Assembly (NCBI GenBank): GCA_002304935.1
Contig: DBPS01000040.1
Coordinates: forward strand, 35,675 to 99,674
DNA from: Candidatus Humimicrobium oleiphilum
GTDB lineage: Bacteria > Actinomycetota > Humimicrobiia > Humimicrobiales > Humimicrobiaceae
Direction: 5' to 3'
Length of the DNA stretch: 64,000 nucleotides
Part shown: positions 1-64,000 of the stretch, piece after piece
Numbering within the stretch: position 1 is the first letter of the stretch
Layout of the letters: every line of letters begins with the position of its first letter
The notes under the pieces: model-generated
The model's database searches: none
The model's input: the letters and a program-made list of their open reading frames with translations, nothing else
What the model was told of the DNA's origin: nothing
Position numbers and translations under genes: made by a program

Positions 1-1
1 A

Positions 2-289
2 CGAATAGATCTTATAATAAATTGTACATCTGTAGGTATGGAAGGCTTAAGCAATGCCGGGAAAATGCCAGTTCCCGAAAAATGGGACTTCAAAGATAAA
101 TTTTTCTTTGAAATGATTTACAAACCTGTTGAAACCAGTCTGCTTCTAAAAGCAAAATCTGAAAAAGCAGTAATAATCAATGGATTAGATATGCTGATAA
201 ACCAGGCTCTTGCTTCGTTTGAAATATGGAACGGATTTTATCCTGATAAAAATGACCTGATAAAATATTTTAAAAATAGTATCAATTAA
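2..289 (+). CDS. aroE: shikimate 5-dehydrogenase, C-terminal fragment (reading frame enters from upstream of the window)
   Basis: The frame is open from position 2. Translation reads ...NCTSVGMEG...GLDMLINQALASFEIWNG, which matches the AroE C-terminal motifs (NxTxxGM, GLxMLxxQA). Confidence 0.6.
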   Translation, partial: RIDLIINCTSVGMEGLSNAGKMPVPEKWDFKDKFFFEMIYKPVETSLLLKAKSEKAVIINGLDMLINQALASFEIWNGFYPDKNDLIKYFKNSIN

Positions 290-382
290 ACTATAAAAAC
301 TATTTTATTAAATTATTTTAAATTGTATAATTTTATGTATTATTATATTTATTAATATATTATAAAAATATGAAATAAAAAA

Positions 383-1462
383 ATGGAAACAAATATCAAT
401 ATATTGCTTGAAAAATGCATAAATTTAAATGCATCTGATCTTCATCTTGTTGTAAATTCCAGGCCGGTGATAAGAATAAATGGAATTTTAAAAGAGATGG
501 ATGAATTTGAAATACTCTCACCGGATATTTTAAATAAGATACTTTATTCAATAATAGATGAAAATAAAATAAGAAAATTCAAAGAAAAACTTGAGCTGGA
601 TTTTTCTTATTCAATCCAGAATATGGGACGCTTCAGATGCAATTATTATTTTCAGAGAGGGACAATTGCTGCAGCATTCAGAATGGTCACTTCGCAGATT
701 AAATCTCTGGAAGAGCTTGGCCTGCCTCCAAAAGTAAAAGAATTTGCTTCCTATCCCAGAGGACTTGTCCTTGTCTGCGGACCTACAGGAAGTGGAAAAT
801 CAACAACCCTGGCTTCAATAATAGATATTATTAATGAAACAAGAAGCGAAAATATAATAACGATCGAAGATCCCATAGAGTATCTCCACTGGCATAAAAA
901 AAGCATAATCAGCCAGAGGGAAATTGAAACTGACACAACTTCTTTTGCAACAGCCTTAAAACATGCTTTAAGAGAGGATCCGGATGTAATAATGGTCGGA
1001 GAAATGCGTGATCTGGAAACCATTTCAAATACACTCACTGCTGCCGAAACAGGGCATCTTGTTTTTTCAACGCTTCATACCCAGGATGCAGCACAGACAA
1101 TAGACAGAATTATTGATATTTTTCCGACACACAGCCAGCAGCAGATAAGACTGCAGCTTGCAGGTACATTAAAGGCAGTACTTGTACAGCAGTTAATACC
1201 AAATAAAAACAATGATGGCAGAGTTGTTGCAGTTGAGCTGATGACAGTAAACCCGGCAATAAGAAATATGATAAGGGATGTGAAAAGCCACCAGATATAT
1301 ACAGCAATGCAATCCTCCGGAAAGGAAGGAATGCTTATGATGGATTTGTCACTGGCCAGATTACTTAAAGAAGGAAAAATAAGCCAGGAAATGGCTTATG
1401 AGAAATGTCACAACAAGGAAGAGCTGACAAGATATTTAAATTCTGATTTTATAGTATACTGA
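383..1462 (+). CDS. pilT: type IV pilus retraction ATPase PilT
   Basis: 359 aa. Walker A motif GPTGSGKSTT. C-terminal AIRNMIRD matches the PilT AIRNLIRE signature. The size fits PilT rather than PilB. Confidence 0.85.
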   Translation: METNINILLEKCINLNASDLHLVVNSRPVIRINGILKEMDEFEILSPDILNKILYSIIDENKIRKFKEKLELDFSYSIQNMGRFRCNYYFQRGTIAAAFRMVTSQIKSLEELGLPPKVKEFASYPRGLVLVCGPTGSGKSTTLASIIDIINETRSENIITIEDPIEYLHWHKKSIISQREIETDTTSFATALKHALREDPDVIMVGEMRDLETISNTLTAAETGHLVFSTLHTQDAAQTIDRIIDIFPTHSQQQIRLQLAGTLKAVLVQQLIPNKNNDGRVVAVELMTVNPAIRNMIRDVKSHQIYTAMQSSGKEGMLMMDLSLARLLKEGKISQEMAYEKCHNKEELTRYLNSDFIVY

Positions 1463-1475
1463 AAATAACTTTTTT

Positions 1476-2702
1476 ATGGCTATTTATAATTATAAAGTTA
1501 AGAATATTGCCGGAGAAATTATAACCGGATCAATAGATGCTGCAAGTGAAGAAGCAGCGTTATCTGAATTAAAACAGAAAAATTATTTTATAGTTGACAT
1601 ATCTCCGCCGTCTGCATTTTCAAAAGAACTTACTTTAAAATCGGGAATAGGTTTTTTAAACAAAATAAAACCCAGGGATCTGGCAATTCTTACAAGACAG
1701 TTTTCCATATTAATAAATTCCGGGATGAGTCTAATGGAGTCTCTTTCAATCCTGATAGAACAGACAGTAAATAAAAAGCTAAAGATGATTCTTATTGATG
1801 TAATGAACAATATTGAGGGCGGTCTTTCTCTCTCGGAGGCTCTATCAAAGCATAAAGAAGTTTTTTCCAAACTGTATATAAGCATGGTAAACGCCGGAGA
1901 AATGGGCGGTGTTCTTGATAAGACACTCAATGACCTGTCTGTATTTTTGGAAAAAGAAAATGACATACAGCTTAAAATAAAAAATAAAACAGCATATCCC
2001 AAATTTGTAATGGGGTTTGCCATAGTTGTTGTTATTGTCCTTGTCATTTTTATTGTCCCTTCTTTTCAGGATGCATATGAAGGACTAGGAGCAGAACTAC
2101 CTCTTCTCACAAGGATGGTCCTGGGTATAAGCGACTTGTTTAAGTCAATATGGTTTTATTTGATTTCTGCAATAGTCATTATAGGAGGCAAGTTTCTTAT
2201 AGGAAAATATCTTGGTACTCCAAAAGGAAAACTGCAGTTTGATAAAATAAGAATGAGAATTCCAAAATTTGGAGACGTTATAAAGAAAATAGCTCTTTCA
2301 AGATTTGCCAGGACTTTAGGGATACTTATTTCTGCAGGAGTCCCTATTTTAAAAAGTCTTGATATAGTAAAAGGTGTTCCCAATAATATGGTTATCGATA
2401 ATGCCATAAGCGAAATCAAAGAAAGTATCAGGCAGGGGGAGAATATTGCAATTCCTTTAAGCCGTTATTCCATTTTTCCGCCGATGTTCATTCAGATGGT
2501 AAACGTAGGAGAAAAATCGGGGACTCTTGATGTGATTCTGTCAAAAGTATCAGATTTTTATGATAGCGAGATTTCTCATTCAATTGAAATATTAATGACC
2601 ATACTGGAACCCATAATGTTAGTTTTTGTTGCCGGAATGGTAGCCTTTGTAGTCATTGCGATGTATCTTCCGATGTTTAAGATTTATCAGTTCATTTCCT
2701 GA
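1476..2702 (+). CDS. pilC: type IV pilus inner-membrane platform protein PilC (GspF family)
   Basis: 408 aa polytopic membrane protein with the typical duplicated GspF-like domains. Sits between pilT and the pilin gene. Confidence 0.8.
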   Translation: MAIYNYKVKNIAGEIITGSIDAASEEAALSELKQKNYFIVDISPPSAFSKELTLKSGIGFLNKIKPRDLAILTRQFSILINSGMSLMESLSILIEQTVNKKLKMILIDVMNNIEGGLSLSEALSKHKEVFSKLYISMVNAGEMGGVLDKTLNDLSVFLEKENDIQLKIKNKTAYPKFVMGFAIVVVIVLVIFIVPSFQDAYEGLGAELPLLTRMVLGISDLFKSIWFYLISAIVIIGGKFLIGKYLGTPKGKLQFDKIRMRIPKFGDVIKKIALSRFARTLGILISAGVPILKSLDIVKGVPNNMVIDNAISEIKESIRQGENIAIPLSRYSIFPPMFIQMVNVGEKSGTLDVILSKVSDFYDSEISHSIEILMTILEPIMLVFVAGMVAFVVIAMYLPMFKIYQFIS

Positions 2703-2983
2703 TTTCCTGCTTTTTTAAAGATATTTCTACACAGTTACTTTTATTGGATCCTTATTAAACAAAAACACTAATATTCTTAATATAATTATTAATAAATATA
2801 TTAAAATATATATTGATATACATATCATATAGTTATAATATAAACTATAGTTATAAATTTATAAAATAAATTAAAAATTAATTAAATAAGTTATTGATAT
2901 TTATATAATATTTATTGTAAAATAATAATTAATAATTAACATAATGGTTAAAATGTTCAATTTATTAAGTAAGGAGGCAGGTC

Positions 2984-3442
2984 GTGAATAAGTTATGGAA
3001 AAGAGTTAGGCAAAAAAAAGGTTTTACCCTTATAGAGCTGCTTATTGTCATCATCATACTTGCAGTACTGGCTGCTATTGCAGTTCCTACTTATCTGACA
3101 ATGAGGGACAGGGCAAGAGAAGCAGGTACTGAAGCTGAAATGGCCAATATTGCAACAGCTCTGGAATTATATCATGCAGATACAGAAGCATATCCTGCAG
3201 CAGATGGCTGGTCAGCAACCCTGCAGAGCGGAGGGTATATGGATAATGTTCCCACAGCTGATATGTGGGGCAGAAGTTATACATTTGCATTAACCACAGA
3301 CGGTTACACTTTAACCAGTGACGGAGTAGACGAAGGGGTTACAGCATATGATATTATTTTCTCCAACGGGCAGCAGACAAGTTTTGGCAAATTTAATACA
3401 AATACCAGAGGAGAAGAAACTACGACCACCGCTCAAGGTTAA
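2984..3442 (+). CDS. pilA: major type IV pilin (prepilin)
   Basis: GTG start preceded by the RBS AAGGAGG. Leader MNKLWKRVRQKKG followed by FTLIELLIV with Glu at +5 (class III signal peptide). 152 aa. A strong terminator follows. Confidence 0.85.
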   Translation: MNKLWKRVRQKKGFTLIELLIVIIILAVLAAIAVPTYLTMRDRAREAGTEAEMANIATALELYHADTEAYPAADGWSATLQSGGYMDNVPTADMWGRSYTFALTTDGYTLTSDGVDEGVTAYDIIFSNGQQTSFGKFNTNTRGEETTTTAQG

Positions 3443-3463
3443 AAATTTTTAATTATCTTAAAA

Positions 3464-3497
3464 TAAAAAAACAGGGGACTTAACCCCTGTTTTTTTA
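3464..3497. terminator. rho-independent terminator after pilA
   Basis: An A-run, then stem CAGGGG, loop ACTTAA, stem CCCCTG, then T7. The flanking A and T tracts allow it to act in both directions. Confidence 0.8.
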
Positions 3498-3666
3498 TTA
3501 AAAAATCGTTTGATCACTTTGTTATAATATTTTTTGACTAGTTAAAATACATGTGTTATTATACAAAAATGCAAATATCTATTTCCCTATATGAAGCATA
3601 GATATAATATTTATTTCATATTGCAATAATGATAAAAGTCATTGTATTAATGTAGCCAAAGGGAAA

Positions 3667-4416
3667 ATGAAGGCATTACTATATATAATTTTTACTATAG
3701 CAGGATTTATTTTTGGAAGTTTTTTAAATGTGGTTATTTACAGGCTTCCAAGAAAAATATCAATTGTTTCTCCGTCTTCTTTTTGTCCGAGCTGTAAAGC
3801 AAGAATTAAATTTTATGATAATATCCCTTTATTATCATATCTGATTTTAAAAGGGAAATGCAGAAGTTGCAAGATTCCCATACCTGTAAGATACCCTATA
3901 GCTGAGACTATAACAGCAATTCTTTTTGTTTTAAACTTCCATTATTTTGGTATAAGCCTGGCATGTCTTTCAGGTATTTTGTTAATTACTGCATTAATAG
4001 TAGTTTCATTCATAGATATAGATTTGCAACTTATTCCAAATGTGATAGTACTTCCTTTCACATTAATAGGATTACTTTTAACAATGTCCGCAAACTGGCA
4101 GAAATGGTGGATACCTATAGCTTATTCTGCAGGAGCTTTTCTTTTTATGTTTATTATTAATCTGATATATCCGAAGGGAATGGGAATGGGTGATGTCAAA
4201 CTATCTATGATGGCTGGAGCTTTTTTGTCGGAAAAAATAATCCCCGGGCTTTTTATGGGCTTTCTGGCAGGTTCATTATTTGGAATATTCCTTATTATCC
4301 TTAAAAAAAGAAAACTCAGACAAAGCATTGCTTTCGGTCCTTTTATATCTTTAGGTTGTATTGCAGCCCTTTTCTATGGTGATAGAATTATTAATTGGTA
4401 TTTAGCATTAATCTGA
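3667..4416 (+). CDS. pilD: prepilin peptidase / N-methyltransferase (A24 family)
   Basis: 249 aa. N-terminal CPSC...CRSC zinc motif. Polytopic membrane protein with conserved Asp residues. Confidence 0.8.
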   Translation: MKALLYIIFTIAGFIFGSFLNVVIYRLPRKISIVSPSSFCPSCKARIKFYDNIPLLSYLILKGKCRSCKIPIPVRYPIAETITAILFVLNFHYFGISLACLSGILLITALIVVSFIDIDLQLIPNVIVLPFTLIGLLLTMSANWQKWWIPIAYSAGAFLFMFIINLIYPKGMGMGDVKLSMMAGAFLSEKIIPGLFMGFLAGSLFGIFLIILKKRKLRQSIAFGPFISLGCIAALFYGDRIINWYLALI

Positions 4417-4428
4417 TAAAAGAAAAAT

Positions 4429-5598
4429 ATGTTTGAAATAGGTCTTGATCTGAGTTCAAATAAAATAAGCGCATCAGCTTTTATAAAAAAAGGCAGTAAC
4501 CTTTTTTTAAAGAGCTGTGGATATGTAGAAGTAGAAAGACATGCAATTGATGCCAGTGGAATTATCGATTCAGTAGTTATTGCCAATGGCATTAAAGAAT
4601 TATGGAGAAATTACAAGCTCTCCGGCAATACAGTAAATGTCGGCATTTCGGATACTAAAATAGTTTTAAAAGAAATAATAATCCCTCTGACTGATGAAAA
4701 AGAAATAGATAATGCTATCAGATATCAGATAGGAGAGTTTGTCCCCATACCCAGGGATAATCTTATTTATGATTATTACATAATTGAAAAGAATGAAAAT
4801 TCTTCGGTAATAATGATAGTCGGTGTAATAAAAAATATAATAGAAAACTTGATATCTGTTTTAAGATCAGCAGGTCTTAAAATCAATTCGGTTGAAGCGA
4901 ACTGTTTCTCTCTTTTCCGGCTGGCAGACCGTTATTTTGATTTTAAAAACAGGTATAAGGAAAATGAGAAAAGTTCAGACTGCATTGTTTACTTTGGTAA
5001 TGATATTTCAATAATCGAGTTCATAAACAAAGCAGAGTTAAGATATCCCAGATTCATTAATTCTTCAATAGCGGCATTTAATGAAAATTTATCAAAAAAA
5101 ATATCGGTTTCACCAGAAGAAGCCAGAACAATATTGAATGATTTTGATATGGGATTATTGCTTTCAAAAGACTTATCAAAAAAAGTTAATGCAATTCCGG
5201 ACATCGGTGAAAATAATGAAATTGAAATACCGGAAGATGGAGACAAAAGTAAAAGAGGGCATGATAAGGCAATCGACAGAGAAGCCCTTATCAGAGACAG
5301 CATCAAGATATCTGCCAATCAGTTAATCAACGAAATTACACGTTCGATTGAACATTTTTTACAGGAAAACAGAAATTTAAGCATTGAAGAAATAATGCTT
5401 TGCGGTGAAAATCTGAAAAATATGGAAAAATATATATCAAAAAATCTTAAATATAATCTTAAAAGAATTGACCTGACAAGTAAGTTTTTACCAGATATCT
5501 TAAAAAGAAGCTTCCTTTTTAAAAATATTGATAATTCAAAAATCCCGGATTCCATAATACTTAGCTGCGGTCTTGCTTTAAGAGGTATAAAAAATTGA
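4429..5598 (+). CDS. pilM: type IV pilus assembly protein PilM (actin-like ATPase fold)
   Basis: N-terminal MFEIGLDLSSNKIS matches the PilM/FtsA-like fold. Its position before pilN supports the call. Contains a low-complexity charged insert. Confidence 0.7.
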   Translation: MFEIGLDLSSNKISASAFIKKGSNLFLKSCGYVEVERHAIDASGIIDSVVIANGIKELWRNYKLSGNTVNVGISDTKIVLKEIIIPLTDEKEIDNAIRYQIGEFVPIPRDNLIYDYYIIEKNENSSVIMIVGVIKNIIENLISVLRSAGLKINSVEANCFSLFRLADRYFDFKNRYKENEKSSDCIVYFGNDISIIEFINKAELRYPRFINSSIAAFNENLSKKISVSPEEARTILNDFDMGLLLSKDLSKKVNAIPDIGENNEIEIPEDGDKSKRGHDKAIDREALIRDSIKISANQLINEITRSIEHFLQENRNLSIEEIMLCGENLKNMEKYISKNLKYNLKRIDLTSKFLPDILKRSFLFKNIDNSKIPDSIILSCGLALRGIKN

Positions 5599-6272
5599 AA
5601 GATATTAATCTTCTTCCAAAAATTGAAAAACAAAAAAAGAAAGGCCATTTTCTTTTTAATTTTTTTCTGGTAATGCTGCTTATACTTCTTATTATAATTT
5701 CAGGCTTGTCTTTTCTCTTCAGTAAAACAAAAAAAGAGCTTGCAGAAAAATTTGATATAATCGAAAAAACAAATTTTGACCTTAATATATATAAAGACAA
5801 ATTACTATTTTATAAAGAATTTGAAAAAGATGTTTATTATAAATCAGCTTTAAATAAAACTTTAATAGATAATAAAATCAACTGGTCAAAAAAACTTTAT
5901 GATTTGTCTGAGTGCCTGCCTGAAAAAGCTTATATACTGAATTTCAATGGAAGATGCGATAATCTTTATTCTTCCATTGAATCCGTTAAAAACGGGGGAG
6001 ATATACCAAAAGGAAAATTGCTTGCATTTAATATCGAAGGTTATGCAAATGATTATATTGAAATCTCCAAGCTTGTTCTGGGCATAAAAGAGATTTCTGA
6101 CATTTCTGATCCATGGATAGTATCTATCAAGGAATCAGAAGCAGATAATCTTAAACTGCTATATTACAAAGTCGAAGTTTACTGGGACCTGAATGATTTT
6201 ATAAAAGATATGGAAATCAATAAAAAGTCTTCGCCGGATAATACAGATGAAATTGATATAGAAGAAATGTAA
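5595..6272 (+). CDS. pilN: type IV pilus assembly protein PilN
   Basis: Starts MKDINLLPK (the PilN INLLP motif), followed by a single TM segment. 4-nt overlap with pilM. Confidence 0.7.
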   Translation: MKDINLLPKIEKQKKKGHFLFNFFLVMLLILLIIISGLSFLFSKTKKELAEKFDIIEKTNFDLNIYKDKLLFYKEFEKDVYYKSALNKTLIDNKINWSKKLYDLSECLPEKAYILNFNGRCDNLYSSIESVKNGGDIPKGKLLAFNIEGYANDYIEISKLVLGIKEISDISDPWIVSIKESEADNLKLLYYKVEVYWDLNDFIKDMEINKKSSPDNTDEIDIEEM

Positions 6273-6289
6273 AATAAAAAAATTAAAGA

Positions 6290-6652
6290 ATGAAAACAAT
6301 ATACAGGATAGCAATAATTATAATTATAATTTTAGCCATAGCAGCAGTTATGCTTTTATGGTTTTTACCTTCATATAAAGATAGCCGGAGGATTTCAGGA
6401 GAAATAAATGACAAAAGCCTGGAAAAAGCTGCTTTGGAAAAAGAAATTAAAGATTTGCTTGATTCCAGATCGGATTATTTTTTATTAAATGCCTTATTTG
6501 ATAAATACAATACAGAGATTCCTTTAAGCGACGGAATCACAGTCCTTACTGACCAGATATATGAAATAGGAAAATATTCAGGAATAAAGATACAGGCAGT
6601 TGATTTTAAAGAAATAAATGAGAGCAGTACTAAAAAAATGAAAAGAACATGA
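6290..6652 (+). CDS. pilO: PilO, N-terminal fragment (TM, coiled coil and the start of the periplasmic domain)
   Basis: TM helix and coiled coil. The frame ends at an ATGA overlap just after an A7 homopolymer. See the finding on the pilO split. Confidence 0.55.
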   Translation: MKTIYRIAIIIIIILAIAAVMLLWFLPSYKDSRRISGEINDKSLEKAALEKEIKDLLDSRSDYFLLNALFDKYNTEIPLSDGITVLTDQIYEIGKYSGIKIQAVDFKEINESSTKKMKRT

Positions 6653-6876
6653 TAGGAGCAATCAATGTAAGCATAACGGTAAACGGCTCATACTACCAGG
6701 TGCTGACTTTTTTAAATACTATAGAGATCATGCCAAGATTAATAAAAGTTGAAAATATTTCGATAAATCTTGCCACAGCGTTTGATGATGAAACTTCCAG
6801 CGAAAATGATCTTGACCTGTCTGCTTTAATAAATTTTAAAACTTTTTATGATAAAACGGATTATTCAGATAATTAA
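6649..6876 (+). CDS. pilO: PilO, C-terminal fragment
   Basis: INVSITVNGSYYQVLTFLNTIEIMPRLIKVENISI matches the conserved PilO core (GsY..l..Fl..le...Rl). Inserting one A in the upstream A7 run would fuse this ORF to the N-terminal fragment. Confidence 0.55.
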   Translation: MIGAINVSITVNGSYYQVLTFLNTIEIMPRLIKVENISINLATAFDDETSSENDLDLSALINFKTFYDKTDYSDN

Positions 6877-7391
6877 TGAAAATGTCTAATATTGTTAAAA
6901 TAAAAAACATCTTAAAAATCGCTATTACGATAATTTCATTAATAATGGCGGTTATCTTTACCGGCTGTAGGAATTTTTCTTTTTTTGAGTCAGCAATAAG
7001 TGATGCAGATTTAAAAACAAAAATTAAAATTGAGGACACAGATATAAATGCTCTCAACACGCAGGAAATTCTGAAAGGAGACATAAATGAAAAAATTGAA
7101 TCATCTGATGAGATAATATTCACAGAAGAGATAAGAAACCCTTTTATGCCTTTTTATATGAAATCCCAGGATGAACAAACTGTCACGAATCAGCTTGCCT
7201 TGGAAAAAATCTATAGTGATGATGAAAATATATATGCAGAGATTGATATTAATGGATCTACTTATAAACTTAAACTCGGTGATCAGTTTGCAAAGATATA
7301 TCAGGTTCAGGCAATTAATGAAAGTTCCATAGTTCTTTTAAAAGGAGATGAACTGATTACTATATATATGAATGAAATATATTATGATTAA
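6876..7391 (+). CDS. putative lipoprotein at the end of the pilMNO cluster (possibly PilP-like)
   Basis: Signal peptide ending ...FTGC. 171 aa. Called from position only. No secretin follows it. Confidence 0.35.
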   Translation: MKMSNIVKIKNILKIAITIISLIMAVIFTGCRNFSFFESAISDADLKTKIKIEDTDINALNTQEILKGDINEKIESSDEIIFTEEIRNPFMPFYMKSQDEQTVTNQLALEKIYSDDENIYAEIDINGSTYKLKLGDQFAKIYQVQAINESSIVLLKGDELITIYMNEIYYD

Positions 7392-7406
7392 ACAAAAGAG
7401 AAAATC

Positions 7407-8582
7407 ATGGAATTCTTAACAGCAGGTGAATCGCATGGAAAAGCTTTGTGCGGCATTATAAGTGATTACCCCTCAGGTGTCTCTGTAAAAAAAGAAATAA
7501 TAGACAATGAACTTCTTCGCAGACAAAAAGGTTACGGAAGAGGCGGAAGAATGCAGATTGAAAAAGATGAAGTCGAGATACTATCAGGACTAAGAAACGG
7601 TTTTACGCTCGGCTCACCGATTTCTTTCATAATAAACAATAAGGACTGGAACAACTGGGAAGATCTTATGACCCCGTTTCCATCAGATATTAAAATTAAA
7701 AATGAAGAAAAATTAGTTGAAAACCCGAGACCCGGACATGCAGATCTTACTGGTTCGATTAAGTACAGATTTAACGATATAAGAAATGTTATCGAGAGAA
7801 GCAGTGCAAGAGAAACTGCAATACGTGTAGTAGTCGGTTCTTTTTCAAAGCAGTTTTTAAAAAATCTGGATATAGAAATACACAGTTTTGTAACCGGCAT
7901 CGGAAAAGCAGTTTTAAAAGATGAGAATTTTTTAAAAAATCCTGACATTGATTGTTTTGATAAAGCAGATAAATCTGATTTAAGATGCCCTGATGAAAAA
8001 ACTGCCGCTGATATGAAAAGTGAAATTGATAAAGCATTTAAATTAAAAGATACTCTTGGGGGAAGTTTCCTGATATGTATAAAAAATATGCCTTACGGCA
8101 TAGGTTCCTATATCCAGTGGAACAAGAGACTGGACGCAATACTTTCTTATTATCTGATGAGTATACCTTCAGTCAAAGCTTTGGAAATAGGAAACGGATT
8201 AAAAGCGGCAGTTTTAAAGGGAACCAGGTTTCATGATGAAATTTTTTATGATGAAAATAAAAAATATTACAGGCTGACAAATAATGCAGGCGGGATTGAA
8301 GGAGGTATGTCTAATGGAGAAGATATTATGCTAAAAGTATTTTTAAAACCAATTCCGACCACAATGAGAGGACTAAATACTGTAAATATAAGGGATAAAA
8401 GCCGGCAAACAAGCATAAAAGAAAGATCGGATATTTGCGCTGTTCCTTCAGCTTCTGTTATAGGGGAAGCAATGTCTGCTATAGCAGTAATGAATGCGAT
8501 ACAGGACAAATTCGGCAGAGACAATATGCAGGAGATAATTGAAAATCACAAAAATTACCTGAGATACATAAAAAACATATAG
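7407..8582 (+). CDS. aroC: chorismate synthase
   Basis: MEFLTAGESHGKAL N-terminus plus conserved AroC motifs. 391 aa. Confidence 0.9.
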   Translation: MEFLTAGESHGKALCGIISDYPSGVSVKKEIIDNELLRRQKGYGRGGRMQIEKDEVEILSGLRNGFTLGSPISFIINNKDWNNWEDLMTPFPSDIKIKNEEKLVENPRPGHADLTGSIKYRFNDIRNVIERSSARETAIRVVVGSFSKQFLKNLDIEIHSFVTGIGKAVLKDENFLKNPDIDCFDKADKSDLRCPDEKTAADMKSEIDKAFKLKDTLGGSFLICIKNMPYGIGSYIQWNKRLDAILSYYLMSIPSVKALEIGNGLKAAVLKGTRFHDEIFYDENKKYYRLTNNAGGIEGGMSNGEDIMLKVFLKPIPTTMRGLNTVNIRDKSRQTSIKERSDICAVPSASVIGEAMSAIAVMNAIQDKFGRDNMQEIIENHKNYLRYIKNI

Positions 8583-8623
8583 ATAGTCTTATTTAACTTT
8601 AAATTAACTTTTTACCATTAATT

Positions 8624-9145
8624 ATGATTTCAAAAAATATTTCTCTAATAGGTTTTATGGGTTCAGGTAAAACGACAATAGGAAGAATTCTTGCAGAAAA
8701 AACAGGATTTCTTTTTATAGATATAGATAAAATAATCGAGTATATTACTGGAAAGAAGATAAATGATCTGTTTAAAGATCATGGGGAGGACCAGTTCAGG
8801 AATTTGGAAAAAAAGACTGTAGAAAAATTATATAAGGGTAATACAAATTGTGTTTTTGCATGTGGGGGCGGAATATTTGAAACTGGAGATAATATTAAAA
8901 TCATCAGAAAAAACAGTCTTGTAGTTTTTCTGGATATTAATACAGAAACGGCATATGAAAGGCTTAAAGATTCGCATGACAGACCATTATTAAAAGGTGA
9001 AACAGGCATGCGGCTCAAAATAAGTGAACTGATAGATAAAAGATTTAAAATCTACATGGAAAATTCTGATATACGATTAAATGTCAGCCAGAAAGAGCCT
9101 GATTATTTTGCAAATGAAATAATAAAAAAAATAGTCAATAAATAA
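8624..9145 (+). CDS. aroK: shikimate kinase
   Basis: Walker A motif LIGFMGSGKTTIGR. 173 aa. Confidence 0.85.
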   Translation: MISKNISLIGFMGSGKTTIGRILAEKTGFLFIDIDKIIEYITGKKINDLFKDHGEDQFRNLEKKTVEKLYKGNTNCVFACGGGIFETGDNIKIIRKNSLVVFLDINTETAYERLKDSHDRPLLKGETGMRLKISELIDKRFKIYMENSDIRLNVSQKEPDYFANEIIKKIVNK

Positions 9146-9148
9146 AAC

Positions 9149-10282
9149 ATGATAAAATTACAAATACCAGAAATGAATAAAATAAGAGTTACAACTTTAA
9201 ACAGAAGCTATGAAATGCTTATCAAAAGAGGGATTTCTGACAAAATAACCAGCGTATTATCGGAATCTTTTAATAAAATCAATAAAATATTCTTTATTAC
9301 AAATAATAAAATATTTGATATTCATGGGGAAAAAATTATTAAAAAGATAGAACGATGCTACGATGTAAGGATGCTTGTACTCCGTGATGGGGAAGAGTAC
9401 AAATCAAGTACGACTCTTACAAATATTTACGAATTTTTTATTAAGAATCAGGCTCACAGAGATGATATTGTCATAGCTTTTGGCGGCGGAGTGATAGGAG
9501 ATACAGCTGGTTTTGCTGCATCAACATTTAACAGAGGTCTTATCCTGGTACAATACCCAACGACGATTATATCGCAGGTCGACAGCAGTATAGGCGGAAA
9601 AGTTGCCATAAACTTTAAAGGAATAAAAAATATTGTCGGGTGTTTTTATCAGCCTCATCTTATTATATGTGACCCTGATTTGCTAAATACTCTTGAAGAA
9701 AAAGAAATTATTAATGGTTTGGGAGAAATAATAAAGTACGGGCTTGTCTTTGATCATAAAATAATAGAAGCAGTAAATAAAATAATAAATGAAAACCCCG
9801 GATCAGAAGAACGCCTTAAAAATATGATAAAAGATAAAAGATTTGATGAAGTAATATTCAGATGCTCAAAAATAAAATCAGGCATTGTTGAAAAAGATGA
9901 GTTCGACAATGGAATAAGAAATTATCTTAATTTCGGCCACACTATAGGACATGCAATTGAAAAAGTAATAGGCTTTAAGAATATCAGCCATGGCCAGGCA
10001 GTTTCACTGGGCATATTATGTGCCATAGATTTATCCATATCGTTAGGCTTCATAGAAGATTCTTTTAAAAAAGAATTATTAGAGCTTTATGGAGCATTAA
10101 AACTGCCTGTAAAAATATATTCAAAAAACGTGGATGATATTTTTGAAGCAATTCGTTTTGATAAAAAAATAACCGAAGGTAAAACAAAATTCATTGTTCT
10201 TAAAAAATTAAATGAAGCTGTTATCTTTAATGATATTGATGAAACAATTATAAAAAACAGTATAATTAAAAATATTGAATAA
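9149..10282 (+). CDS. aroB: 3-dehydroquinate synthase
   Basis: 377 aa. Contains the GGGVIGD and NFGHTIGHAIE motifs of the DHQS family. Confidence 0.85.
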   Translation: MIKLQIPEMNKIRVTTLNRSYEMLIKRGISDKITSVLSESFNKINKIFFITNNKIFDIHGEKIIKKIERCYDVRMLVLRDGEEYKSSTTLTNIYEFFIKNQAHRDDIVIAFGGGVIGDTAGFAASTFNRGLILVQYPTTIISQVDSSIGGKVAINFKGIKNIVGCFYQPHLIICDPDLLNTLEEKEIINGLGEIIKYGLVFDHKIIEAVNKIINENPGSEERLKNMIKDKRFDEVIFRCSKIKSGIVEKDEFDNGIRNYLNFGHTIGHAIEKVIGFKNISHGQAVSLGILCAIDLSISLGFIEDSFKKELLELYGALKLPVKIYSKNVDDIFEAIRFDKKITEGKTKFIVLKKLNEAVIFNDIDETIIKNSIIKNIE

Positions 10283-10344
10283 TGTAAAATATTTATTAAG
10301 ATAAATATTAATTAATTTATTTATAATATCTGAAAGATTTTAAA

Positions 10345-10776
10345 ATGAAAAAAATCACTATAATAAATGGACCGAATCTTAATCTTACCGGCAAAAGGGA
10401 GCAGGATAGGTATGGAGATGTAGGATTTGAAGATTTTCTGAATAATGAGCTTGTTCCTTATGCAGCTGATAATAATTATAATATCGAATACTTTCAGTCA
10501 AACTACGAAGGCGCAATAATAGACAAGATACATGAATGTGCAGGCAAAACTGAATATATCATTATCAATCCCGGTGCGCTGACACATTACAGCTATGCCA
10601 TACATGATGCAATAAAAGCAGTCAATGTAAATACAATAGAAGTACATATCTCCAATATCTTCAACAGGGAAAAATGGAGAGAAAAATCTGTTATCTCTCC
10701 TGCTGCAAAAGCAGTTATCAGTGGATTCGGACTGCAAAGTTATAAGCTGGCATTACTATATATAACTGGCTTGTGA
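10345..10776 (+). CDS. aroQ: 3-dehydroquinate dehydratase, type II
   Basis: MKKITIINGPNLNLTGKREQDRYG is the type II DHQase N-terminus. 143 aa. Confidence 0.85.
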   Translation: MKKITIINGPNLNLTGKREQDRYGDVGFEDFLNNELVPYAADNNYNIEYFQSNYEGAIIDKIHECAGKTEYIIINPGALTHYSYAIHDAIKAVNVNTIEVHISNIFNREKWREKSVISPAAKAVISGFGLQSYKLALLYITGL

Positions 10777-10777
10777 A

Positions 10778-11482
10778 ATGTTAAACAGAATCAGACAAAA
10801 AGATGGTTTTACTCTGATTGAAGCACTTATTTCCATCATTCTTCTTTCAATATTCTCACTTATGCTCGTACAGGGGATCAGGATGGCGGTTATTGCTTTC
10901 AATATAAATAAAGTAAATACACGGGCAGTAACAATTGCAAATGAAGAACTAGAGAAAATAAGATCCATGTCTTTTAATGATATCGGCTTGTCCGAGGGCA
11001 ATCCCCAGGGTATTCTTGATGGACAAAAATATTCTGAAGATGGTTTCCTGATAGAGTATAACGTTATTTATAAAAACGGAGACAGCAGGATAAAGCAGAT
11101 AATGGTCTCCGTCTACAAAGAACTTATGAAGGACAAGCTTGAAGTTGTTACCGAAATCGCACCGCTGACCTTAAGTGAAGAGAGCTCTGAAACAAGCACC
11201 ACCATCTCCCAGGATTATCTGCCTCCCCGGAATCTGGCAATAATCTCAGATACAGGTTCAGATATAAATAGAAGGATCCTCATTGAGTGGGAAGATCCGT
11301 ATAATCCTGATTTTGCTATAAATTCTTATAATATTTATAGAAATTCCTCATTAATTTCAAATACGATTTTAAGGACATATGAAGACAGCCCGAATGACAA
11401 TGGCGATTTTTCGTACTTTGTAACAATTATTTATTCAGATGGAACAGAAAGCGCTGGAAGCAATGAGGTCACGACACAATAG
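10778..11482 (+). CDS. minor pilin / pseudopilin (PilV-like) with a C-terminal FN3-like domain
   Basis: Leader MLNRIRQKDG followed by FTLIEAL with Glu at +5. A fibronectin-III-like region (YNIYRN...YFVTIIYSDGTESAGSN) lies at the C-terminus. Confidence 0.7.
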   Translation: MLNRIRQKDGFTLIEALISIILLSIFSLMLVQGIRMAVIAFNINKVNTRAVTIANEELEKIRSMSFNDIGLSEGNPQGILDGQKYSEDGFLIEYNVIYKNGDSRIKQIMVSVYKELMKDKLEVVTEIAPLTLSEESSETSTTISQDYLPPRNLAIISDTGSDINRRILIEWEDPYNPDFAINSYNIYRNSSLISNTILRTYEDSPNDNGDFSYFVTIIYSDGTESAGSNEVTTQ

Positions 11483-12035
11483 ATTTTTTATAAAAATAAA
11501 ATTCAAAAACGGTTTTAGCCTTATCGAATTGTTAATTGTCACGTTTATTATAATGATTATCGCAGCAGTTGCATCAGTTTTATATCTGAATACTATAAGG
11601 TCCCAGGAAGATATATTAAGCAAGGCAAAGTCCCAGAAAGATGCAAGGACTGCATTATATCTGATGGAAAAAGAAATAAGAGAGTCTGTTTCCATGCTTA
11701 ATGCTGAAAATAATGATATAAGATTTCTCTCAAATATAGACCAGGATGATGAATTTGAAGAAATATCTTATTATACAGAATTATCAGGAAGTAATTATAT
11801 TCTGGTCCGGGAAGAAGATGGTACAGATACCGGCATATTTTTAAATTACCTTATAAGCGATAATATATTTTCTTACTATAACAAGGCAGACTCTGATCCA
11901 ATCGATTTGCCACTTGATGAAATAAATTTAAATACTTTTAAAGTGCTGAAAATATCATTTGTGCTAAATGACGAACCGGAATATGCTAATAAGAATTTAT
12001 ATGTGTCATCTAGCGTATATCTCAGAAACAGGTAA
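11463..12035 (+). CDS. minor pilin / pseudopilin (PilW/GspG-like)
   Basis: KNG followed by FSLIELLIVTFIIMII is the prepilin motif. The likely start is the internal ATG (MRSRHNRFFIKIKFKNG leader), which overlaps the end of the upstream gene. Confidence 0.65.
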   Translation: MRSRHNRFFIKIKFKNGFSLIELLIVTFIIMIIAAVASVLYLNTIRSQEDILSKAKSQKDARTALYLMEKEIRESVSMLNAENNDIRFLSNIDQDDEFEEISYYTELSGSNYILVREEDGTDTGIFLNYLISDNIFSYYNKADSDPIDLPLDEINLNTFKVLKISFVLNDEPEYANKNLYVSSSVYLRNR

Positions 12036-12044
12036 AAATAATCA

Positions 12045-13406
12045 ATGAATATTTTTTTAAAAAATAAATTTATTAAAAAAAGTGGAAATATTGCAATTCT
12101 TATATTAATAATCGGCATCGTGATACTTCTTTCAGTAAGCGTACTTGCGTCTTTTATGATTAAAGACATTAATTTTATCAGGCAGGATGAAAAGAAATTA
12201 AAAGCTTTGAATTTTGCTGAAGCAGGAATATCCAATTTCTTCCTGGAAATAATTAAATATAACCAGGGAGAAACGGAAGAGCTGCCTGGCAGTCCTTTTA
12301 CTGGCGAAATCATCAGCAATGATAATGTGGTCGGTACTTATGAAATTAATTACTTATTCAATCCATCTGATGAGAATTCATATAATATGTCAAGTTATGA
12401 CATTACTTCAAAAGGCATTGATCTGACCGGTACTGAAAGACTGGTAAAAGTAAATATTTCTCTTGGAGATATATTTGATTTTATTTTTTCCTATAACTCT
12501 CCGAATACCGGAGATATCATTCCGTCACAAAGCGGGGTATATGGTCCATTTTTTACAAAAGGCATCCTGGACCTCAGAGGGGCTGCTGGTTTTTATGGAG
12601 GTCCCCTGATAATAGGTGGTGATATGATAATCGGCGGCAGTTCCCAAATGGGAACTTCAATAGAGCCGGTAGATCTTTTCTTGGGCGGAGATGCAAAAGA
12701 CCAGTCAGGCAATATCATTAATCTGACGGATAATTTTCAGGCAGAAGAGATTTATATAAAGGATTTCAACAAGGAAGCAATCGATATTGATAATATTATT
12801 ATTGATGAAAATTATTTTAGCAGAATACTTTCAGCAGGAGCCGCAACTGTTGAAGGAAATTTAACTATAACTACAACATCAATAAATCCCGTTCCTGTCA
12901 ATCAGGATGCAAATAATTATATAAGGATCGAGAATGGCCGGCTGAAGATTTCAGGAAATATACTGGTAAATGGAGATATTATATTTGGCAGTCAAAATAC
13001 CAAGCAGAATATTATTTATGAAGGGAAAGGAAATCTTATTTCAAAAAATAATATTATTGATTATGCAAGAATAATACCTGCTAACATTTCCCCGGGTTTT
13101 TTCCCGGAAAATAACCTGGTTGTTCTTATAGCTTTTAAAGATATCAGTTTTTTAACGAGTACTTTTTCTGGAACCAGTTATGAAAATCCAAATGCTGCAT
13201 GTGCAGCAATAGCGGGAAATATGATAATCACTGAAAATAATGAATATATAAGAGGCCTTACGGTAGGAAATGAAATAATGCTGAGCCGGAATGCAAAAAT
13301 ATATTATGAAAATAATATATCACAGTCTCTTCCTTCAAACGTTCCGCAGACAAATTTTATTATTTTTAATAAATACTGGCAGGAACTGCCATTATCGCAG
13401 CAGTAA
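12045..13406 (+). CDS. PilX-like type IV pilus minor component (PilX N-terminal domain)
   Basis: N-terminal TM helix followed by ALNFAEAGI, as in the PilX_N domain. 453 aa. Sits in the minor-pilin cluster. Confidence 0.5.
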   Translation: MNIFLKNKFIKKSGNIAILILIIGIVILLSVSVLASFMIKDINFIRQDEKKLKALNFAEAGISNFFLEIIKYNQGETEELPGSPFTGEIISNDNVVGTYEINYLFNPSDENSYNMSSYDITSKGIDLTGTERLVKVNISLGDIFDFIFSYNSPNTGDIIPSQSGVYGPFFTKGILDLRGAAGFYGGPLIIGGDMIIGGSSQMGTSIEPVDLFLGGDAKDQSGNIINLTDNFQAEEIYIKDFNKEAIDIDNIIIDENYFSRILSAGAATVEGNLTITTTSINPVPVNQDANNYIRIENGRLKISGNILVNGDIIFGSQNTKQNIIYEGKGNLISKNNIIDYARIIPANISPGFFPENNLVVLIAFKDISFLTSTFSGTSYENPNAACAAIAGNMIITENNEYIRGLTVGNEIMLSRNAKIYYENNISQSLPSNVPQTNFIIFNKYWQELPLSQQ

Positions 13407-13506
13407 GATTTTTTAAAACTTTACTTAATTTTTTAAAATTAATCATGTATTATATTTTTTTTAATTTATCTTTATTATTAATAGTGAAAAAATTACTTAA
13501 ATCAGT

Positions 13507-14628
13507 ATGAAAAACAAAGAAACTCTTTTAAAAAGAATTGAGTATCTCAGAAAATCAATCCCGGATAATAAAAAAAATCTATTGATTTTTAATGAAAAAA
13601 ATATTTATTACTTATCTGGTTTTTATGGTAAAGATTCATCTTCTAGCCTGCTTTTGACAGAAAATAAAATTTATCTTTTTGTGAATTTTATTTATTATGA
13701 AGCAGCTGCAGAATCTGTCGATCCGGCAGAAACAGAATTGATACTCAGTGATAAAAAGAATAAAGCTCTGTATGAGATAATAAAGAAAGAAGGATTGAAA
13801 GAAATCACACTGGAATCAGGCTCAATTACTTATTCAGATTTTTTGAATATTGAAAAAGAATTATCAGAGTTAAATATTACCATAAAAACAATTGATTTTC
13901 CTTTAAAAGAGTTGCGACAGATAAAGGATGAAACAGAGATAGAGATAATCAAGACAAACTGCAAACTGACAGAAACGTGTGTTGATTTTGTAAAAAACAG
14001 AAATTCTGATGAATTAAAGCAGATGACAGAAGCAGAGTTTGCGTTTGAAATGGAAGGATTTCTGATAAAAAAAGGCGCATCCTCAAGATCTTTTGATTTC
14101 ATTATTGCAAATAATAAGAATTCATCCAAACCTCATCATGTTTCAGAAAATTCAAAAATAAACAGTGGAATAATTTTAATGGATTTCGGGATGATACTAC
14201 AGAATTACTGTTCGGACATAACCAGGACTTTTTTAATAGATGATATTAATGAAAATATAAACAAAAAGAAATTCAAAGATATTTACCAGATTGTAAAAGA
14301 AGCACAGCTTACTGCTCTGTCTGCCTGTAAAGAAGGAATAACTGCAGCTGAGCTTGACAAAGTTGCGAGAGATTATATTGCCGGGTATGATTATGGAGAT
14401 AATTTCGGACATTCCCTGGGTCACGGAGTCGGATTAAGCGTGCATGAACCTCCGTTTATAAGCCCGGTCAATAACCAGATATTAAAAGAATCTATGATAA
14501 TTACCATTGAACCAGGGATTTATATACCAGGTTTCGGAGGTGTAAGGATTGAAGATATGGTAATTGTAGGGAAAAATAAATGTGAGAGACTTTATAATGA
14601 TTCAAAGGAACTTATAATTATAAGTTAA
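13507..14628 (+). CDS. pepP: Xaa-Pro aminopeptidase (M24 family)
   Basis: HSLGHGVGLSVHEPP plus GGVRIED are M24 metal-ligand motifs. Confidence 0.8.
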   Translation: MKNKETLLKRIEYLRKSIPDNKKNLLIFNEKNIYYLSGFYGKDSSSSLLLTENKIYLFVNFIYYEAAAESVDPAETELILSDKKNKALYEIIKKEGLKEITLESGSITYSDFLNIEKELSELNITIKTIDFPLKELRQIKDETEIEIIKTNCKLTETCVDFVKNRNSDELKQMTEAEFAFEMEGFLIKKGASSRSFDFIIANNKNSSKPHHVSENSKINSGIILMDFGMILQNYCSDITRTFLIDDINENINKKKFKDIYQIVKEAQLTALSACKEGITAAELDKVARDYIAGYDYGDNFGHSLGHGVGLSVHEPPFISPVNNQILKESMIITIEPGIYIPGFGGVRIEDMVIVGKNKCERLYNDSKELIIIS

Positions 14629-14720
14629 TCAATAATAGCGTAAGCAAATTTTTATTTGTGTATTAAATATTTTGTTTACCAGATTTAATATTGTTTGATA
14701 TAAGGGGAGTAAAATAAAAA

Positions 14721-15275
14721 ATGATAAGCAGTAATGATTTTAAAAACGGAATGGCTATTGAGTATGAAGGTGACTTATTGGAGATAATTTATTTTCAGCA
14801 TGTTAAACCTGGTAAAGGAGGTGCATTTGTAAGGACAAAATTAAAAAATCTTATAAATGGCACTATATTTGAAAAAACCTTCAGGGCTGGCGAGAAAGTA
14901 GAGCAGGCAATTCTTGAAACAAAAAAAATGCAGTTTCTTTACAAGGATGAGCATTATAATTTTATGGATAATGAGACTTTTGAGCAGCTTTCAATTGACG
15001 AAACCAGCATTGGAAATAAAAAGCAGTATCTTATCGAAAATCTTGAAATTACAATGATATTTTATAAAGGTAATCCTATTTCTATTGAACTACCGACTTT
15101 CATTGAAGCAGAGATTATCAGTACGGAACCTGGTGTAAAAGGAGATACAGTAAGCAATGCATTCAAACCTGCAGAGATAATAACCGGAGCAAAAGTAAAT
15201 GTCCCGCTTTTTATTGAAAACGGTGATAAAATCAGGATTGATACAAGAACCGGAGATTACATAACAAGAGTATAA
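14721..15275 (+). CDS. efp: elongation factor P
   Basis: KPGKGGAFVRTKLKNL is the EF-P loop. 184 aa. Confidence 0.9.
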   Translation: MISSNDFKNGMAIEYEGDLLEIIYFQHVKPGKGGAFVRTKLKNLINGTIFEKTFRAGEKVEQAILETKKMQFLYKDEHYNFMDNETFEQLSIDETSIGNKKQYLIENLEITMIFYKGNPISIELPTFIEAEIISTEPGVKGDTVSNAFKPAEIITGAKVNVPLFIENGDKIRIDTRTGDYITRV

Positions 15276-15276
15276 T

Positions 15277-15708
15277 ATGGTTACATCAAGAAGAAGAGCT
15301 AGAATAAAAGCGGTTATAGTATTATATCAAAGCGATCTTTTAAAAAAAAGTATCAATGAAATAATACATACTGAGATGATCTTTAAAAAAAACCTGGATG
15401 CATTTACTGTGAAGCTGACTCTGGGTGTGGAAAAAAACATGCAATTGATAGATGATATAATAAGAAAAGTGGTGGAAAACTGGACAATTGAAAGAATATC
15501 CATAATTGACAGAAACATAATAAGGTTGGCGATATATGAAATGTTTTTTGAAAAAGATATCCCTTTGAAAGTTTCAGTGGATGAAGCTATTGAAATTGCA
15601 AAGATGCTTGGTCAAAAAGAAGACACGCCTAAATTTGTAAATGGTATTCTAGGAAAAATACTTATCGATATTGATAAAATAAAAGAAGACATAATCCCGG
15701 ATATGTAA
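15277..15708 (+). CDS. nusB: transcription antitermination factor NusB
   Basis: RRRARIKAVIVLYQSDL N-terminus. 143 aa. Lies downstream of efp, as in Bacillus. Confidence 0.7.
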   Translation: MVTSRRRARIKAVIVLYQSDLLKKSINEIIHTEMIFKKNLDAFTVKLTLGVEKNMQLIDDIIRKVVENWTIERISIIDRNIIRLAIYEMFFEKDIPLKVSVDEAIEIAKMLGQKEDTPKFVNGILGKILIDIDKIKEDIIPDM

Positions 15709-15727
15709 AAATAATTAAGGAGGGATA

Positions 15728-17005
15728 ATGAATTCCAGGGAAAAATTTATTGAATTTATTAATTTTAATAAAAAATTTCCTACTGTCAAATGGGAATTCG
15801 GCTATTGGGGCTCTGCCATAAAAAGATGGTATAATGAGGGACTTCCTTTAAAAAATTACCCCAAGGTGCCTGTTAATATAATTAATACCACTTCCTCCCT
15901 GTATACTTCAGTCTGGAAACACTTTCTCATGAAAGATAAAACAATATATGAAGCGATATACAATGAACCAGAAAAAGAACTTGAAATCCCTGACGGTTTT
16001 GCTGTCCTTGGAGGGGGTATTTATTTCCCATCCCAGGGTTTTGCTCTTGATTATGATGTAAAAGATTATTTCGATATGGATTTGCAGCAAAATGTAGTAT
16101 GCGCAGAACATTTGTTTTATCCTCAGTTTAAACCTGAAATTGTAAACGAGGATGAGAAATATATAGACTACATTGATCTTGACGGATGTAAAAGGCGATT
16201 CTCAAAAGCACAGCAGGTAATACCTTCAGGCCTGGACTGGCCTATAAAAGACTGGGAAACCTGGAGCAGGCTTAAATCTGAAAGAATGAACATGGATAAT
16301 ATCAAAGACAGGCTGCCTTCCAACTGGAAGGAAATTGTAAAAAAATATAAAAACCGGGATTTCCCTCTTGCTCTGGGAGGTTACCCCTGTGGAATTTTTG
16401 GTACCCTGACTCATCTTATCGGATATGAAAATCTTTTTATGTTTTATTATGACAAACCAGATCTTATCAAAGATATACTTGAAAGATTAACAGATGTATG
16501 GATTGCCCTCTGGGAAGAAGTTTTATCCTTTACTGATGTGGACCTCTGTAATCTGTGGGAAGACATTTCTTCAGGCAAAGGTTCAATGCTTTCACCAGCT
16601 ATTATGAAAGAATTTGTGCTCCCTTATTATGAAAAAATTTCCGATTTCCTGAAAAGTAAGAAAATAAATACTTTTCTGGTTGACACAGACGGAGATTGCA
16701 ATGAATTGGTTCCGATGTTTATTGAATCAGGGGTCACAGGGATGTATCCGATGGAGGTAAGCGCAGGAATGGATGTCGTATCTCTGAGAAAAAAATACCC
16801 TGGCTTTCTCTTGATGGGGGGCATTCCCAAATTAGATATACAATACGGGATAAAAAAAATCGATGAAATACTTGAACCGGTAGAGTGGCTTTTAAGTCAG
16901 GGCGGGTTTATACCATTCGGCGATCATCTTATTCCGCCTGAAGTCGGCTGGAATGAATTCAAATATTACAGGGAAAGATTAAATGCTCTTATTGATGCTA
17001 TTTAA
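15728..17005 (+). CDS. uroporphyrinogen decarboxylase (URO-D) family protein; not HemE, more like the MtaA/CmuA methyltransferases
   Basis: The C-terminal half (SPAIMKEFVLPYY...VDTDGDCNELVPMFIESGVTGMYP...GDHLIPPEV) follows the URO-D family pattern. The N-terminus lacks the HemE PxWxMRQAGR motif. Confidence 0.5.
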   Translation: MNSREKFIEFINFNKKFPTVKWEFGYWGSAIKRWYNEGLPLKNYPKVPVNIINTTSSLYTSVWKHFLMKDKTIYEAIYNEPEKELEIPDGFAVLGGGIYFPSQGFALDYDVKDYFDMDLQQNVVCAEHLFYPQFKPEIVNEDEKYIDYIDLDGCKRRFSKAQQVIPSGLDWPIKDWETWSRLKSERMNMDNIKDRLPSNWKEIVKKYKNRDFPLALGGYPCGIFGTLTHLIGYENLFMFYYDKPDLIKDILERLTDVWIALWEEVLSFTDVDLCNLWEDISSGKGSMLSPAIMKEFVLPYYEKISDFLKSKKINTFLVDTDGDCNELVPMFIESGVTGMYPMEVSAGMDVVSLRKKYPGFLLMGGIPKLDIQYGIKKIDEILEPVEWLLSQGGFIPFGDHLIPPEVGWNEFKYYRERLNALIDAI

Positions 17006-17047
17006 ATAAAAAAATATGATTAAAAAAATTTTAACGGAAATTATTAT

Positions 17048-18019
17048 ATGAAAAGAATCAAGATTGTTATTTTTTTATTAATAATATTGCTGATTATTTT
17101 TAATGTTTCATGTTTTAACGCAAAAAATCAAATCCCTGGCACAAATTCTGGTAAAAATGATTCAGTTGCAGATATAAATGAAAATACAGATAAATCTAAA
17201 TCAGATACCCCTAAAGGAAATGACAGTAAAACAGGAAATAATATTCAGAATAATGATGCTAACAATAATGATTCAGTAAAAGAGCATACCAGTGAGAATA
17301 TTGTTTTTGAAAAACCAGTTCAAAATCCATTAAGGACTTTACCGAAATTAAACATACAAATAATAGAAGGACCTGTAATACTTGAGGATGCATCCCTGGC
17401 ATATTACCGCTTAAGTGCAAAAGTATCTGCTTATCCAGGAGCCAGTCTTTCATTTTCAAAAGATGATAGTTTTGGAGCATGGGGTCCTAATATTGTACAG
17501 ATAAATTTATTGCCAGAAGAGACTTATGATTTAAAAGTTGTGTCATCTAACGAAATTGGTACCACAAGTGCTGTTGTGAGGCTGGACTGGATGGAAGCAA
17601 AAATAAATTATACAGATATCGTAATTGTTAATGATGAGGATAATCCTGTTTTTTATCATATTGATGTATTACTGGATGAGCAGAAAACCAGGGTATATTA
17701 TAAAGATGAACTGATAAGGGAAATGATTTGCTCAACTGGTGCTCCGGATACTCCGACTCCAAAAGGTTCATTTAAAACAGGCGATAAGATTTTTTACTCA
17801 TGGCTCCCAAAATATGATGTGGGGGCATACTATTTCGTAAGATTTTTTAACTCATATCTTTTTCACAGTATTCCTTTTGATGATGAAGGAAATATGATTA
17901 AAGAAGAATTTGATAATCTTGGAAAAGCTTCCAGTCATGGGTGCATACGTCTTGGCATGGAAGATGCAAAATGGTTTTATGAAAACCTGCCTCCGGGAAT
18001 ATCTTTAGAAATCAGATAA
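17048..18019 (+). CDS. L,D-transpeptidase (YkuD domain) with a secretion signal and a low-complexity linker
   Basis: Catalytic motif SSHGCIRLGMEDAKWFY. N-terminal signal peptide. An N/D/S/K-rich linker is also present. Confidence 0.75.
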   Translation: MKRIKIVIFLLIILLIIFNVSCFNAKNQIPGTNSGKNDSVADINENTDKSKSDTPKGNDSKTGNNIQNNDANNNDSVKEHTSENIVFEKPVQNPLRTLPKLNIQIIEGPVILEDASLAYYRLSAKVSAYPGASLSFSKDDSFGAWGPNIVQINLLPEETYDLKVVSSNEIGTTSAVVRLDWMEAKINYTDIVIVNDEDNPVFYHIDVLLDEQKTRVYYKDELIREMICSTGAPDTPTPKGSFKTGDKIFYSWLPKYDVGAYYFVRFFNSYLFHSIPFDDEGNMIKEEFDNLGKASSHGCIRLGMEDAKWFYENLPPGISLEIR

Positions 18020-18071
18020 TTGTGCATATCCATTTATAATTAATAATTAAAAAAATATTTTTGTATTTATA

Positions 18072-18923
18072 TTGAAAGATTTTAAAAAAGAAAAAATCAC
18101 AGCATCCGATTTATTGATTGAAAAGAAAATAGCTAAAGACAGGCATGAAGCCGAGGCTTTAATAATCGGCAGGAAAGTTTTTTATAAAAATGAACCTGTT
18201 GAAAAAGCAGGGCAGCTTTTATCAATATCTTCAGAAATAGAAATAAAAAACAAAAAGGGTTTTGTTTCAAGAGGTGCTTTAAAGTTAAAAAAAGCTGTTG
18301 AGGAATTTGAAATCCCTTTAAATGGAAAGACAATAATTGATATTGGTTCATCAACTGGCGGATTCACAGATTATCTGCTCCAGAACGGAGCATCATATGC
18401 AATTGCTGTTGATGTAAATTACGGTCAGTTTGACTGGAAACTTAGAAATAATCCTAATATCTTTTTATTTGAAAGGACAAATATAAAAAATCTTTCAAAA
18501 AGAGATATTCCTAAAATTCCTGATCTGGCTGCAGTAGATCTCTCATTTATTTCTATTAAAAATGTCTTTAAAAACATATTTGATCTTTTATCAGATAATG
18601 GAGAGTGCCTGCTACTCGTTAAGCCCCAGTTTGAAGTCAGAAAAGAACTTGTTGGAGAAAAAGGAGTGGTTACCGATAAAAGAATTCATTTAAATGTCCT
18701 GAATGAACTGATCATTTTCCTAATAAAAAATTACAGTGTGGAATTAAAAGGGATGACTTTTTCTCCCATAAAAGGCGCAAAAGGAAATATTGAATTCTGG
18801 ATTTATATAAAAAAATACGTAAATGATAATTACAAAAAAAATAAAATCGATTATGATAGAATATTTGAGATGGTAGAAAAAATTATAAATAAAGCACATG
18901 ATAATTTATGCCAAAAACTATAA
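18072..18923 (+). CDS. tlyA: TlyA-family rRNA 2'-O-methyltransferase (hemolysin A-like)
   Basis: S4 domain plus VSRGALKLKKAVEEF...IDIGSSTGGFTD (FtsJ-like SAM motif). Confidence 0.85.
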   Translation: MKDFKKEKITASDLLIEKKIAKDRHEAEALIIGRKVFYKNEPVEKAGQLLSISSEIEIKNKKGFVSRGALKLKKAVEEFEIPLNGKTIIDIGSSTGGFTDYLLQNGASYAIAVDVNYGQFDWKLRNNPNIFLFERTNIKNLSKRDIPKIPDLAAVDLSFISIKNVFKNIFDLLSDNGECLLLVKPQFEVRKELVGEKGVVTDKRIHLNVLNELIIFLIKNYSVELKGMTFSPIKGAKGNIEFWIYIKKYVNDNYKKNKIDYDRIFEMVEKIINKAHDNLCQKL

Positions 18924-18932
18924 TATATAAAA

Positions 18933-19802
18933 ATGGATAATATAGGGATAATTTCAAATAACGATAATACAAAAGCACTTAATATATCCAAGGATATCTA
19001 TGATTATCTGATATCGAAAGGTATTAATGTCTGTCTGCTAAAAGATGATGCTCTTGCTGACAGGCATCTTCTCCCTTCAATTGAAAAAGATGAATTTGAA
19101 AAAAGAATAGATTGTCTTATTTCTGTTGGCGGGGATGGAACTTTTTTAAGAGCGGCGAGACATGTTTTTGAGACCGGAAAACCTGTAATGGGCGTAAATG
19201 TAGGAAATCTGGGCTTTCTTGCTGAGATAAATATTTCGGATATGTACGATTCGCTTGATAAAATAATCAATAATAATTTCGAAATTGAACAAAGAATGCT
19301 GATATCCGGCAGTCTTTTAAGAGACAGAAAAGTAGTTGATAATGAAAATTCCCCTTATCTTGCCTTAAATGATTTTGTCATTACCAAGGCATTGCTTGAA
19401 AAAATAATTCAGATAAAAATCATCATAAATGGCATACCTATATTAAATTATGGTGCTGACGGAGTGATAATATCTACTCCTACAGGTTCAACTGCATATT
19501 CCTTATCTGCAGGAGGCCCTGTAGTCGAGCCAAAAAACGAGTCAATCATAATTACCCCGATTTGCCCTCATACTTTATTCAGCAGAAGCCTGGTACTAAG
19601 TCCTGACAATCAGATTGAAATACAGATAAATTCCAAGGCAACTGAAGTCAGCCTGAATATAGACGGCAGAAAATACGATGTAAAAATTATGGATCAGGAT
19701 ATATTCAAAGTTGAAAAATGCAGACACAAACTGAATCTGATTACTTTTAACAAGAATATATTTTTTAAAATTTTTAAGGAAAAACTTGTAAAAAAAGATT
19801 AA
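18933..19802 (+). CDS. nadK: NAD kinase
   Basis: Contains the GGDGTFL and NVGNLGFL motifs. Confidence 0.85.
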   Translation: MDNIGIISNNDNTKALNISKDIYDYLISKGINVCLLKDDALADRHLLPSIEKDEFEKRIDCLISVGGDGTFLRAARHVFETGKPVMGVNVGNLGFLAEINISDMYDSLDKIINNNFEIEQRMLISGSLLRDRKVVDNENSPYLALNDFVITKALLEKIIQIKIIINGIPILNYGADGVIISTPTGSTAYSLSAGGPVVEPKNESIIITPICPHTLFSRSLVLSPDNQIEIQINSKATEVSLNIDGRKYDVKIMDQDIFKVEKCRHKLNLITFNKNIFFKIFKEKLVKKD

Positions 19803-19858
19803 AATCATAGATTTTATTGAATTTATTGTAATATTTTTGCTCAGACAGAATAAATCAC

Positions 19859-21610
19859 ATGTTAAAAGAAATATATGTAAAAAATTTTGCAATCATTGAT
19901 GATGCAAACATCAGATTTACCGGTGGATTTAATATTCTGTCTGGTGAGACAGGTGCAGGAAAAACGCTTATAATTGAAGCAATAAACCTGCTTATAGGCG
20001 AGAGGGCTAATACTGAACTCATAAGAGACCGTCAGGAAAATCTGCTGGTACAGGGTTTCTTTGATTTTAAGGATAATTCAAATGTCATCGATTTTCTCCT
20101 GAAGGAAGGACTTATTAAAAATGTTGATGAAGCCAGTGACCTTGAAATAACGAGGGAGTTAAACAAAAACGGAAGGAACAGAGTATTTATTAATGGCAAT
20201 TTCAGCCAGGTTGGTATTCTTAAAAACCTCAGCAGTCTTTTCATAGATATACATGGCCAGCATGAACATCAGTATCTCCTTGACCAGAAAAACCACTTAA
20301 AAATCATTGATGAAATTGGTGGACCGGAAATATCTGAATTAAAAAAATCGTATAATATCGCCTACAGAAATTATATTGATTCAAAGAAATCGCTTGATGA
20401 CATATTACAGAAACAAAAACAAAAAGACCAGTTTCTTTACGAATTAAGATTAAAGCTCAAAGAACTTGAAAATTTAAAATTAAAACCTGGCGAATATGAA
20501 GAACTTGAAAATGAAAAAAATATTTTAAAGAATTATGAAAAGATATACCAGTATTCATCCGAATGCATTTCAATATTGAACGGAAATGAAAATAATGATT
20601 ATTCACTGGTTTTTAACAATTCAAAACTTTTTAAAATATTATCTGATTTTGAAAAGATTGATAAAAATATTTCAAAATTTTTACCTGATATTGAAGGATA
20701 CAGCATAATAATTGAAGAATTAAACAACTATTTGAATTCTTTCATACAGAATCTGGAATTTAATCCCAGAAAATTAGAGGAAATACAGGAAAGAATATTC
20801 TTAATAAATGAGATAAAAAGAAAATACAATATGGAGATACCTGAGCTTATTGAGCATGAGGAAGAATTAAGAGAACAGGTAGCAAATATTGAAGAGATAG
20901 ATGACATAATAAATGAAAAAACGAAAGATTTTGAATCCAGGAAAGATATTTTATTAAATGAATCAATAAAATTAGATAATCTGCGTAAAAAAATCTCACT
21001 GGGTTTTGAAAAACAGATTATTAAAGAAATGCTTGATCTGAATTTTAAATCTGTAAGATTTAAGGCAGAGATTTCAAATATCGGAGGGGAGGATGCAGAT
21101 TATATAAATCAAAAAGTAAGATTCACCCCTGATGGAATTAATAAATGCGAATTCTTGATTTCACTTAATCTGGGTGAAGAATTAAAAAGCCTTACAAAAA
21201 TCGCTTCAGGAGGAGAAATATCCAGAATAATGCTTGCTCTTAAAAGCATTATTGGAAAAGCTGATAATATCCAGACAATGATATTTGATGAAATTGATTC
21301 AGGTATAGGAGGCCAGACCGCTCTGGTAGTTGGTGAAAAACTTTACAAGATATCAGTTTTAAAGCAGGTTATCTGCATAACTCATCTGCCACAGATTGCA
21401 AGTTTTGCTGATAATCATTTATTTATAGAGAAACATATTGATAAAAATAAAACAAAAATCAAAATCAACACACTTTATGGGGAAGAAAGAGTTCTGGAAA
21501 TATCAAGAATGATGAGCGGTACAAAACAAAGCGATCTGTCTGTCATGCATGCAAACGAACTTATAAATCAAAGCAAACTGATAAAAGAAGAGGTAAGGGG
21601 GGCATTTTAA
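19859..21610 (+). CDS. recN: DNA repair protein RecN
   Basis: 583 aa SMC-like protein. N-terminal Walker A GETGAGKT. Long coiled coil. C-terminal signature and Walker B motifs. Confidence 0.85.
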
Positions 21611-21612
21611 AT

Positions 21613-23223
21613 TTGAAAACTAAATTTATTTTTATAACCGGCGGTGTTCTTTCTTCTCTGGGTAAAGGCATATGTGCAGCTTCACTTGGAAGACTTTTAA
21701 AATCAAGAGGATTAAGTGTGACAATTCAGAAATTCGACCCTTATCTTAATATAGATCCGGGTACCATGAATCCTTTCCAGCACGGAGAAGTTTTTGTAAC
21801 TGATGACGGCGGGGAGACAGATCTTGATCTTGGTCATTATGAAAGATTTATAGATGAGAGTTTGTCAAAGTATAATAATTTTACTTCAGGAAAAATATAC
21901 GGTTCTGTTATTGAAAAAGAAAGAAGAGGGGATTATCTTGGAAACACCGTTCAGGTAATCCCTCATGTAACTGACGAAATAAAAGACAGCATAAAGAAAA
22001 CACTTATAACCAAAACAACTGATATAGTTATAACTGAAATAGGGGGAACTGTTGGAGATATTGAAAGCCTGCCTTTCCTTGAGGCAATAAGACAGTTTAA
22101 AAAAGATATCGGAAAGGAAAATGTTCTTTATATCCATGTAACTTATGTCCCGTATTTAAAAACAAGTGATGAGCTTAAAACCAAACCCACACAGCACAGC
22201 GTAAAAGAGTTGCGCAGCATAGGGATTCAGCCGGATATTATTATCTGCAGAAGCGAAATAAAAATAAATGATTCAATAAAAGCAAAAATAAGCCTTTTTT
22301 GCGATATAGAAAAAGAAGCAATAATCAATGCTGTGGATGCAAAGCATCTCTATGAAGTCCCTCTTAGCCTTAAAGATGAAAAATTCGATGAAATAGTAGT
22401 ATCCAAGCTAGGGCTTAAATGCGGGAAAGCCAGACTGTCTTCGTGGATAAAAATAGTCAATACAATAAATAGTCTTCAGGAAAATGTAACAATAGGAATA
22501 GTGGGGAAATATACCAATCTTAAAGATGCATATCTCAGCATAATTGAATCACTAAATCATGGCGGATATTACTTCAGATCCAATGTAGAAATCAGATGGA
22601 TAAATTCCGAGATACTGGAAGAAAATGCAGGCATGAATGAAGTATTTAAAGATATTAACGGTATACTCGTTCCGGGAGGGTTCGGAATAAGAGGGATTAA
22701 CGGAAAAGTCAGTGCAATAAAATATGCGAGAGAAAATAAAATACCTTTCTTCGGGATTTGTCTCGGAATGCAATGCGCAGTAATAGAATTTTGCAGAAAC
22801 GTACTTGATCTTAAGGATTCAAATAGCTCGGAGTTTGATCCTGATACAAAAAACCCTGTAATCGACATAATACCTGAACAGAAAAATATAGGAAATCTGG
22901 GTGGGACAATGAGGCTTGGAAAATATCCATGCCGGTTAATAAAAAACACCAAATCTTTCAGCGCCTACGGCACAGAACTGATCTCTGAAAGACACAGGCA
23001 CAGGTATGAATTAAACAATAGCTATCTTAAGCAGTTAAAAAACAGGGGAATGATAGTTTCCGGCATATATGAAGAAAAAAATCTTGCAGAAATAATTGAA
23101 ATAAAAGAACATCCCTGGTTTATAGGGGTACAATTTCATCCTGAATTCAAATCAAGGCCTGACAAACCGCACCCGTTGTTTAAAAGTTTTATTGGGGCAG
23201 CCATAAAAAACAGATCTTTATAA
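21613..23223 (+). CDS. pyrG: CTP synthase
   Basis: 536 aa. [20 protein letters not shown]-terminus. Glutamine amidotransferase active site GICLGMQ. Confidence 0.9.
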
Positions 23224-23275
23224 TGCTAAAACAATTTGGAAAAATTCAAAAACAATATAATTCCTTATCCTAACT

Positions 23276-23992
23276 ATGTTTGAAATAATAAAAAATAAAC
23301 CTTTAAGAAAAGCAATTATAGCAATCTGCATCATCTTGCTGGCAGTAATCATCTTTCTTATTCCTCTGAGAGCATATATCTATAATGCGAAAACATATAT
23401 GAATCTATATGAAACGAATAATGTTTTCAGAGAAATAAATGAAGGTGATGCCGTAAAGCTGACCTCAGGAATTATAAGCCTTCTTAGATATGGAAATAAT
23501 ATCGAGAAGTTTGAATTAAAATCGCAATTTTCATTCTTTACAGCTGATGAAATCAGCCATCTTTATGACGTGCGGGTACTAATACAAAAATTTTTAATTA
23601 TTTTTTATATAAGTATAATTCTTTTTCTTGTCTTAGTCTTTCTTATTATTCAGAGAAATCTTCTGCCTAATTTAAAGAATATTGCGTTTATTTTTATTTT
23701 TTCCTCGTGCATTGTGATTTTTTTAATTTTATTATTATATTTTTTCAGCAGTAATTTTATTTTTATCTTTGACAGATTTCATCATTTGTTTTTTCCACAG
23801 GGAAACTGGGCTTTTCCGGAAGGTTCCCTTCTGATAACCCTGCTGCCATTAAATTTCTTTTATGAATTCTTCATAAAGATGCTGATGACTTCACTGATAA
23901 TATCTTTAATATTATTATTGACGGGAATATTTTTTTGTATTATCTATAGAAAAAAAATAAAAATGAAAGGTTTATTCAAAATCAATGTATGA
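23276..23992 (+). CDS. integral membrane protein, function unknown
   Basis: Several predicted TM helices. No catalytic motif recognised. Confidence 0.4.
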   Translation: MFEIIKNKPLRKAIIAICIILLAVIIFLIPLRAYIYNAKTYMNLYETNNVFREINEGDAVKLTSGIISLLRYGNNIEKFELKSQFSFFTADEISHLYDVRVLIQKFLIIFYISIILFLVLVFLIIQRNLLPNLKNIAFIFIFSSCIVIFLILLLYFFSSNFIFIFDRFHHLFFPQGNWAFPEGSLLITLLPLNFFYEFFIKMLMTSLIISLILLLTGIFFCIIYRKKIKMKGLFKINV

Positions 23993-25118
23993 AATAAATG
24001 AAAAAAGGCTATTGGATGAATTTTTTACAATATTATCCATAAAGAGTCCGACAAAAAAAGAAGGAAAGCTTGCTTTATATCTGGAAGAACAGTTTAAAAA
24101 ATCAGGACTGGAAGTAACTATTGATGATACCGGCCATAAAATTGAAGGACAGACAGGAAACCTGATTGCCAGATTCATGCCTAAATACATTAAAAATAAT
24201 CCTCCGATATTTTTAAGTGCGCATATGGATACAGTTATGGTTGAGGATGAAATAATTCCTTTTATTTCAGATGATTTGATAATTAAAAATAAAAATGATA
24301 AGAACATACTCGGTGCTGATGATAAAGCAGCCATTGCCGCAATAATAGAAGCAGTAAGAGTTATAAACGAGTATGAGCTTCAGACTGGTATTATCTACAT
24401 AATACTTACTGTCGGCGAAGAAACCGCATTGCTTGGTTCAAAATATATTAATCTTGATAATATTGAAGCAGATATCGGATTTGTATTTGATGCGGATGGA
24501 GATGTAGGGACCATAATAAATAAAGCCCCTTTCCATAACAGAATTGATTTAAAAATAACAGGAAAAGCAGCACACGCAGGTGTAAACCCCGAAAAAGGGA
24601 TTAACTCAATCAAAGCCGCTGCTTTTGCCATATCCAATACATTTTCGGGTAGAATCGATGATGAGACGACATGCAATATAGGCAGGATAGAAGGAGGAAC
24701 AGAGACTAATGTTGTTCCTGAAACAACAATAGTGAGTGTGGAAGCCAGAAGTATGAATGAGAACAGGCTGGAAAAAATCACGGATCAGGTTATAGGGAAT
24801 TTCCAGGAATCAGCAGAAGAATACAAAGCAGGACTGGAATACAAAGTTTTAAGGGAATATGATGGCTATAAGATTGAAGAAAATAATATAGCTGTCAGGA
24901 TAGCAAAAAAAGCAATAGAAAATATTGGAATAAAACCAAAACTAAGACCTACGGGAGGAGGGAGTGATACAAATAATTTTAATTCAAAAAACAAGATTGC
25001 GGTTAACCTTACTTCCGGTTTTGAGAATTGTCACTCCGTAGACGAATATATATCATTTGAAGAATTAAAAAAACTGGCAAAACTAGTAATAGAGATATGC
25101 ATTTGTGAAGAAAGGTAA
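23985..25118 (+). CDS. M20-family metallopeptidase (peptidase T-like)
   Basis: LSAHMDTV and GADDKAAIAAIIEAV match M20 metal-binding motifs. Confidence 0.7.
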   Translation: MYEINEKRLLDEFFTILSIKSPTKKEGKLALYLEEQFKKSGLEVTIDDTGHKIEGQTGNLIARFMPKYIKNNPPIFLSAHMDTVMVEDEIIPFISDDLIIKNKNDKNILGADDKAAIAAIIEAVRVINEYELQTGIIYIILTVGEETALLGSKYINLDNIEADIGFVFDADGDVGTIINKAPFHNRIDLKITGKAAHAGVNPEKGINSIKAAAFAISNTFSGRIDDETTCNIGRIEGGTETNVVPETTIVSVEARSMNENRLEKITDQVIGNFQESAEEYKAGLEYKVLREYDGYKIEENNIAVRIAKKAIENIGIKPKLRPTGGGSDTNNFNSKNKIAVNLTSGFENCHSVDEYISFEELKKLAKLVIEICICEER

Positions 25119-25692
25119 TATTTTGGATTATGACACTGAATTGAACAATGATGAAAAATTAATTGAAAAAAAATTAAATTCCAGGCTGGTCTTTAACGGC
25201 AAAATAATAAAAGTATATTTTGATGAAATTTTTCTTCCTAATAATAAAAAAGCTACAAGAGAAAAAGTCTGGCATCCCGGGGCAGTAGCAATCGTACCGG
25301 TGAATGAAAAAAATGAAGTGATTTTAATAAGACAATACAGGTATCCCGTTGAAGAAGTACTGATTGAAATTCCAGCTGGCAAACTTGATAAGGACGAGCT
25401 ACCCGAAAATTGTGCAATAAGAGAGCTTCATGAAGAAGTCGGGGCAACTGAAGGGAAGCTTATACATCTTACCTCTTTTTTAACAACACCGGGTTTTTCA
25501 AATGAGTTTCTTCACCTGTTTATAGCTATCGATTTTAAAAACAGTAAAAACAATCCTGATGATGATGAATTTCTGCAGATAATAAAAGTACCTTTGGATA
25601 AATGTATTTCATGGATTTATGATGGTACAATTAAAGATGCAAAAAGCATAATCGGAATTTTAATGGCAAAAGATTATATCAACAAAATTTAA
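25105..25692 (+). CDS. NUDIX hydrolase (ADP-ribose pyrophosphatase-like)
   Basis: Nudix box GKLDKDELPENCAIRELHEEVG. Confidence 0.8.
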   Translation: MKKGNILDYDTELNNDEKLIEKKLNSRLVFNGKIIKVYFDEIFLPNNKKATREKVWHPGAVAIVPVNEKNEVILIRQYRYPVEEVLIEIPAGKLDKDELPENCAIRELHEEVGATEGKLIHLTSFLTTPGFSNEFLHLFIAIDFKNSKNNPDDDEFLQIIKVPLDKCISWIYDGTIKDAKSIIGILMAKDYINKI

Positions 25693-25754
25693 AATAATCC
25701 GGCTATCCACTAAACCGTTAAAAAGGGGAGGAAAAGGGGTAACCGCTGCAGGAA

Positions 25755-26687
25755 ATGAATAATTCAAAGATAATCACAAATGAAGAACTTGTAAATGAAT
25801 TTAAAGACTATCTTAAATTTGAAAAAATGCTTTCTCATAATACTATTAATTCTTATATCCGCGATATCACCATTTTTTTTGATTATACCAAATCAAAAAA
25901 AATAAATGTTCTTGGTATAACCTATGAAGAAATACTTGACTTGTTAAAAAAATTTCATGAAAAATATAATGAATCCACCATATCAAGAATTCTTTCATCA
26001 ATAAGGTCTTTTTACAGATTTGCATTAAAGAATGATTTAATACAGTGCAATCCTTTCTATGAAATAAAAAATCCCAGGAAAGCATATAATCTGCTAACGA
26101 TACTGGATGAAAAAGAAGTACAGGATTTTCTGGATAGTATCCCTTATTCTTCAAAATTACAATTAAGAGACAGGGCTATGTTCGAACTACTTTACTCATC
26201 AGGCCTAAGGGTAAGTGAAATTGTAAATCTGAAATTAAATGATATAGACTATGAAAATTCCATACTTCGTTTTGTGGGAAAGGGAAGTAAAGAAAGAATA
26301 GTGCCTATAGGAAAAATTTCACAGGAATTTCTCTTAACGTATATAAAAGCTGCCAGGTCAAAAATTCATCCGAAAAATGAAAACAGAAAATCCAATGAAT
26401 ATGTTTTTCTGAATAAAAATGGTGATAAATTAACCAGGCAGGGATTTTGGAAAATCTTAAAAAGTTATGAAAAAAAAATAAGTCCCCAGAAGAATATTTA
26501 TCCTCATTTATTCCGGCATTCATTTGCAACACACATGCTCCAGAACGGAGCAGACCTCAGACTGGTGCAGGAACTTCTTGGTCACAGCAATATATCTACT
26601 ACCCAGATTTATACCAATATCAACAAGGATTTTATAAAAGAATCCTTTTTTAAAAACCATCCGCGAAACAAAAAAACAGATAAATGA
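25755..26687 (+). CDS. xerD: tyrosine site-specific recombinase XerD/XerC
   Basis: HLFRHSFATHMLQNGADLRLVQELLGHSNISTTQIYT carries the R..H..R..Y catalytic residues. Chromosomal context next to nudix and scpAB, as in Bacillus. Confidence 0.8.
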   Translation: MNNSKIITNEELVNEFKDYLKFEKMLSHNTINSYIRDITIFFDYTKSKKINVLGITYEEILDLLKKFHEKYNESTISRILSSIRSFYRFALKNDLIQCNPFYEIKNPRKAYNLLTILDEKEVQDFLDSIPYSSKLQLRDRAMFELLYSSGLRVSEIVNLKLNDIDYENSILRFVGKGSKERIVPIGKISQEFLLTYIKAARSKIHPKNENRKSNEYVFLNKNGDKLTRQGFWKILKSYEKKISPQKNIYPHLFRHSFATHMLQNGADLRLVQELLGHSNISTTQIYTNINKDFIKESFFKNHPRNKKTDK

Positions 26688-26764
26688 CTGCCTTCATTTA
26701 AATTTTTCCAAAAAAGGTTGTATAATTGGCAGGATTATTTGTAATTACTTAAAGCAGAAAGTAC

Positions 26765-27526
26765 ATGAAAATGTTTGAGAATATATTTATGGAATTTAAA
26801 AATTTTATATTGCAGCTTTTAATAGCAATTCCCGGAATCTATCTTGCTGTCATACCGCATGAAGTAATGCATGGATACATTGCTTTAAAAAACGGAGATT
26901 ATACTGCAAAGAATATGGGCAGGCTGACAATGAATCCGCTGAAGCACATAGACATAATAGGAAGCATAGTACTTCCGATACTTTTAATTCTTTTAAGATC
27001 TAATATAATTTTCGCTTATGCAAAGCCTGTCCCAGTAAATCCTGCTTATTTCAGGAATTTCAGAAAAGGGCTGAGAAATACTTCAATAGCCGGACCGGGA
27101 ACAAATCTTGCGGTTGCTTTTTTAATCGGTTCTCTTTATGGACTTGTCATACTGATTTATTCTTTAGTATCGAAGATACCTGCAGGTCTTATTTTTACCC
27201 AGGGCCTTAATTACTCTCTTATCGGCCAGGCAGACTTTAGTTTTTTTGGTGTGATCAGCGCCATGTTTGTCTATGCTGTAAGAATAAGCATATTTCTGGC
27301 AATTTTTAATTTTTTGCCGATACCTCCACTGGATGGTTCAAAAATTGTTGCATCTTTTCTTCCGGAAAGAGCTATGTACAGATATCTTGGCATAGGAAGA
27401 ATAGGATTTTTCCTTATATTCGCCATACTTATGTTTTTTGGAAGATTTTTCTGGTCTTTTTTAAATCCAGTAATTAATTTTTTAATTTTTAATCTCGGCT
27501 TCTGGTGGAGATTTCTTATTAGCTGA
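26765..27526 (+). CDS. M50-family membrane zinc metalloprotease (site-2 protease-like)
   Basis: HEVMHGY is an HExxH motif inside a TM helix. Polytopic membrane protein. Confidence 0.55.
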   Translation: MKMFENIFMEFKNFILQLLIAIPGIYLAVIPHEVMHGYIALKNGDYTAKNMGRLTMNPLKHIDIIGSIVLPILLILLRSNIIFAYAKPVPVNPAYFRNFRKGLRNTSIAGPGTNLAVAFLIGSLYGLVILIYSLVSKIPAGLIFTQGLNYSLIGQADFSFFGVISAMFVYAVRISIFLAIFNFLPIPPLDGSKIVASFLPERAMYRYLGIGRIGFFLIFAILMFFGRFFWSFLNPVINFLIFNLGFWWRFLIS

Positions 27527-27569
27527 AACGTTTTATTATCAATTTACCTAAAACTCGGGAGTATAACAG

Positions 27570-28556
27570 ATGGTTGAAAAGAAAATAATGCTTACCGGCT
27601 TCAGGCCTACAGGCAAGCTTCATCTGGGTCATTTGCATGGCAATATAGTAAATATGGTTAAATACCAGCATAATTACGATAATTATTTTTTTCTTGTTGA
27701 CTGGCATGCTTTGTCCACAGAATATCAAAATCCTTTAAATATAAAAAATAACCTTATTGAATGTGCAATTGATTTGCTTGCACTGGGCATTGATCCTGGA
27801 ATCACACATTTATACAGGCAGTCAGATATTGCTGAGATTCCGGAACTCACTCTTTACCTTTCGATGATAACACCTCTCTCTTGGCTGGAAAGGTGCCCTA
27901 CTTATAAGGAGCAGGTAAAGGAATTAAAAACAAAGGATATTTCAACACTTGGTTTTTTAAGTTATCCGGTTTTAATGGCTGCCGATATACTTATTATAAA
28001 TGCTGATATTGTTCCGGTAGGTGAAGACCAGCTTCCTCATCTTGAACTGACAAGAGAAATTGCCAGAAGGTTCAATGGCCTTTATGGAGATTATTTCAAA
28101 GAACCGAAGGAACTGTTATCAAAGTCAACAAGAGTTGTTGGGACAGACGGAAGAAAAATGTCAAAAAGTTATGGGAATGCCATCTTTCTTTCTGATGATT
28201 ATAAAACAATAAAGACAAAAATAAGACAAATGATAACTGATCCCTCAAGGATAAAAATAACAGATCCCGGTCATCCGGAAATCTGTAATGTGTTTTCATT
28301 TTATAAAATATATTTAAAGAACAAAACCGATGAAATTGAGAACAGATGCAGGGATGGCAGAATAGGATGCATAAAATGTAAAGATGAGATAGCAGGTGTA
28401 ATATATGATTCCCTGAAAGAATTCCAGGAAAAAAGAAAAATACTCGAATCAGATACCGGATATGTCAGGAATGTTCTTTCAGCGGGAAAAGATTATGTAA
28501 GAAATGTTTCTTCAGCAACGATAAAGATAGTAAGGGAAAAACTGGGAATTGAATGA
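27570..28556 (+). CDS. trpS: tryptophanyl-tRNA synthetase
   Basis: GFRPTGKLHLGHLHG (HIGH motif) and KMSKS are both present. 328 aa. Confidence 0.9.
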   Translation: MVEKKIMLTGFRPTGKLHLGHLHGNIVNMVKYQHNYDNYFFLVDWHALSTEYQNPLNIKNNLIECAIDLLALGIDPGITHLYRQSDIAEIPELTLYLSMITPLSWLERCPTYKEQVKELKTKDISTLGFLSYPVLMAADILIINADIVPVGEDQLPHLELTREIARRFNGLYGDYFKEPKELLSKSTRVVGTDGRKMSKSYGNAIFLSDDYKTIKTKIRQMITDPSRIKITDPGHPEICNVFSFYKIYLKNKTDEIENRCRDGRIGCIKCKDEIAGVIYDSLKEFQEKRKILESDTGYVRNVLSAGKDYVRNVSSATIKIVREKLGIE

Positions 28557-29307
28557 AATCTATAAAACAGGCCAGAACAGCGGCTTTATAATCGATTTTG
28601 ATTATTTTAGCGGCCCTGTAAATATTTTGCTTGATCTGGTCTTCAAAAAAAGAGAATTTATCTATGAAATAAAAATCAGTGAAATAATCAGGGAATTTAT
28701 AAGCTTTATCGATAAAAACAGAAATAATACACTTGAGGAGCTTTCTGGTTTTGTTTATATAATATCAATTATGCTTGATTTAAAATCAAAATCGCTTATT
28801 CCTTCAAGAAATAATAATGTTTTGCAGGAAGACAAAAATGATAACCTGAACATCCTTAGACAAAGAGAAGATGAATACAGGACTTTCAGGCAAATAAGCG
28901 GATATTTTTCAGAATTGCTTGAAAATGAAGAAGTTTATTTTGTAAGGGAAGCACCGGTAGAAGAAGAATTCCTTGATTTTTTCAATGAAGTATTTAATAA
29001 AATCAAGGCAAAAGACCTACAGGATATTGCATCAGGGTTGCTATCAGCAAAGCAGGAAAAATTCAATATTGTTGAATTTTATAATAAAAAAATTACAAAA
29101 AATATTTTTCAGGAAATAAAAAGAATAAAAAATGTTCTGCAGTCAAAAGATAATATTTCTTTTAAGGAACTTACCAATGAATACGATGAGCTTATTGATA
29201 TAGTTATTGCTTTCTTGTCTATTCTCGAGCTTTATAAAAATGAAGACATTGATATCGAACAGTTTGAAATATTCGGAGAAATAATTATAAAGAAATTTGC
29301 AGCCTGA
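28549..29307 (+). CDS. scpA: segregation and condensation protein A
   Basis: ScpA-family sequence followed immediately by scpB. 252 aa. Confidence 0.7.
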   Translation: MNEIYKTGQNSGFIIDFDYFSGPVNILLDLVFKKREFIYEIKISEIIREFISFIDKNRNNTLEELSGFVYIISIMLDLKSKSLIPSRNNNVLQEDKNDNLNILRQREDEYRTFRQISGYFSELLENEEVYFVREAPVEEEFLDFFNEVFNKIKAKDLQDIASGLLSAKQEKFNIVEFYNKKITKNIFQEIKRIKNVLQSKDNISFKELTNEYDELIDIVIAFLSILELYKNEDIDIEQFEIFGEIIIKKFAA

Positions 29308-29338
29308 TTTTTATAATAATATTTTTAAATGATATGGC

Positions 29339-29911
29339 ATGATTGAAGAAAAAAACAAATATTTATCAGCATCGTTATATGACGAACTTATGGAAGGCAG
29401 GCCTGACTTAAAAACCTGCCTGGAAGGCATTATGTTTATTTCTGAAAAACCTGTTACTGTTTATGAAATTTCCAAAATATTAAATCTGGAAAAAAAGTTA
29501 GTCCAGGAAACAATAGACGAGCTGCAAGATGAGTATATAAAAAACAACAGAGGTTTTATAATCAGGAAAATCGGGAATGGATACCGTATGTACAGCAATC
29601 CTTCCTTAAAGGATGTACTAAAAAATTTTGTCAATACTTCACAGAAAGCACATATTACCCAGGCTGCCCTGGAAACACTTGCTATAGTCGCATACAGGCA
29701 GCCGGTTACAAGGCAGCAGATTGCTGAAATAAGAGGAGTAAAAACTGACAGCATTGTAATAAACCTGGTAAACAAGGGACTTGTAAGAGAATCAGGCAGA
29801 CTTAAAGTACAGGGCAGCCCTATATTATATCGAACAACTCCAAAATTCCTGGAAATGCTTGGATTAAAAAACATTAATGAATTACCTGAATTGAATATAA
29901 AGGAAGATTAA
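29339..29911 (+). CDS. scpB: segregation and condensation protein B
   Basis: Paired winged-helix domains (VTRQQIAEIRGV...). 190 aa. Confidence 0.75.
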   Translation: MIEEKNKYLSASLYDELMEGRPDLKTCLEGIMFISEKPVTVYEISKILNLEKKLVQETIDELQDEYIKNNRGFIIRKIGNGYRMYSNPSLKDVLKNFVNTSQKAHITQAALETLAIVAYRQPVTRQQIAEIRGVKTDSIVINLVNKGLVRESGRLKVQGSPILYRTTPKFLEMLGLKNINELPELNIKED

Positions 29912-29914
29912 AAA

Positions 29915-30637
29915 TTGTTAATAAGAATATCCAGGTTTCTGTCAAACGCAGGTATTGCTTCAAGACGTAAAAGCGAATCGCTGATACTTCAAGGTAAAAT
30001 AAGCTTAAACGGGAACATTGTGAAAGATTTAAGCACCAAAATTGATACACTAACAGATGAAGTAAGATTTCTTGATAAAAAAATTACGATACAGGAAAAA
30101 ATATATCTGGCTTTAAACAAACCTGCCGGATATCTCTGTACTGTTAAGGATGATTTTAAAAGAGCAACAGTAATGGAGCTTGTCAAGGGGTTTAAAGATA
30201 ATATAAGGTTATTTCCAGTTGGCAGGCTTGATTTTGATTCAAGAGGATTGATTTTGTTAACTAATGATGGGGATTTTGCACTAAAAATCACTCATCCAAG
30301 ATACATGATACACAAATCATACGAAATATTACCTGACAGGCCGGTTGAGACTGAAGATCTAAATAAAATAAAAGAAGGCGTGGAATTGGAAGGACGAAAA
30401 GTAATAGTATCAGAATTAAAAACAAATACTTTAAAAGCTGATAAAAATATTATTGAGATAACCATACATGAAGGAAGAAAAAGGGTGATTAGAAAGCTTT
30501 TTGATTTCCTGGGATATAAAGTCATGGACCTTAAAAGGACAAAGATCGGAGAGTTATCGTTAAGCAACCTTAAGGAAGGGAGATTCCGGATACTCGATAG
30601 TGATGATATAAACAAAATATTTAAGAAAAATATTTAA
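29915..30637 (+). CDS. rluB: 23S rRNA pseudouridine synthase (RluB/RsuA family)
   Basis: S4 domain plus GRLDFDSRGLILLTNDG with the catalytic Asp. Confidence 0.8.
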   Translation: MLIRISRFLSNAGIASRRKSESLILQGKISLNGNIVKDLSTKIDTLTDEVRFLDKKITIQEKIYLALNKPAGYLCTVKDDFKRATVMELVKGFKDNIRLFPVGRLDFDSRGLILLTNDGDFALKITHPRYMIHKSYEILPDRPVETEDLNKIKEGVELEGRKVIVSELKTNTLKADKNIIEITIHEGRKRVIRKLFDFLGYKVMDLKRTKIGELSLSNLKEGRFRILDSDDINKIFKKNI

Positions 30638-30774
30638 AGTCAATAATAAAAATATATTTTGAATATTTTTTTCTTTTTTTATTATAATTAAAAAAATAAA
30701 TTGATTTAAAAAGTTTTAAACTTTTTATTATTTAATAATTCAGAAAATATTCCTGGTTATCAAAAAGGTTTTAA

Positions 30775-31902
30775 ATGAAAAATATAAAAAATATTTCTGT
30801 TATAGGCCTGGGCCTGATAGGCGGTTCTCTGGCGATTGCTTTAAAAAATATCAAAAAAGATATAATTGTGACGGGTTTTGACAGGGATCCTGAATCTGTC
30901 AGTATAGCCTTATATAGAAAAATAATCGACATAGCTGCCGGCAGCTACAAAGAAGCGGTCACTGATGCTGATCTGGTTATTATTGCAACACCTGTAAGAT
31001 TAATCGCTGATATTGCTTTTGAAATCAAAGACCATCTGAAACCAGATACAATAGTAACAGATGTCGGAAGTGCAAAATTAAATATTGTTGAAAAAATAAA
31101 TAAAATATTTCCAAAAGGTGTGATTTTTATTGGCGGCCATCCAATGGCCGGTTCTGAAAATGAAGGTGTCCTCAGTGCCAAATCAGATCTTTTTTTAAAC
31201 GCATATTATATCCTGACACCTACGGATACAACCAGATCTGAAGCTCTGGTGTCTCTTCATAATCTATTTACAAAAATAGGCGCAAAAGTCATAACAGTAT
31301 CTCCGGTGGAACACGATAAAATAGTTGCGCTGATAAGCCATCTTCCACACATACTTTCTACCAACCTTGTCGCACTTGTCGACAATAAGCAAAAGTCTAT
31401 TAAAAATCTTTTTAAACTCTGTGCCGGAGGGTTTAGGGATATGACAAGAATTGCTGCCTCCAACCCTAAAATGTGGGTGGATATAAGTCTTGAAAATAAA
31501 GAAGAGATAATAAACTCAATAGACGATTACATCGATTTCCTAAAAAGGTTCAGGGAAAGCCTTACAACGAATAATGAAGAATATATCAGGGAACACTATG
31601 ATAGTGCCAAAGAGGCACGTTTAAACCTTCCAAAATACATTGACAAAGACATATCCAAACTATATGAGGTACGGGTTGAGATGTCCGATATAAAAGGTGT
31701 TTTAAGCGAAATTACACTGGCTATTAGTTCTGCAGGAGTGAATATTGAAGATATCTCGATTTTTCACTCAACAGAAATTCTTGGAAGAGGAATACTGAAA
31801 ATACTTGTACATGGGGAAAATGCCGGTGCCATTTCAAAGGAAGCTCTGGAAAAATTAGGCCATCAGGCAAGCATAAAAAAAGTAATCGGGGAAGATGAAT
31901 AA
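30775..31902 (+). CDS. tyrA: prephenate dehydrogenase with a C-terminal ACT domain
   Basis: Rossmann motif ISVIGLGLIGGSLA. Contains the PDH family core. The C-terminus has an ACT fold. Confidence 0.8.
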   Translation: MKNIKNISVIGLGLIGGSLAIALKNIKKDIIVTGFDRDPESVSIALYRKIIDIAAGSYKEAVTDADLVIIATPVRLIADIAFEIKDHLKPDTIVTDVGSAKLNIVEKINKIFPKGVIFIGGHPMAGSENEGVLSAKSDLFLNAYYILTPTDTTRSEALVSLHNLFTKIGAKVITVSPVEHDKIVALISHLPHILSTNLVALVDNKQKSIKNLFKLCAGGFRDMTRIAASNPKMWVDISLENKEEIINSIDDYIDFLKRFRESLTTNNEEYIREHYDSAKEARLNLPKYIDKDISKLYEVRVEMSDIKGVLSEITLAISSAGVNIEDISIFHSTEILGRGILKILVHGENAGAISKEALEKLGHQASIKKVIGEDE

Positions 31903-33208
31903 GGAAGAAACAAACATGGAAATAAAAGGTCCGTATAGCATTAACGGTATACTTGAAGTTCCGGGAGATAAATCTATTTCGCACAGATCTGTAATAATAT
32001 CTGCCCTTACCAGGCAGAAAATCATAGTAGATAATTTTCTTTTATCACAGGATTGCATGAAAACACTAGGCATAATGGAAAAATTAGGTGTCAGATATGA
32101 TTTAAATAAAACAAGCCTTTTGATACAGGGATGCGGTATTGACGGATTTAACGAACCTGATGATGTTTTGTATGTCGGTAATTCCGGAACTACGATAAGG
32201 CTTCTGGCAGGTCTTTTATGCACATGTAGTTTTCTTTCTGTTTTAAGCGGCGATCCTTCTATTAATAACAGGCCCATGGACAGGATAATAAAGCCACTGA
32301 GAGAAATGGGTGCAGAGGTTTTTGGCAGATCAGGTAATAATAAAGCACCCCTTGTAATATTTGGTAAAGAATATCTTAAAGGAAAGACTTTTAATCTCAG
32401 CATTTCAAGTGCCCAGGTTAAATCATGCCTGCTTTTTGCAGGTATGTCTGCCGAAGGAGTTACTGAAATAAGACAACCTTCTGCATCACGAGACCATACA
32501 GAAAGAATGCTTGAATATTTTGGAGCAGAAATCGATTATAGCGAAGGAAATAATGTAAAGATTAAAAAATCAAGCCTTAAAGGGAGAAATTTATATATAC
32601 CTGGTGATTTTTCATCTGCTGCATTTTTTATTATTGCCGCACTTATCCTTGAAGACTCAGAAATCATCATAAAAAATGTGGGCATAAATCCTACAAGGAC
32701 ATATCTGCTTGAAATTTTAAAGAAAATGGGCGGCAACATAGAAATAATAAATTGCAGAACTACTAATAATGAACCTGTCGCAGATATCAAAGTATCTTCA
32801 AGTGAATTAAAAGCAACAGATATAAATGAAAAATTCATGCCAAATATTATTGATGAAATACCCATACTTAGTGTGGCATGTGCTTTTGCTTCAGGTAATA
32901 CAATAATAAAAGGTGCGAAAGAATTAAGGGTGAAGGAAAGTGACAGAATAAAAGCAATTGTAACTGAATTTGGTAAAATAGGTATAAAAATTAAAGAAAA
33001 TGAAGATGGTTTTATTATTTATGGCAATAGAGAATATGATTTGCTGCAGGCAGACATTGAATCATATGGTGATCACAGAATAGCAATGGCACTTTCAATA
33101 GCGGCCCTGAAAGGCAGAAATAAAATATCGATAAAAAATAGTGGATGCATAGATACATCTTTCCCGGGTTTTAAAGAAAAACTATTCAGCATTATTAATT
33201 TAAAATAA
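31895..33208 (+). CDS. aroA: 3-phosphoshikimate 1-carboxyvinyltransferase (EPSP synthase)
   Basis: 437 aa. Motifs PGDKSISHR and LYVGNSGTTIRLL. Confidence 0.9.
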   Translation: MNKEETNMEIKGPYSINGILEVPGDKSISHRSVIISALTRQKIIVDNFLLSQDCMKTLGIMEKLGVRYDLNKTSLLIQGCGIDGFNEPDDVLYVGNSGTTIRLLAGLLCTCSFLSVLSGDPSINNRPMDRIIKPLREMGAEVFGRSGNNKAPLVIFGKEYLKGKTFNLSISSAQVKSCLLFAGMSAEGVTEIRQPSASRDHTERMLEYFGAEIDYSEGNNVKIKKSSLKGRNLYIPGDFSSAAFFIIAALILEDSEIIIKNVGINPTRTYLLEILKKMGGNIEIINCRTTNNEPVADIKVSSSELKATDINEKFMPNIIDEIPILSVACAFASGNTIIKGAKELRVKESDRIKAIVTEFGKIGIKIKENEDGFIIYGNREYDLLQADIESYGDHRIAMALSIAALKGRNKISIKNSGCIDTSFPGFKEKLFSIINLK

Positions 33209-33219
33209 CCATAATTATA

Positions 33220-33951
33220 TTGAGAAACAAAAAATTGAAAAATTCAAATTCAAAAAACACGCAGAATATTATAACTATTGACGGACCGGCAGGCAGTGGC
33301 AAAAGCACTATAGCAAAACTTATAGCAAAAGATATCGGCCTGAGCTATATTGATACCGGTGCAATGTACAGAGCAATAACTTTAATAGCCCTTGAAAATA
33401 ATATTGATCTTGAAGATGAAGAGGCTATTCTGGAAAAGGCAAAAAATTATACCATAAGACTTGATTCCAATGCATCTGATCCGGATAAATATACAAATAT
33501 TTATCTTAATGACAGAGATATCACGATGGATATCCGTAGCAGGGAAGTAGGAGAAGCAGTTTCAATTGTTTCAAAACTATCCGGAATAAGAAAATTTCTT
33601 GTTTCTCTTCAGAGAGACCTGTCAGATAAACAGGCATCCGTAATAGAAGGCAGGGATACCGGAAGTGTAGTCTGCCCTGATGCTATCTGTAAAATTTACC
33701 TTACTGCAGATATAGATGAAAGAGTTAAAAGAAGGGAAAAACAGCTAAACAGTAACAGGCAGAAATCTGACAGAGTGCAGATTAAAAAAGAAATAGAGAA
33801 CAGGGATAAGATCGACAGTACCAGGAAAGACAGCCCTCTTGTGATTCCCGATAATGCCCATGTAATTGATACTACAGGAATGAGTATTAAACAGGTATCC
33901 GATGAAATTAAAAATATTTATCACAAAGAAATAAAAAATAAAAACAAATAA
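33220..33951 (+). CDS. cmk: cytidylate kinase
   Basis: ITIDGPAGSGKST plus IDTGAMYRA. Confidence 0.85.
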   Translation: MRNKKLKNSNSKNTQNIITIDGPAGSGKSTIAKLIAKDIGLSYIDTGAMYRAITLIALENNIDLEDEEAILEKAKNYTIRLDSNASDPDKYTNIYLNDRDITMDIRSREVGEAVSIVSKLSGIRKFLVSLQRDLSDKQASVIEGRDTGSVVCPDAICKIYLTADIDERVKRREKQLNSNRQKSDRVQIKKEIENRDKIDSTRKDSPLVIPDNAHVIDTTGMSIKQVSDEIKNIYHKEIKNKNK

Positions 33952-33968
33952 TCCGGACAGGTTTTAAA

Positions 33969-34628
33969 ATGAAAATAAAGCTTTTTAAAACTAAGAGGAA
34001 CAGGGCTTATTTATTTTTTTACAGGGTAATGCAGCTTATTGTAAATATTATATTTAAGCCATTATTCAGAATAGAAATAATAAACAGGGAAAAATCATTT
34101 CATAAAGGAAAACTTATTTTATGCTGTAATCATTTTAGTGCTTTTGATCCTGTGCTTATGGGTGAATATTACCCCAGACCGGTTTATTTTATGGCTAAAA
34201 GAGAGTTGTTCAGGAAATTTTTTTTCAGGATTTTAATAGAATTCTTTAATGCTTTTCCAGTTAACAGATCAGGGGTAGACAGGAGTGCAATCAATAAAGC
34301 TGTGGATGTAATAAATTCAGGGAATACTCTTGGTATTTTCCCTGAAGGAACCCGCTCTTCCGGTGAAAAAATAGGCGCAGGACATAAAGGGCTGGCTCTG
34401 ATAGCTTATCTGACAGGTGCTCCCATTTTGCCGATGGCAATTTGTGATTTAAAAAAAGTTTCACGTGGCAGAAAGAAAATCATATGGCCAAAAATAAGGA
34501 TAATTTTTGGCGATATTATAAATACTGAAGAGATTTTTAACAAATATCCAAAAAAAGAAGGTATAAATATACTGGCATCAGCAGCTATAGATGATTTAAA
34601 AAAACTATTTTCTAAAATAAATTATTAA
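33969..34628 (+). CDS. plsC: 1-acyl-sn-glycerol-3-phosphate acyltransferase
   Basis: HxxxxD motif (NHFSAFD) and FPEGTRS. Confidence 0.8.
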   Translation: MKIKLFKTKRNRAYLFFYRVMQLIVNIIFKPLFRIEIINREKSFHKGKLILCCNHFSAFDPVLMGEYYPRPVYFMAKRELFRKFFFRILIEFFNAFPVNRSGVDRSAINKAVDVINSGNTLGIFPEGTRSSGEKIGAGHKGLALIAYLTGAPILPMAICDLKKVSRGRKKIIWPKIRIIFGDIINTEEIFNKYPKKEGINILASAAIDDLKKLFSKINY

Positions 34629-34630
34629 TT

Positions 34631-35491
34631 ATGCAGATTGTAATAGGTAAATATTCAGGCTACTGTCCCGGAGTAAAAAGAGCCATAAAAATACTTGATG
34701 GCGCTATTGATGCTGCAGCAAAAAGCAAGACAAATAAAAACATCTATACTGCAGGTGAAATTATACATAATCCCAGGGTAGTGGATTCATATCTTAAAAA
34801 AGGTGTGAATATTATGAAAAAGAGCTGCATTTTAAATCCTGATGATACTCTTGTAATCAGATCACACGGGATAAGTCCGGAATTAAAAGACTCCTTTAAA
34901 AATATGGGTGCTGATATTATTGATGCCACTTGTCCTTTTGTTTCAAAAGCTCATGAAATAGCAAAAAAACTAAGCGAAGAAGGATATTTTATAATATTGA
35001 TAGGTGAAAAAAATCACCCTGAAGTAAATGGAATAGCAGGAAATATAAAAACCGGCTGTTATGCGATAATCGAAAATGAAAATGAAATAAAGAATTTAAA
35101 CTGCAGGACGAAGATAGCTGTTCTTTCACAGACTACCCAGCCTGGTTATAATTTTGACATGATATGCCGTAAACTTATTGGAATGTTTTCCTGTGAAATC
35201 AGAATTTTCAGAACTATATGCCAGACCACCAATTTAAGGCAGAAAGAGGCTGTAAAGCTTGCTTCTCTTAACGATGTTATTATCGTTGTGGGTGGCAGAA
35301 ACAGCGCAAATACCAAAAAACTTAATTGTATGGCTGCTTCTGTCCAGAAAAAAACATATCATATTGAAGATGAGGCGGAAGTGAAAAAAGAGTGGTTTAA
35401 AACAACTGATAAAGTAGCTATTATCAGTGGCGCATCAACGCCATACGATGATCTTGAAAATGTCAGGAAGAAAATAGAAAGCTTTTTTTAA
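34631..35491 (+). CDS. ispH: 4-hydroxy-3-methylbut-2-enyl diphosphate reductase
   Basis: N-terminus GYCPGVKRAI and three conserved Cys. 286 aa. Not fused to rpsA. Confidence 0.8.
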   Translation: MQIVIGKYSGYCPGVKRAIKILDGAIDAAAKSKTNKNIYTAGEIIHNPRVVDSYLKKGVNIMKKSCILNPDDTLVIRSHGISPELKDSFKNMGADIIDATCPFVSKAHEIAKKLSEEGYFIILIGEKNHPEVNGIAGNIKTGCYAIIENENEIKNLNCRTKIAVLSQTTQPGYNFDMICRKLIGMFSCEIRIFRTICQTTNLRQKEAVKLASLNDVIIVVGGRNSANTKKLNCMAASVQKKTYHIEDEAEVKKEWFKTTDKVAIISGASTPYDDLENVRKKIESFF

Positions 35492-35499
35492 TTTGCCAG

Positions 35500-36597
35500 A
35501 TGTCTATAAAAAAATGTCATAATAAATGTATTTTTTGTTTTATTGAACAGCTTCCGGAAGGTTTAAGGAAAACACTTTATCTGAAGGACGATGACTATCT
35601 TGAATCTTTCAAGCATGGCAATTTTATAACCCTTACAAATTTAAATAATAAAGATATTGATAAGATAATCAAGTACAGTCTTTCTCCCTTGTATATATCG
35701 TTTCATAGCGCTGATTTAAAAACAAGAGACCTTATTTTTAACAATAAAGAGCAGTTTAAGGCGATAGATTATCTAAAAAAACTTGATGAAAATAATATAG
35801 TTACAAATCTTCAGATAGTTGTATGCCCCGGAATAAATGATGGCGATGATCTTAAGAATACATTGAATTTTATAAATCATCTCAGAAACGTCCACTCAGT
35901 CGGACTGGTTCCTGTAGGTATAACCAAATATAATAAAAGTGAGAAAATCAATGGTTTTGACAGAATTCTTTCAAATAAACTGATAGATCTCATTGATTGT
36001 ATTAAAGCAGATTACAATTCCGGAAATGTTTATATTTCGGATGAATTCTACTTGTTGGCAGGCAGGGAGATCCCTGATTTTAAGCATTACAATGATTTTC
36101 CACAGATAGAAAATGGAATAGGCATGCTTGCTGATTTTAAAAATGACTTTATCAGATTTTTGGACAAACCATTAATAAAAAATATTGAATATAAAGTCAA
36201 TGGTAAAAAAGAAAAAAAAGAAAGCAGTATACTTGTTCTTACATCTGAATACTCTAAAAATTTTATAGAATCATTAATACAGGATTTAAAAAACAGAGTT
36301 GAAAAATTAAACATAAACTTAAACTTTAATATTAGTGTCTCAGAAGTCAAAAATGATATCTTCGGAGGGAATGTAAAAGTAACGGGGCTTCTTTCGTTCA
36401 ATGATTTTTACAAACATGCTTTAAAAATAAAAGATATAAATAAGTATGATAAAATATTAATCTCAGATATTATATTCAATAAAAACGGAATAACTCTAGA
36501 TGACAAAAGCAAGCATGACTTTAATAAAATATCAGAAAAAATTTTTTTTGTAAAAAATAATGGCAATTCATTTGCAAAGGAGCTTTTAAAAATATGA
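35500..36597 (+). CDS. radical SAM / DUF512-like protein
   Basis: CHNKCIFC (a CX3CX2C motif) lies at residues 6-13. Its position upstream of der is where DUF512 radical-SAM genes sit in Clostridia. Confidence 0.45.
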   Translation: MSIKKCHNKCIFCFIEQLPEGLRKTLYLKDDDYLESFKHGNFITLTNLNNKDIDKIIKYSLSPLYISFHSADLKTRDLIFNNKEQFKAIDYLKKLDENNIVTNLQIVVCPGINDGDDLKNTLNFINHLRNVHSVGLVPVGITKYNKSEKINGFDRILSNKLIDLIDCIKADYNSGNVYISDEFYLLAGREIPDFKHYNDFPQIENGIGMLADFKNDFIRFLDKPLIKNIEYKVNGKKEKKESSILVLTSEYSKNFIESLIQDLKNRVEKLNINLNFNISVSEVKNDIFGGNVKVTGLLSFNDFYKHALKIKDINKYDKILISDIIFNKNGITLDDKSKHDFNKISEKIFFVKNNGNSFAKELLKI

Positions 36598-37907
36598 AAG
36601 ATGGTTTCAGCGTTGTATCAGTAATTGGAAAACCAAATATTGGGAAATCAACTCTGATAAACAGGATTTGCTCCAGCAAAGAAGCAATCGTGCATGAGCA
36701 TCCGATGATTACAAGAGACAGGAAATATTATAAAGCGGAATGGAACAATAAGATTTTTTATATATTGGATACAGGCGGTATGGATTTTAAACCTGATGAT
36801 AAATTATCCTTGCAGATATTTCTTCAATCCCGAAAAGCAATAGATGAGTCAGATATTATTATTTTTCTTGTCAATTTAAGAGAACCATTATCAATGGCTG
36901 ATGAGGAAATAATTTCACTTTTAAGGAAAACAGATAAAAAGATTATATTTGCCGGTAACAAATGGGACAGTGAAAAAGGGGATTACTTTACTGAAGACTA
37001 TCTTAAGCTTGGAATAGGTTATCCTTTAAAAATCTCTGCTATGCATGGAATAAACATAGGCGATCTTCTTGATGAAATAACAGATAATATTAATAAAACA
37101 GAAGATGAAAGCCAGGAAGGAAAAGAAAACCTTATTCCGGACATTGCCATACTGGGACAGCCAAATTCGGGTAAATCCACGCTTTTTAATACTCTCATAA
37201 AAGAAGAAAGAGTTATTGTAAGCGAGATAGAAGGTACGACAAGAGACACTATCGACAGCATTCTTAATCATAATGATAAAAATTACAGATTCATTGACAC
37301 TGCAGGATTAAAAAGAGACAAAGTCGTTGAAGAAGATTTGGAATACTACAGCAAATTAAGAACTGTCAGAATAATAAAAGAAGCCCAGATAGGACTTGTC
37401 CTTATAGATAGCACTGTCAAAACAACAAAACAGGATATAAACATTATAAATACATGCTTGAAAAATGGTACAAGTGTCATTGTCCTTATCACAAAGACTG
37501 ATCTGTCAGATAAGGAAAGCACAGACAATATAATAGAAGAACTTGACAGAAAGCTTTATTTTGCAGATTATATCCCATTTATAAAAATAAGCGCAGTCAA
37601 AAATAAAGGTATTGAAAAAATATTTAAATATATAGATGCCATCCTGCAGGAAAGAGCAAAAATCATTCCTGAAAACAAATTAATGACAATTTTCAAGCAA
37701 AAGGAAGATGCCAGCTATATATATGTTTCTGGAAAAAAATACAAGCTTAAATTTATTAAACAGATAGGGACGAATCCTCCTTTTTTTCTTGTATTTTCCA
37801 ATATGGATATTTCTGCAAAAACCAATATTAAAAATTATATAGAAAAAACACTGAGGGAGAATTTCGAGTTTAACGGTACTCCGATAATGCTGAAATTCAA
37901 ATATTAA
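36594..37907 (+). CDS. der: ribosome-associated GTPase Der (EngA)
   Basis: Two GTPase domains (GKPNIGKST and GQPNSGKST) plus a KH-like C-terminus. Confidence 0.9.
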   Translation: MKDGFSVVSVIGKPNIGKSTLINRICSSKEAIVHEHPMITRDRKYYKAEWNNKIFYILDTGGMDFKPDDKLSLQIFLQSRKAIDESDIIIFLVNLREPLSMADEEIISLLRKTDKKIIFAGNKWDSEKGDYFTEDYLKLGIGYPLKISAMHGINIGDLLDEITDNINKTEDESQEGKENLIPDIAILGQPNSGKSTLFNTLIKEERVIVSEIEGTTRDTIDSILNHNDKNYRFIDTAGLKRDKVVEEDLEYYSKLRTVRIIKEAQIGLVLIDSTVKTTKQDINIINTCLKNGTSVIVLITKTDLSDKESTDNIIEELDRKLYFADYIPFIKISAVKNKGIEKIFKYIDAILQERAKIIPENKLMTIFKQKEDASYIYVSGKKYKLKFIKQIGTNPPFFLVFSNMDISAKTNIKNYIEKTLRENFEFNGTPIMLKFKY

Positions 37908-37954
37908 AAAGTTTGTTTATTTTATTGCAGCCATTATAAATGTATAAATAGAAT

Positions 37955-38983
37955 ATGAAAGAAATACTGGTAATAGGTTCAGGCAGCTGGGGAACTACGA
38001 TTTCCCTGATGCTTGCCAATAAAAAATATAAGATAAATATATGGTCTTTTGAAGAAGATGTCGAGTGTGAGCTGAACCAGTATGGAACAAATAAAAAATA
38101 TACAGGGGATTATTCTTTTCCTGCCGGATCTGTCTATGCTTTTGGAACAGGAAGGATAAATGAAGCAATAAAAAAAATAAAACCTTCCCTGGTAGTATTT
38201 GCTGTTCCTTCACAATTTATAAGAAAAGTTGCAATAAGACTTAATGATTTTATTGAAAAATCGTGCAAAGATGTTTTTGCTGTTGTCAGTGCTGCAAAAG
38301 GAATAGAAAAAGAAACAAATTTAAGAATATCACAAATATTAAAAGAAGTTTTGCCCGATTACCTGAAAGATAAAATAGCAGCTCTTTCCGGCCCGAATAT
38401 ATCTTCAGAGATTTTAAAAAAATTGCCCAGTGTTTCAATAATTTCGTCGGAAAATGAAGAAATATTAGGTAATCTTCAAAAAATATTTTCCAACGATTAT
38501 TTCAGAGTCTACACAAATAAAGATATCGTAGGAGTAGAATTATGCGGAGCGCTTAAAAATATTATTGCAATAGCTGCAGGTATATCAGACGGACTTGGTT
38601 ATGCTTCCAATACCAAAGCTTCACTTATAACCAGAGGACTTTATGAATTGGAAAAATTCGGTAGAAAGTATGGTGCAAAAAGCAAGACTTTTGCAGGTAT
38701 CGCAGGGATGGGAGATCTGATAACGACCTGCATAAGCAAAGCAAGCAGAAACAGGCTCGTTGGCGAGAGACTCGCAGTAGGTGAAAATATTGAATCAATA
38801 AAGAATTCAATGAATATGATAGCTGAAGGCGTAGAAACCGCAAAAGCTGTTTATGATATGTCTCAAAAATTAAAAATAGAACTTCCGATTATAAATTGTG
38901 TATATGGGATCATATATGGAAATGAAAATGCCACAAAGTCTGTAGAGTATCTTATGAAAAGGAGTTATAAAGCCGAGTACTGA
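37955..38983 (+). CDS. gpsA: NAD(P)H-dependent glycerol-3-phosphate dehydrogenase
   Basis: GSGSWGTT Rossmann motif plus GpsA-family core. Confidence 0.85.
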   Translation: MKEILVIGSGSWGTTISLMLANKKYKINIWSFEEDVECELNQYGTNKKYTGDYSFPAGSVYAFGTGRINEAIKKIKPSLVVFAVPSQFIRKVAIRLNDFIEKSCKDVFAVVSAAKGIEKETNLRISQILKEVLPDYLKDKIAALSGPNISSEILKKLPSVSIISSENEEILGNLQKIFSNDYFRVYTNKDIVGVELCGALKNIIAIAAGISDGLGYASNTKASLITRGLYELEKFGRKYGAKSKTFAGIAGMGDLITTCISKASRNRLVGERLAVGENIESIKNSMNMIAEGVETAKAVYDMSQKLKIELPIINCVYGIIYGNENATKSVEYLMKRSYKAEY

Positions 38984-39079
38984 TCTTAAAGAAATCTGGA
39001 TAAATCAATATTTTATTTTTCAATGTTCTTGTAATCTTTACTATTAACTATTAATAATTTAAAATAACAATGTTTAATG

Positions 39080-39158
<79 letters not shown>

Positions 39159-39284
39159 TTTACAATAAAAATTAAATTAAATTATTTCAGCTTTAAATTG
39201 CCAGATTATTTAAAAAAATTAGTCATTTTTCCATAATTATATAAATAATTATTAATCAATAGTAAGTTAATAAAATAGAAAAAT

Positions 39285-40733
39285 ATGAATAAAATAAAAT
39301 TTGGGACAGACGGCTGGAGAGATATAATTGCAGACAATTTTAATTTTGAAAACCTTGGGATAGTAGTTAATTCGATAGCAAGATATCTGATTGAAAAAAA
39401 AGAAAACAGGAATGGTATTTTTATAGGCTTTGACAACAGATTTCTTTCAGAAGAATTTGCTTCCTTTTCTGCAAAAATACTAAGTGCATACGGATTTAAA
39501 GTATTTTTATCTGAAAAAAGCGTTCCCACTCCTGTCACTGCATTTAATGTTACAGATATGCATCTTGATGGTGCATTAATGATTACTGCAAGCCATAACC
39601 CTCCAAAATATAACGGCATCAAATTTATACCTAATTACGGGGGACCTGCAACAGATCTGATAACCAGCGACATTGAGAAGAATATAAGATTCTTATTAAA
39701 CAACAAAGATGCATTGCGGACTACATCTGAAAGTATCGATGAAAATATTGTTATTTTAACTGAATTTCCCAAATATTATGAGCAGATAAAAAAAATAGTT
39801 GATTTTGCATCAATCAAAAAAGCCGGATTAAAAATTGCAGCTGACATGCTTTATGGGGCGGGAATAAATATATTTCCAAAAATACTTGATGAGATTTCAG
39901 GTAATGAGATAAGGGTTTTAAATAATAAAAGAGATGCTTTATTTGGGGGAAAGCTGCCGGATCCTTCTGAAAAAAACCTTGCTGAGCTTAAAAAAATAAT
40001 TCTTGAAAAAAAATTTGATATAGGGGTAGCTCTTGATGGTGATGCAGATCGTTTTGGTGTAATTGATTCAGCAGGAGTTTTTTTGAATCCCAATAATGTA
40101 ATTTCACTGATTTTTTATTATCTTTGTTCTGTAAAAGGCCATAAAGGAAGCAATCTCAAAGCTGTCAGAACAGTAGCAACGACACATTTAATAGATGAAA
40201 TATGCAAAAAATTTGATATCGGATTAATCGAAACACCAGTGGGCTTCAAGTATATTGCTTCTGAGATGCTTAAAGGAAATGTATTAATAGGTGGTGAAGA
40301 GAGCGGTGGATTAAGCATTAAAGGACATATACCTGAAAAAGATGGGATTGCAGCTAATCTGCTGCTGATTGAGATTCAAAGTTACTTAAAAACACAGCTT
40401 CATGACATATGTCTTTCTGAATATCTCAGAATTATAAATAAAGAGCTGGGAGATTTTTACAATGAAAGGATAGATCTCCAGGTACCGAGAGAAAAAATGG
40501 CTGGCATTATTGATAGTTTTAAAAAAATGAAGGGTAATTCAATTGAAAATATAAAAATAAGTAATATTTTAACAAAAGATGGTGTAAAATTGTTGTTGGA
40601 AAATAAAGCCTGGGTGCTTTTAAGATTATCTGGAACAGAACCTCTGGTAAGATGTTATATAGAATCAAGAAATGAAAGCTTTTTTAATATTTTCAAGCAA
40701 TATATAATTAACTTTATAAAAAGTTTAACCTGA
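39285..40733 (+). CDS. phosphoglucomutase/phosphomannomutase family protein
   Basis: Active-site TASHNPPKYNGIKF and the DGDADR metal loop. Confidence 0.8.
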   Translation: MNKIKFGTDGWRDIIADNFNFENLGIVVNSIARYLIEKKENRNGIFIGFDNRFLSEEFASFSAKILSAYGFKVFLSEKSVPTPVTAFNVTDMHLDGALMITASHNPPKYNGIKFIPNYGGPATDLITSDIEKNIRFLLNNKDALRTTSESIDENIVILTEFPKYYEQIKKIVDFASIKKAGLKIAADMLYGAGINIFPKILDEISGNEIRVLNNKRDALFGGKLPDPSEKNLAELKKIILEKKFDIGVALDGDADRFGVIDSAGVFLNPNNVISLIFYYLCSVKGHKGSNLKAVRTVATTHLIDEICKKFDIGLIETPVGFKYIASEMLKGNVLIGGEESGGLSIKGHIPEKDGIAANLLLIEIQSYLKTQLHDICLSEYLRIINKELGDFYNERIDLQVPREKMAGIIDSFKKMKGNSIENIKISNILTKDGVKLLLENKAWVLLRLSGTEPLVRCYIESRNESFFNIFKQYIINFIKSLT

Positions 40734-40755
40734 TTATTTATTTATATTTTTTACT

Positions 40756-41193
40756 ATGAGTGATAATAACAAAATGGAAAATGACAATAAAAAAAATCCT
40801 CCAAAAACAGAATCGATCATAGAGCAGAAAATTGAGATAAAAGAGGAACTTACCGAAGAGACGATAAATCATTTAAAAGAGATAGTCAAAAAGGATAATG
40901 CAGGTCTTTTGGTTTTGAAAGGCACAAATATTGGTGAAATATTTGCCATCAATAAAGAAGATTTTAACATTGGCAGAGAAATAGATTCAGATATTTTCCT
41001 TGATGATATAACAGTTTCCAGAAAGCATGCGTCTATCATAAAAGCAGATAAATATTTCAAAATAGTTGATATGGGCAGCCTTAACGGGATTTATGTTAAC
41101 GGGAAACTGATAGAAGAGAAATACCTGGAGAATGGTGACAAAATACAGATAGGAAAGTATTTGTTTTATTTCTTTTGTTTGAATAACGAATAA
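40756..41193 (+). CDS. FHA-domain protein
   Basis: C-terminal FHA fold (GREIDSDIFLDDITVSRKHASI...LNGIYVNG). Confidence 0.7.
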   Translation: MSDNNKMENDNKKNPPKTESIIEQKIEIKEELTEETINHLKEIVKKDNAGLLVLKGTNIGEIFAINKEDFNIGREIDSDIFLDDITVSRKHASIIKADKYFKIVDMGSLNGIYVNGKLIEEKYLENGDKIQIGKYLFYFFCLNNE

Positions 41194-41203
41194 AGTTATT
41201 TAA

Positions 41204-41920
41204 ATGAAAACAAAAAAGAATTATATAACCATCAGTGAAGTGGTGGAAAAATTTAAAAAATATTATCCTGATATTTCTGCAAGCAAAGTAAGATTCCTTG
41301 AGTCAAAAGGATTGCTATCACCAAAAAGAACCCAGAGCAAATACCGGATTTATAGTAAAGAAGATATCATCAAGCTGGATTTTATTTTAAAAATGCAAAA
41401 GCAATATTACCTGCCGCTTAGCGCAATCAGGGAAAAAATAAATTCAGTAGATTTTGTCCTTGATTTTAATAATGAGGATATAATCAAACAGCTAAAATTT
41501 GACCAGATTGAAGAAAGCAGTATTTCTTTAAAAGATGATTTTGTTACAATCGAAGAAATAACCAGAAAATTAGAGCTCAGGGAGTCTTTTTTAAATGAGC
41601 TTATTGATGAAAATATTATATATTATGAAGAAGTTGAAGACAGGAAGCTTATAAAAAGTACCGAGATTGAAATAATAAGAATTGCTGTTGAGCTGCTGAA
41701 GTACAGTATCCAGCCAAAAAATCTCAGACTGTTTGAAAACTTCTCTTTAAGAGAATCATCTTTTATACATCAGATAGTTTTACCGGTTATTATGTCCGGC
41801 AGCAGCGAGGGAGTAGAAAAAGCCTCTGCCATAATAAAAGAACTGGAGATGCTATTATCGAATTTAAGACATCTTATGGTTAAAAGGAATAATAAAGCAT
41901 TTCTAGAACAATACAAATGA
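41204..41920 (+). CDS. MerR-family transcriptional regulator with two tandem MerR HTH domains
   Basis: Two MerR-type HTH regions: ITISEVVEKF...YRIYSKEDIIKLDFI and VTIEEITRKLELRESFLNEL. Confidence 0.6.
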   Translation: MKTKKNYITISEVVEKFKKYYPDISASKVRFLESKGLLSPKRTQSKYRIYSKEDIIKLDFILKMQKQYYLPLSAIREKINSVDFVLDFNNEDIIKQLKFDQIEESSISLKDDFVTIEEITRKLELRESFLNELIDENIIYYEEVEDRKLIKSTEIEIIRIAVELLKYSIQPKNLRLFENFSLRESSFIHQIVLPVIMSGSSEGVEKASAIIKELEMLLSNLRHLMVKRNNKAFLEQYK

Positions 41921-43227
41921 ACCCTGAAACACTTATAGAGAGCCTTAAAAATCAAAGAAAAATTAAAAAAAGCAATTTGTCAAAATATTTTCTGCCGGTT
42001 TTAATCATTTCCTTTTTCATTGTCCAGTTTTTTATTCTTCCAGAAGCACTATATGCTGATGAAAATATTAAAAGTGTTCCAAGACAATATATTGATACTG
42101 TAGCCATTTCGGCAATTGTGGAAGATTTTAACTCTGACAGGGTGTTATGGGAAAAGAATCCCGATAAATCAATCTATCCTGCAAGCATTACAAAGATAAT
42201 GACAGCCATTATTGTACTGGAAAAAGCAAATAACCTGAAAGAAGTAGTAAAAATATCTGAAAATGCAAGGGGCAGAAATTTTTCAAGTATAAATTTCAGG
42301 GTCAATGATGAAATCACTGTAGAGGATCTCCTGAAAGCCGCGCTTGTCTCTTCAAATAATAATGCAACCATAGCGCTTGCAGAATATATATCGGGAAGTG
42401 AAAAAGAATTTGTGAAGCTGATGAATAAGAAAGCAAAAGAAATAGGCGCATTAAATACAAATTTCGAGAATACGAATGGTCTGGATAGCGAAAATCTTAA
42501 CCATAGATCGACTGCAAAAGACCTGGTTCGAATTGCTAAATATTGTATGTCGGATTCAAAATTCAGAGAGCTGGTCTCATTAAAAGAGGCAACGATATAT
42601 TTAAACGGCAAAGAGATAATTATTCAAAACACCAACTCTCTTCTTGACGGGGATTTTATAAAAGGCATAAAAACAGGATATACGAATAATGCAGGTTTCT
42701 GCCTAATAACATATTCCAAAAAGGAAGGTGTTGAACTAATCTGTACTGTACTCGGAAGCTCTTCATACGGGAGGAACTTTGATACATTAAGATTGCTTGA
42801 CTGGGTTTATGATAATTATAAATATGAAAAAATAATTTCAAAAGAAAAATCAGTTTTGGATGCATATGCAGGCGATGTTTTTTCAGATTTAAGCTTTGAT
42901 CTTTTTACGGAAAAAGATTTTTATATTCTTTTAAACAAGACAGAAGACAATATCTATTTTGATTTTGATATAGACCAGAATATAGCGCTGCCTGTTTTAA
43001 AAAATAAATCATACGGAAAGGTAAATGTATTCTTAAATAACAACCGGATTGAAGAATTAGATCTTTATGCCAGGAGCGAAATAAAATCACCGGAAATCGA
43101 AATCAGCTATATAAATTCTTCTTACAGGGAACTAATTGAATCGCTTCTTATTTTTACCTTATCATTTTATTTTTCTGCTTTTACATTTATAATAATTAAA
43201 AATTTAATAAGATTAAAATCAAATTAA
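41917..43227 (+). CDS. D-alanyl-D-alanine carboxypeptidase (PBP5/DacB-like)
   Basis: SITKIMTA (SxxK), SSNN (SxN) and KTG motifs. N-terminal signal peptide. C-terminal membrane anchor. Confidence 0.8.
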   Translation: MNPETLIESLKNQRKIKKSNLSKYFLPVLIISFFIVQFFILPEALYADENIKSVPRQYIDTVAISAIVEDFNSDRVLWEKNPDKSIYPASITKIMTAIIVLEKANNLKEVVKISENARGRNFSSINFRVNDEITVEDLLKAALVSSNNNATIALAEYISGSEKEFVKLMNKKAKEIGALNTNFENTNGLDSENLNHRSTAKDLVRIAKYCMSDSKFRELVSLKEATIYLNGKEIIIQNTNSLLDGDFIKGIKTGYTNNAGFCLITYSKKEGVELICTVLGSSSYGRNFDTLRLLDWVYDNYKYEKIISKEKSVLDAYAGDVFSDLSFDLFTEKDFYILLNKTEDNIYFDFDIDQNIALPVLKNKSYGKVNVFLNNNRIEELDLYARSEIKSPEIEISYINSSYRELIESLLIFTLSFYFSAFTFIIIKNLIRLKSN

Positions 43228-43259
43228 TAAACCTAAATTTAAAATCTAGTGGAGGTATC

Positions 43260-44405
43260 GTGAAAACAGGTCAAAAAAATGTAGTATTTGTAAAAATCTT
43301 TATTATTACATTAATTGCTTTTATGTCATCAATGCTTCTTTTTTCTTTTGCCTGCAAAAAAGAAACAGCAACCGAGGAGACAAAGATAGGTGTAGAGGAA
43401 ACCACAACGACTGCTGCTGAGTCTGCCGAAGAGACAGAAACTACCAAAAAATCCATTTCTGAATTAGAAATTACAGGTAACATTAACCTATTAACCGGTT
43501 TTGAAATATCAGATGGTATCTTAAATTCAAGACCTTTTGCAGTAATGATAAACAATGCCGGTGAGGCAAGACCACAATCAGGCCTGAACAAAGCTGATTG
43601 TGTAATAGAAGTTGTAGATGAGGGTGGTATAACAAGATTAATAGGCATCTTTTCTTCGAAAGAAGTAGAAGTAATCGGCCCTATAAGAAGTGCCAGACAG
43701 TACTATGCTGAAATGTCAAGGATGTTTGATCCGGTATACGTTTTCTGGGGAACATATCCTGAAGGATATAAAATTGTAGAAAATATGGATATGGATGTGC
43801 TGACACCGCTTGGTGATCAGAGCGGTGCAAGCGGTATAACAGCAAACATGACTGATGGAAAAGATGCGTGGAGGGATTCTACAAGAGTTGCGCCGCATAA
43901 TGCTTATTCTTCAACAGAAAAGCTTAAAGCAGCTGCAGCAAATAACGGATACGACGTTGAGGGAGGACAGTCTCCATTTAGCTTCAAACTGGACGCTTCA
44001 GAAGAAAATAGGGGAGCAGTCGGTGACATAAAGATTGATTTTTCAGTTGCATCATTTGCTTCAGATTTTAAATATGATAAAGCTTTAAATAACTATAAAA
44101 AATCAACAGGGGGAACTGAAGATATCGACAGGGAAACAAGTGAAAATCTTTATTTTAATAATGTCATAGCTCTCGTTACGGATATTGCAAATTCCGGTGA
44201 TTCAGCCGGTCACATGATAGTAAGAACAACCGGAAGCGGCAAAGCCTTTTATTTCTTTGATGGAAACGTAGTTGAAGGCACATGGGAAAGAACAAGCATT
44301 CTTGATTCAATGATATTCAAAGATGGGGCAGGGAATGAAGTTCTTTTCAACAGAGGTTCAACCTACATCGGCATGATTCAGGGAGCGGACAGGGTAATTT
44401 ATTAG
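43260..44405 (+). CDS. DUF3048-family lipoprotein (YerB-like)
   Basis: Lipoprotein signal ending ...FSFAC. PFAVMINNAGEARPQSGLNKADCVIEVVDEGGITRLIGIF matches the DUF3048 core. Confidence 0.55.
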   Translation: MKTGQKNVVFVKIFIITLIAFMSSMLLFSFACKKETATEETKIGVEETTTTAAESAEETETTKKSISELEITGNINLLTGFEISDGILNSRPFAVMINNAGEARPQSGLNKADCVIEVVDEGGITRLIGIFSSKEVEVIGPIRSARQYYAEMSRMFDPVYVFWGTYPEGYKIVENMDMDVLTPLGDQSGASGITANMTDGKDAWRDSTRVAPHNAYSSTEKLKAAAANNGYDVEGGQSPFSFKLDASEENRGAVGDIKIDFSVASFASDFKYDKALNNYKKSTGGTEDIDRETSENLYFNNVIALVTDIANSGDSAGHMIVRTTGSGKAFYFFDGNVVEGTWERTSILDSMIFKDGAGNEVLFNRGSTYIGMIQGADRVIY

Positions 44406-44419
44406 AGCAGAATCAATAA

Positions 44420-45031
44420 TTGAAAGACGACTTTAAAAATCAAAAAATTGAATTCGATTACGATAACATATTAGGCAGGATTCTGTTCCCAAGCGAAATT
44501 ATTCAAAATAAAGTAAAGGAACTTGGAAACAGAATTACTGCTGATTATAAAGACAGGGAACTTGTAATTGTATGTATATTAAGAGGAGCAGTAATTTTTC
44601 TTACTGACCTGATAAGAAACATAAGGCTGCCTTTTTCAATTGACTTTATCGGTATTTCTTCATATGGAATCAATCAGCCGGATTCAGGGATAGTGAAATT
44701 TACCAAAGACCTGGAAGAAACAATTTATGGAAAACACGTCCTTATTGTAGAAGATATAATCGATACAGGGCTTACAATCAGCTATTTAATCAGAAACCTT
44801 AGATCTCGGGAACCTTCCAGTATAGAAGTCTGCACTCTTATTGATAGGGAAGTAAGAAGGATAGCAGAACTTGATATCAGGTATTGTGCTTTTAAGATAG
44901 CAGGAAAATATGTAGTAGGATACGGGCTGGATTATAAACAGAAATATAGAAATCTTGAATCAATATACGAGCTAAAAACAGATGCTGTAAAAAAAGATAT
45001 TGAAGAAATGAAATCCACTCTTAATATTTAA
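44420..45031 (+). CDS. hpt: hypoxanthine-guanine phosphoribosyltransferase
   Basis: PRPP-binding motif VLIVEDIIDTGLT. Confidence 0.8.
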   Translation: MKDDFKNQKIEFDYDNILGRILFPSEIIQNKVKELGNRITADYKDRELVIVCILRGAVIFLTDLIRNIRLPFSIDFIGISSYGINQPDSGIVKFTKDLEETIYGKHVLIVEDIIDTGLTISYLIRNLRSREPSSIEVCTLIDREVRRIAELDIRYCAFKIAGKYVVGYGLDYKQKYRNLESIYELKTDAVKKDIEEMKSTLNI

Positions 45032-45079
45032 GTAGTTAAATGTTTTTTCACATTATTTCATTATCCGGGGCTTATTTTA

Positions 45080-45583
45080 ATGGATGATAAAGATTTTAAA
45101 GAAGAAGATTATATCCTTGTCAATCTCGAAGGTGTAAGAATGGAACAGCCGTCACAGAAACCCATAATACTCCTGAGAGAACATAATGGAGACAGGTTCC
45201 TGCCTATATGGGTCGGCAATTTTGAAGCTTCTGCAATTGCTCTTGAAATGGTGGATTTTAAATCTCCAAGACCTCTGACCCATGATCTTATAATAAATAT
45301 ATTTAATATTTTTAACATAAAAGTAAGCCGTGTCGTTATTTCGCGGCTTGTAAAAGATACATTTTTTGCTTTTCTTGATTTAAAAAAAGGTGAAGATGAA
45401 AATATTATTATTGATTTAAGACCCTCCGATGCAATTGCCATTGCAGTAAGGGTGCAGTCTCCTATTTATGTTGCACATGATGTCCTTGAAAAAGCTGGTT
45501 TAAAAATTACTTCCATAGAAGAAGAAGTAGAGAAGTTCAGAGATTTTTTAAACCATGCTTCTCCTGAAGATTTCAATATCTGA
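45080..45583 (+). CDS. DUF151 bifunctional nuclease-family protein
   Basis: LVNLEGVRMEQPSQKPIILLREHNGDRFLPIWVG matches DUF151/BFN. Confidence 0.6.
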   Translation: MDDKDFKEEDYILVNLEGVRMEQPSQKPIILLREHNGDRFLPIWVGNFEASAIALEMVDFKSPRPLTHDLIINIFNIFNIKVSRVVISRLVKDTFFAFLDLKKGEDENIIIDLRPSDAIAIAVRVQSPIYVAHDVLEKAGLKITSIEEEVEKFRDFLNHASPEDFNI

Positions 45584-45647
45584 ATTGCTTTTTTAATGCT
45601 TTTTGAATGCTATTGCCAGATATAATTTTTTTAACTATAATTACATT

Positions 45648-45661
45648 AATGTAATTACATT
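45648..45661. promoter_or_regulatory. perfect 14-bp palindrome AATGTAATTACATT, a candidate operator
   Basis: Perfect inverted repeat 31 bp upstream of the MerR-family gene at 45692. A partial copy TAATTACATT overlaps it on the 5' side (45640-45649). Confidence 0.45.
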
Positions 45662-45691
45662 GTTGTAATTATGGTTATATTTTTTTAAAAA

Positions 45692-46210
45692 ATGAATAAA
45701 TATTTAAACCAAAAAAGCATAGATAATAAAAATTTCACAGATTTAGAGATAAAAACTCCTCAGGAGAAAACCATATACGGTTCCCACGATGTATGCAAAC
45801 TGACAGGATTAACATACAAACAACTTGATTATTATGACAGAACTGATTTTTTAAGTCCTTCAATCAATCAGGCGATAGGGTATGGCTCAAAAAGGATGTA
45901 TAGTTTCAATGATCTGCTGAAATTAAAAGTAGTCAAAAGCCTTCTTGATGCAGGAATCAGCCTTCACAAGATAAGAAAGACAAAAAAATATCTTGAACTT
46001 GATGGAAACGGGGAAGATGCTTTTCTTAAGGTAACTCTCATATCAGACGGCAATACAGTTTTTGCATGTTATTCCGACAAAGAAATAATTGATACTATAA
46101 ATAACGGACAGGCTGTGTTTGGGATAGCTCTTGAAAAAGTATATAACAAGCTAAAAGACGATGTGGAAGATTTCCTAAAAAAAGCAAGCCGCGCAGAAGA
46201 GGGGATTTGA
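45692..46210 (+). CDS. MerR-family transcriptional regulator
   Basis: HTH region HDVCKLTGLTYKQLDYYDRTDFLSP...YSFNDLLKLKVVKSLLDAGISLHKIRK. Confidence 0.55.
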   Translation: MNKYLNQKSIDNKNFTDLEIKTPQEKTIYGSHDVCKLTGLTYKQLDYYDRTDFLSPSINQAIGYGSKRMYSFNDLLKLKVVKSLLDAGISLHKIRKTKKYLELDGNGEDAFLKVTLISDGNTVFACYSDKEIIDTINNGQAVFGIALEKVYNKLKDDVEDFLKKASRAEEGI

Positions 46211-46276
46211 TAGATTATTATTTTTAAAAAAATTATTTATATTGATTATTATTAAAAGCAGAAAGCAAAAAAACAA

Positions 46277-46666
46277 ATGAATGTAAAAATGATGGGAGCG
46301 ATTGATAACATAAATAAAAACAATACTCCTGTATCCAATGTAATAAATGCAGAAGAGATTGTTTTTGCAAACGAAAGTGAAAAAGAATTTGCCAAAATAT
46401 TGGATTTTTATAGGATAAAATGGCAATACGAACCCAAAACATTTCCCCTTGAATTTGACGAACAGGGCAGTCCGTTATTGTCTTTTACCCCTGATTTTTA
46501 TCTTCCTGACCTCGATCTTTTTATAGAGCTGACCACTTTGAATCAGAATCTTGTTACAAAAAAGAATAAGAAGATTAAAAAAATAAGAGAGCTTTATCCT
46601 GGAATTAACATAAAACTCTTTTATAAAAAAGATTACGATAGCCTTCTGTTTAAATTCATGAAATGA
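46277..46666 (+). CDS. hypothetical protein, possible Vsr/DUF559-like nuclease fold
   Basis: E...WQYEP...TPDFYLPDLDLFIEL resembles the DUF559/Vsr core pattern (E, Q, DF...IEvDG). Weak, by eye only. Confidence 0.3.
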   Translation: MNVKMMGAIDNINKNNTPVSNVINAEEIVFANESEKEFAKILDFYRIKWQYEPKTFPLEFDEQGSPLLSFTPDFYLPDLDLFIELTTLNQNLVTKKNKKIKKIRELYPGINIKLFYKKDYDSLLFKFMK

Positions 46667-46678
46667 TTGAGCTACAAT

Positions 46679-47224
46679 ATGGAAGGTAATTTAAAGGGCG
46701 ATATAAATCAGCTTTTCAGCAAACACGGTACTTTATCAGGCAAGCCGGGAATATGGGGCACTATAAGGATTTTGCTGGTAAAACCGGGTGTCCAGGCAGT
46801 ACTTGCATACAGATTTTATCACAAATTATATAAATGGCGTTTAAAACTGATTGCGGAATTTTTATGTCGTTTAAATTTTTTCTTTAACGGAGCTGAAATC
46901 GACCCGGGTGCAGAAATAGGTCCGGGGTGCAGGATATGGCATTCATCCGGTGTAGTAATTGGAAGGGGAGTGGCTATAGGCAGAAATGTAAGCATTTTTT
47001 CCAATGTGGTCCTCGGAGGTCTTGGTCATTCAATTTTTCATCATGGAGACCCCGGTTATCCGGAAATAGGAGATAATGTAAATTTATATACCGGGGTAAC
47101 CGTGCTTGGCCCTGTAAAAATTGGCAGTAATACAACGATAGGTGCACATTCGCTTGTATTAAAATCTATCCCTGAAAATAGTCTTGCTGTAGGCAATCCT
47201 GCAAAAGTAATCAGGCAGTTATAG
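46679..47224 (+). CDS. cysE: serine O-acetyltransferase-like hexapeptide-repeat acyltransferase
   Basis: LAYRFYHKLYKW followed by the left-handed beta-helix repeats GAEIDPGAEIGPGCRIWHSSGVVIGRGVAIGRNV. The ATG at 46679 was chosen as start; the ORF track begins at a TTG at 46667. Confidence 0.6.
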   Translation: MEGNLKGDINQLFSKHGTLSGKPGIWGTIRILLVKPGVQAVLAYRFYHKLYKWRLKLIAEFLCRLNFFFNGAEIDPGAEIGPGCRIWHSSGVVIGRGVAIGRNVSIFSNVVLGGLGHSIFHHGDPGYPEIGDNVNLYTGVTVLGPVKIGSNTTIGAHSLVLKSIPENSLAVGNPAKVIRQL

Positions 47225-47383
47225 TCTTGCTATTTTAATCTAATCTCTTATTTATAATAATTAATTTTTAGTTTTAATAATCAGCCATGTTTATAAAGAA
47301 AACAGGGTAGTAAAAATTGCGATAGTTGATTATAATTATTAAGTTGACATAATATATATTATCGGAACTAATTATATATTATA

Positions 47384-47821
47384 TTATCTAGAAATCCCTG
47401 AACTTCCGAAGCCATTTTCGCCTCTGTCAGTATTTTCAAGTTCTTCTGTAAAAACAAGTTCGGCATTTTCAACTTTTATTATCACTAGCTGACAAATTCT
47501 GTCACCTTTTTTAATAAAAAATTCTTCTCTGCTGTCAAGATTTATTAAAATGGCTTTTATCTCTCCTCTGTAATTGCTGTCAATAAGCCCTGGAGTGTTG
47601 ACAAGCGAAATACCGTTTTTGATTGCCAGGCCGGACCTGGGCTGGACAAAACCGGCATATCCTCCCGGTATTGCTATTTTTATTCCTGTCGGTATGAGTT
47701 TTCTCTCAAAAGGCTTTAAAACAGTATCAATGGTGCTTCTGAGGTCCAGACCCGCATCACCATCATGAGCATATCTGGGATAAACAATAGATCTGTCAAG
47801 GACTTGTATTTTTATTTTCAT
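47384..47821 (-). CDS. dut: dUTP diphosphatase
   Basis: Contains the dUTPase motifs (AGLDLRS, PRSGLAIKNGISLVNTPGLIDSNYRGEI). Confidence 0.85.
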   Translation of the reverse strand: MKIKIQVLDRSIVYPRYAHDGDAGLDLRSTIDTVLKPFERKLIPTGIKIAIPGGYAGFVQPRSGLAIKNGISLVNTPGLIDSNYRGEIKAILINLDSREEFFIKKGDRICQLVIIKVENAELVFTEELENTDRGENGFGSSGISR

Positions 47822-47911
47822 ATTAAAGATTTCCTAGTAAAAAATTAATTCCAATAGATAAATAAAATGACACATTTCATATTAAGAATTTATTATAATA
47901 TAAAACACAAG

Positions 47912-48208
47912 TCAGTTAGAAGCTATTACCGGAATAATAAGCGGTTTTCCCAGAAAATTGTCATCTTCGCTTATATCATTTATCTTCTTTACCTCAGCCA
48001 AAAAATCAAACCTGCTGTCAATACTATAATTCTTGTAAATAACTTCTTTCAGCTGATGATTGTTTTCGAATACCACGGTTTCATACCTCAGGATATTCTT
48101 TTTACCTGTAAATCTTGAACTATTTGTAAGAATAGCAACTGCAACAAGCGAAAAAACAATTATGAGAGTTATTACATATATTGTTTTTATTAATTTTGTA
48201 TTAGACAT
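47912..48208 (-). CDS. small single-pass membrane protein under LexA-box control; YneA-like candidate SOS cell-division inhibitor
   Basis: ATG at 48208 with the RBS AGGTGG (the ORF track starts three codons earlier, at a GTG). N-terminal TM helix. The C-terminal region ~65 aa has a degenerate LysM-like ending (...FLGKPLIIP). A promoter with two Cheo boxes lies immediately upstream. Confidence 0.55.
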   Translation of the reverse strand: MSNTKLIKTIYVITLIIVFSLVAVAILTNSSRFTGKKNILRYETVVFENNHQLKEVIYKNYSIDSRFDFLAEVKKINDISEDDNFLGKPLIIPVIASN

Positions 48209-48267
48209 TATTACCACCTATTTGCATATTTGATTGCACATTTTTACAAAAATGATTAACTAAAAAG

Positions 48268-48281
48268 CGAACGCATGTTCG
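48268..48281. promoter_or_regulatory. LexA (Cheo/DinR) box CGAACGCATGTTCG
   Basis: Perfect match to the Gram-positive SOS-box consensus CGAACnnnnGTTCG. Sits just downstream of the -10 of the minus-strand promoter. Confidence 0.8.
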
Positions 48282-48297
48282 TAATTATAATTATATA

Positions 48298-48311
48298 CGA
48301 ACAAATGTTCG
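48298..48311. promoter_or_regulatory. LexA (Cheo/DinR) box CGAACAAATGTTCG inside a promoter spacer
   Basis: On the minus strand the sequence reads TTGACA-CGAACATTTGTTCG-TA-TATAAT. The box fills the 16-nt spacer of a consensus sigma-A promoter. Confidence 0.8.
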
Positions 48312-48395
48312 TGTCAATATTTTTTTTATTTTCTTTTAATAATATGGAAACTTTGTTAATATTACGGATTATTATAATAAAATGAAAGTTCTGTA

Positions 48396-48899
48396 ATGTC
48401 TGAAATAGCTAACTATTTTTCTGAAAATATCGGAAAAATATTATCTACTTTTTTTACCGCAATGACTCCGATAGGAGAATTAAGAGCAGCGATACCCCTG
48501 GGTCTTGGTGTTTACAAGCTGGATATTTATAGTACGATTATTTTCTCCATAATCGGGAATTTCATCCCGGCAATTATAATTGTCTATGCACTGGAACCCA
48601 TATCAAAATTCTTAATGAAAAGATTTAAGATTTTTGACAGGTTCTTTACATGGCTGTTCGACAGGACAAGGAAAAAATATTATAAGAAATTTGAAAAATA
48701 CTCAGGTTTTGCATTAGCTACATTTGTAGGTATCCCCCTCCCCGTCACAGGTGCATGGACAGGGGCTACAATTGCTTTTGTTTTTGGCATACCTCCAAAA
48801 AAAGCTATACTGGATATTTTTCTCGGAATACTTATGGCTGCAGCAATAGTTACAATTATTTTTAAAACTGTAGGCTATGTGAAATTTATAACAGGATGA
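48396..48899 (+). CDS. small membrane protein (putative small multidrug export family, COG2426-like)
   Basis: MTPIGELRAAIPLGL motif and four TM helices. Diverges from the SOS-regulated promoter. Confidence 0.45.
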   Translation: MSEIANYFSENIGKILSTFFTAMTPIGELRAAIPLGLGVYKLDIYSTIIFSIIGNFIPAIIIVYALEPISKFLMKRFKIFDRFFTWLFDRTRKKYYKKFEKYSGFALATFVGIPLPVTGAWTGATIAFVFGIPPKKAILDIFLGILMAAAIVTIIFKTVGYVKFITG

Positions 48900-49043
48900 C
48901 ATAAATCCTTAATTATTGATTCCGTTTTATAAAAATCTGTATAACTATTTATTGTTATTTGTTAAAATTATTTTTGTTTAAATTATTCTTTTATGGGAAT
49001 ACGGAAATTAAAATTAATTATTTATTATATTTAAGGAGGAAAA

Positions 49044-50051
49044 GTGGCTGAAATTTTTTATGACAAGGATATTGACATAAGTATTCTTGAAGGGAAAAAA
49101 ATTGCAATAATAGGATTCGGAAGTCAGGGGCATGCTCATGCACAAAACCTCAGGGAAAGCGGTATGAATGTCATCGTCGGCGAACTTGAAGGAAGCAAAG
49201 CATGGAATTCTGCAAAAGAAAAAGGATTTGAGGTATTCACTGCTGACAAAGCTGCTGAACAGGGTGACATTATAACAATTCTTGTCAATGACGAATTGCA
49301 GAGAGATCTTTTCTATAGATATATAGGACCTAATCTTAAAGCCGGTAATGTACTTGCATTTGCTCATGGTTTCAATATTCATTATTCACAGATCATTCCA
49401 CCGGAAAATGTTGATGTCATTATGATTGCACCAAAAGGTCCGGGCCATATAGTAAGAAGAATGTATACCCAGGGCAGCGGTGTTCCTTCCATCATTGCCG
49501 TTGAGCAGGATTACTCAGGAAACGGTATGAAAACAGCTCTTGCGTATGCCAGAGGAATAGGTGCCGGAAGAGCCGGGATAATAACTACTACTTTTAAAGA
49601 AGAGACTGAGACCGATCTTTTCGGAGAACAAGCTGTTTTATGCGGTGGATGCACAGAATTGATCAGAGCAGGTTTTGATACCCTTACTGATGCAGGATAT
49701 CAGCCTGAAATAGCTTACTTTGAAGTACTTCATGAATTAAAACTGATTGTTGACCTTATTTACGAACATGGTATTTCAGGTATGAGATATTCGATAAGTG
49801 ATACTGCAGAATATGGAGATCTGGTTATAGGCAAAAAAATAATTACTGATGAAACCAGAAAAAATATGAAGAAAATCCTTAGTGATATCCAGGACGGTTC
49901 TTTTGCCAAAGAATGGATTCTTGAGAACAAGGCAGGAAGACCTGTATTTAATGCTTTAAGAAAAAAAGAAGCAAATCATAAAATAGAAGTTGTTGGCAAA
50001 GAGCTTAGAAAAATGATGTCCTGGATAAATAAAAGCGGAAATCTTGAATAA
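49044..50051 (+). CDS. ilvC: ketol-acid reductoisomerase
   Basis: GTG start with the RBS AAGGAGG. Rossmann motif [17 protein letters not shown]. 335 aa. Confidence 0.9.
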
Positions 50052-50140
50052 AATAAAAATAAGCATATAGCAGTATATTCGGTAATATTCAGGTAATTTC
50101 AAAATATAATTGCCGTTATAAAAAATATTAAATATGAAAA

Positions 50141-50156
50141 GCAAACATATGTTTGC
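50141..50156. promoter_or_regulatory. palindrome GCAAACATATGTTTGC, a degenerate Cheo-like operator overlapping the lexA -35 (core of a 32-bp perfect palindrome)
   Basis: TATGAAAAGCAAACATATGTTTGCTTTTCATA is a 32-bp perfect palindrome. TTGCTT (50153-50158), 16 nt, then TATAAT (50175-50180) forms the probable lexA promoter. Confidence 0.5.
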
Positions 50157-50230
50157 TTTTCATATTTTTTTAGCTATAATGTAATTAAAATGCATATATT
50201 TATTTATTTAAAAACATAAATATTTTAAAA

Positions 50231-50866
50231 ATGAATACAGACATCAGTGAAAAACAAAAAAAAATCCTTGATTTTATAACAGATTACATCTCGGAATCCA
50301 ATTATCCCCCGACAGTCAGAGAAATAGCTTCAGCAATAGGCCTCAGTTCATCAGCTACGGTTCATGCACATCTTTCCAAACTGGAAAAATTAGGCTATAT
50401 CAAAAAAGTAAAAGGAAGCTCAAGATCTATCGAGGTAATAAAAAATCAATATAATAAAAAAATCGGTTCAGATGAAATCAGTAATAATGTAGTTCTGATT
50501 CCTGTCGTGGGCAACGTAGCAGCCGGAAAGCCTATACTGGCCGAAGAAAATATTGAAGAATATTTCCCAGTGACTAATGATTTTATAAGTGATTTTAATA
50601 ATGTATTCATGCTTAAAGTCAAGGGAGACAGCATGATAAATGCCGGCATACTGGATAGGGATTATATTATTGTACGAAAGCAAAGCATAGCAAGAAACGG
50701 TGAAATTGTAGTAGCTCTTATAGAAGATGAGGCAACTGTCAAAAGATTCTTAAAAACAGATAAGGTAATAAAACTGATTCCGGAAAATGATTATATGAAA
50801 CCGATAACCGTTAAAGATGTAGAGATCGTCGGCAAGGTAATAGGAGTTTTAAGAAAATATTTTTAG
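50231..50866 (+). CDS. lexA: LexA repressor
   Basis: N-terminal winged HTH (TVREIASAIGLSSSATVHAHLSKLEKLGYI). Ala-Gly cleavage site. S24 peptidase Ser/Lys (VKGDSM...K). Confidence 0.9.
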   Translation: MNTDISEKQKKILDFITDYISESNYPPTVREIASAIGLSSSATVHAHLSKLEKLGYIKKVKGSSRSIEVIKNQYNKKIGSDEISNNVVLIPVVGNVAAGKPILAEENIEEYFPVTNDFISDFNNVFMLKVKGDSMINAGILDRDYIIVRKQSIARNGEIVVALIEDEATVKRFLKTDKVIKLIPENDYMKPITVKDVEIVGKVIGVLRKYF

Positions 50867-50873
50867 CATTTTT

Positions 50874-52214
50874 TTATAATTGTGATCTTTCTGTTCTGTT
50901 CAGAGTAACTTTCTTATATTCTTTTGATGCCAGTGAAACAAGCTTGTTAAAAATCCGGTAATTGCATCTTGACTGTATTTTTATAGTATTATTATCATAC
51001 TGTTTGTCTAAAATCATGCAATTTTCATACATGTGCGACTCAAAACTGGCTTCTCCATAAGGTATTTCTACAGTGAATGCAATGTCATTGACAGATATTA
51101 TATGTGTAATAGCGCTTCGAAGTTCTTCAAATCCGGTATGATTTTTTGCAGATATAAAAGCTGAATTCCTGTATTTTATTTTTGCATCATTTATCAATAA
51201 TTTATTGATTGCAATATCTGTTTTATTAAACACTATATAAATCTCTTTATCTTTCACCTGTAATTCATCAAGGACTTTCTTCACGCTTATGATTTGTCTT
51301 TCGTAGTTTGGATTACTTATATCTACAACTATCAGCAATAGGTCTGCTTTTATCACTTCTTCAAGGGTAGATCTGAAAGCAGCTATAAGCTGATGGGGCA
51401 GCTTTTCAATAAAGCCGACTGTATCAGAAATTGAGACCTCTATAAATTCAGATAACTTCAATTTCCTTGTTGTTGAATCAAGCGTGGAAAAAAGCATATC
51501 TTTTTCAAGCACTTCAGAATCAGTAAGAGCGTTTAGCAGGGTTGATTTACCGCTATTCGTATAACCTACAAGAGCAATTTTAAAAATACCTGATTTTTCC
51601 CTTAATTTTCTCTGCGTCGATCTTTGTACAGAGACTTCCTTTATTCTTTTTTCAAGAAGTCTTATCTTTTCTCTTATTTTTCTTCTGTCTGCTTCAAGTT
51701 TTGTTTCTCCCGGTCCTCTGGTTCCGATTCCTCCTCCAAGTCTTGACAACATCACTCCCTTCCCTCTCAGTCTTGGCAGAAGATAGTTAAGCTGAGCAAG
51801 TTCTACCTGTAATTTACCTTCCTTGCTCATGGCTCTTTGTGCAAATATATCCAGTATAAGTGCGGTCCTGTCTATGACTTTTACTTTAAGCTTATCCTGA
51901 AGGTTACCCTGCTGTGTTGGATTTAGCTCATCGTCAAATATTACCAAATCGATGTCTTCTGAAGTGACTATTTCTTCTAATTCTTCCAGTTTTCCTGTGC
52001 TTATATAATATCTTGAATTAATCTTATCCTGTAAATGTGTTACCACTTCAGCAACATATGCACCTGCACTGATAGCAAGATTCTTTAATTCTTCAATATG
52101 ATCTTTTGCATAAGAATCATCTAAAAAATTACTTTCAGGCAAGCTTGAGTATTTTATTTTTAAAAAAACAAGCAAAGATCTTTCTTTTCTAATTTCCGTA
52201 GACTCAAAAGACAT
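50874..52214 (-). CDS. hflX: GTPase HflX
   Basis: [19 protein letters not shown]1 motif plus the HflX N-terminal domain. 446 aa. Confidence 0.85.
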
Positions 52215-53370
52215 TTCTCATCCTATCGATTGCTTCTTCAAGCCTTTCATCCGAAATCGTCAGGGAAATCCTGAAAAATCCTTCCCCGCACAAGCCATAT
52301 GCGCTTCCCGGTGTCACTACTACAGATGCCTTGTCAAGAAGCAGCTTGGCAAAAGAAGATGAAGTAAAACCTTCCGGTACTTTTGTCCAGATATAGATAG
52401 TATTGCCTGATTTAAAATAAGACAGGCCTATTTTATCAAGAAGATTCCAGACCTTAAGCCTTCTCCTGCTGTAAGTCTTATTATTTTCTGCTATCAGCTC
52501 ATCATAATTGTCCAGTGCTTTTGCGGCAGCAAGCTGTATTGCATTAAAAACTCCGCTGTCTACATTGGATTTATATTTGCCCAGGCTGCTGATTGCTGAA
52601 GGATTTCCAACAGCAATGCTTATCCTCCATCCTGTCATATTAAAAGATTTAGAAAGAGAGTAAAACTCTATGCCTGTCTCTTTTGAATTCCGGGCATTAA
52701 GAAAACTGACTGGCTTGTTGTCTTCTTCAGAATAAATATCACCATAAGCATTGTCATGGCAGACAAGTATATTATTTTCCAAGGCAAATTCTGCAAGTTT
52801 TTCAAAAAAATCAATACCGCACCCGGCACTTGTTGGATTATTTGGATAATTGGCATGTATTATCTTTGCCTTTTTTGCAGTATCTGAATCTATTTCATCA
52901 AAATCAATCAGATAATTGTTATCCTCTCTCAGAGGTATACTCACAGTGCTTCCGCCTGCAAACATCGTCCCTGTTTTATAAACCGGATAAGAAGGATCAG
53001 GAGCAAGCACTATGTCTCCAGGATTGATGAAAGTATAAGCAATATTGGCAATTCCTTCTTTTGAACCCCATAAAGAAATTACTTCACTTTCCGGATCGAT
53101 TTCAATATTAAATCTTCTTTTATAAAAATTTGCTGCAGCTACCTTCAATGCTTTAAGGCCATAGCTGGAAGGATATCTGTGATTTTCCGGATTATCAGCC
53201 TGTCTCTTTAACTCTTCTACCACGATATCAGGAGTCTTTACATCAGGATCACCTATTCCAAGACTTATGACATCAAAGCCTTTTTCTTTTTTCTTTTTAA
53301 TTATTTCGTCTATTTCCGCAAAAAGATAAGGCGGAATAGATTTCAGTCTTTCAGATTCCTTAAAAATCAT
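52204..53370 (-). CDS. dapL: LL-diaminopimelate aminotransferase (DapL-type class I aminotransferase)
   Basis: [11 protein letters not shown] and [14 protein letters not shown]-terminal signatures. PLP-binding Lys region. Lies directly downstream of dapF. Confidence 0.55.
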
Positions 53371-53384
53371 TAATTATTTTCCTT

Positions 53385-54323
53385 TCATGCAATATTGTCA
53401 AAAAAATAACTGCCGTCAAAAATGTAGTCGACTTTACCCTTGAGAAAAATACTGTCTGATTGTTTGCCTGACCATTTTATAAACAATCTTCCACCTTCAA
53501 GATTCACAACTGTTTCTCCGGGTTTTACCTTTTCAAGTACAACTGCAGCTGCCACAGATGCACAGGCACCTGTCCCACAGGCAAGAGTTTCTCCGCATCC
53601 CCTTTCCCAGACGCGCATGGATATCTCGCTGTCTGATAAAACTTTTATGAATTCCACATTGGTTTTTTTGGGAAAAATCAAAAAGTTTTCTATTTCCGGT
53701 CCGATTTTACATAAATCCATGTCTTTAAGGTTTTCGTTTTCAGAAATAAATATTACACAGTGAGGATTGCCCATGGAAAGACAGTTTAATTCATATAATT
53801 TCCCTGATATATTATATTTTTTTCTTAAAAACAAATCTTCCCTTGTTTTAAAATCCCCGTAAAAATCATTATTATTTTCTTCAGTTAAAAGCATGTCTTG
53901 CGCAGCTTCAGGTTTTACCGGAATTTTTCCATATTCAAATATAGGAGAATTCATATCTGCCTCTATCATTCCGACTTTGTTGCTTTCCAGCAACTGAAGT
54001 TTTATTTTTTTAATTCCTGCCCTTGTTTCTATTAATATTTCATTCTTTTTGAGTATATTTTTTTCAAAAGCAAACCTTGCCATGCATCTGATCCCATTTC
54101 CGCACATTTCAGCTATCGTACCGTCACTGTTATAATAATCCATAAAAAGATCTGCAGATTTTGATTTTCGGACAATTATTACACCGTCAGCTCCGATACC
54201 AAAATGTCTGTCGCATAATTTTCTTATCTGACTTTCCTGAAAAGAATATTCTTTTTTTACAGAATCGATAAGAATAAAATCATTTCCCTGTCCTGTTAGC
54301 TTTGAAAATTCAACCTCATTCAT
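53385..54323 (-). CDS. dapF: diaminopimelate epimerase
   Basis: GQGNDFILID and GNPHCVIF catalytic Cys motifs. 312 aa, with a low-complexity insertion. Confidence 0.85.
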   Translation of the reverse strand: MNEVEFSKLTGQGNDFILIDSVKKEYSFQESQIRKLCDRHFGIGADGVIIVRKSKSADLFMDYYNSDGTIAEMCGNGIRCMARFAFEKNILKKNEILIETRAGIKKIKLQLLESNKVGMIEADMNSPIFEYGKIPVKPEAAQDMLLTEENNNDFYGDFKTREDLFLRKKYNISGKLYELNCLSMGNPHCVIFISENENLKDMDLCKIGPEIENFLIFPKKTNVEFIKVLSDSEISMRVWERGCGETLACGTGACASVAAAVVLEKVKPGETVVNLEGGRLFIKWSGKQSDSIFLKGKVDYIFDGSYFFDNIA

Positions 54324-55326
54324 GATCCACCTTCAAATTTATTATATTTAAAATATCTCTCATTATTTCTTTTATATCGGAATTAAATCCTGAATCGATC
54401 CAGTTTATCCGACTATCAGCTTTAAACCATGTTAATTGCTTTTTTGCAAGATGTCTTGTATTTTTTTTAATCTCTTCAATAGATTCATCCAGAGTTATTT
54501 CTCCGTCAAGATATCTGACCAGTTCTTTATAACCTATTGCCTGAGTAATGCTATTACATTTTGAATAACCTTTTTCATAAAGTGCCCTCACTTCATCCAG
54601 GAGGCCTTTCTCAATCATTTCGTTTACTCTTTTATCGATATTACCATACAAATATTTTCTCTCGGTATTCAAACCTATCATAACACAATCATAAATTGAT
54701 TTTCTCTTATTCCAGTTTATTAAATAATCAGAGAATTTTCTATTTGTGCCGTAGAATACCTCCAACGCTCTTACAATTCTTCTCTCATCGTTTTTACTTA
54801 TCTTTAAAGCATATTCCCTATCAATTTTTATTAATTCATCATAATAATAATCAAGACCTTTTATTTTTATTTTTTCTTTTATTTCTTTTTTTAATTCATA
54901 TCCAGGATCAGGGGCATACATCAGGTCATCAATTATTGCTCTTATATGAAGTCCGGAACCTCCTGCTAACAAAGGTATCTTACCCCTATTAAAAAAATCT
55001 TCTTTTATTATTTTTCGTGCAATATCCCTGAATTCCACAGCAGTCAGCCTGTAATCAGGCTCGCAGATATTTATCATAAATTGTTTTACTGAAAATTTTT
55101 CAAGATCCTGTTTATCGGTCCCTATATCCATATACCTGAATGCCTGCATTGAATCTGCTGATATAATATCTGTATTTAAAAGTAAAGCCAGATTTAAAGC
55201 TGTTTTTGTTTTTCCGCTGCAGGTAGGACCGCAAATTATTATTACCGTTTTATTTTCGGTAAGTTTTTCTTTAAGAATTTTTAGTTCTTCTTTTGAAATT
55301 AATCCATATATCAGAGAATTATCCAA
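54316..55326 (-). CDS. miaA: tRNA dimethylallyltransferase
   Basis: P-loop IIICGPTCSGKT plus the MiaA family core. Confidence 0.85.
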   Translation of the reverse strand: MDNSLIYGLISKEELKILKEKLTENKTVIIICGPTCSGKTKTALNLALLLNTDIISADSMQAFRYMDIGTDKQDLEKFSVKQFMINICEPDYRLTAVEFRDIARKIIKEDFFNRGKIPLLAGGSGLHIRAIIDDLMYAPDPGYELKKEIKEKIKIKGLDYYYDELIKIDREYALKISKNDERRIVRALEVFYGTNRKFSDYLINWNKRKSIYDCVMIGLNTERKYLYGNIDKRVNEMIEKGLLDEVRALYEKGYSKCNSITQAIGYKELVRYLDGEITLDESIEEIKKNTRHLAKKQLTWFKADSRINWIDSGFNSDIKEIMRDILNIINLKVDHE

Positions 55327-55348
55327 TCATAAATTCCTTTAAGATATA

Positions 55349-56659
55349 TTATATTTTTATACCTTTTAGATAAAATGATTTTGCATCAGTAATTTTTAAA
55401 TTTATAAACTTTCCTATAATATCATTTTCATTATATTCAAAATTAACAAGAGTGCTGTCTTCAAGTCTTCCTTCAAATGTTCCTTTGGGACCTTTACCTT
55501 CTACTAAAACCTCATACCTATTCCCTATTTTACACTGATTCCTTTCAAAGGAAATCTTATTCTGGACATCGACTAGTTCTTTAAAAAAGTATTTTTTCAT
55601 TTTTAAAGACATTCTGTCATCAAATTCTGCTGCTTTTGTTCCTTCTCTTTTTGAATATATAAATGTAAAAGCTCTGTCAAAACGTATTCTTTGTACCATA
55701 TCAAGGGTATCGTAGAAGTCTTTTTCTTCTTCACCAGGAAAACCGACAATAATATCAGTAGTAATCGCACAATTATCAATATTTTTCCTAATCTGCTCTG
55801 TAAGTTTTAAAAAGCTATCTCTTGTATAGTGTCTGTTCATCAATTTTAAAATTCTGTCTGAGCCTGACTGAAGCGGTAAATGAATATGAGGCATGATATT
55901 GTCTCTGGATGCAATTATATCTATCAGATCAGATGAAAGATCCTTTGGATGACTTGTCATAAATCTTATCCTCTTTAACCCCCTTATTTCAGAAATATCT
56001 GCGAGTATCTCTGAAAATGTTACAATATTTTCAAGATCCTTGCCGTAAGAATTCACATTCTGGCCTACGAGAGTTACTTCTGCTACACCTGTTTGGACTA
56101 ATCTTTTAATGTTTTCCAAAATAAGTTCTGGCTTTATTGATATTTCTTTTCCTCTTACAAAAGGCACTATGCAGTATGAACAAAAATTATTACACCCTAT
56201 TGAGATAGGAATATAAGATTTAAAGTCATATGTTTTTTTGAATTTTTTAAGATCATAATCAAAGCCTTCTTCAGAAATGCTGCATATCTTTTTATTGTCT
56301 TTTAATCTTTTTTCAATTATTAAGGGCAGACTGGAAATATTGTGAGTGCCAAAAACTATATCTACAAATGGAAAATCATCGAGTATCTGCTCTTTCAGGT
56401 TCTGGGCAGTGCACCCGCCAACGCATATAAGCATGCTTGAATTTTTTATTTTATATTCTTTATATCTGCCAAGGTGGCCATAAAGCTTGTTCTTTGCTTT
56501 TTCTCTTACAGCACATGTATTAATAATTATAAGGTCCGATATTCCGGGGTTATTTTCTCTTTTATAACCCATTTGTTTAAGAATGAATTCAATTCTTTCA
56601 GAGTCAAATTCATTCATCTGGCAGCCGAATGTTTCAATATAATATTTTTTCATAACCAA
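55349..56659 (-). CDS. miaB: tRNA-i6A37 methylthiotransferase (MiaB family: radical SAM plus TRAM)
   Basis: N-terminal MTTase domain (YIETFGCQMN), radical SAM CNNFCSYC and a TRAM domain. Adjacent to miaA. Confidence 0.75.
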   Translation of the reverse strand: MVMKKYYIETFGCQMNEFDSERIEFILKQMGYKRENNPGISDLIIINTCAVREKAKNKLYGHLGRYKEYKIKNSSMLICVGGCTAQNLKEQILDDFPFVDIVFGTHNISSLPLIIEKRLKDNKKICSISEEGFDYDLKKFKKTYDFKSYIPISIGCNNFCSYCIVPFVRGKEISIKPELILENIKRLVQTGVAEVTLVGQNVNSYGKDLENIVTFSEILADISEIRGLKRIRFMTSHPKDLSSDLIDIIASRDNIMPHIHLPLQSGSDRILKLMNRHYTRDSFLKLTEQIRKNIDNCAITTDIIVGFPGEEEKDFYDTLDMVQRIRFDRAFTFIYSKREGTKAAEFDDRMSLKMKKYFFKELVDVQNKISFERNQCKIGNRYEVLVEGKGPKGTFEGRLEDSTLVNFEYNENDIIGKFINLKITDAKSFYLKGIKI

Positions 56660-56697
56660 TGATTTTAATAGATGTAATAGTTGAAGGCAATATGCAG

Positions 56698-56967
56698 TTA
56701 TTCCATCGGCTTGGTTTCAACAGTCAGGACAATAGCTGTTTTTATTTCTCCATTAACTTCAATATCCTTAAAAAAAGGAATACATATCACTTCTTTACCT
56801 GTTGGCGCTATATAGCCTCTTGCAATCGCTATACCTTTTATTGTCTGGTTTAAGGCAGCCGCACCAATAGTCTGTAGCTGGACTCTTCCTTCTTCTCTTA
56901 TTATACCTGCTATTGCCCCTGCTATTGAATTAGGCCTTGTATTGGCAGAAACTTTAAGTATTTTCAT
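56698..56967 (-). CDS. spoVS: SpoVS-family protein
   Basis: MKILKVSANTRPNSIAGAIAGIIREEGRVQLQTIGAAALNQTIKGIAIARGYIAP is a close match to SpoVS. 89 aa. Confidence 0.85.
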   Translation of the reverse strand: MKILKVSANTRPNSIAGAIAGIIREEGRVQLQTIGAAALNQTIKGIAIARGYIAPTGKEVICIPFFKDIEVNGEIKTAIVLTVETKPME

Positions 56968-56975
56968 TTTTACAA

Positions 56976-58133
56976 TCAGTTTATTTCTTCGAGTTCTATG
57001 TTAATTTGTATGTTATTATTATTTCTCTTAACTATAAAATTATCGCTAGCTTTGATAAGATGTTTTTGTCCTTCTTTATTTATTCTTTCAACCAATACAT
57101 TCATTATATACTTAATTTCCTCATCTTCAAATCTTGAAGATAATTTCTGATCTTCATATATCTTTAAAATATATTTTTCTTTCTCTTTGTTTTTTTCATT
57201 GTCCTCAATTAATCCATTATTTTTTTTCTGGTTTAAATGTACCAGCTGCTCGAGGTTTATGGGATTTAAAGGTTCAAATTCTTCATAAATAATCCTCTGA
57301 ATATTTCTGTCTGATATGTTCATATTGAAAAAACTGCTGCATATGCTTGAAAGGACATTGTAATTATTTGTCAGACACGGATAATAAACCAGTTTCAGAT
57401 TTTTGCTCATTTTTATATATTTTTCAACTTCTTCAAAATCATTAAATTTTGGCAGAGAATCAAATAATTGTAGTGATTTTGCATTATTTCTCATGCTTGA
57501 TATGATCTGTGAAGGTGCTCCATAAAAAAGATTTACCTGCTGGTTCTGAAGCTTGAATTCTACAAGGTTTTTCGGAATGTTATTTAATCCCCCTATTATG
57601 CTTATATTGCCGTCAAGCTCTACAATCTGCGGAAAAACTGACTGGTCTTTTTTTTCAGGGATACTTGAAAGATCAACTCTTAGAAAAAATGAACTCCCGG
57701 CATTAATATTGGAAAAAGTAAGAAAAATCTCTTCTACATTCAGTTTGATTGAAAATAAAGCCATACCCCTGCCATGAAACCCATAAATATCTTTATGTGC
57801 ATTTTCAAGTTTTGAAGTTACCCTTGCCTCAAAAATGAGATTTTGCAGATTTAAAGGAATACCTTTACCGTCATCAATAAAATGTATTATTCTTTCTGAA
57901 TCTCCGGCTTTTTTTGTGGCTATATAAATATTTGCTGATTCAGCATCTCTGCTGTTCCTTAATAGTTCTACAATAATATCTTCAACACACTTGATATCCT
58001 GAAGAGCCTGCCTTCTTTCAGCTTCGGAAATCCTTAATCTTACATAACCGCTTCCAAGATCCTGTTCAATATTCTCAATATTTTTTAGCCCTAATTCAGA
58101 TAAAAAATTTTTTATATCTGAATTATTTTGCAT
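56976..58133 (-). CDS. GHKL (Bergerat-fold) ATPase of unknown function, with MutL/MORC-type N-box
   Basis: N-box ELLRNSRDAES, G1 box IDDGKGIP, G2 box GFHGRGMALFS. There is no HisKA domain and no TM segment. The ~230-aa C-terminal part has no recognisable domain. Overlaps the rny stop codon by 11 nt. Confidence 0.55.
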   Translation of the reverse strand: MQNNSDIKNFLSELGLKNIENIEQDLGSGYVRLRISEAERRQALQDIKCVEDIIVELLRNSRDAESANIYIATKKAGDSERIIHFIDDGKGIPLNLQNLIFEARVTSKLENAHKDIYGFHGRGMALFSIKLNVEEIFLTFSNINAGSSFFLRVDLSSIPEKKDQSVFPQIVELDGNISIIGGLNNIPKNLVEFKLQNQQVNLFYGAPSQIISSMRNNAKSLQLFDSLPKFNDFEEVEKYIKMSKNLKLVYYPCLTNNYNVLSSICSSFFNMNISDRNIQRIIYEEFEPLNPINLEQLVHLNQKKNNGLIEDNEKNKEKEKYILKIYEDQKLSSRFEDEEIKYIMNVLVERINKEGQKHLIKASDNFIVKRNNNNIQINIELEEIN

Positions 58134-59688
58134 AATCTACAGCACGACTTTCTCTTATAACCGTTACTTTTATCTGACCGGGGTATTCCATTTCGCTTTC
58201 AATCTTTCTCGCGATATCTTTTGCAAGAATTAATGAAAGATCATCATTTATTTCATCAGGTTTAACAATTACCCTGATCTCTCTTCCAGCCTGAATTGCA
58301 TAAGCTTTTTCGATGCCTTTAAAATCTGTGGCTATTTTTTCCAGGCTTTCAAGTCTCTTTATATAGCTTTCAAGCGTTTCTCTTCTTGCTCCGGGTCTTG
58401 CGCCGGAAATAGCATCTGCAACCTGCACTATTATATCAAGAAGGGTTTCTGTTTCAATTTCACCATGATGGGCTTCTATTGAATGGACGATCTCTCCATC
58501 CTCATGAAGCCTCTTTGCCAGTTCAGCTCCAATTAATGCATGTGATCCTTCTATGTCATGCGTAAGAGCTTTACCTATATCATGTAAAAGTCCCGCTCTT
58601 TTTGCTTTCTTTACATTTGTTCCTAATTCAGAAGCAATGATTCCTGCTACAAAAGCAACCTCTTTTGAATGCATTAGTACATTCTGGCCGTAGCTTGTCC
58701 TGTATTTAAGTCGTCCGAGTACTTTTATAAGACCTGGATTTATTTCTGAAATCCCCGTATCAAATATCGCCTGTTCCCCTTCGACTTTTATTTCATTATT
58801 TATAAGTTTGCTAGCTTTTTCATACATTTCTTCAATTCTTGCAGGGTGTATCCTTCCGTCAATTATTAAATTTTCAAGAGTCACTCTGGCGATTTCTCTT
58901 CTGACAGGGTCAAATGATGACAGGATGACAGCTTCAGGAGTATCATCTACTATTATGTTTATACCTGTAAGATTCTCAAAAACCCTTATATTCCTGCCTT
59001 CTCTCCCGATTATTCTTCCTTTCATCTCATCATTGGGAAGGTTTACAACAGATACTGTTGTCTCTGCAACATGTTCCACTGAACATCTTTGTATCGCCTG
59101 TGCTATGATTTTTCTGGCTATTTTATCTGATTCTTCTTTTGTCTGGGCTTCAATCTTTTTTATTTCTTTTACTGACTCGTATTTTGCTTCTTCTTCCATC
59201 TTCTTTAAAAGAATTGCTTTTGCTTCTTCTCTTGTAAGTTCTGCTATTGCTTCGAGTCTCAGTAATTCCTTTTTCAATATTTCTTCAAGTGAATTCTTAG
59301 TTTCATCGATTTCCTTTTCTTTGTTCACTATCGTCTGTTCTCTTTTTTCAAGAAAAGAAATTTTCTTTTCAATAGTTTCTTCTTTTGATAAAATCCTGTT
59401 TTCCAGTTTCTGAAGTTCAAATCTCTGTCTTTTGATATCTTCATCAGATCTTAATTTAATATTTGCAATTTCTTCTTTACCTTCTGCAATTGCTTCCTTT
59501 TTTAAGGTCTGCGATTCTTTTTTGGCATCTTCTACTATTCTTTTTGCATTTTGCTCAGCAGAGTTAACTTTGGCATCAACCAGTATTTTACGGTAATAAA
59601 ATCCACCTATAAAACCTGCAACAAGAATAACGGCTCCTATACCAATAATTTTCATTACTTCTAGCAACATCAGCATCAATCCTTTCAT
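58123..59688 (-). CDS. rny: ribonuclease Y
   Basis: N-terminal TM helix, coiled coil, KH domain and HD domain (LLHDIGKA). 521 aa. Confidence 0.9.
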   Translation of the reverse strand: MKGLMLMLLEVMKIIGIGAVILVAGFIGGFYYRKILVDAKVNSAEQNAKRIVEDAKKESQTLKKEAIAEGKEEIANIKLRSDEDIKRQRFELQKLENRILSKEETIEKKISFLEKREQTIVNKEKEIDETKNSLEEILKKELLRLEAIAELTREEAKAILLKKMEEEAKYESVKEIKKIEAQTKEESDKIARKIIAQAIQRCSVEHVAETTVSVVNLPNDEMKGRIIGREGRNIRVFENLTGINIIVDDTPEAVILSSFDPVRREIARVTLENLIIDGRIHPARIEEMYEKASKLINNEIKVEGEQAIFDTGISEINPGLIKVLGRLKYRTSYGQNVLMHSKEVAFVAGIIASELGTNVKKAKRAGLLHDIGKALTHDIEGSHALIGAELAKRLHEDGEIVHSIEAHHGEIETETLLDIIVQVADAISGARPGARRETLESYIKRLESLEKIATDFKGIEKAYAIQAGREIRVIVKPDEINDDLSLILAKDIARKIESEMEYPGQIKVTVIRESRAVDYAK

Positions 59689-59992
59689 AAAAAAAACCGA
59701 GCATATCTTTGCCCGATTTTATATTGCACAATATTTGTTAAAAATTATATATTAAATTTTAAATATATCTTCCCTATATATTTATCAGTTAAAATTAATA
59801 TTTAAATTTTTCTTTATCATATTTATATAAAAATTAACTCAGCTTCTTCTAAAAAACTTTTAAATATAAACAATTAGATAAAGCCGATAAGTGCAAAATA
59901 AAAAATCAAGCAAATATAATTATAATAAATTTTAAAAATATTTTATATTTTAGCACAGATTTAGTCAAGAATATAAGATTACCAACATCTGC

Positions 59993-60337
59993 TTAAACAT
60001 CTATAGACAATATTCTTATGTCATCAGCAGGAATTATTTTTATATTCCTGCTATTGCATGACTTACAATTCCCCGGTCTTTTTAGGGATATTTCAAATTC
60101 AGCTCCGCAATCAGTACACACAGCTCTTAAAATATCTTTTTTAAATACAAGTCTGCAATCTTTAAATAAAGGATTATCTTTAGTTAAAAATTTGAAATAA
60201 AACTTAAGTGACTCTTTTTCAATACCCCCCATAGGATTTAAAATCAGCCTTATTTTCTTTATTCTTTTTAACTTTCTATCATCAGCTATTTTGCCAAGTA
60301 TCGATAATATGGAATTTGTAATTGAAAATTCGTGCAT
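59993..60337 (-). CDS. hypA: hydrogenase nickel-incorporation protein HypA
   Basis: N-terminus MHEFSITNSIL. Zinc motifs CTDCG...CKSCNS. 114 aa. Confidence 0.8.
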   Translation of the reverse strand: MHEFSITNSILSILGKIADDRKLKRIKKIRLILNPMGGIEKESLKFYFKFLTKDNPLFKDCRLVFKKDILRAVCTDCGAEFEISLKRPGNCKSCNSRNIKIIPADDIRILSIDV

Positions 60338-60348
60338 TATTTTAATTG

Positions 60349-60816
60349 TCAGGCATTAAAAAACTCTGTTATTTTTTTTTCTGTTTTTTCTACTATATCT
60401 TCAAACACCGATTTCATTCCATTAGATATTTCTGATGATAAAGTTTTGATTTCAAAAGGAGAAATACCTATTATTATCATCTCCGGCAAGTCATTTGGGA
60501 TTGAAAGGATTCTTAATGCATCAATAAATTTAAGCTGGTGCAGTGAATAGTTGTTAACGTTTATTTTTTTTTGCAGATCTTCCAGTTTAAGGCTATAAAC
60601 ACAGCCCGGTTCAGAATCTTTTGCTAATATACAGTCGATAACTACCATTTTTTTTATTCCAGGATTCAGATAATAATCAATTTCCATTGAAGAGCTGCCT
60701 AAATCTGCATATATCGTATCTTTTAATTTATTTCTTTTTTCCAGCTCTCTGACTAAATGTATACCTATCCCTTCATCAGTAAATAAGATATTTCCAAGAC
60801 CAATGACAATATTCAT
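60349..60816 (-). CDS. hyaD: hydrogenase maturation endopeptidase (HyaD/HybD family)
   Basis: MNIVIGLGNILFTDEGIGIHLVRELE. 155 aa. Confidence 0.8.
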   Translation of the reverse strand: MNIVIGLGNILFTDEGIGIHLVRELEKRNKLKDTIYADLGSSSMEIDYYLNPGIKKMVVIDCILAKDSEPGCVYSLKLEDLQKKINVNNYSLHQLKFIDALRILSIPNDLPEMIIIGISPFEIKTLSSEISNGMKSVFEDIVEKTEKKITEFFNA

Positions 60817-61476
60817 TTAAGAGGACTTCTTTGCAACATGCTTTTCCCATCCGGTTATGACCGATTTGTAAAAATCCATTATTTTAGGCCCTGTGGAACC
60901 AAGATAAATATGGGCAATTACTGTGATAGCAAATATCCAGCAGAGTATAAAATGTATGAATTTGATATTCTGGAGTCCTCCGAAAATATTATTAAACTGA
61001 GCCCATCTGGCAGTAAAATACATCGCTATGCCTGTAATTCCCTGTATTAGAAGCAGAATAGGCCACAGACTGTATATCATCCTTTGCCCGGGATTATACT
61101 TTCCATAATCTTTTTTAGGTGCACCTGTAAAAATCCCGTACAGATAATATTTGAACAGGTTTGGAAGTTCAAGCAGGTCCCTCCATCTGAAAACCAATTC
61201 CTTTATTTCACCGCTTACTATTGAATAATATATCTTATATATCATTGTCCAGCCTATTATATACATAAAAATAAAGTGGACATACCTTGCAGAATCCATG
61301 CTTGGGAATATTCTGAATACTGTAGGTGAATAAATATAAAAACCGGTCAGTATCAACATAACCATAGAGATTAAATGAAGCCCGTGCATTATCCTTGTGA
61401 CAATTGTGTGCTTGAAAATAAAAATAGCACCATTAATTGTTTTTTCAGGCATTTTACTTGATGAAATAGACATCAT
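60817..61476 (-). CDS. hyaC: Ni/Fe-hydrogenase b-type cytochrome subunit
   Basis: Four TM helices with conserved His. Lies downstream of the large subunit. Confidence 0.7.
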   Translation of the reverse strand: MMSISSSKMPEKTINGAIFIFKHTIVTRIMHGLHLISMVMLILTGFYIYSPTVFRIFPSMDSARYVHFIFMYIIGWTMIYKIYYSIVSGEIKELVFRWRDLLELPNLFKYYLYGIFTGAPKKDYGKYNPGQRMIYSLWPILLLIQGITGIAMYFTARWAQFNNIFGGLQNIKFIHFILCWIFAITVIAHIYLGSTGPKIMDFYKSVITGWEKHVAKKSS

Positions 61477-61490
61477 ATCTCTCCTAAAAA

Positions 61491-63047
61491 TTAAATTTTA
61501 AATCTATATACACTTTCGTTTTCCATATCTATTATGTGTATTGCGCATGCAAGACACGGATCAAAAGACCTGATTACTCTCGCAGGTTCTATCGGATTCT
61601 TGCTATCAGCAACCGGTGTGCCTATAAGAGCCATTTCGAAAGGCCCCGGATTGTTATTATCATCTTTTGGCGAGCCGTTCCATGTTGTAGGAACAACTGC
61701 CTGATAATTTGAAATTCTCTTATTTTCAATTTTAATCCAGTGCCCCAGAGAGCCTCTTGGACCTTCCGTGAGCCCTTTCCCTTTTGAGCTAAGAGGTATA
61801 CTGAAATCATTAGCAACCGGTCCGCCAGGAATAAGTTCATCTAACCAGTATTCCATTCTGTCAATAAGTATTTTTGATTCAAGAGCTCTGGCTGCATGCC
61901 TTCCCATAGTGGAAATAAGATTTTCAGGACTTGCGGACAATTCAGTCAATGCACTTTTTACCAGATTGTTAAGCTCGCTATTTGAATTTGCAGAATATGA
62001 AATCAATGCTCTTGCGAGCGGTCCGACTTCAACGACTTTACCATTATATCTTGGAGATTTTATCCATGAATATGCATCTTTTTTAAATGGAGACGGTATA
62101 GTCTGTTCATCATAAGGGTTTAGCCCTGATTCTGAGGAATACTTTGAATGCTTTACAAATTCAGTAATTTTTTCTGCTTCAAAATCAGAAACCTTTTTAC
62201 CAGTTAAAACTCCCCGGGGGAAGAGCCAGCTTGAATTATCTTCATTTTCAGGAAAGCCGCCATATGACATAAAATCAGAGGTTCCCTTCCCTATTGCAAA
62301 GTAATCAGGATAATTTTTAGCAATTGCAATGACATCAGGTATATAAGTTTTTTCAACAAAATTTTTAATCTCTGATAATCTCGATTTAAAAGCCATGATT
62401 TTATCTACTGTGGGAACGCATGTAACTCCTCCGGGTACCAGCGTCTGGCAGTGCGGCATTTTGCCCCCGAAGATAGCAAGCATCTCATGGCATTTTCTTC
62501 TTATTTCAATTGCCTTTATATAGCTGGCTATGGCATGTATATTAAGCTCATGATCTTTTACATAATCTCCCTCATATCTTGGAAGAAACGGAGAGCCTGC
62601 TGTCCTGCTGCCTGAATCCAAATCTGATTTTATCCATTCTTTTATTTTGATTATTTTTGAATCCGTTCCTTTATAATCCAGCGCTGCTGTTATATCTACA
62701 AAATCAAGTGCAGAAAGAAGATAGAAATGAAGAATATGACTTTGAAGGAAATTTGAACCCAGCATAAGATTTCTTATTATTCTTCCATTTTTTGCAGGTT
62801 TTATCCCGAAAGCGTCATCAAGAGCCATAACAGAACCTGTGCCATGCACCTGCGGACATACTCCGCATATCCTTTGTGCTATCATGGGAGCATCAAGAGG
62901 GCTTCTGTCTCTTAAAATTATTTCTATCCCTCTGAACATTTCACCAGAACTGTATGCTTCTGTAACTTTACCATTTTCTACTTTTATTTCTATTTTTAAA
63001 TGACCTTCGATCCTTGTAAGCGGATCGATTATTATTGTTTCAGTCAT
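61491..63047 (-). CDS. hyaB: [NiFe] hydrogenase large subunit (group 1, uptake type)
   Basis: N-terminal RIEGH and RICGVC motifs. C-terminal DPCLACAIH followed by a 14-aa extension for HyaD processing. Confidence 0.9.
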   Translation of the reverse strand: MTETIIIDPLTRIEGHLKIEIKVENGKVTEAYSSGEMFRGIEIILRDRSPLDAPMIAQRICGVCPQVHGTGSVMALDDAFGIKPAKNGRIIRNLMLGSNFLQSHILHFYLLSALDFVDITAALDYKGTDSKIIKIKEWIKSDLDSGSRTAGSPFLPRYEGDYVKDHELNIHAIASYIKAIEIRRKCHEMLAIFGGKMPHCQTLVPGGVTCVPTVDKIMAFKSRLSEIKNFVEKTYIPDVIAIAKNYPDYFAIGKGTSDFMSYGGFPENEDNSSWLFPRGVLTGKKVSDFEAEKITEFVKHSKYSSESGLNPYDEQTIPSPFKKDAYSWIKSPRYNGKVVEVGPLARALISYSANSNSELNNLVKSALTELSASPENLISTMGRHAARALESKILIDRMEYWLDELIPGGPVANDFSIPLSSKGKGLTEGPRGSLGHWIKIENKRISNYQAVVPTTWNGSPKDDNNNPGPFEMALIGTPVADSKNPIEPARVIRSFDPCLACAIHIIDMENESVYRFKI

Positions 63048-64000
63048 ATTTTTTCCTCCTTGTCAGAAGTATTCTGTATATCCTGATCTGCTTTGTCATT
63101 TTCTTCTTCTATATGAGAAGAATCGGATCTGCTTTGTTTTTTCTTTAATTTTTTTGTGCTTATGGCTCTGGCAACTGCATGCCCTGCAATTGCAGCAGCA
63201 GTAGCACCTCCCAAAGCAATTCCTATCGTATTGGCATTAGCATTTATTTCCGCAAGACCGGGAACCTGTGCTGCCGGAAGTTTTTCATATAATCCCGAAC
63301 CAGATCCGCCAGGAAAAGTCGGCTCAGTACAGCCTATACAGGGTCCTCCGGCCCTGTTACACCAGCTGACAGAACTATTCCACCCTCTTGTAGAAATATC
63401 GCAGTGAGCTACTGGCCCTTTGCAGCCAAGTTCATAAAGACAGCCTTTCTCACCAAATTTTTTGGCAAAAATACCTGCATCGAAATATTGTCTCAACTCA
63501 CAATTGTCATGCACCACTTTGTCGGATCCAAAAAATATTTCAGGCCTGTTCAGGTCATCAAGTTTTGGCAATCCGTATTTTAAAACATGCACTAGTGTTC
63601 CAATTACCCATTCCGGATGTGGAGGACATCCCGGAATATTTATTAAAGGTTTTTCTTTGATAATATCCTTTGCCGGTTTTGCTTTTGTGGGATTTGGAGG
63701 AGCAGCAGGAATGCCTCCCCAGGTTGCACAAGTACCTACTGCCACTACAGCCGATGCAGCTGAAGCTAACTTCTCAATCCACTCAAGGGCAGTTACCGAT
63801 TTACCGTTAACTTCCCCCACATTGCAGAAATTACCTTCAGCTTCAACAGGAATGGAGCCATCAATAACAAGAATGAATTTTCCTTCTTCTTCAGTTATTG
63901 CTTTTTCAAGCATGGAAATTGCAACATCACCGGTTGCACCCATTATCGTAGGATTATATTCAAGAGTAATAAGTTCGATAAGCACTTCTTCGGCACTTGG
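63044..64000 (-). CDS. hyaA: [NiFe] hydrogenase small subunit; the N-terminus lies beyond the window
   Basis: LIELITLEYNPTIMGATGD and FeS-cluster Cys motifs. The frame stays open to position 64000. Has a C-terminal hydrophobic anchor plus a charged tail. Confidence 0.8.
   Translation of the reverse strand, partial: PSAEEVLIELITLEYNPTIMGATGDVAISMLEKAITEEEGKFILVIDGSIPVEAEGNFCNVGEVNGKSVTALEWIEKLASAASAVVAVGTCATWGGIPAAPPNPTKAKPAKDIIKEKPLINIPGCPPHPEWVIGTLVHVLKYGLPKLDDLNRPEIFFGSDKVVHDNCELRQYFDAGIFAKKFGEKGCLYELGCKGPVAHCDISTRGWNSSVSWCNRAGGPCIGCTEPTFPGGSGSGLYEKLPAAQVPGLAEINANANTIGIALGGATAAAIAGHAVARAISTKKLKKKQSRSDSSHIEEENDKADQDIQNTSDKEEKI

Follow-up and report, generated by a model that had tools for sequence, protein, structure and literature searches.

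The locus analysed here raises the question of what is encoded directly after the RNase Y gene where YmdB is missing, and whether the product works with the nuclease. In Gram-positive bacteria, the decay of most mRNA starts with RNase Y. To our knowledge its helpers, the Ric proteins of the Y-complex and YmdB, are confined to Firmicutes and little understood, and it has no known partner that consumes ATP. In Bacillus subtilis, ymdB is followed by spoVS. On its other side ymdB adjoins rny (PMC3542257). In the 64-kb stretch of DNA examined here (hereafter the window), the slot between rny and spoVS is held by the gene for a MutL-like GHKL ATPase (positions 56976-58133, minus strand; 385 aa plus stop, with an ATG start, Pfam matches and homologues). 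Comparison of gene order with that of B. subtilis thus agreed with the sequence-only reading from which this work started, in which the gene had been placed in the ymdB slot. With the B. subtilis YmdB sequence as query, validated at 597 bits to PDB 4B2O, tblastn gave no match either in the window or among 90 related loci. A crude motif scan for ymdB in the window and related loci likewise returned none, and Pfam and NCBIfam gave no Metallophos match in the GHKL protein.

Judged by its sequence, the ORF is a real gene. The same 385-aa protein also exists elsewhere, and full-length homologues are found in the hundreds with E values down to 1e-241, which places the ORF far beyond chance. The Bergerat motifs that had been read in it were all present (N-box ELLRNSRDAES, residues 56-66; G1 IDDGKGIP, residues 86-93; G2 GFHGRGMALFS, residues 118-128), and none of the four ATP-binding motifs is disrupted. 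Residues 46-157 (57663-57998, minus strand) make up the Bergerat (GHKL) ATP-binding core, which holds motif I (E56, N60, D63), motif II (D87xG89xG91), the lid (R104, T106, S107 and K108, then G118, H120, G121, R122 and G123) and motif IV (G146). Conservation was assessed in 40 diverse family members, whose identity to the window protein ranges from 28 to 56%. In motif I (ExxxNxxD), no member departs from E56 or N60 and 39 of the 40 have D63, and motif II (D87-D-G89-K-G91) and the lid segment G118-F-H-G121-R-G123 are invariant or nearly so. The general-base glutamate of the ATP site, E56, is intact in the window protein, and the ATP-binding domain has the α/β sandwich fold. When the two Pfam profiles were compared, as had been suggested from the sequence, HATPase_c_3 (37.7 bits, cut-off 25) scored above HATPase_c (29.9 bits, cut-off 26.4). 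Nothing beyond these two was found in the Pfam scan at E<=1, and no profile assigned the protein to a characterised family, an assignment that the sequence-only reading had named as grounds for refutation. It had also been described as having no HisKA domain, TM segment or recognisable C-terminal domain, and Pfam, hydropathy and C-terminal-half searches support that description. The Pfam scan gave no HisKA/DHp domain or related match, and the maximum Kyte-Doolittle 19-residue mean of only 1.03, versus 2.37 for the RNase Y anchor, indicates a protein without a TM segment. The GHKL ATPase is a soluble protein of a conserved, so far unnamed MutL-like family.

The term "orphan", applied to the ORF earlier, proved wrong. 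A word-indexed search with the window protein gave 2077 matches. At 50% identity, the family to which the ORF belongs is compact and comprises 334 clusters, 160 of which reach E<=1e-30; sequence lengths are about 340-430 aa. At least 552 species genomes carry the family, which is spread over Humimicrobiia (the lineage of the window), Geothermincolia, Anaerosomatales and Coriobacteriia. Carriers in the last class include cultivable, medically relevant human gut and oral groups (Eggerthellaceae, Olsenella, Lancefieldella, Slackia and Collinsella), and cultured hosts include Olsenella uli, Atopobium fossor, Parafannyhessea umbonata, Lancefieldella rimae and Slackia equolifaciens. Family members bear only the database name "ATP-binding protein". 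Look-ups of the clusters added nothing more informative; one cluster is named "predicted Rdx family selenoprotein", which looks like a mis-annotation. Members in bins outside Actinomycetota (Eubacteriales, Bacteroidaceae, Methanomethylophilaceae and Agathobacter rectalis) were treated as lying on mis-binned contigs because of their 56-67% GC and Coriobacteriia-type synteny.

The association with rny is the most constant feature of the family. In the window, rny (58123-59688, minus strand) is the first gene of the pair. Its product scored 721 bits against TIGR03319 (cut-off 454) and matched Pfam RNase_Y_N, KH_1 and HD, and its hydrophobic N-terminus (Kyte-Doolittle 2.37) is the membrane anchor. 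The ORF coordinates confirm that the stop region of rny (…DYAK and stop) and the ATG of the GHKL gene share 11 nt (58123-58133, minus strand), and translational coupling is presumed at this overlap. The identical -11 overlap, with ATGCAA inside the rny tail, was found in the 14 Humimicrobiia-type loci of the genome scan, in all seven loci of an earlier set and in locus L091. Most Coriobacteriales have a spacer of 1-8 nt between the two genes and no overlap. Counting only loci with upstream DNA present, rny lies directly upstream of the family gene in 78 of 78 scan loci. The same arrangement was found in 7/7 loci of the earlier set, and sampling of the most divergent representatives showed it in all six. 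Loss of the linkage in close relatives, which the sequence-only reading had named as grounds for abandoning its proposal, was not seen in any relative examined. The pair is kept where ruvCAB, HlyIII or an LRR protein replaces the downstream genes, and in genomes whose GC content runs from 26 to 69%. In RNase-Y-bearing anaerobic Actinomycetota, the second place in the rny operon is obligatorily occupied by this family, and the GHKL protein is a strong candidate partner of RNase Y, the main RNA-cutting enzyme. A 517-aa sequence (P0263) that resembled an rny-GHKL fusion was rejected as a frameshift artefact in an error-prone contig. Literature searches on RNase Y with GHKL, and on Coriobacteriia with RNase Y, found no papers, in keeping with the earlier statement that a GHKL ATPase tied to RNase Y had not been described.

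The genes further downstream are less tightly associated. The gene spoVS (56698-56967, minus strand; PF04232, E 3.6e-32), which encodes a small protein of the Alba superfamily, starts 8 nt beyond the GHKL stop in the window and lies downstream of the GHKL gene in about 90% of related loci. SpoVS has been related to Alba (PMC11621453, PMC2732212). Next come miaB (55349-56659, minus strand) and miaA (54316-55326, minus strand), which with dapF, an aminotransferase gene and hflX make up the rest of the co-directional block (50874-56659, minus strand), conserved across classes. In Coriobacteriia the block is opened by recA/recX. As a whole (recA/recX-rny-…-miaB-miaA-hflX), the block is an ancient cluster of housekeeping genes, among which neighbours do not all share a function, and this counts against an RNase Y partnership argued from gene order. 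The translation-related genes miaB, miaA and hflX would suit a housekeeping ATPase unrelated to RNA decay or DNA repair, for instance one related to the ribosome or to tRNA modification, that is co-transcribed with rny only for expression level. We regard this as very improbable: the gene is tied less closely to miaB, miaA and spoVS than to rny, and similarity to translation factors was sought with Pfam, NCBIfam and a C-terminal structure search and none was found. A defence-system reading of the locus was rejected, since PADLOC gave no match there.

The full-length architecture is specific to the family and consists of an N-terminal extension, the GHKL core, a PE(K/R)xDQS linker, an α/β element, an HTH-like bundle, a disordered linker and an α-β-β domain. 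The conserved N-terminal extension (residues 1-45, …EEDLGxGFVRLxxxEAERRQAxxDI; 57999-58133, minus strand) has a mean pairwise identity of 0.48 among the 40 diverse members, in all of which G29, E37, R41, Q42 and D46 are invariant. It aligns with the region preceding motif I in MLH1 and MutL, has a pLDDT <50 in the monomer model, and is a candidate dimerisation strap or partner-binding segment. Following the core, residues 158-222 (57468-57662, minus strand) form a linker with an invariant PE(K/R)xDQS..P and a β-β-α-β-α element predicted at residues 169-220, with G182 and N185 invariant and R/K188 conserved at a β→α junction. In the model this element is possibly a minimal S5-like transducer, the second α/β domain (S5 domain-2-like) that in ATPases with GHKL and transducer domains brings a basic residue to the γ-phosphate. 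Structure searches aligned 170-190 residues to structures with GHKL and transducer domains versus 124-131 to GHKL-only fragments, and the isolated C-terminal model gave no transducer match. The helical bundle (residues 223-296; 57246-57467, minus strand) carries the HTH-like motif GLxxS274xR276xxxR280I and gave weak GntR winged-helix matches. Such a motif more often denotes DNA binding, which speaks against action with RNase Y. When 17 C-terminal halves were scanned with Pfam at E<=10, scattered noise was all that appeared, with HTH families absent, and a profile of the C-terminal half found no match among solved structures; the winged-helix and S5 assignments are tentative for these reasons. 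The disordered linker (residues 297-329; 57147-57245, minus strand; pLDDT ~30, mean pairwise identity 0.08) varies from 7 to 69 aa across the family. It leads to a C-terminal helix and β-hairpin (α-β-β) domain (residues 330-385; 56979-57146, minus strand), a candidate constitutive dimerisation element. Net charges of the domains are near zero and none is clearly basic, so nucleic-acid binding is not indicated by composition. The want of a basic domain also weighs against the RNase Y reading. With this C-terminal architecture, which had not been described before, the family adds a lineage to the GHKL ATPases.

The nearest relatives of the family are the MutL/MLH N-terminal domains. The best NCBIfam match of the protein was the MutL N-terminus, phmmer matched MLH1, and the family profile gave E values of 1.9e-9 for Aquifex MutL, 1e-6 for MLH1, 2e-4 or worse for histidine kinases and 0.05 for MORC2. 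MutL ranked above kinases and Hsp90 in sequence and structure searches alike. The earlier placement of the Bergerat fold nearer to MutL than to histidine kinases was therefore upheld by NCBIfam, phmmer, the family profile and the structure search. MutL equivalog models (TIGR00585, NF000949-53) reached 33.6 bits versus a cut-off of 180, with only residues 49-129 aligned. The same rankings bear on a kinase- or chaperone-type GHKL protein, which would phosphorylate RNase Y, SpoVS or another partner in the manner of anti-sigma serine kinases and histidine kinases, or help membrane RNase Y to fold or assemble as Hsp90 does for its clients. Pfam HATPase_c does exceed its cut-off, and weak NCBIfam matches to AdeS, RstB and KdpD were seen. 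However, a HisKA/DHp domain and a conserved acceptor histidine are both missing, the lid motif RVTSKL…G.HGRGMAL resembles that of MutL, anti-sigma kinases are far smaller, and the C-terminal modules of this protein do not resemble the middle and C-terminal domains of Hsp90. Together with the lower rank of kinases and Hsp90, this makes such a role highly unlikely.

Affinity to MutL also raises the matter of mismatch repair. The absence of mutS and mutL from the window, remarked on earlier, was corroborated by a family-profile scan and by ORF lengths, since only one GHKL ORF was found and no stop-to-stop ORF exceeds 592 aa. In the corresponding block of Bacilli and Clostridia, mutS-mutL lie between miaB and miaA. 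Their absence here, the recA/recX start of the Coriobacteriia block, the closeness to MutL/MLH in sequence and structure, and the HTH-like bundle with its weak GntR matches would all suit a DNA-directed ATPase, derived from the MutL N-terminal domain as a remnant or a paralogue and serving mutation avoidance, recombination control or nucleoid organisation, whose position beside rny would reflect only an inherited gene block. In addition, all Coriobacteriia analysed in one study are reported to be without MutS-MutL and without NucS (PMC5290159), which leaves mismatch repair unexplained in the very class where the GHKL family is universal. We nevertheless consider a DNA-directed role unlikely. 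MutL-like sequence is limited to residues 48-151, no DNA_mis_repair transducer, MutL_C endonuclease domain or MutS partner is present, and no domain shows a basic charge bias. After rearrangement the GHKL gene stays with rny, not with recA or miaA, and the overlap or 1-8 nt spacing of the two genes implies that co-expression with RNase Y has been selected. DNA and not RNA is the substrate of all the nearest relatives (MutL, topoisomerases and MORC), an observation unfavourable to an RNase Y partnership.

The linkage to rny in every locus examined is the reason for proposing that the GHKL protein is an ATP-driven dimeric switch working with RNase Y, a reading by analogy that we judge about evenly balanced between right and wrong. 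ATPases with GHKL and transducer domains (MutL, the topoisomerase II ATPase domains, Hsp90 and MORC) are dimers whose N-termini close on ATP and reopen after hydrolysis. By this family behaviour, the GHKL protein would be dimeric, its N-terminal domains shutting on ATP binding and reopening after hydrolysis; a dimeric clamp of this kind agrees with the N-terminus, conserved yet modelled at low confidence, and with the length of the disordered linker. The ATP cycle would modulate membrane-bound RNase Y and could recruit, license or restrain RNA cleavage, as the MutL cycle licenses a partner endonuclease, and SpoVS, the Alba-like product of the adjacent gene, may be involved. In a more specific form, which we think rather doubtful, a MutL-type ATPase was retained or recruited after the loss of MutS-MutL as an ATP-operated licensing subunit of RNase Y, possibly with SpoVS. 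If true, the logic by which MutL controls an endonuclease in mismatch repair would have been turned to gating the nuclease with which RNA decay begins, and RNase Y would have its first regulator driven by a nucleotide. Still bolder is the suggestion that it supplies the mutation-avoidance function of Coriobacteriia, the class without MutS-MutL or NucS. The family bears on how these bacteria avoid mutations, and offers a sharply defined RNase Y partner candidate, present in every RNase-Y operon sampled from several Actinomycetota classes. Point mutants can be directed at the ATP site (E56A, D87N) and at the HTH-like bundle (R276, R280).

Comparison with known systems places the GHKL protein beside several of them and within none. 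With the MutL/MLH/PMS N-terminal ATPase domain it shares the motifs E..LRNS.DAGA, DDG.GI,.TSKL and G..GRG.AL, the alignable region before motif I and, probably and by analogy, the operating principle of ATP-driven N-terminal dimerisation controlling a partner endonuclease. It differs from MutL in having neither the PF01119 (DNA_mis_repair, S5-fold) transducer nor the MutL_C dimerisation/endonuclease domain but an unrelated HTH-like bundle and α-β-β C-terminus, and in being encoded in a window without MutS, beside an RNA endonuclease and not DNA repair genes. Prokaryotic MORC/paraMORC proteins (PMC2292703) are likewise stand-alone GHKL ATPases of Pfam HATPase_c_3 with extra C-terminal modules, possibly including a counterpart of the small S5-like element. 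The MORC S5 signature is GhXhhpXXRhl (Iyer, Abhiman & Aravind 2008, PMC2292703), whereas the family consensus after the core is GPxNIxRxxxEF, with the Arg 6 and not 8 residues after the Gly and another hydrophobic pattern. The GHKL gene also lies outside restriction-modification and defence neighbourhoods, in a housekeeping operon whose context is conserved across classes and in which it is vertically inherited, in contrast to the sporadic, laterally mobile MORC genes. Anti-sigma serine kinases are single domains of about 140 aa with an anti-sigma partner, unlike this 385-aa protein with its unrelated C-terminal modules. To Firmicutes YmdB (TIGR00282) the relationship is positional only, in the slot directly after rny and before spoVS. 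Both proteins are soluble, have unclear roles and are linked to RNase Y by context, but one is a calcineurin-like metallophosphoesterase and the other a GHKL ATPase, related in neither sequence nor fold. YmdB has been proposed to act on transcripts under RNase Y control (PMC6123443), and the GHKL ATPase may be its non-homologous functional counterpart. RicA, RicF and RicT of the Y-complex, which direct RNase Y cleavages in B. subtilis (PMC10470536), form an unrelated Fe-S/flavin complex without an ATPase and are not encoded directly after rny, but they provide a precedent for dedicated, lineage-specific accessory proteins of RNase Y.

The gene between rny, encoding RNase Y, and spoVS is a 385-residue open reading frame with an ATG start on the minus strand (56976..58133), hereafter the GHKL gene. 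The three Bergerat-fold motifs quoted in the sequence-only reading were located in its product at residues 56-66 (ELLRNSRDAES), 86-93 (IDDGKGIP) and 118-128 (GFHGRGMALFS). On the same strand, rny (58123..59688; TIGR03319, 721 bits against a cut-off of 454; RNase_Y_N, KH and HD domains) shares 11 nt with the GHKL gene (58123-58133), exactly the overlap first read. spoVS (56698..56967, minus; PF04232, E 3.6e-32) starts 8 nt past the GHKL stop and is followed by miaB, miaA, dapF, an aminotransferase and hflX, closely packed on that strand, and the profile matches uphold the order rny, GHKL gene, spoVS, miaB. The B. subtilis YmdB query, validated at 597 bits against PDB 4B2O, gave no match in the window or in any of 90 related loci. 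The GHKL gene occupies the ymdB slot of Firmicutes, as first read; ymdB there adjoins rny, with polar effects (PMC3542257). The family profile found no second GHKL frame in the 64-kb window, whose longest open frame is 592 aa; mutS and mutL are therefore missing from it, as had been stated.

Upstream, a terminator-like hairpin with a T-run (59693-59720, minus) has its end precisely at the first ATG of the rny frame; an SD-like AAAGGA comes next, so translation of rny probably begins at M5 or M7. The hairpin may serve as a leader attenuator for rny, or may just terminate the hypA operon that lies upstream; about 250 nt upstream there is a promoter-like TTGACT-17-TAAAAT (59940-59968, minus), and the hairpin region matched no Rfam family. 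A [NiFe] hydrogenase cluster (small and large subunits, cytochrome b, HycI protease and HypA; 59993-63985, minus) lies directly upstream of rny here and in two related loci (L001, L004), and not in more distant relatives. The window also carries, on the plus strand, a 453-aa frame with no Pfam match at E<=1e-5 (12045-13406), a RecN-like SMC_N protein followed by CTP synthase (19859-23223) and its single tRNA gene (39080-39155), together with genes for EPSP synthase, Der GTPase, phosphoglucomutase and D-Ala-D-Ala carboxypeptidase.

The GHKL protein matched two Pfam models above cut-off, HATPase_c_3 (37.7 bits, cut-off 25) and HATPase_c (29.9 bits, cut-off 26.4), and no others. The Pfam scan found no HisKA domain and no match in the C-terminal 230 residues, and no hydrophobic segment was observed (maximum Kyte-Doolittle 19-residue mean 1.03; the RNase Y anchor reaches 2.37), in agreement with the initial description. 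The best NCBIfam matches were MutL N-termini, far below threshold (33.6 bits against a cut-off of 180), and human MLH1 was the sole phmmer match among PDB sequences. A family profile built from 40 diverse members matched Aquifex MutL (1.9e-9), MLH1 (1e-6) and B. subtilis MutL (1e-5), the alignment being limited to residues 48-151; histidine kinases scored 2e-4 or worse and MORC2 0.05. MutL N-terminal domains also ranked first in a Foldseek search with the AlphaFold model (pLDDT 73.6; confident at residues 45-160, 185-295 and 331-385). The proposed Bergerat fold and its preference for MutL over histidine kinases thus stand. A kinase or an Hsp90-like chaperone is highly improbable, given the missing HisKA domain, a MutL-like lid and the ranking of kinases and Hsp90 below MutL in sequence and structure searches alike. 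Among 40 members sharing 28-56% identity with the window protein, E56, N60, D63, D87, G89, G91, T106, G118, G121, R122, G123 and G146 are invariant or nearly so, and an active ATP site is therefore expected. All defining features of the GHKL superfamily that were tested were found, and this identity can be stated with very high confidence.

The remainder of the protein has a family-specific architecture, with its C-terminal regions (185-295 and 331-385) modelled confidently. Conservation of residues 1-45 equals that of the ATPase core (mean pairwise identity 0.48; G29, E37, R41, Q42 and D46 invariant), yet the monomer model shows them as disordered. In MutL-type ATPases the N-terminal strap becomes ordered upon dimerisation, and by analogy residues 1-45 may behave likewise. 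An invariant PE(K/R)xDQS..P linker directly follows the core. Residues 169-220 are predicted to form β-β-α-β-α, with G182 and N185 invariant and R/K188 conserved at the β→α junction; with the topology of an S5 domain-2-like transducer core, the element may be a minimal transducer. A small α-β-β C-terminal domain with a nearly invariant Y358, plausibly a constitutive dimerisation element, comes after a disordered linker of 7-69 residues.

The term "orphan", used in the sequence-only reading, proved wrong, as the protein belongs to a large family. A word-indexed search returned 2077 matches; the best 120 span 95% or more of the query with identities of 52-100%, and any names among these are just "ATP-binding protein" or "hypothetical protein", the sources being Actinomycetota, Candidatus Humimicrobiaceae and Hydromicrobium MAGs. 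When 1.84 billion cluster representatives were searched exhaustively with a profile, the compact family came to 334 clusters at the 50% identity level (E<=1e-3), of which 160 have E<=1e-30; most are of 340-430 aa. Scanning one genome for each GTDB species found relatives in at least 552 species. The best 80 scan loci belong to Humimicrobiia, which is the lineage of the window itself (83% identity to MAG STE_53), to Geothermincola, Solincola and Anaerosomatales, and to numerous Coriobacteriia, among them Lancefieldella rimae ATCC 49626, Parafannyhessea umbonata, Olsenella porci, Slackia equolifaciens DSM 24851, Atopobium, Collinsella and Eggerthellaceae. Homologues from Olsenella uli, O. profusa and Atopobium fossor, found in an L. 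rimae-seeded search, bear the same bare name in RefSeq and UniRef. Four contigs labelled Eubacteriales, Bacteroidaceae, Methanomethylophilaceae and Agathobacter rectalis (L027, L030, L034, L035) have 56-67% GC and a Coriobacteriia-type gene order and are probably mis-binned; there is therefore no solid evidence of the family beyond Actinomycetota. The name "predicted Rdx family selenoprotein" given to the family member P0148 (JGI 3300038380) looks like a mis-annotation, and the 517-aa rny tail-GHKL "fusion" P0263 (ENA ERZ25039596, locus L088) is a frameshift artefact of a noisy contig.

Gene order was compared by tblastn of the window proteins against all fetched loci. rny lies directly upstream of the GHKL gene in 78 of 78 scan loci having upstream DNA (two others, which begin at a contig edge, were left out), in all seven loci fetched by exact protein look-up and in the six most divergent family representatives placeable on contigs. 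spoVS is next downstream in about 90% of loci, then miaB and miaA. In the junction analysis the 11-nt overlap, with ATGCAA inside the …DYAK-stop tail of rny, was present in every Humimicrobiia-type locus and in one further locus (L091); in most Atopobiaceae and other Coriobacteriales the two genes stand 1-8 nt apart, and in Anaerosomatales- and Geothermincolia-type loci about 100-650 nt. One Coriobacteriia-like subclade carries a 172-aa frame between the two genes (5423-5941 in L072; also L046, L065, L074 and L087), which by eye looks GNAT-like. The pair is intact where the downstream genes are replaced by an LRR protein, HlyIII or ruvCAB, and is kept across genomes of 26 to 69% GC and between classes whose RNase Y is just ~50% identical. 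Because it outlasts broken synteny, this GC span and RNase Y divergence, the GHKL gene is bound specifically to rny, its ties to spoVS and miaB being weaker. The looser link to the downstream translation-related genes argues against an unrelated housekeeping ATPase co-transcribed merely for expression, which we consider very unlikely.

Among several rearranged loci where the pair alone persists is that of a Coriobacteriales MAG (L077), in which ruvC-ruvA-ruvB (7053-9344) directly follows the GHKL gene in place of spoVS-miaB. Two contigs of one MAG, Raoultibacter sp. CGS1Y2-bin19 (L029, L076), each carry a rny-GHKL pair, and in both the candidate start is the same unusual TTG, lying 17 nt within rny; strain heterogeneity or duplication could account for the two pairs. 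Two Anaerosomatales-type loci have a PHP-domain gene between spoVS and miaB, and LigB and AMMECR1, fused or adjacent, between miaB and miaA (L059, 7412-8356 and 9703-11118; L090, 3645-4460 and 6162-7490), the latter interval being the mutS-mutL position in Firmicutes.

The GHKL protein is thus a conserved, soluble protein of several domains whose MutL-like ATP site is intact. Co-transcription of the GHKL gene with rny is predicted to be obligatory, with frames often overlapping. The GHKL+transducer clade comprises MutL, type II topoisomerase ATPase domains, Hsp90 and MORC. By the established behaviour of this clade, the GHKL protein would be a homodimer whose N-terminal domains clamp shut on ATP binding and open again after hydrolysis. 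The gene linkage suggests that this cycle would act on or with the membrane-anchored endonuclease RNase Y, possibly through substrate recruitment, licensing of cleavage or restraint; MutL, whose ATPase cycle licenses a partner endonuclease, provides the model. [quoted passage not shown] RNase Y depends on lineage-specific accessory proteins such as the Ric complex (PMC10470536), and the YmdB phosphodiesterase has been suggested to act on RNase-Y-controlled transcripts (PMC6123443). Our functional claims all draw on gene context and homology, and we regard a functional partnership with RNase Y as the likeliest reading, at about even odds.

The nearest relatives of the protein all act on DNA, its helical bundle is HTH-like, the gene block opens with recA/recX in Coriobacteriia, and the mutS-mutL pair found between miaB and miaA in the equivalent block of Bacilli and Clostridia is missing here, as might befit a DNA-directed MutL-derived ATPase. 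Such a role is unlikely, because the MutL likeness is confined to the ATP-binding core, no MutS, MutL_C or PF01119 domain is present, and the gene stays with rny when its neighbourhood changes. All analysed Coriobacteriia are reported to lack both MutS-MutL and NucS (PMC5290159), and in that class this MutL-like ATPase is universally conserved.

NCBIfam and Pfam hold no model for the family as such, and no informative name or paper was found in sequence databases or the literature, in line with the impression that a GHKL ATPase tied to the RNase Y operon was undescribed. Neither assignment to a characterised family (Pfam, NCBIfam) nor loss of the rny linkage (78/78 scan loci) spoke against it. 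The novelty lies in a new GHKL family, in the new architecture of its C-terminal part and in a coupling to RNase Y that spans classes and is without precedent. For work on RNA decay the family supplies a concrete candidate, open to mutation, in human-associated bacteria that can be cultivated, and it bears on the unexplained mismatch-repair gap of Coriobacteriia. Compared with known systems, the protein falls outside histidine kinases, anti-sigma kinases and YmdB by the membership tests applied, and the S5 signature, defence context and sporadic distribution of MORC/paraMORC (PMC2292703) are all unmatched by the family. It differs from MutL in equivalog score, transducer and C-terminal domains and MutS partner; it would work most like a MutL-type ATP switch.
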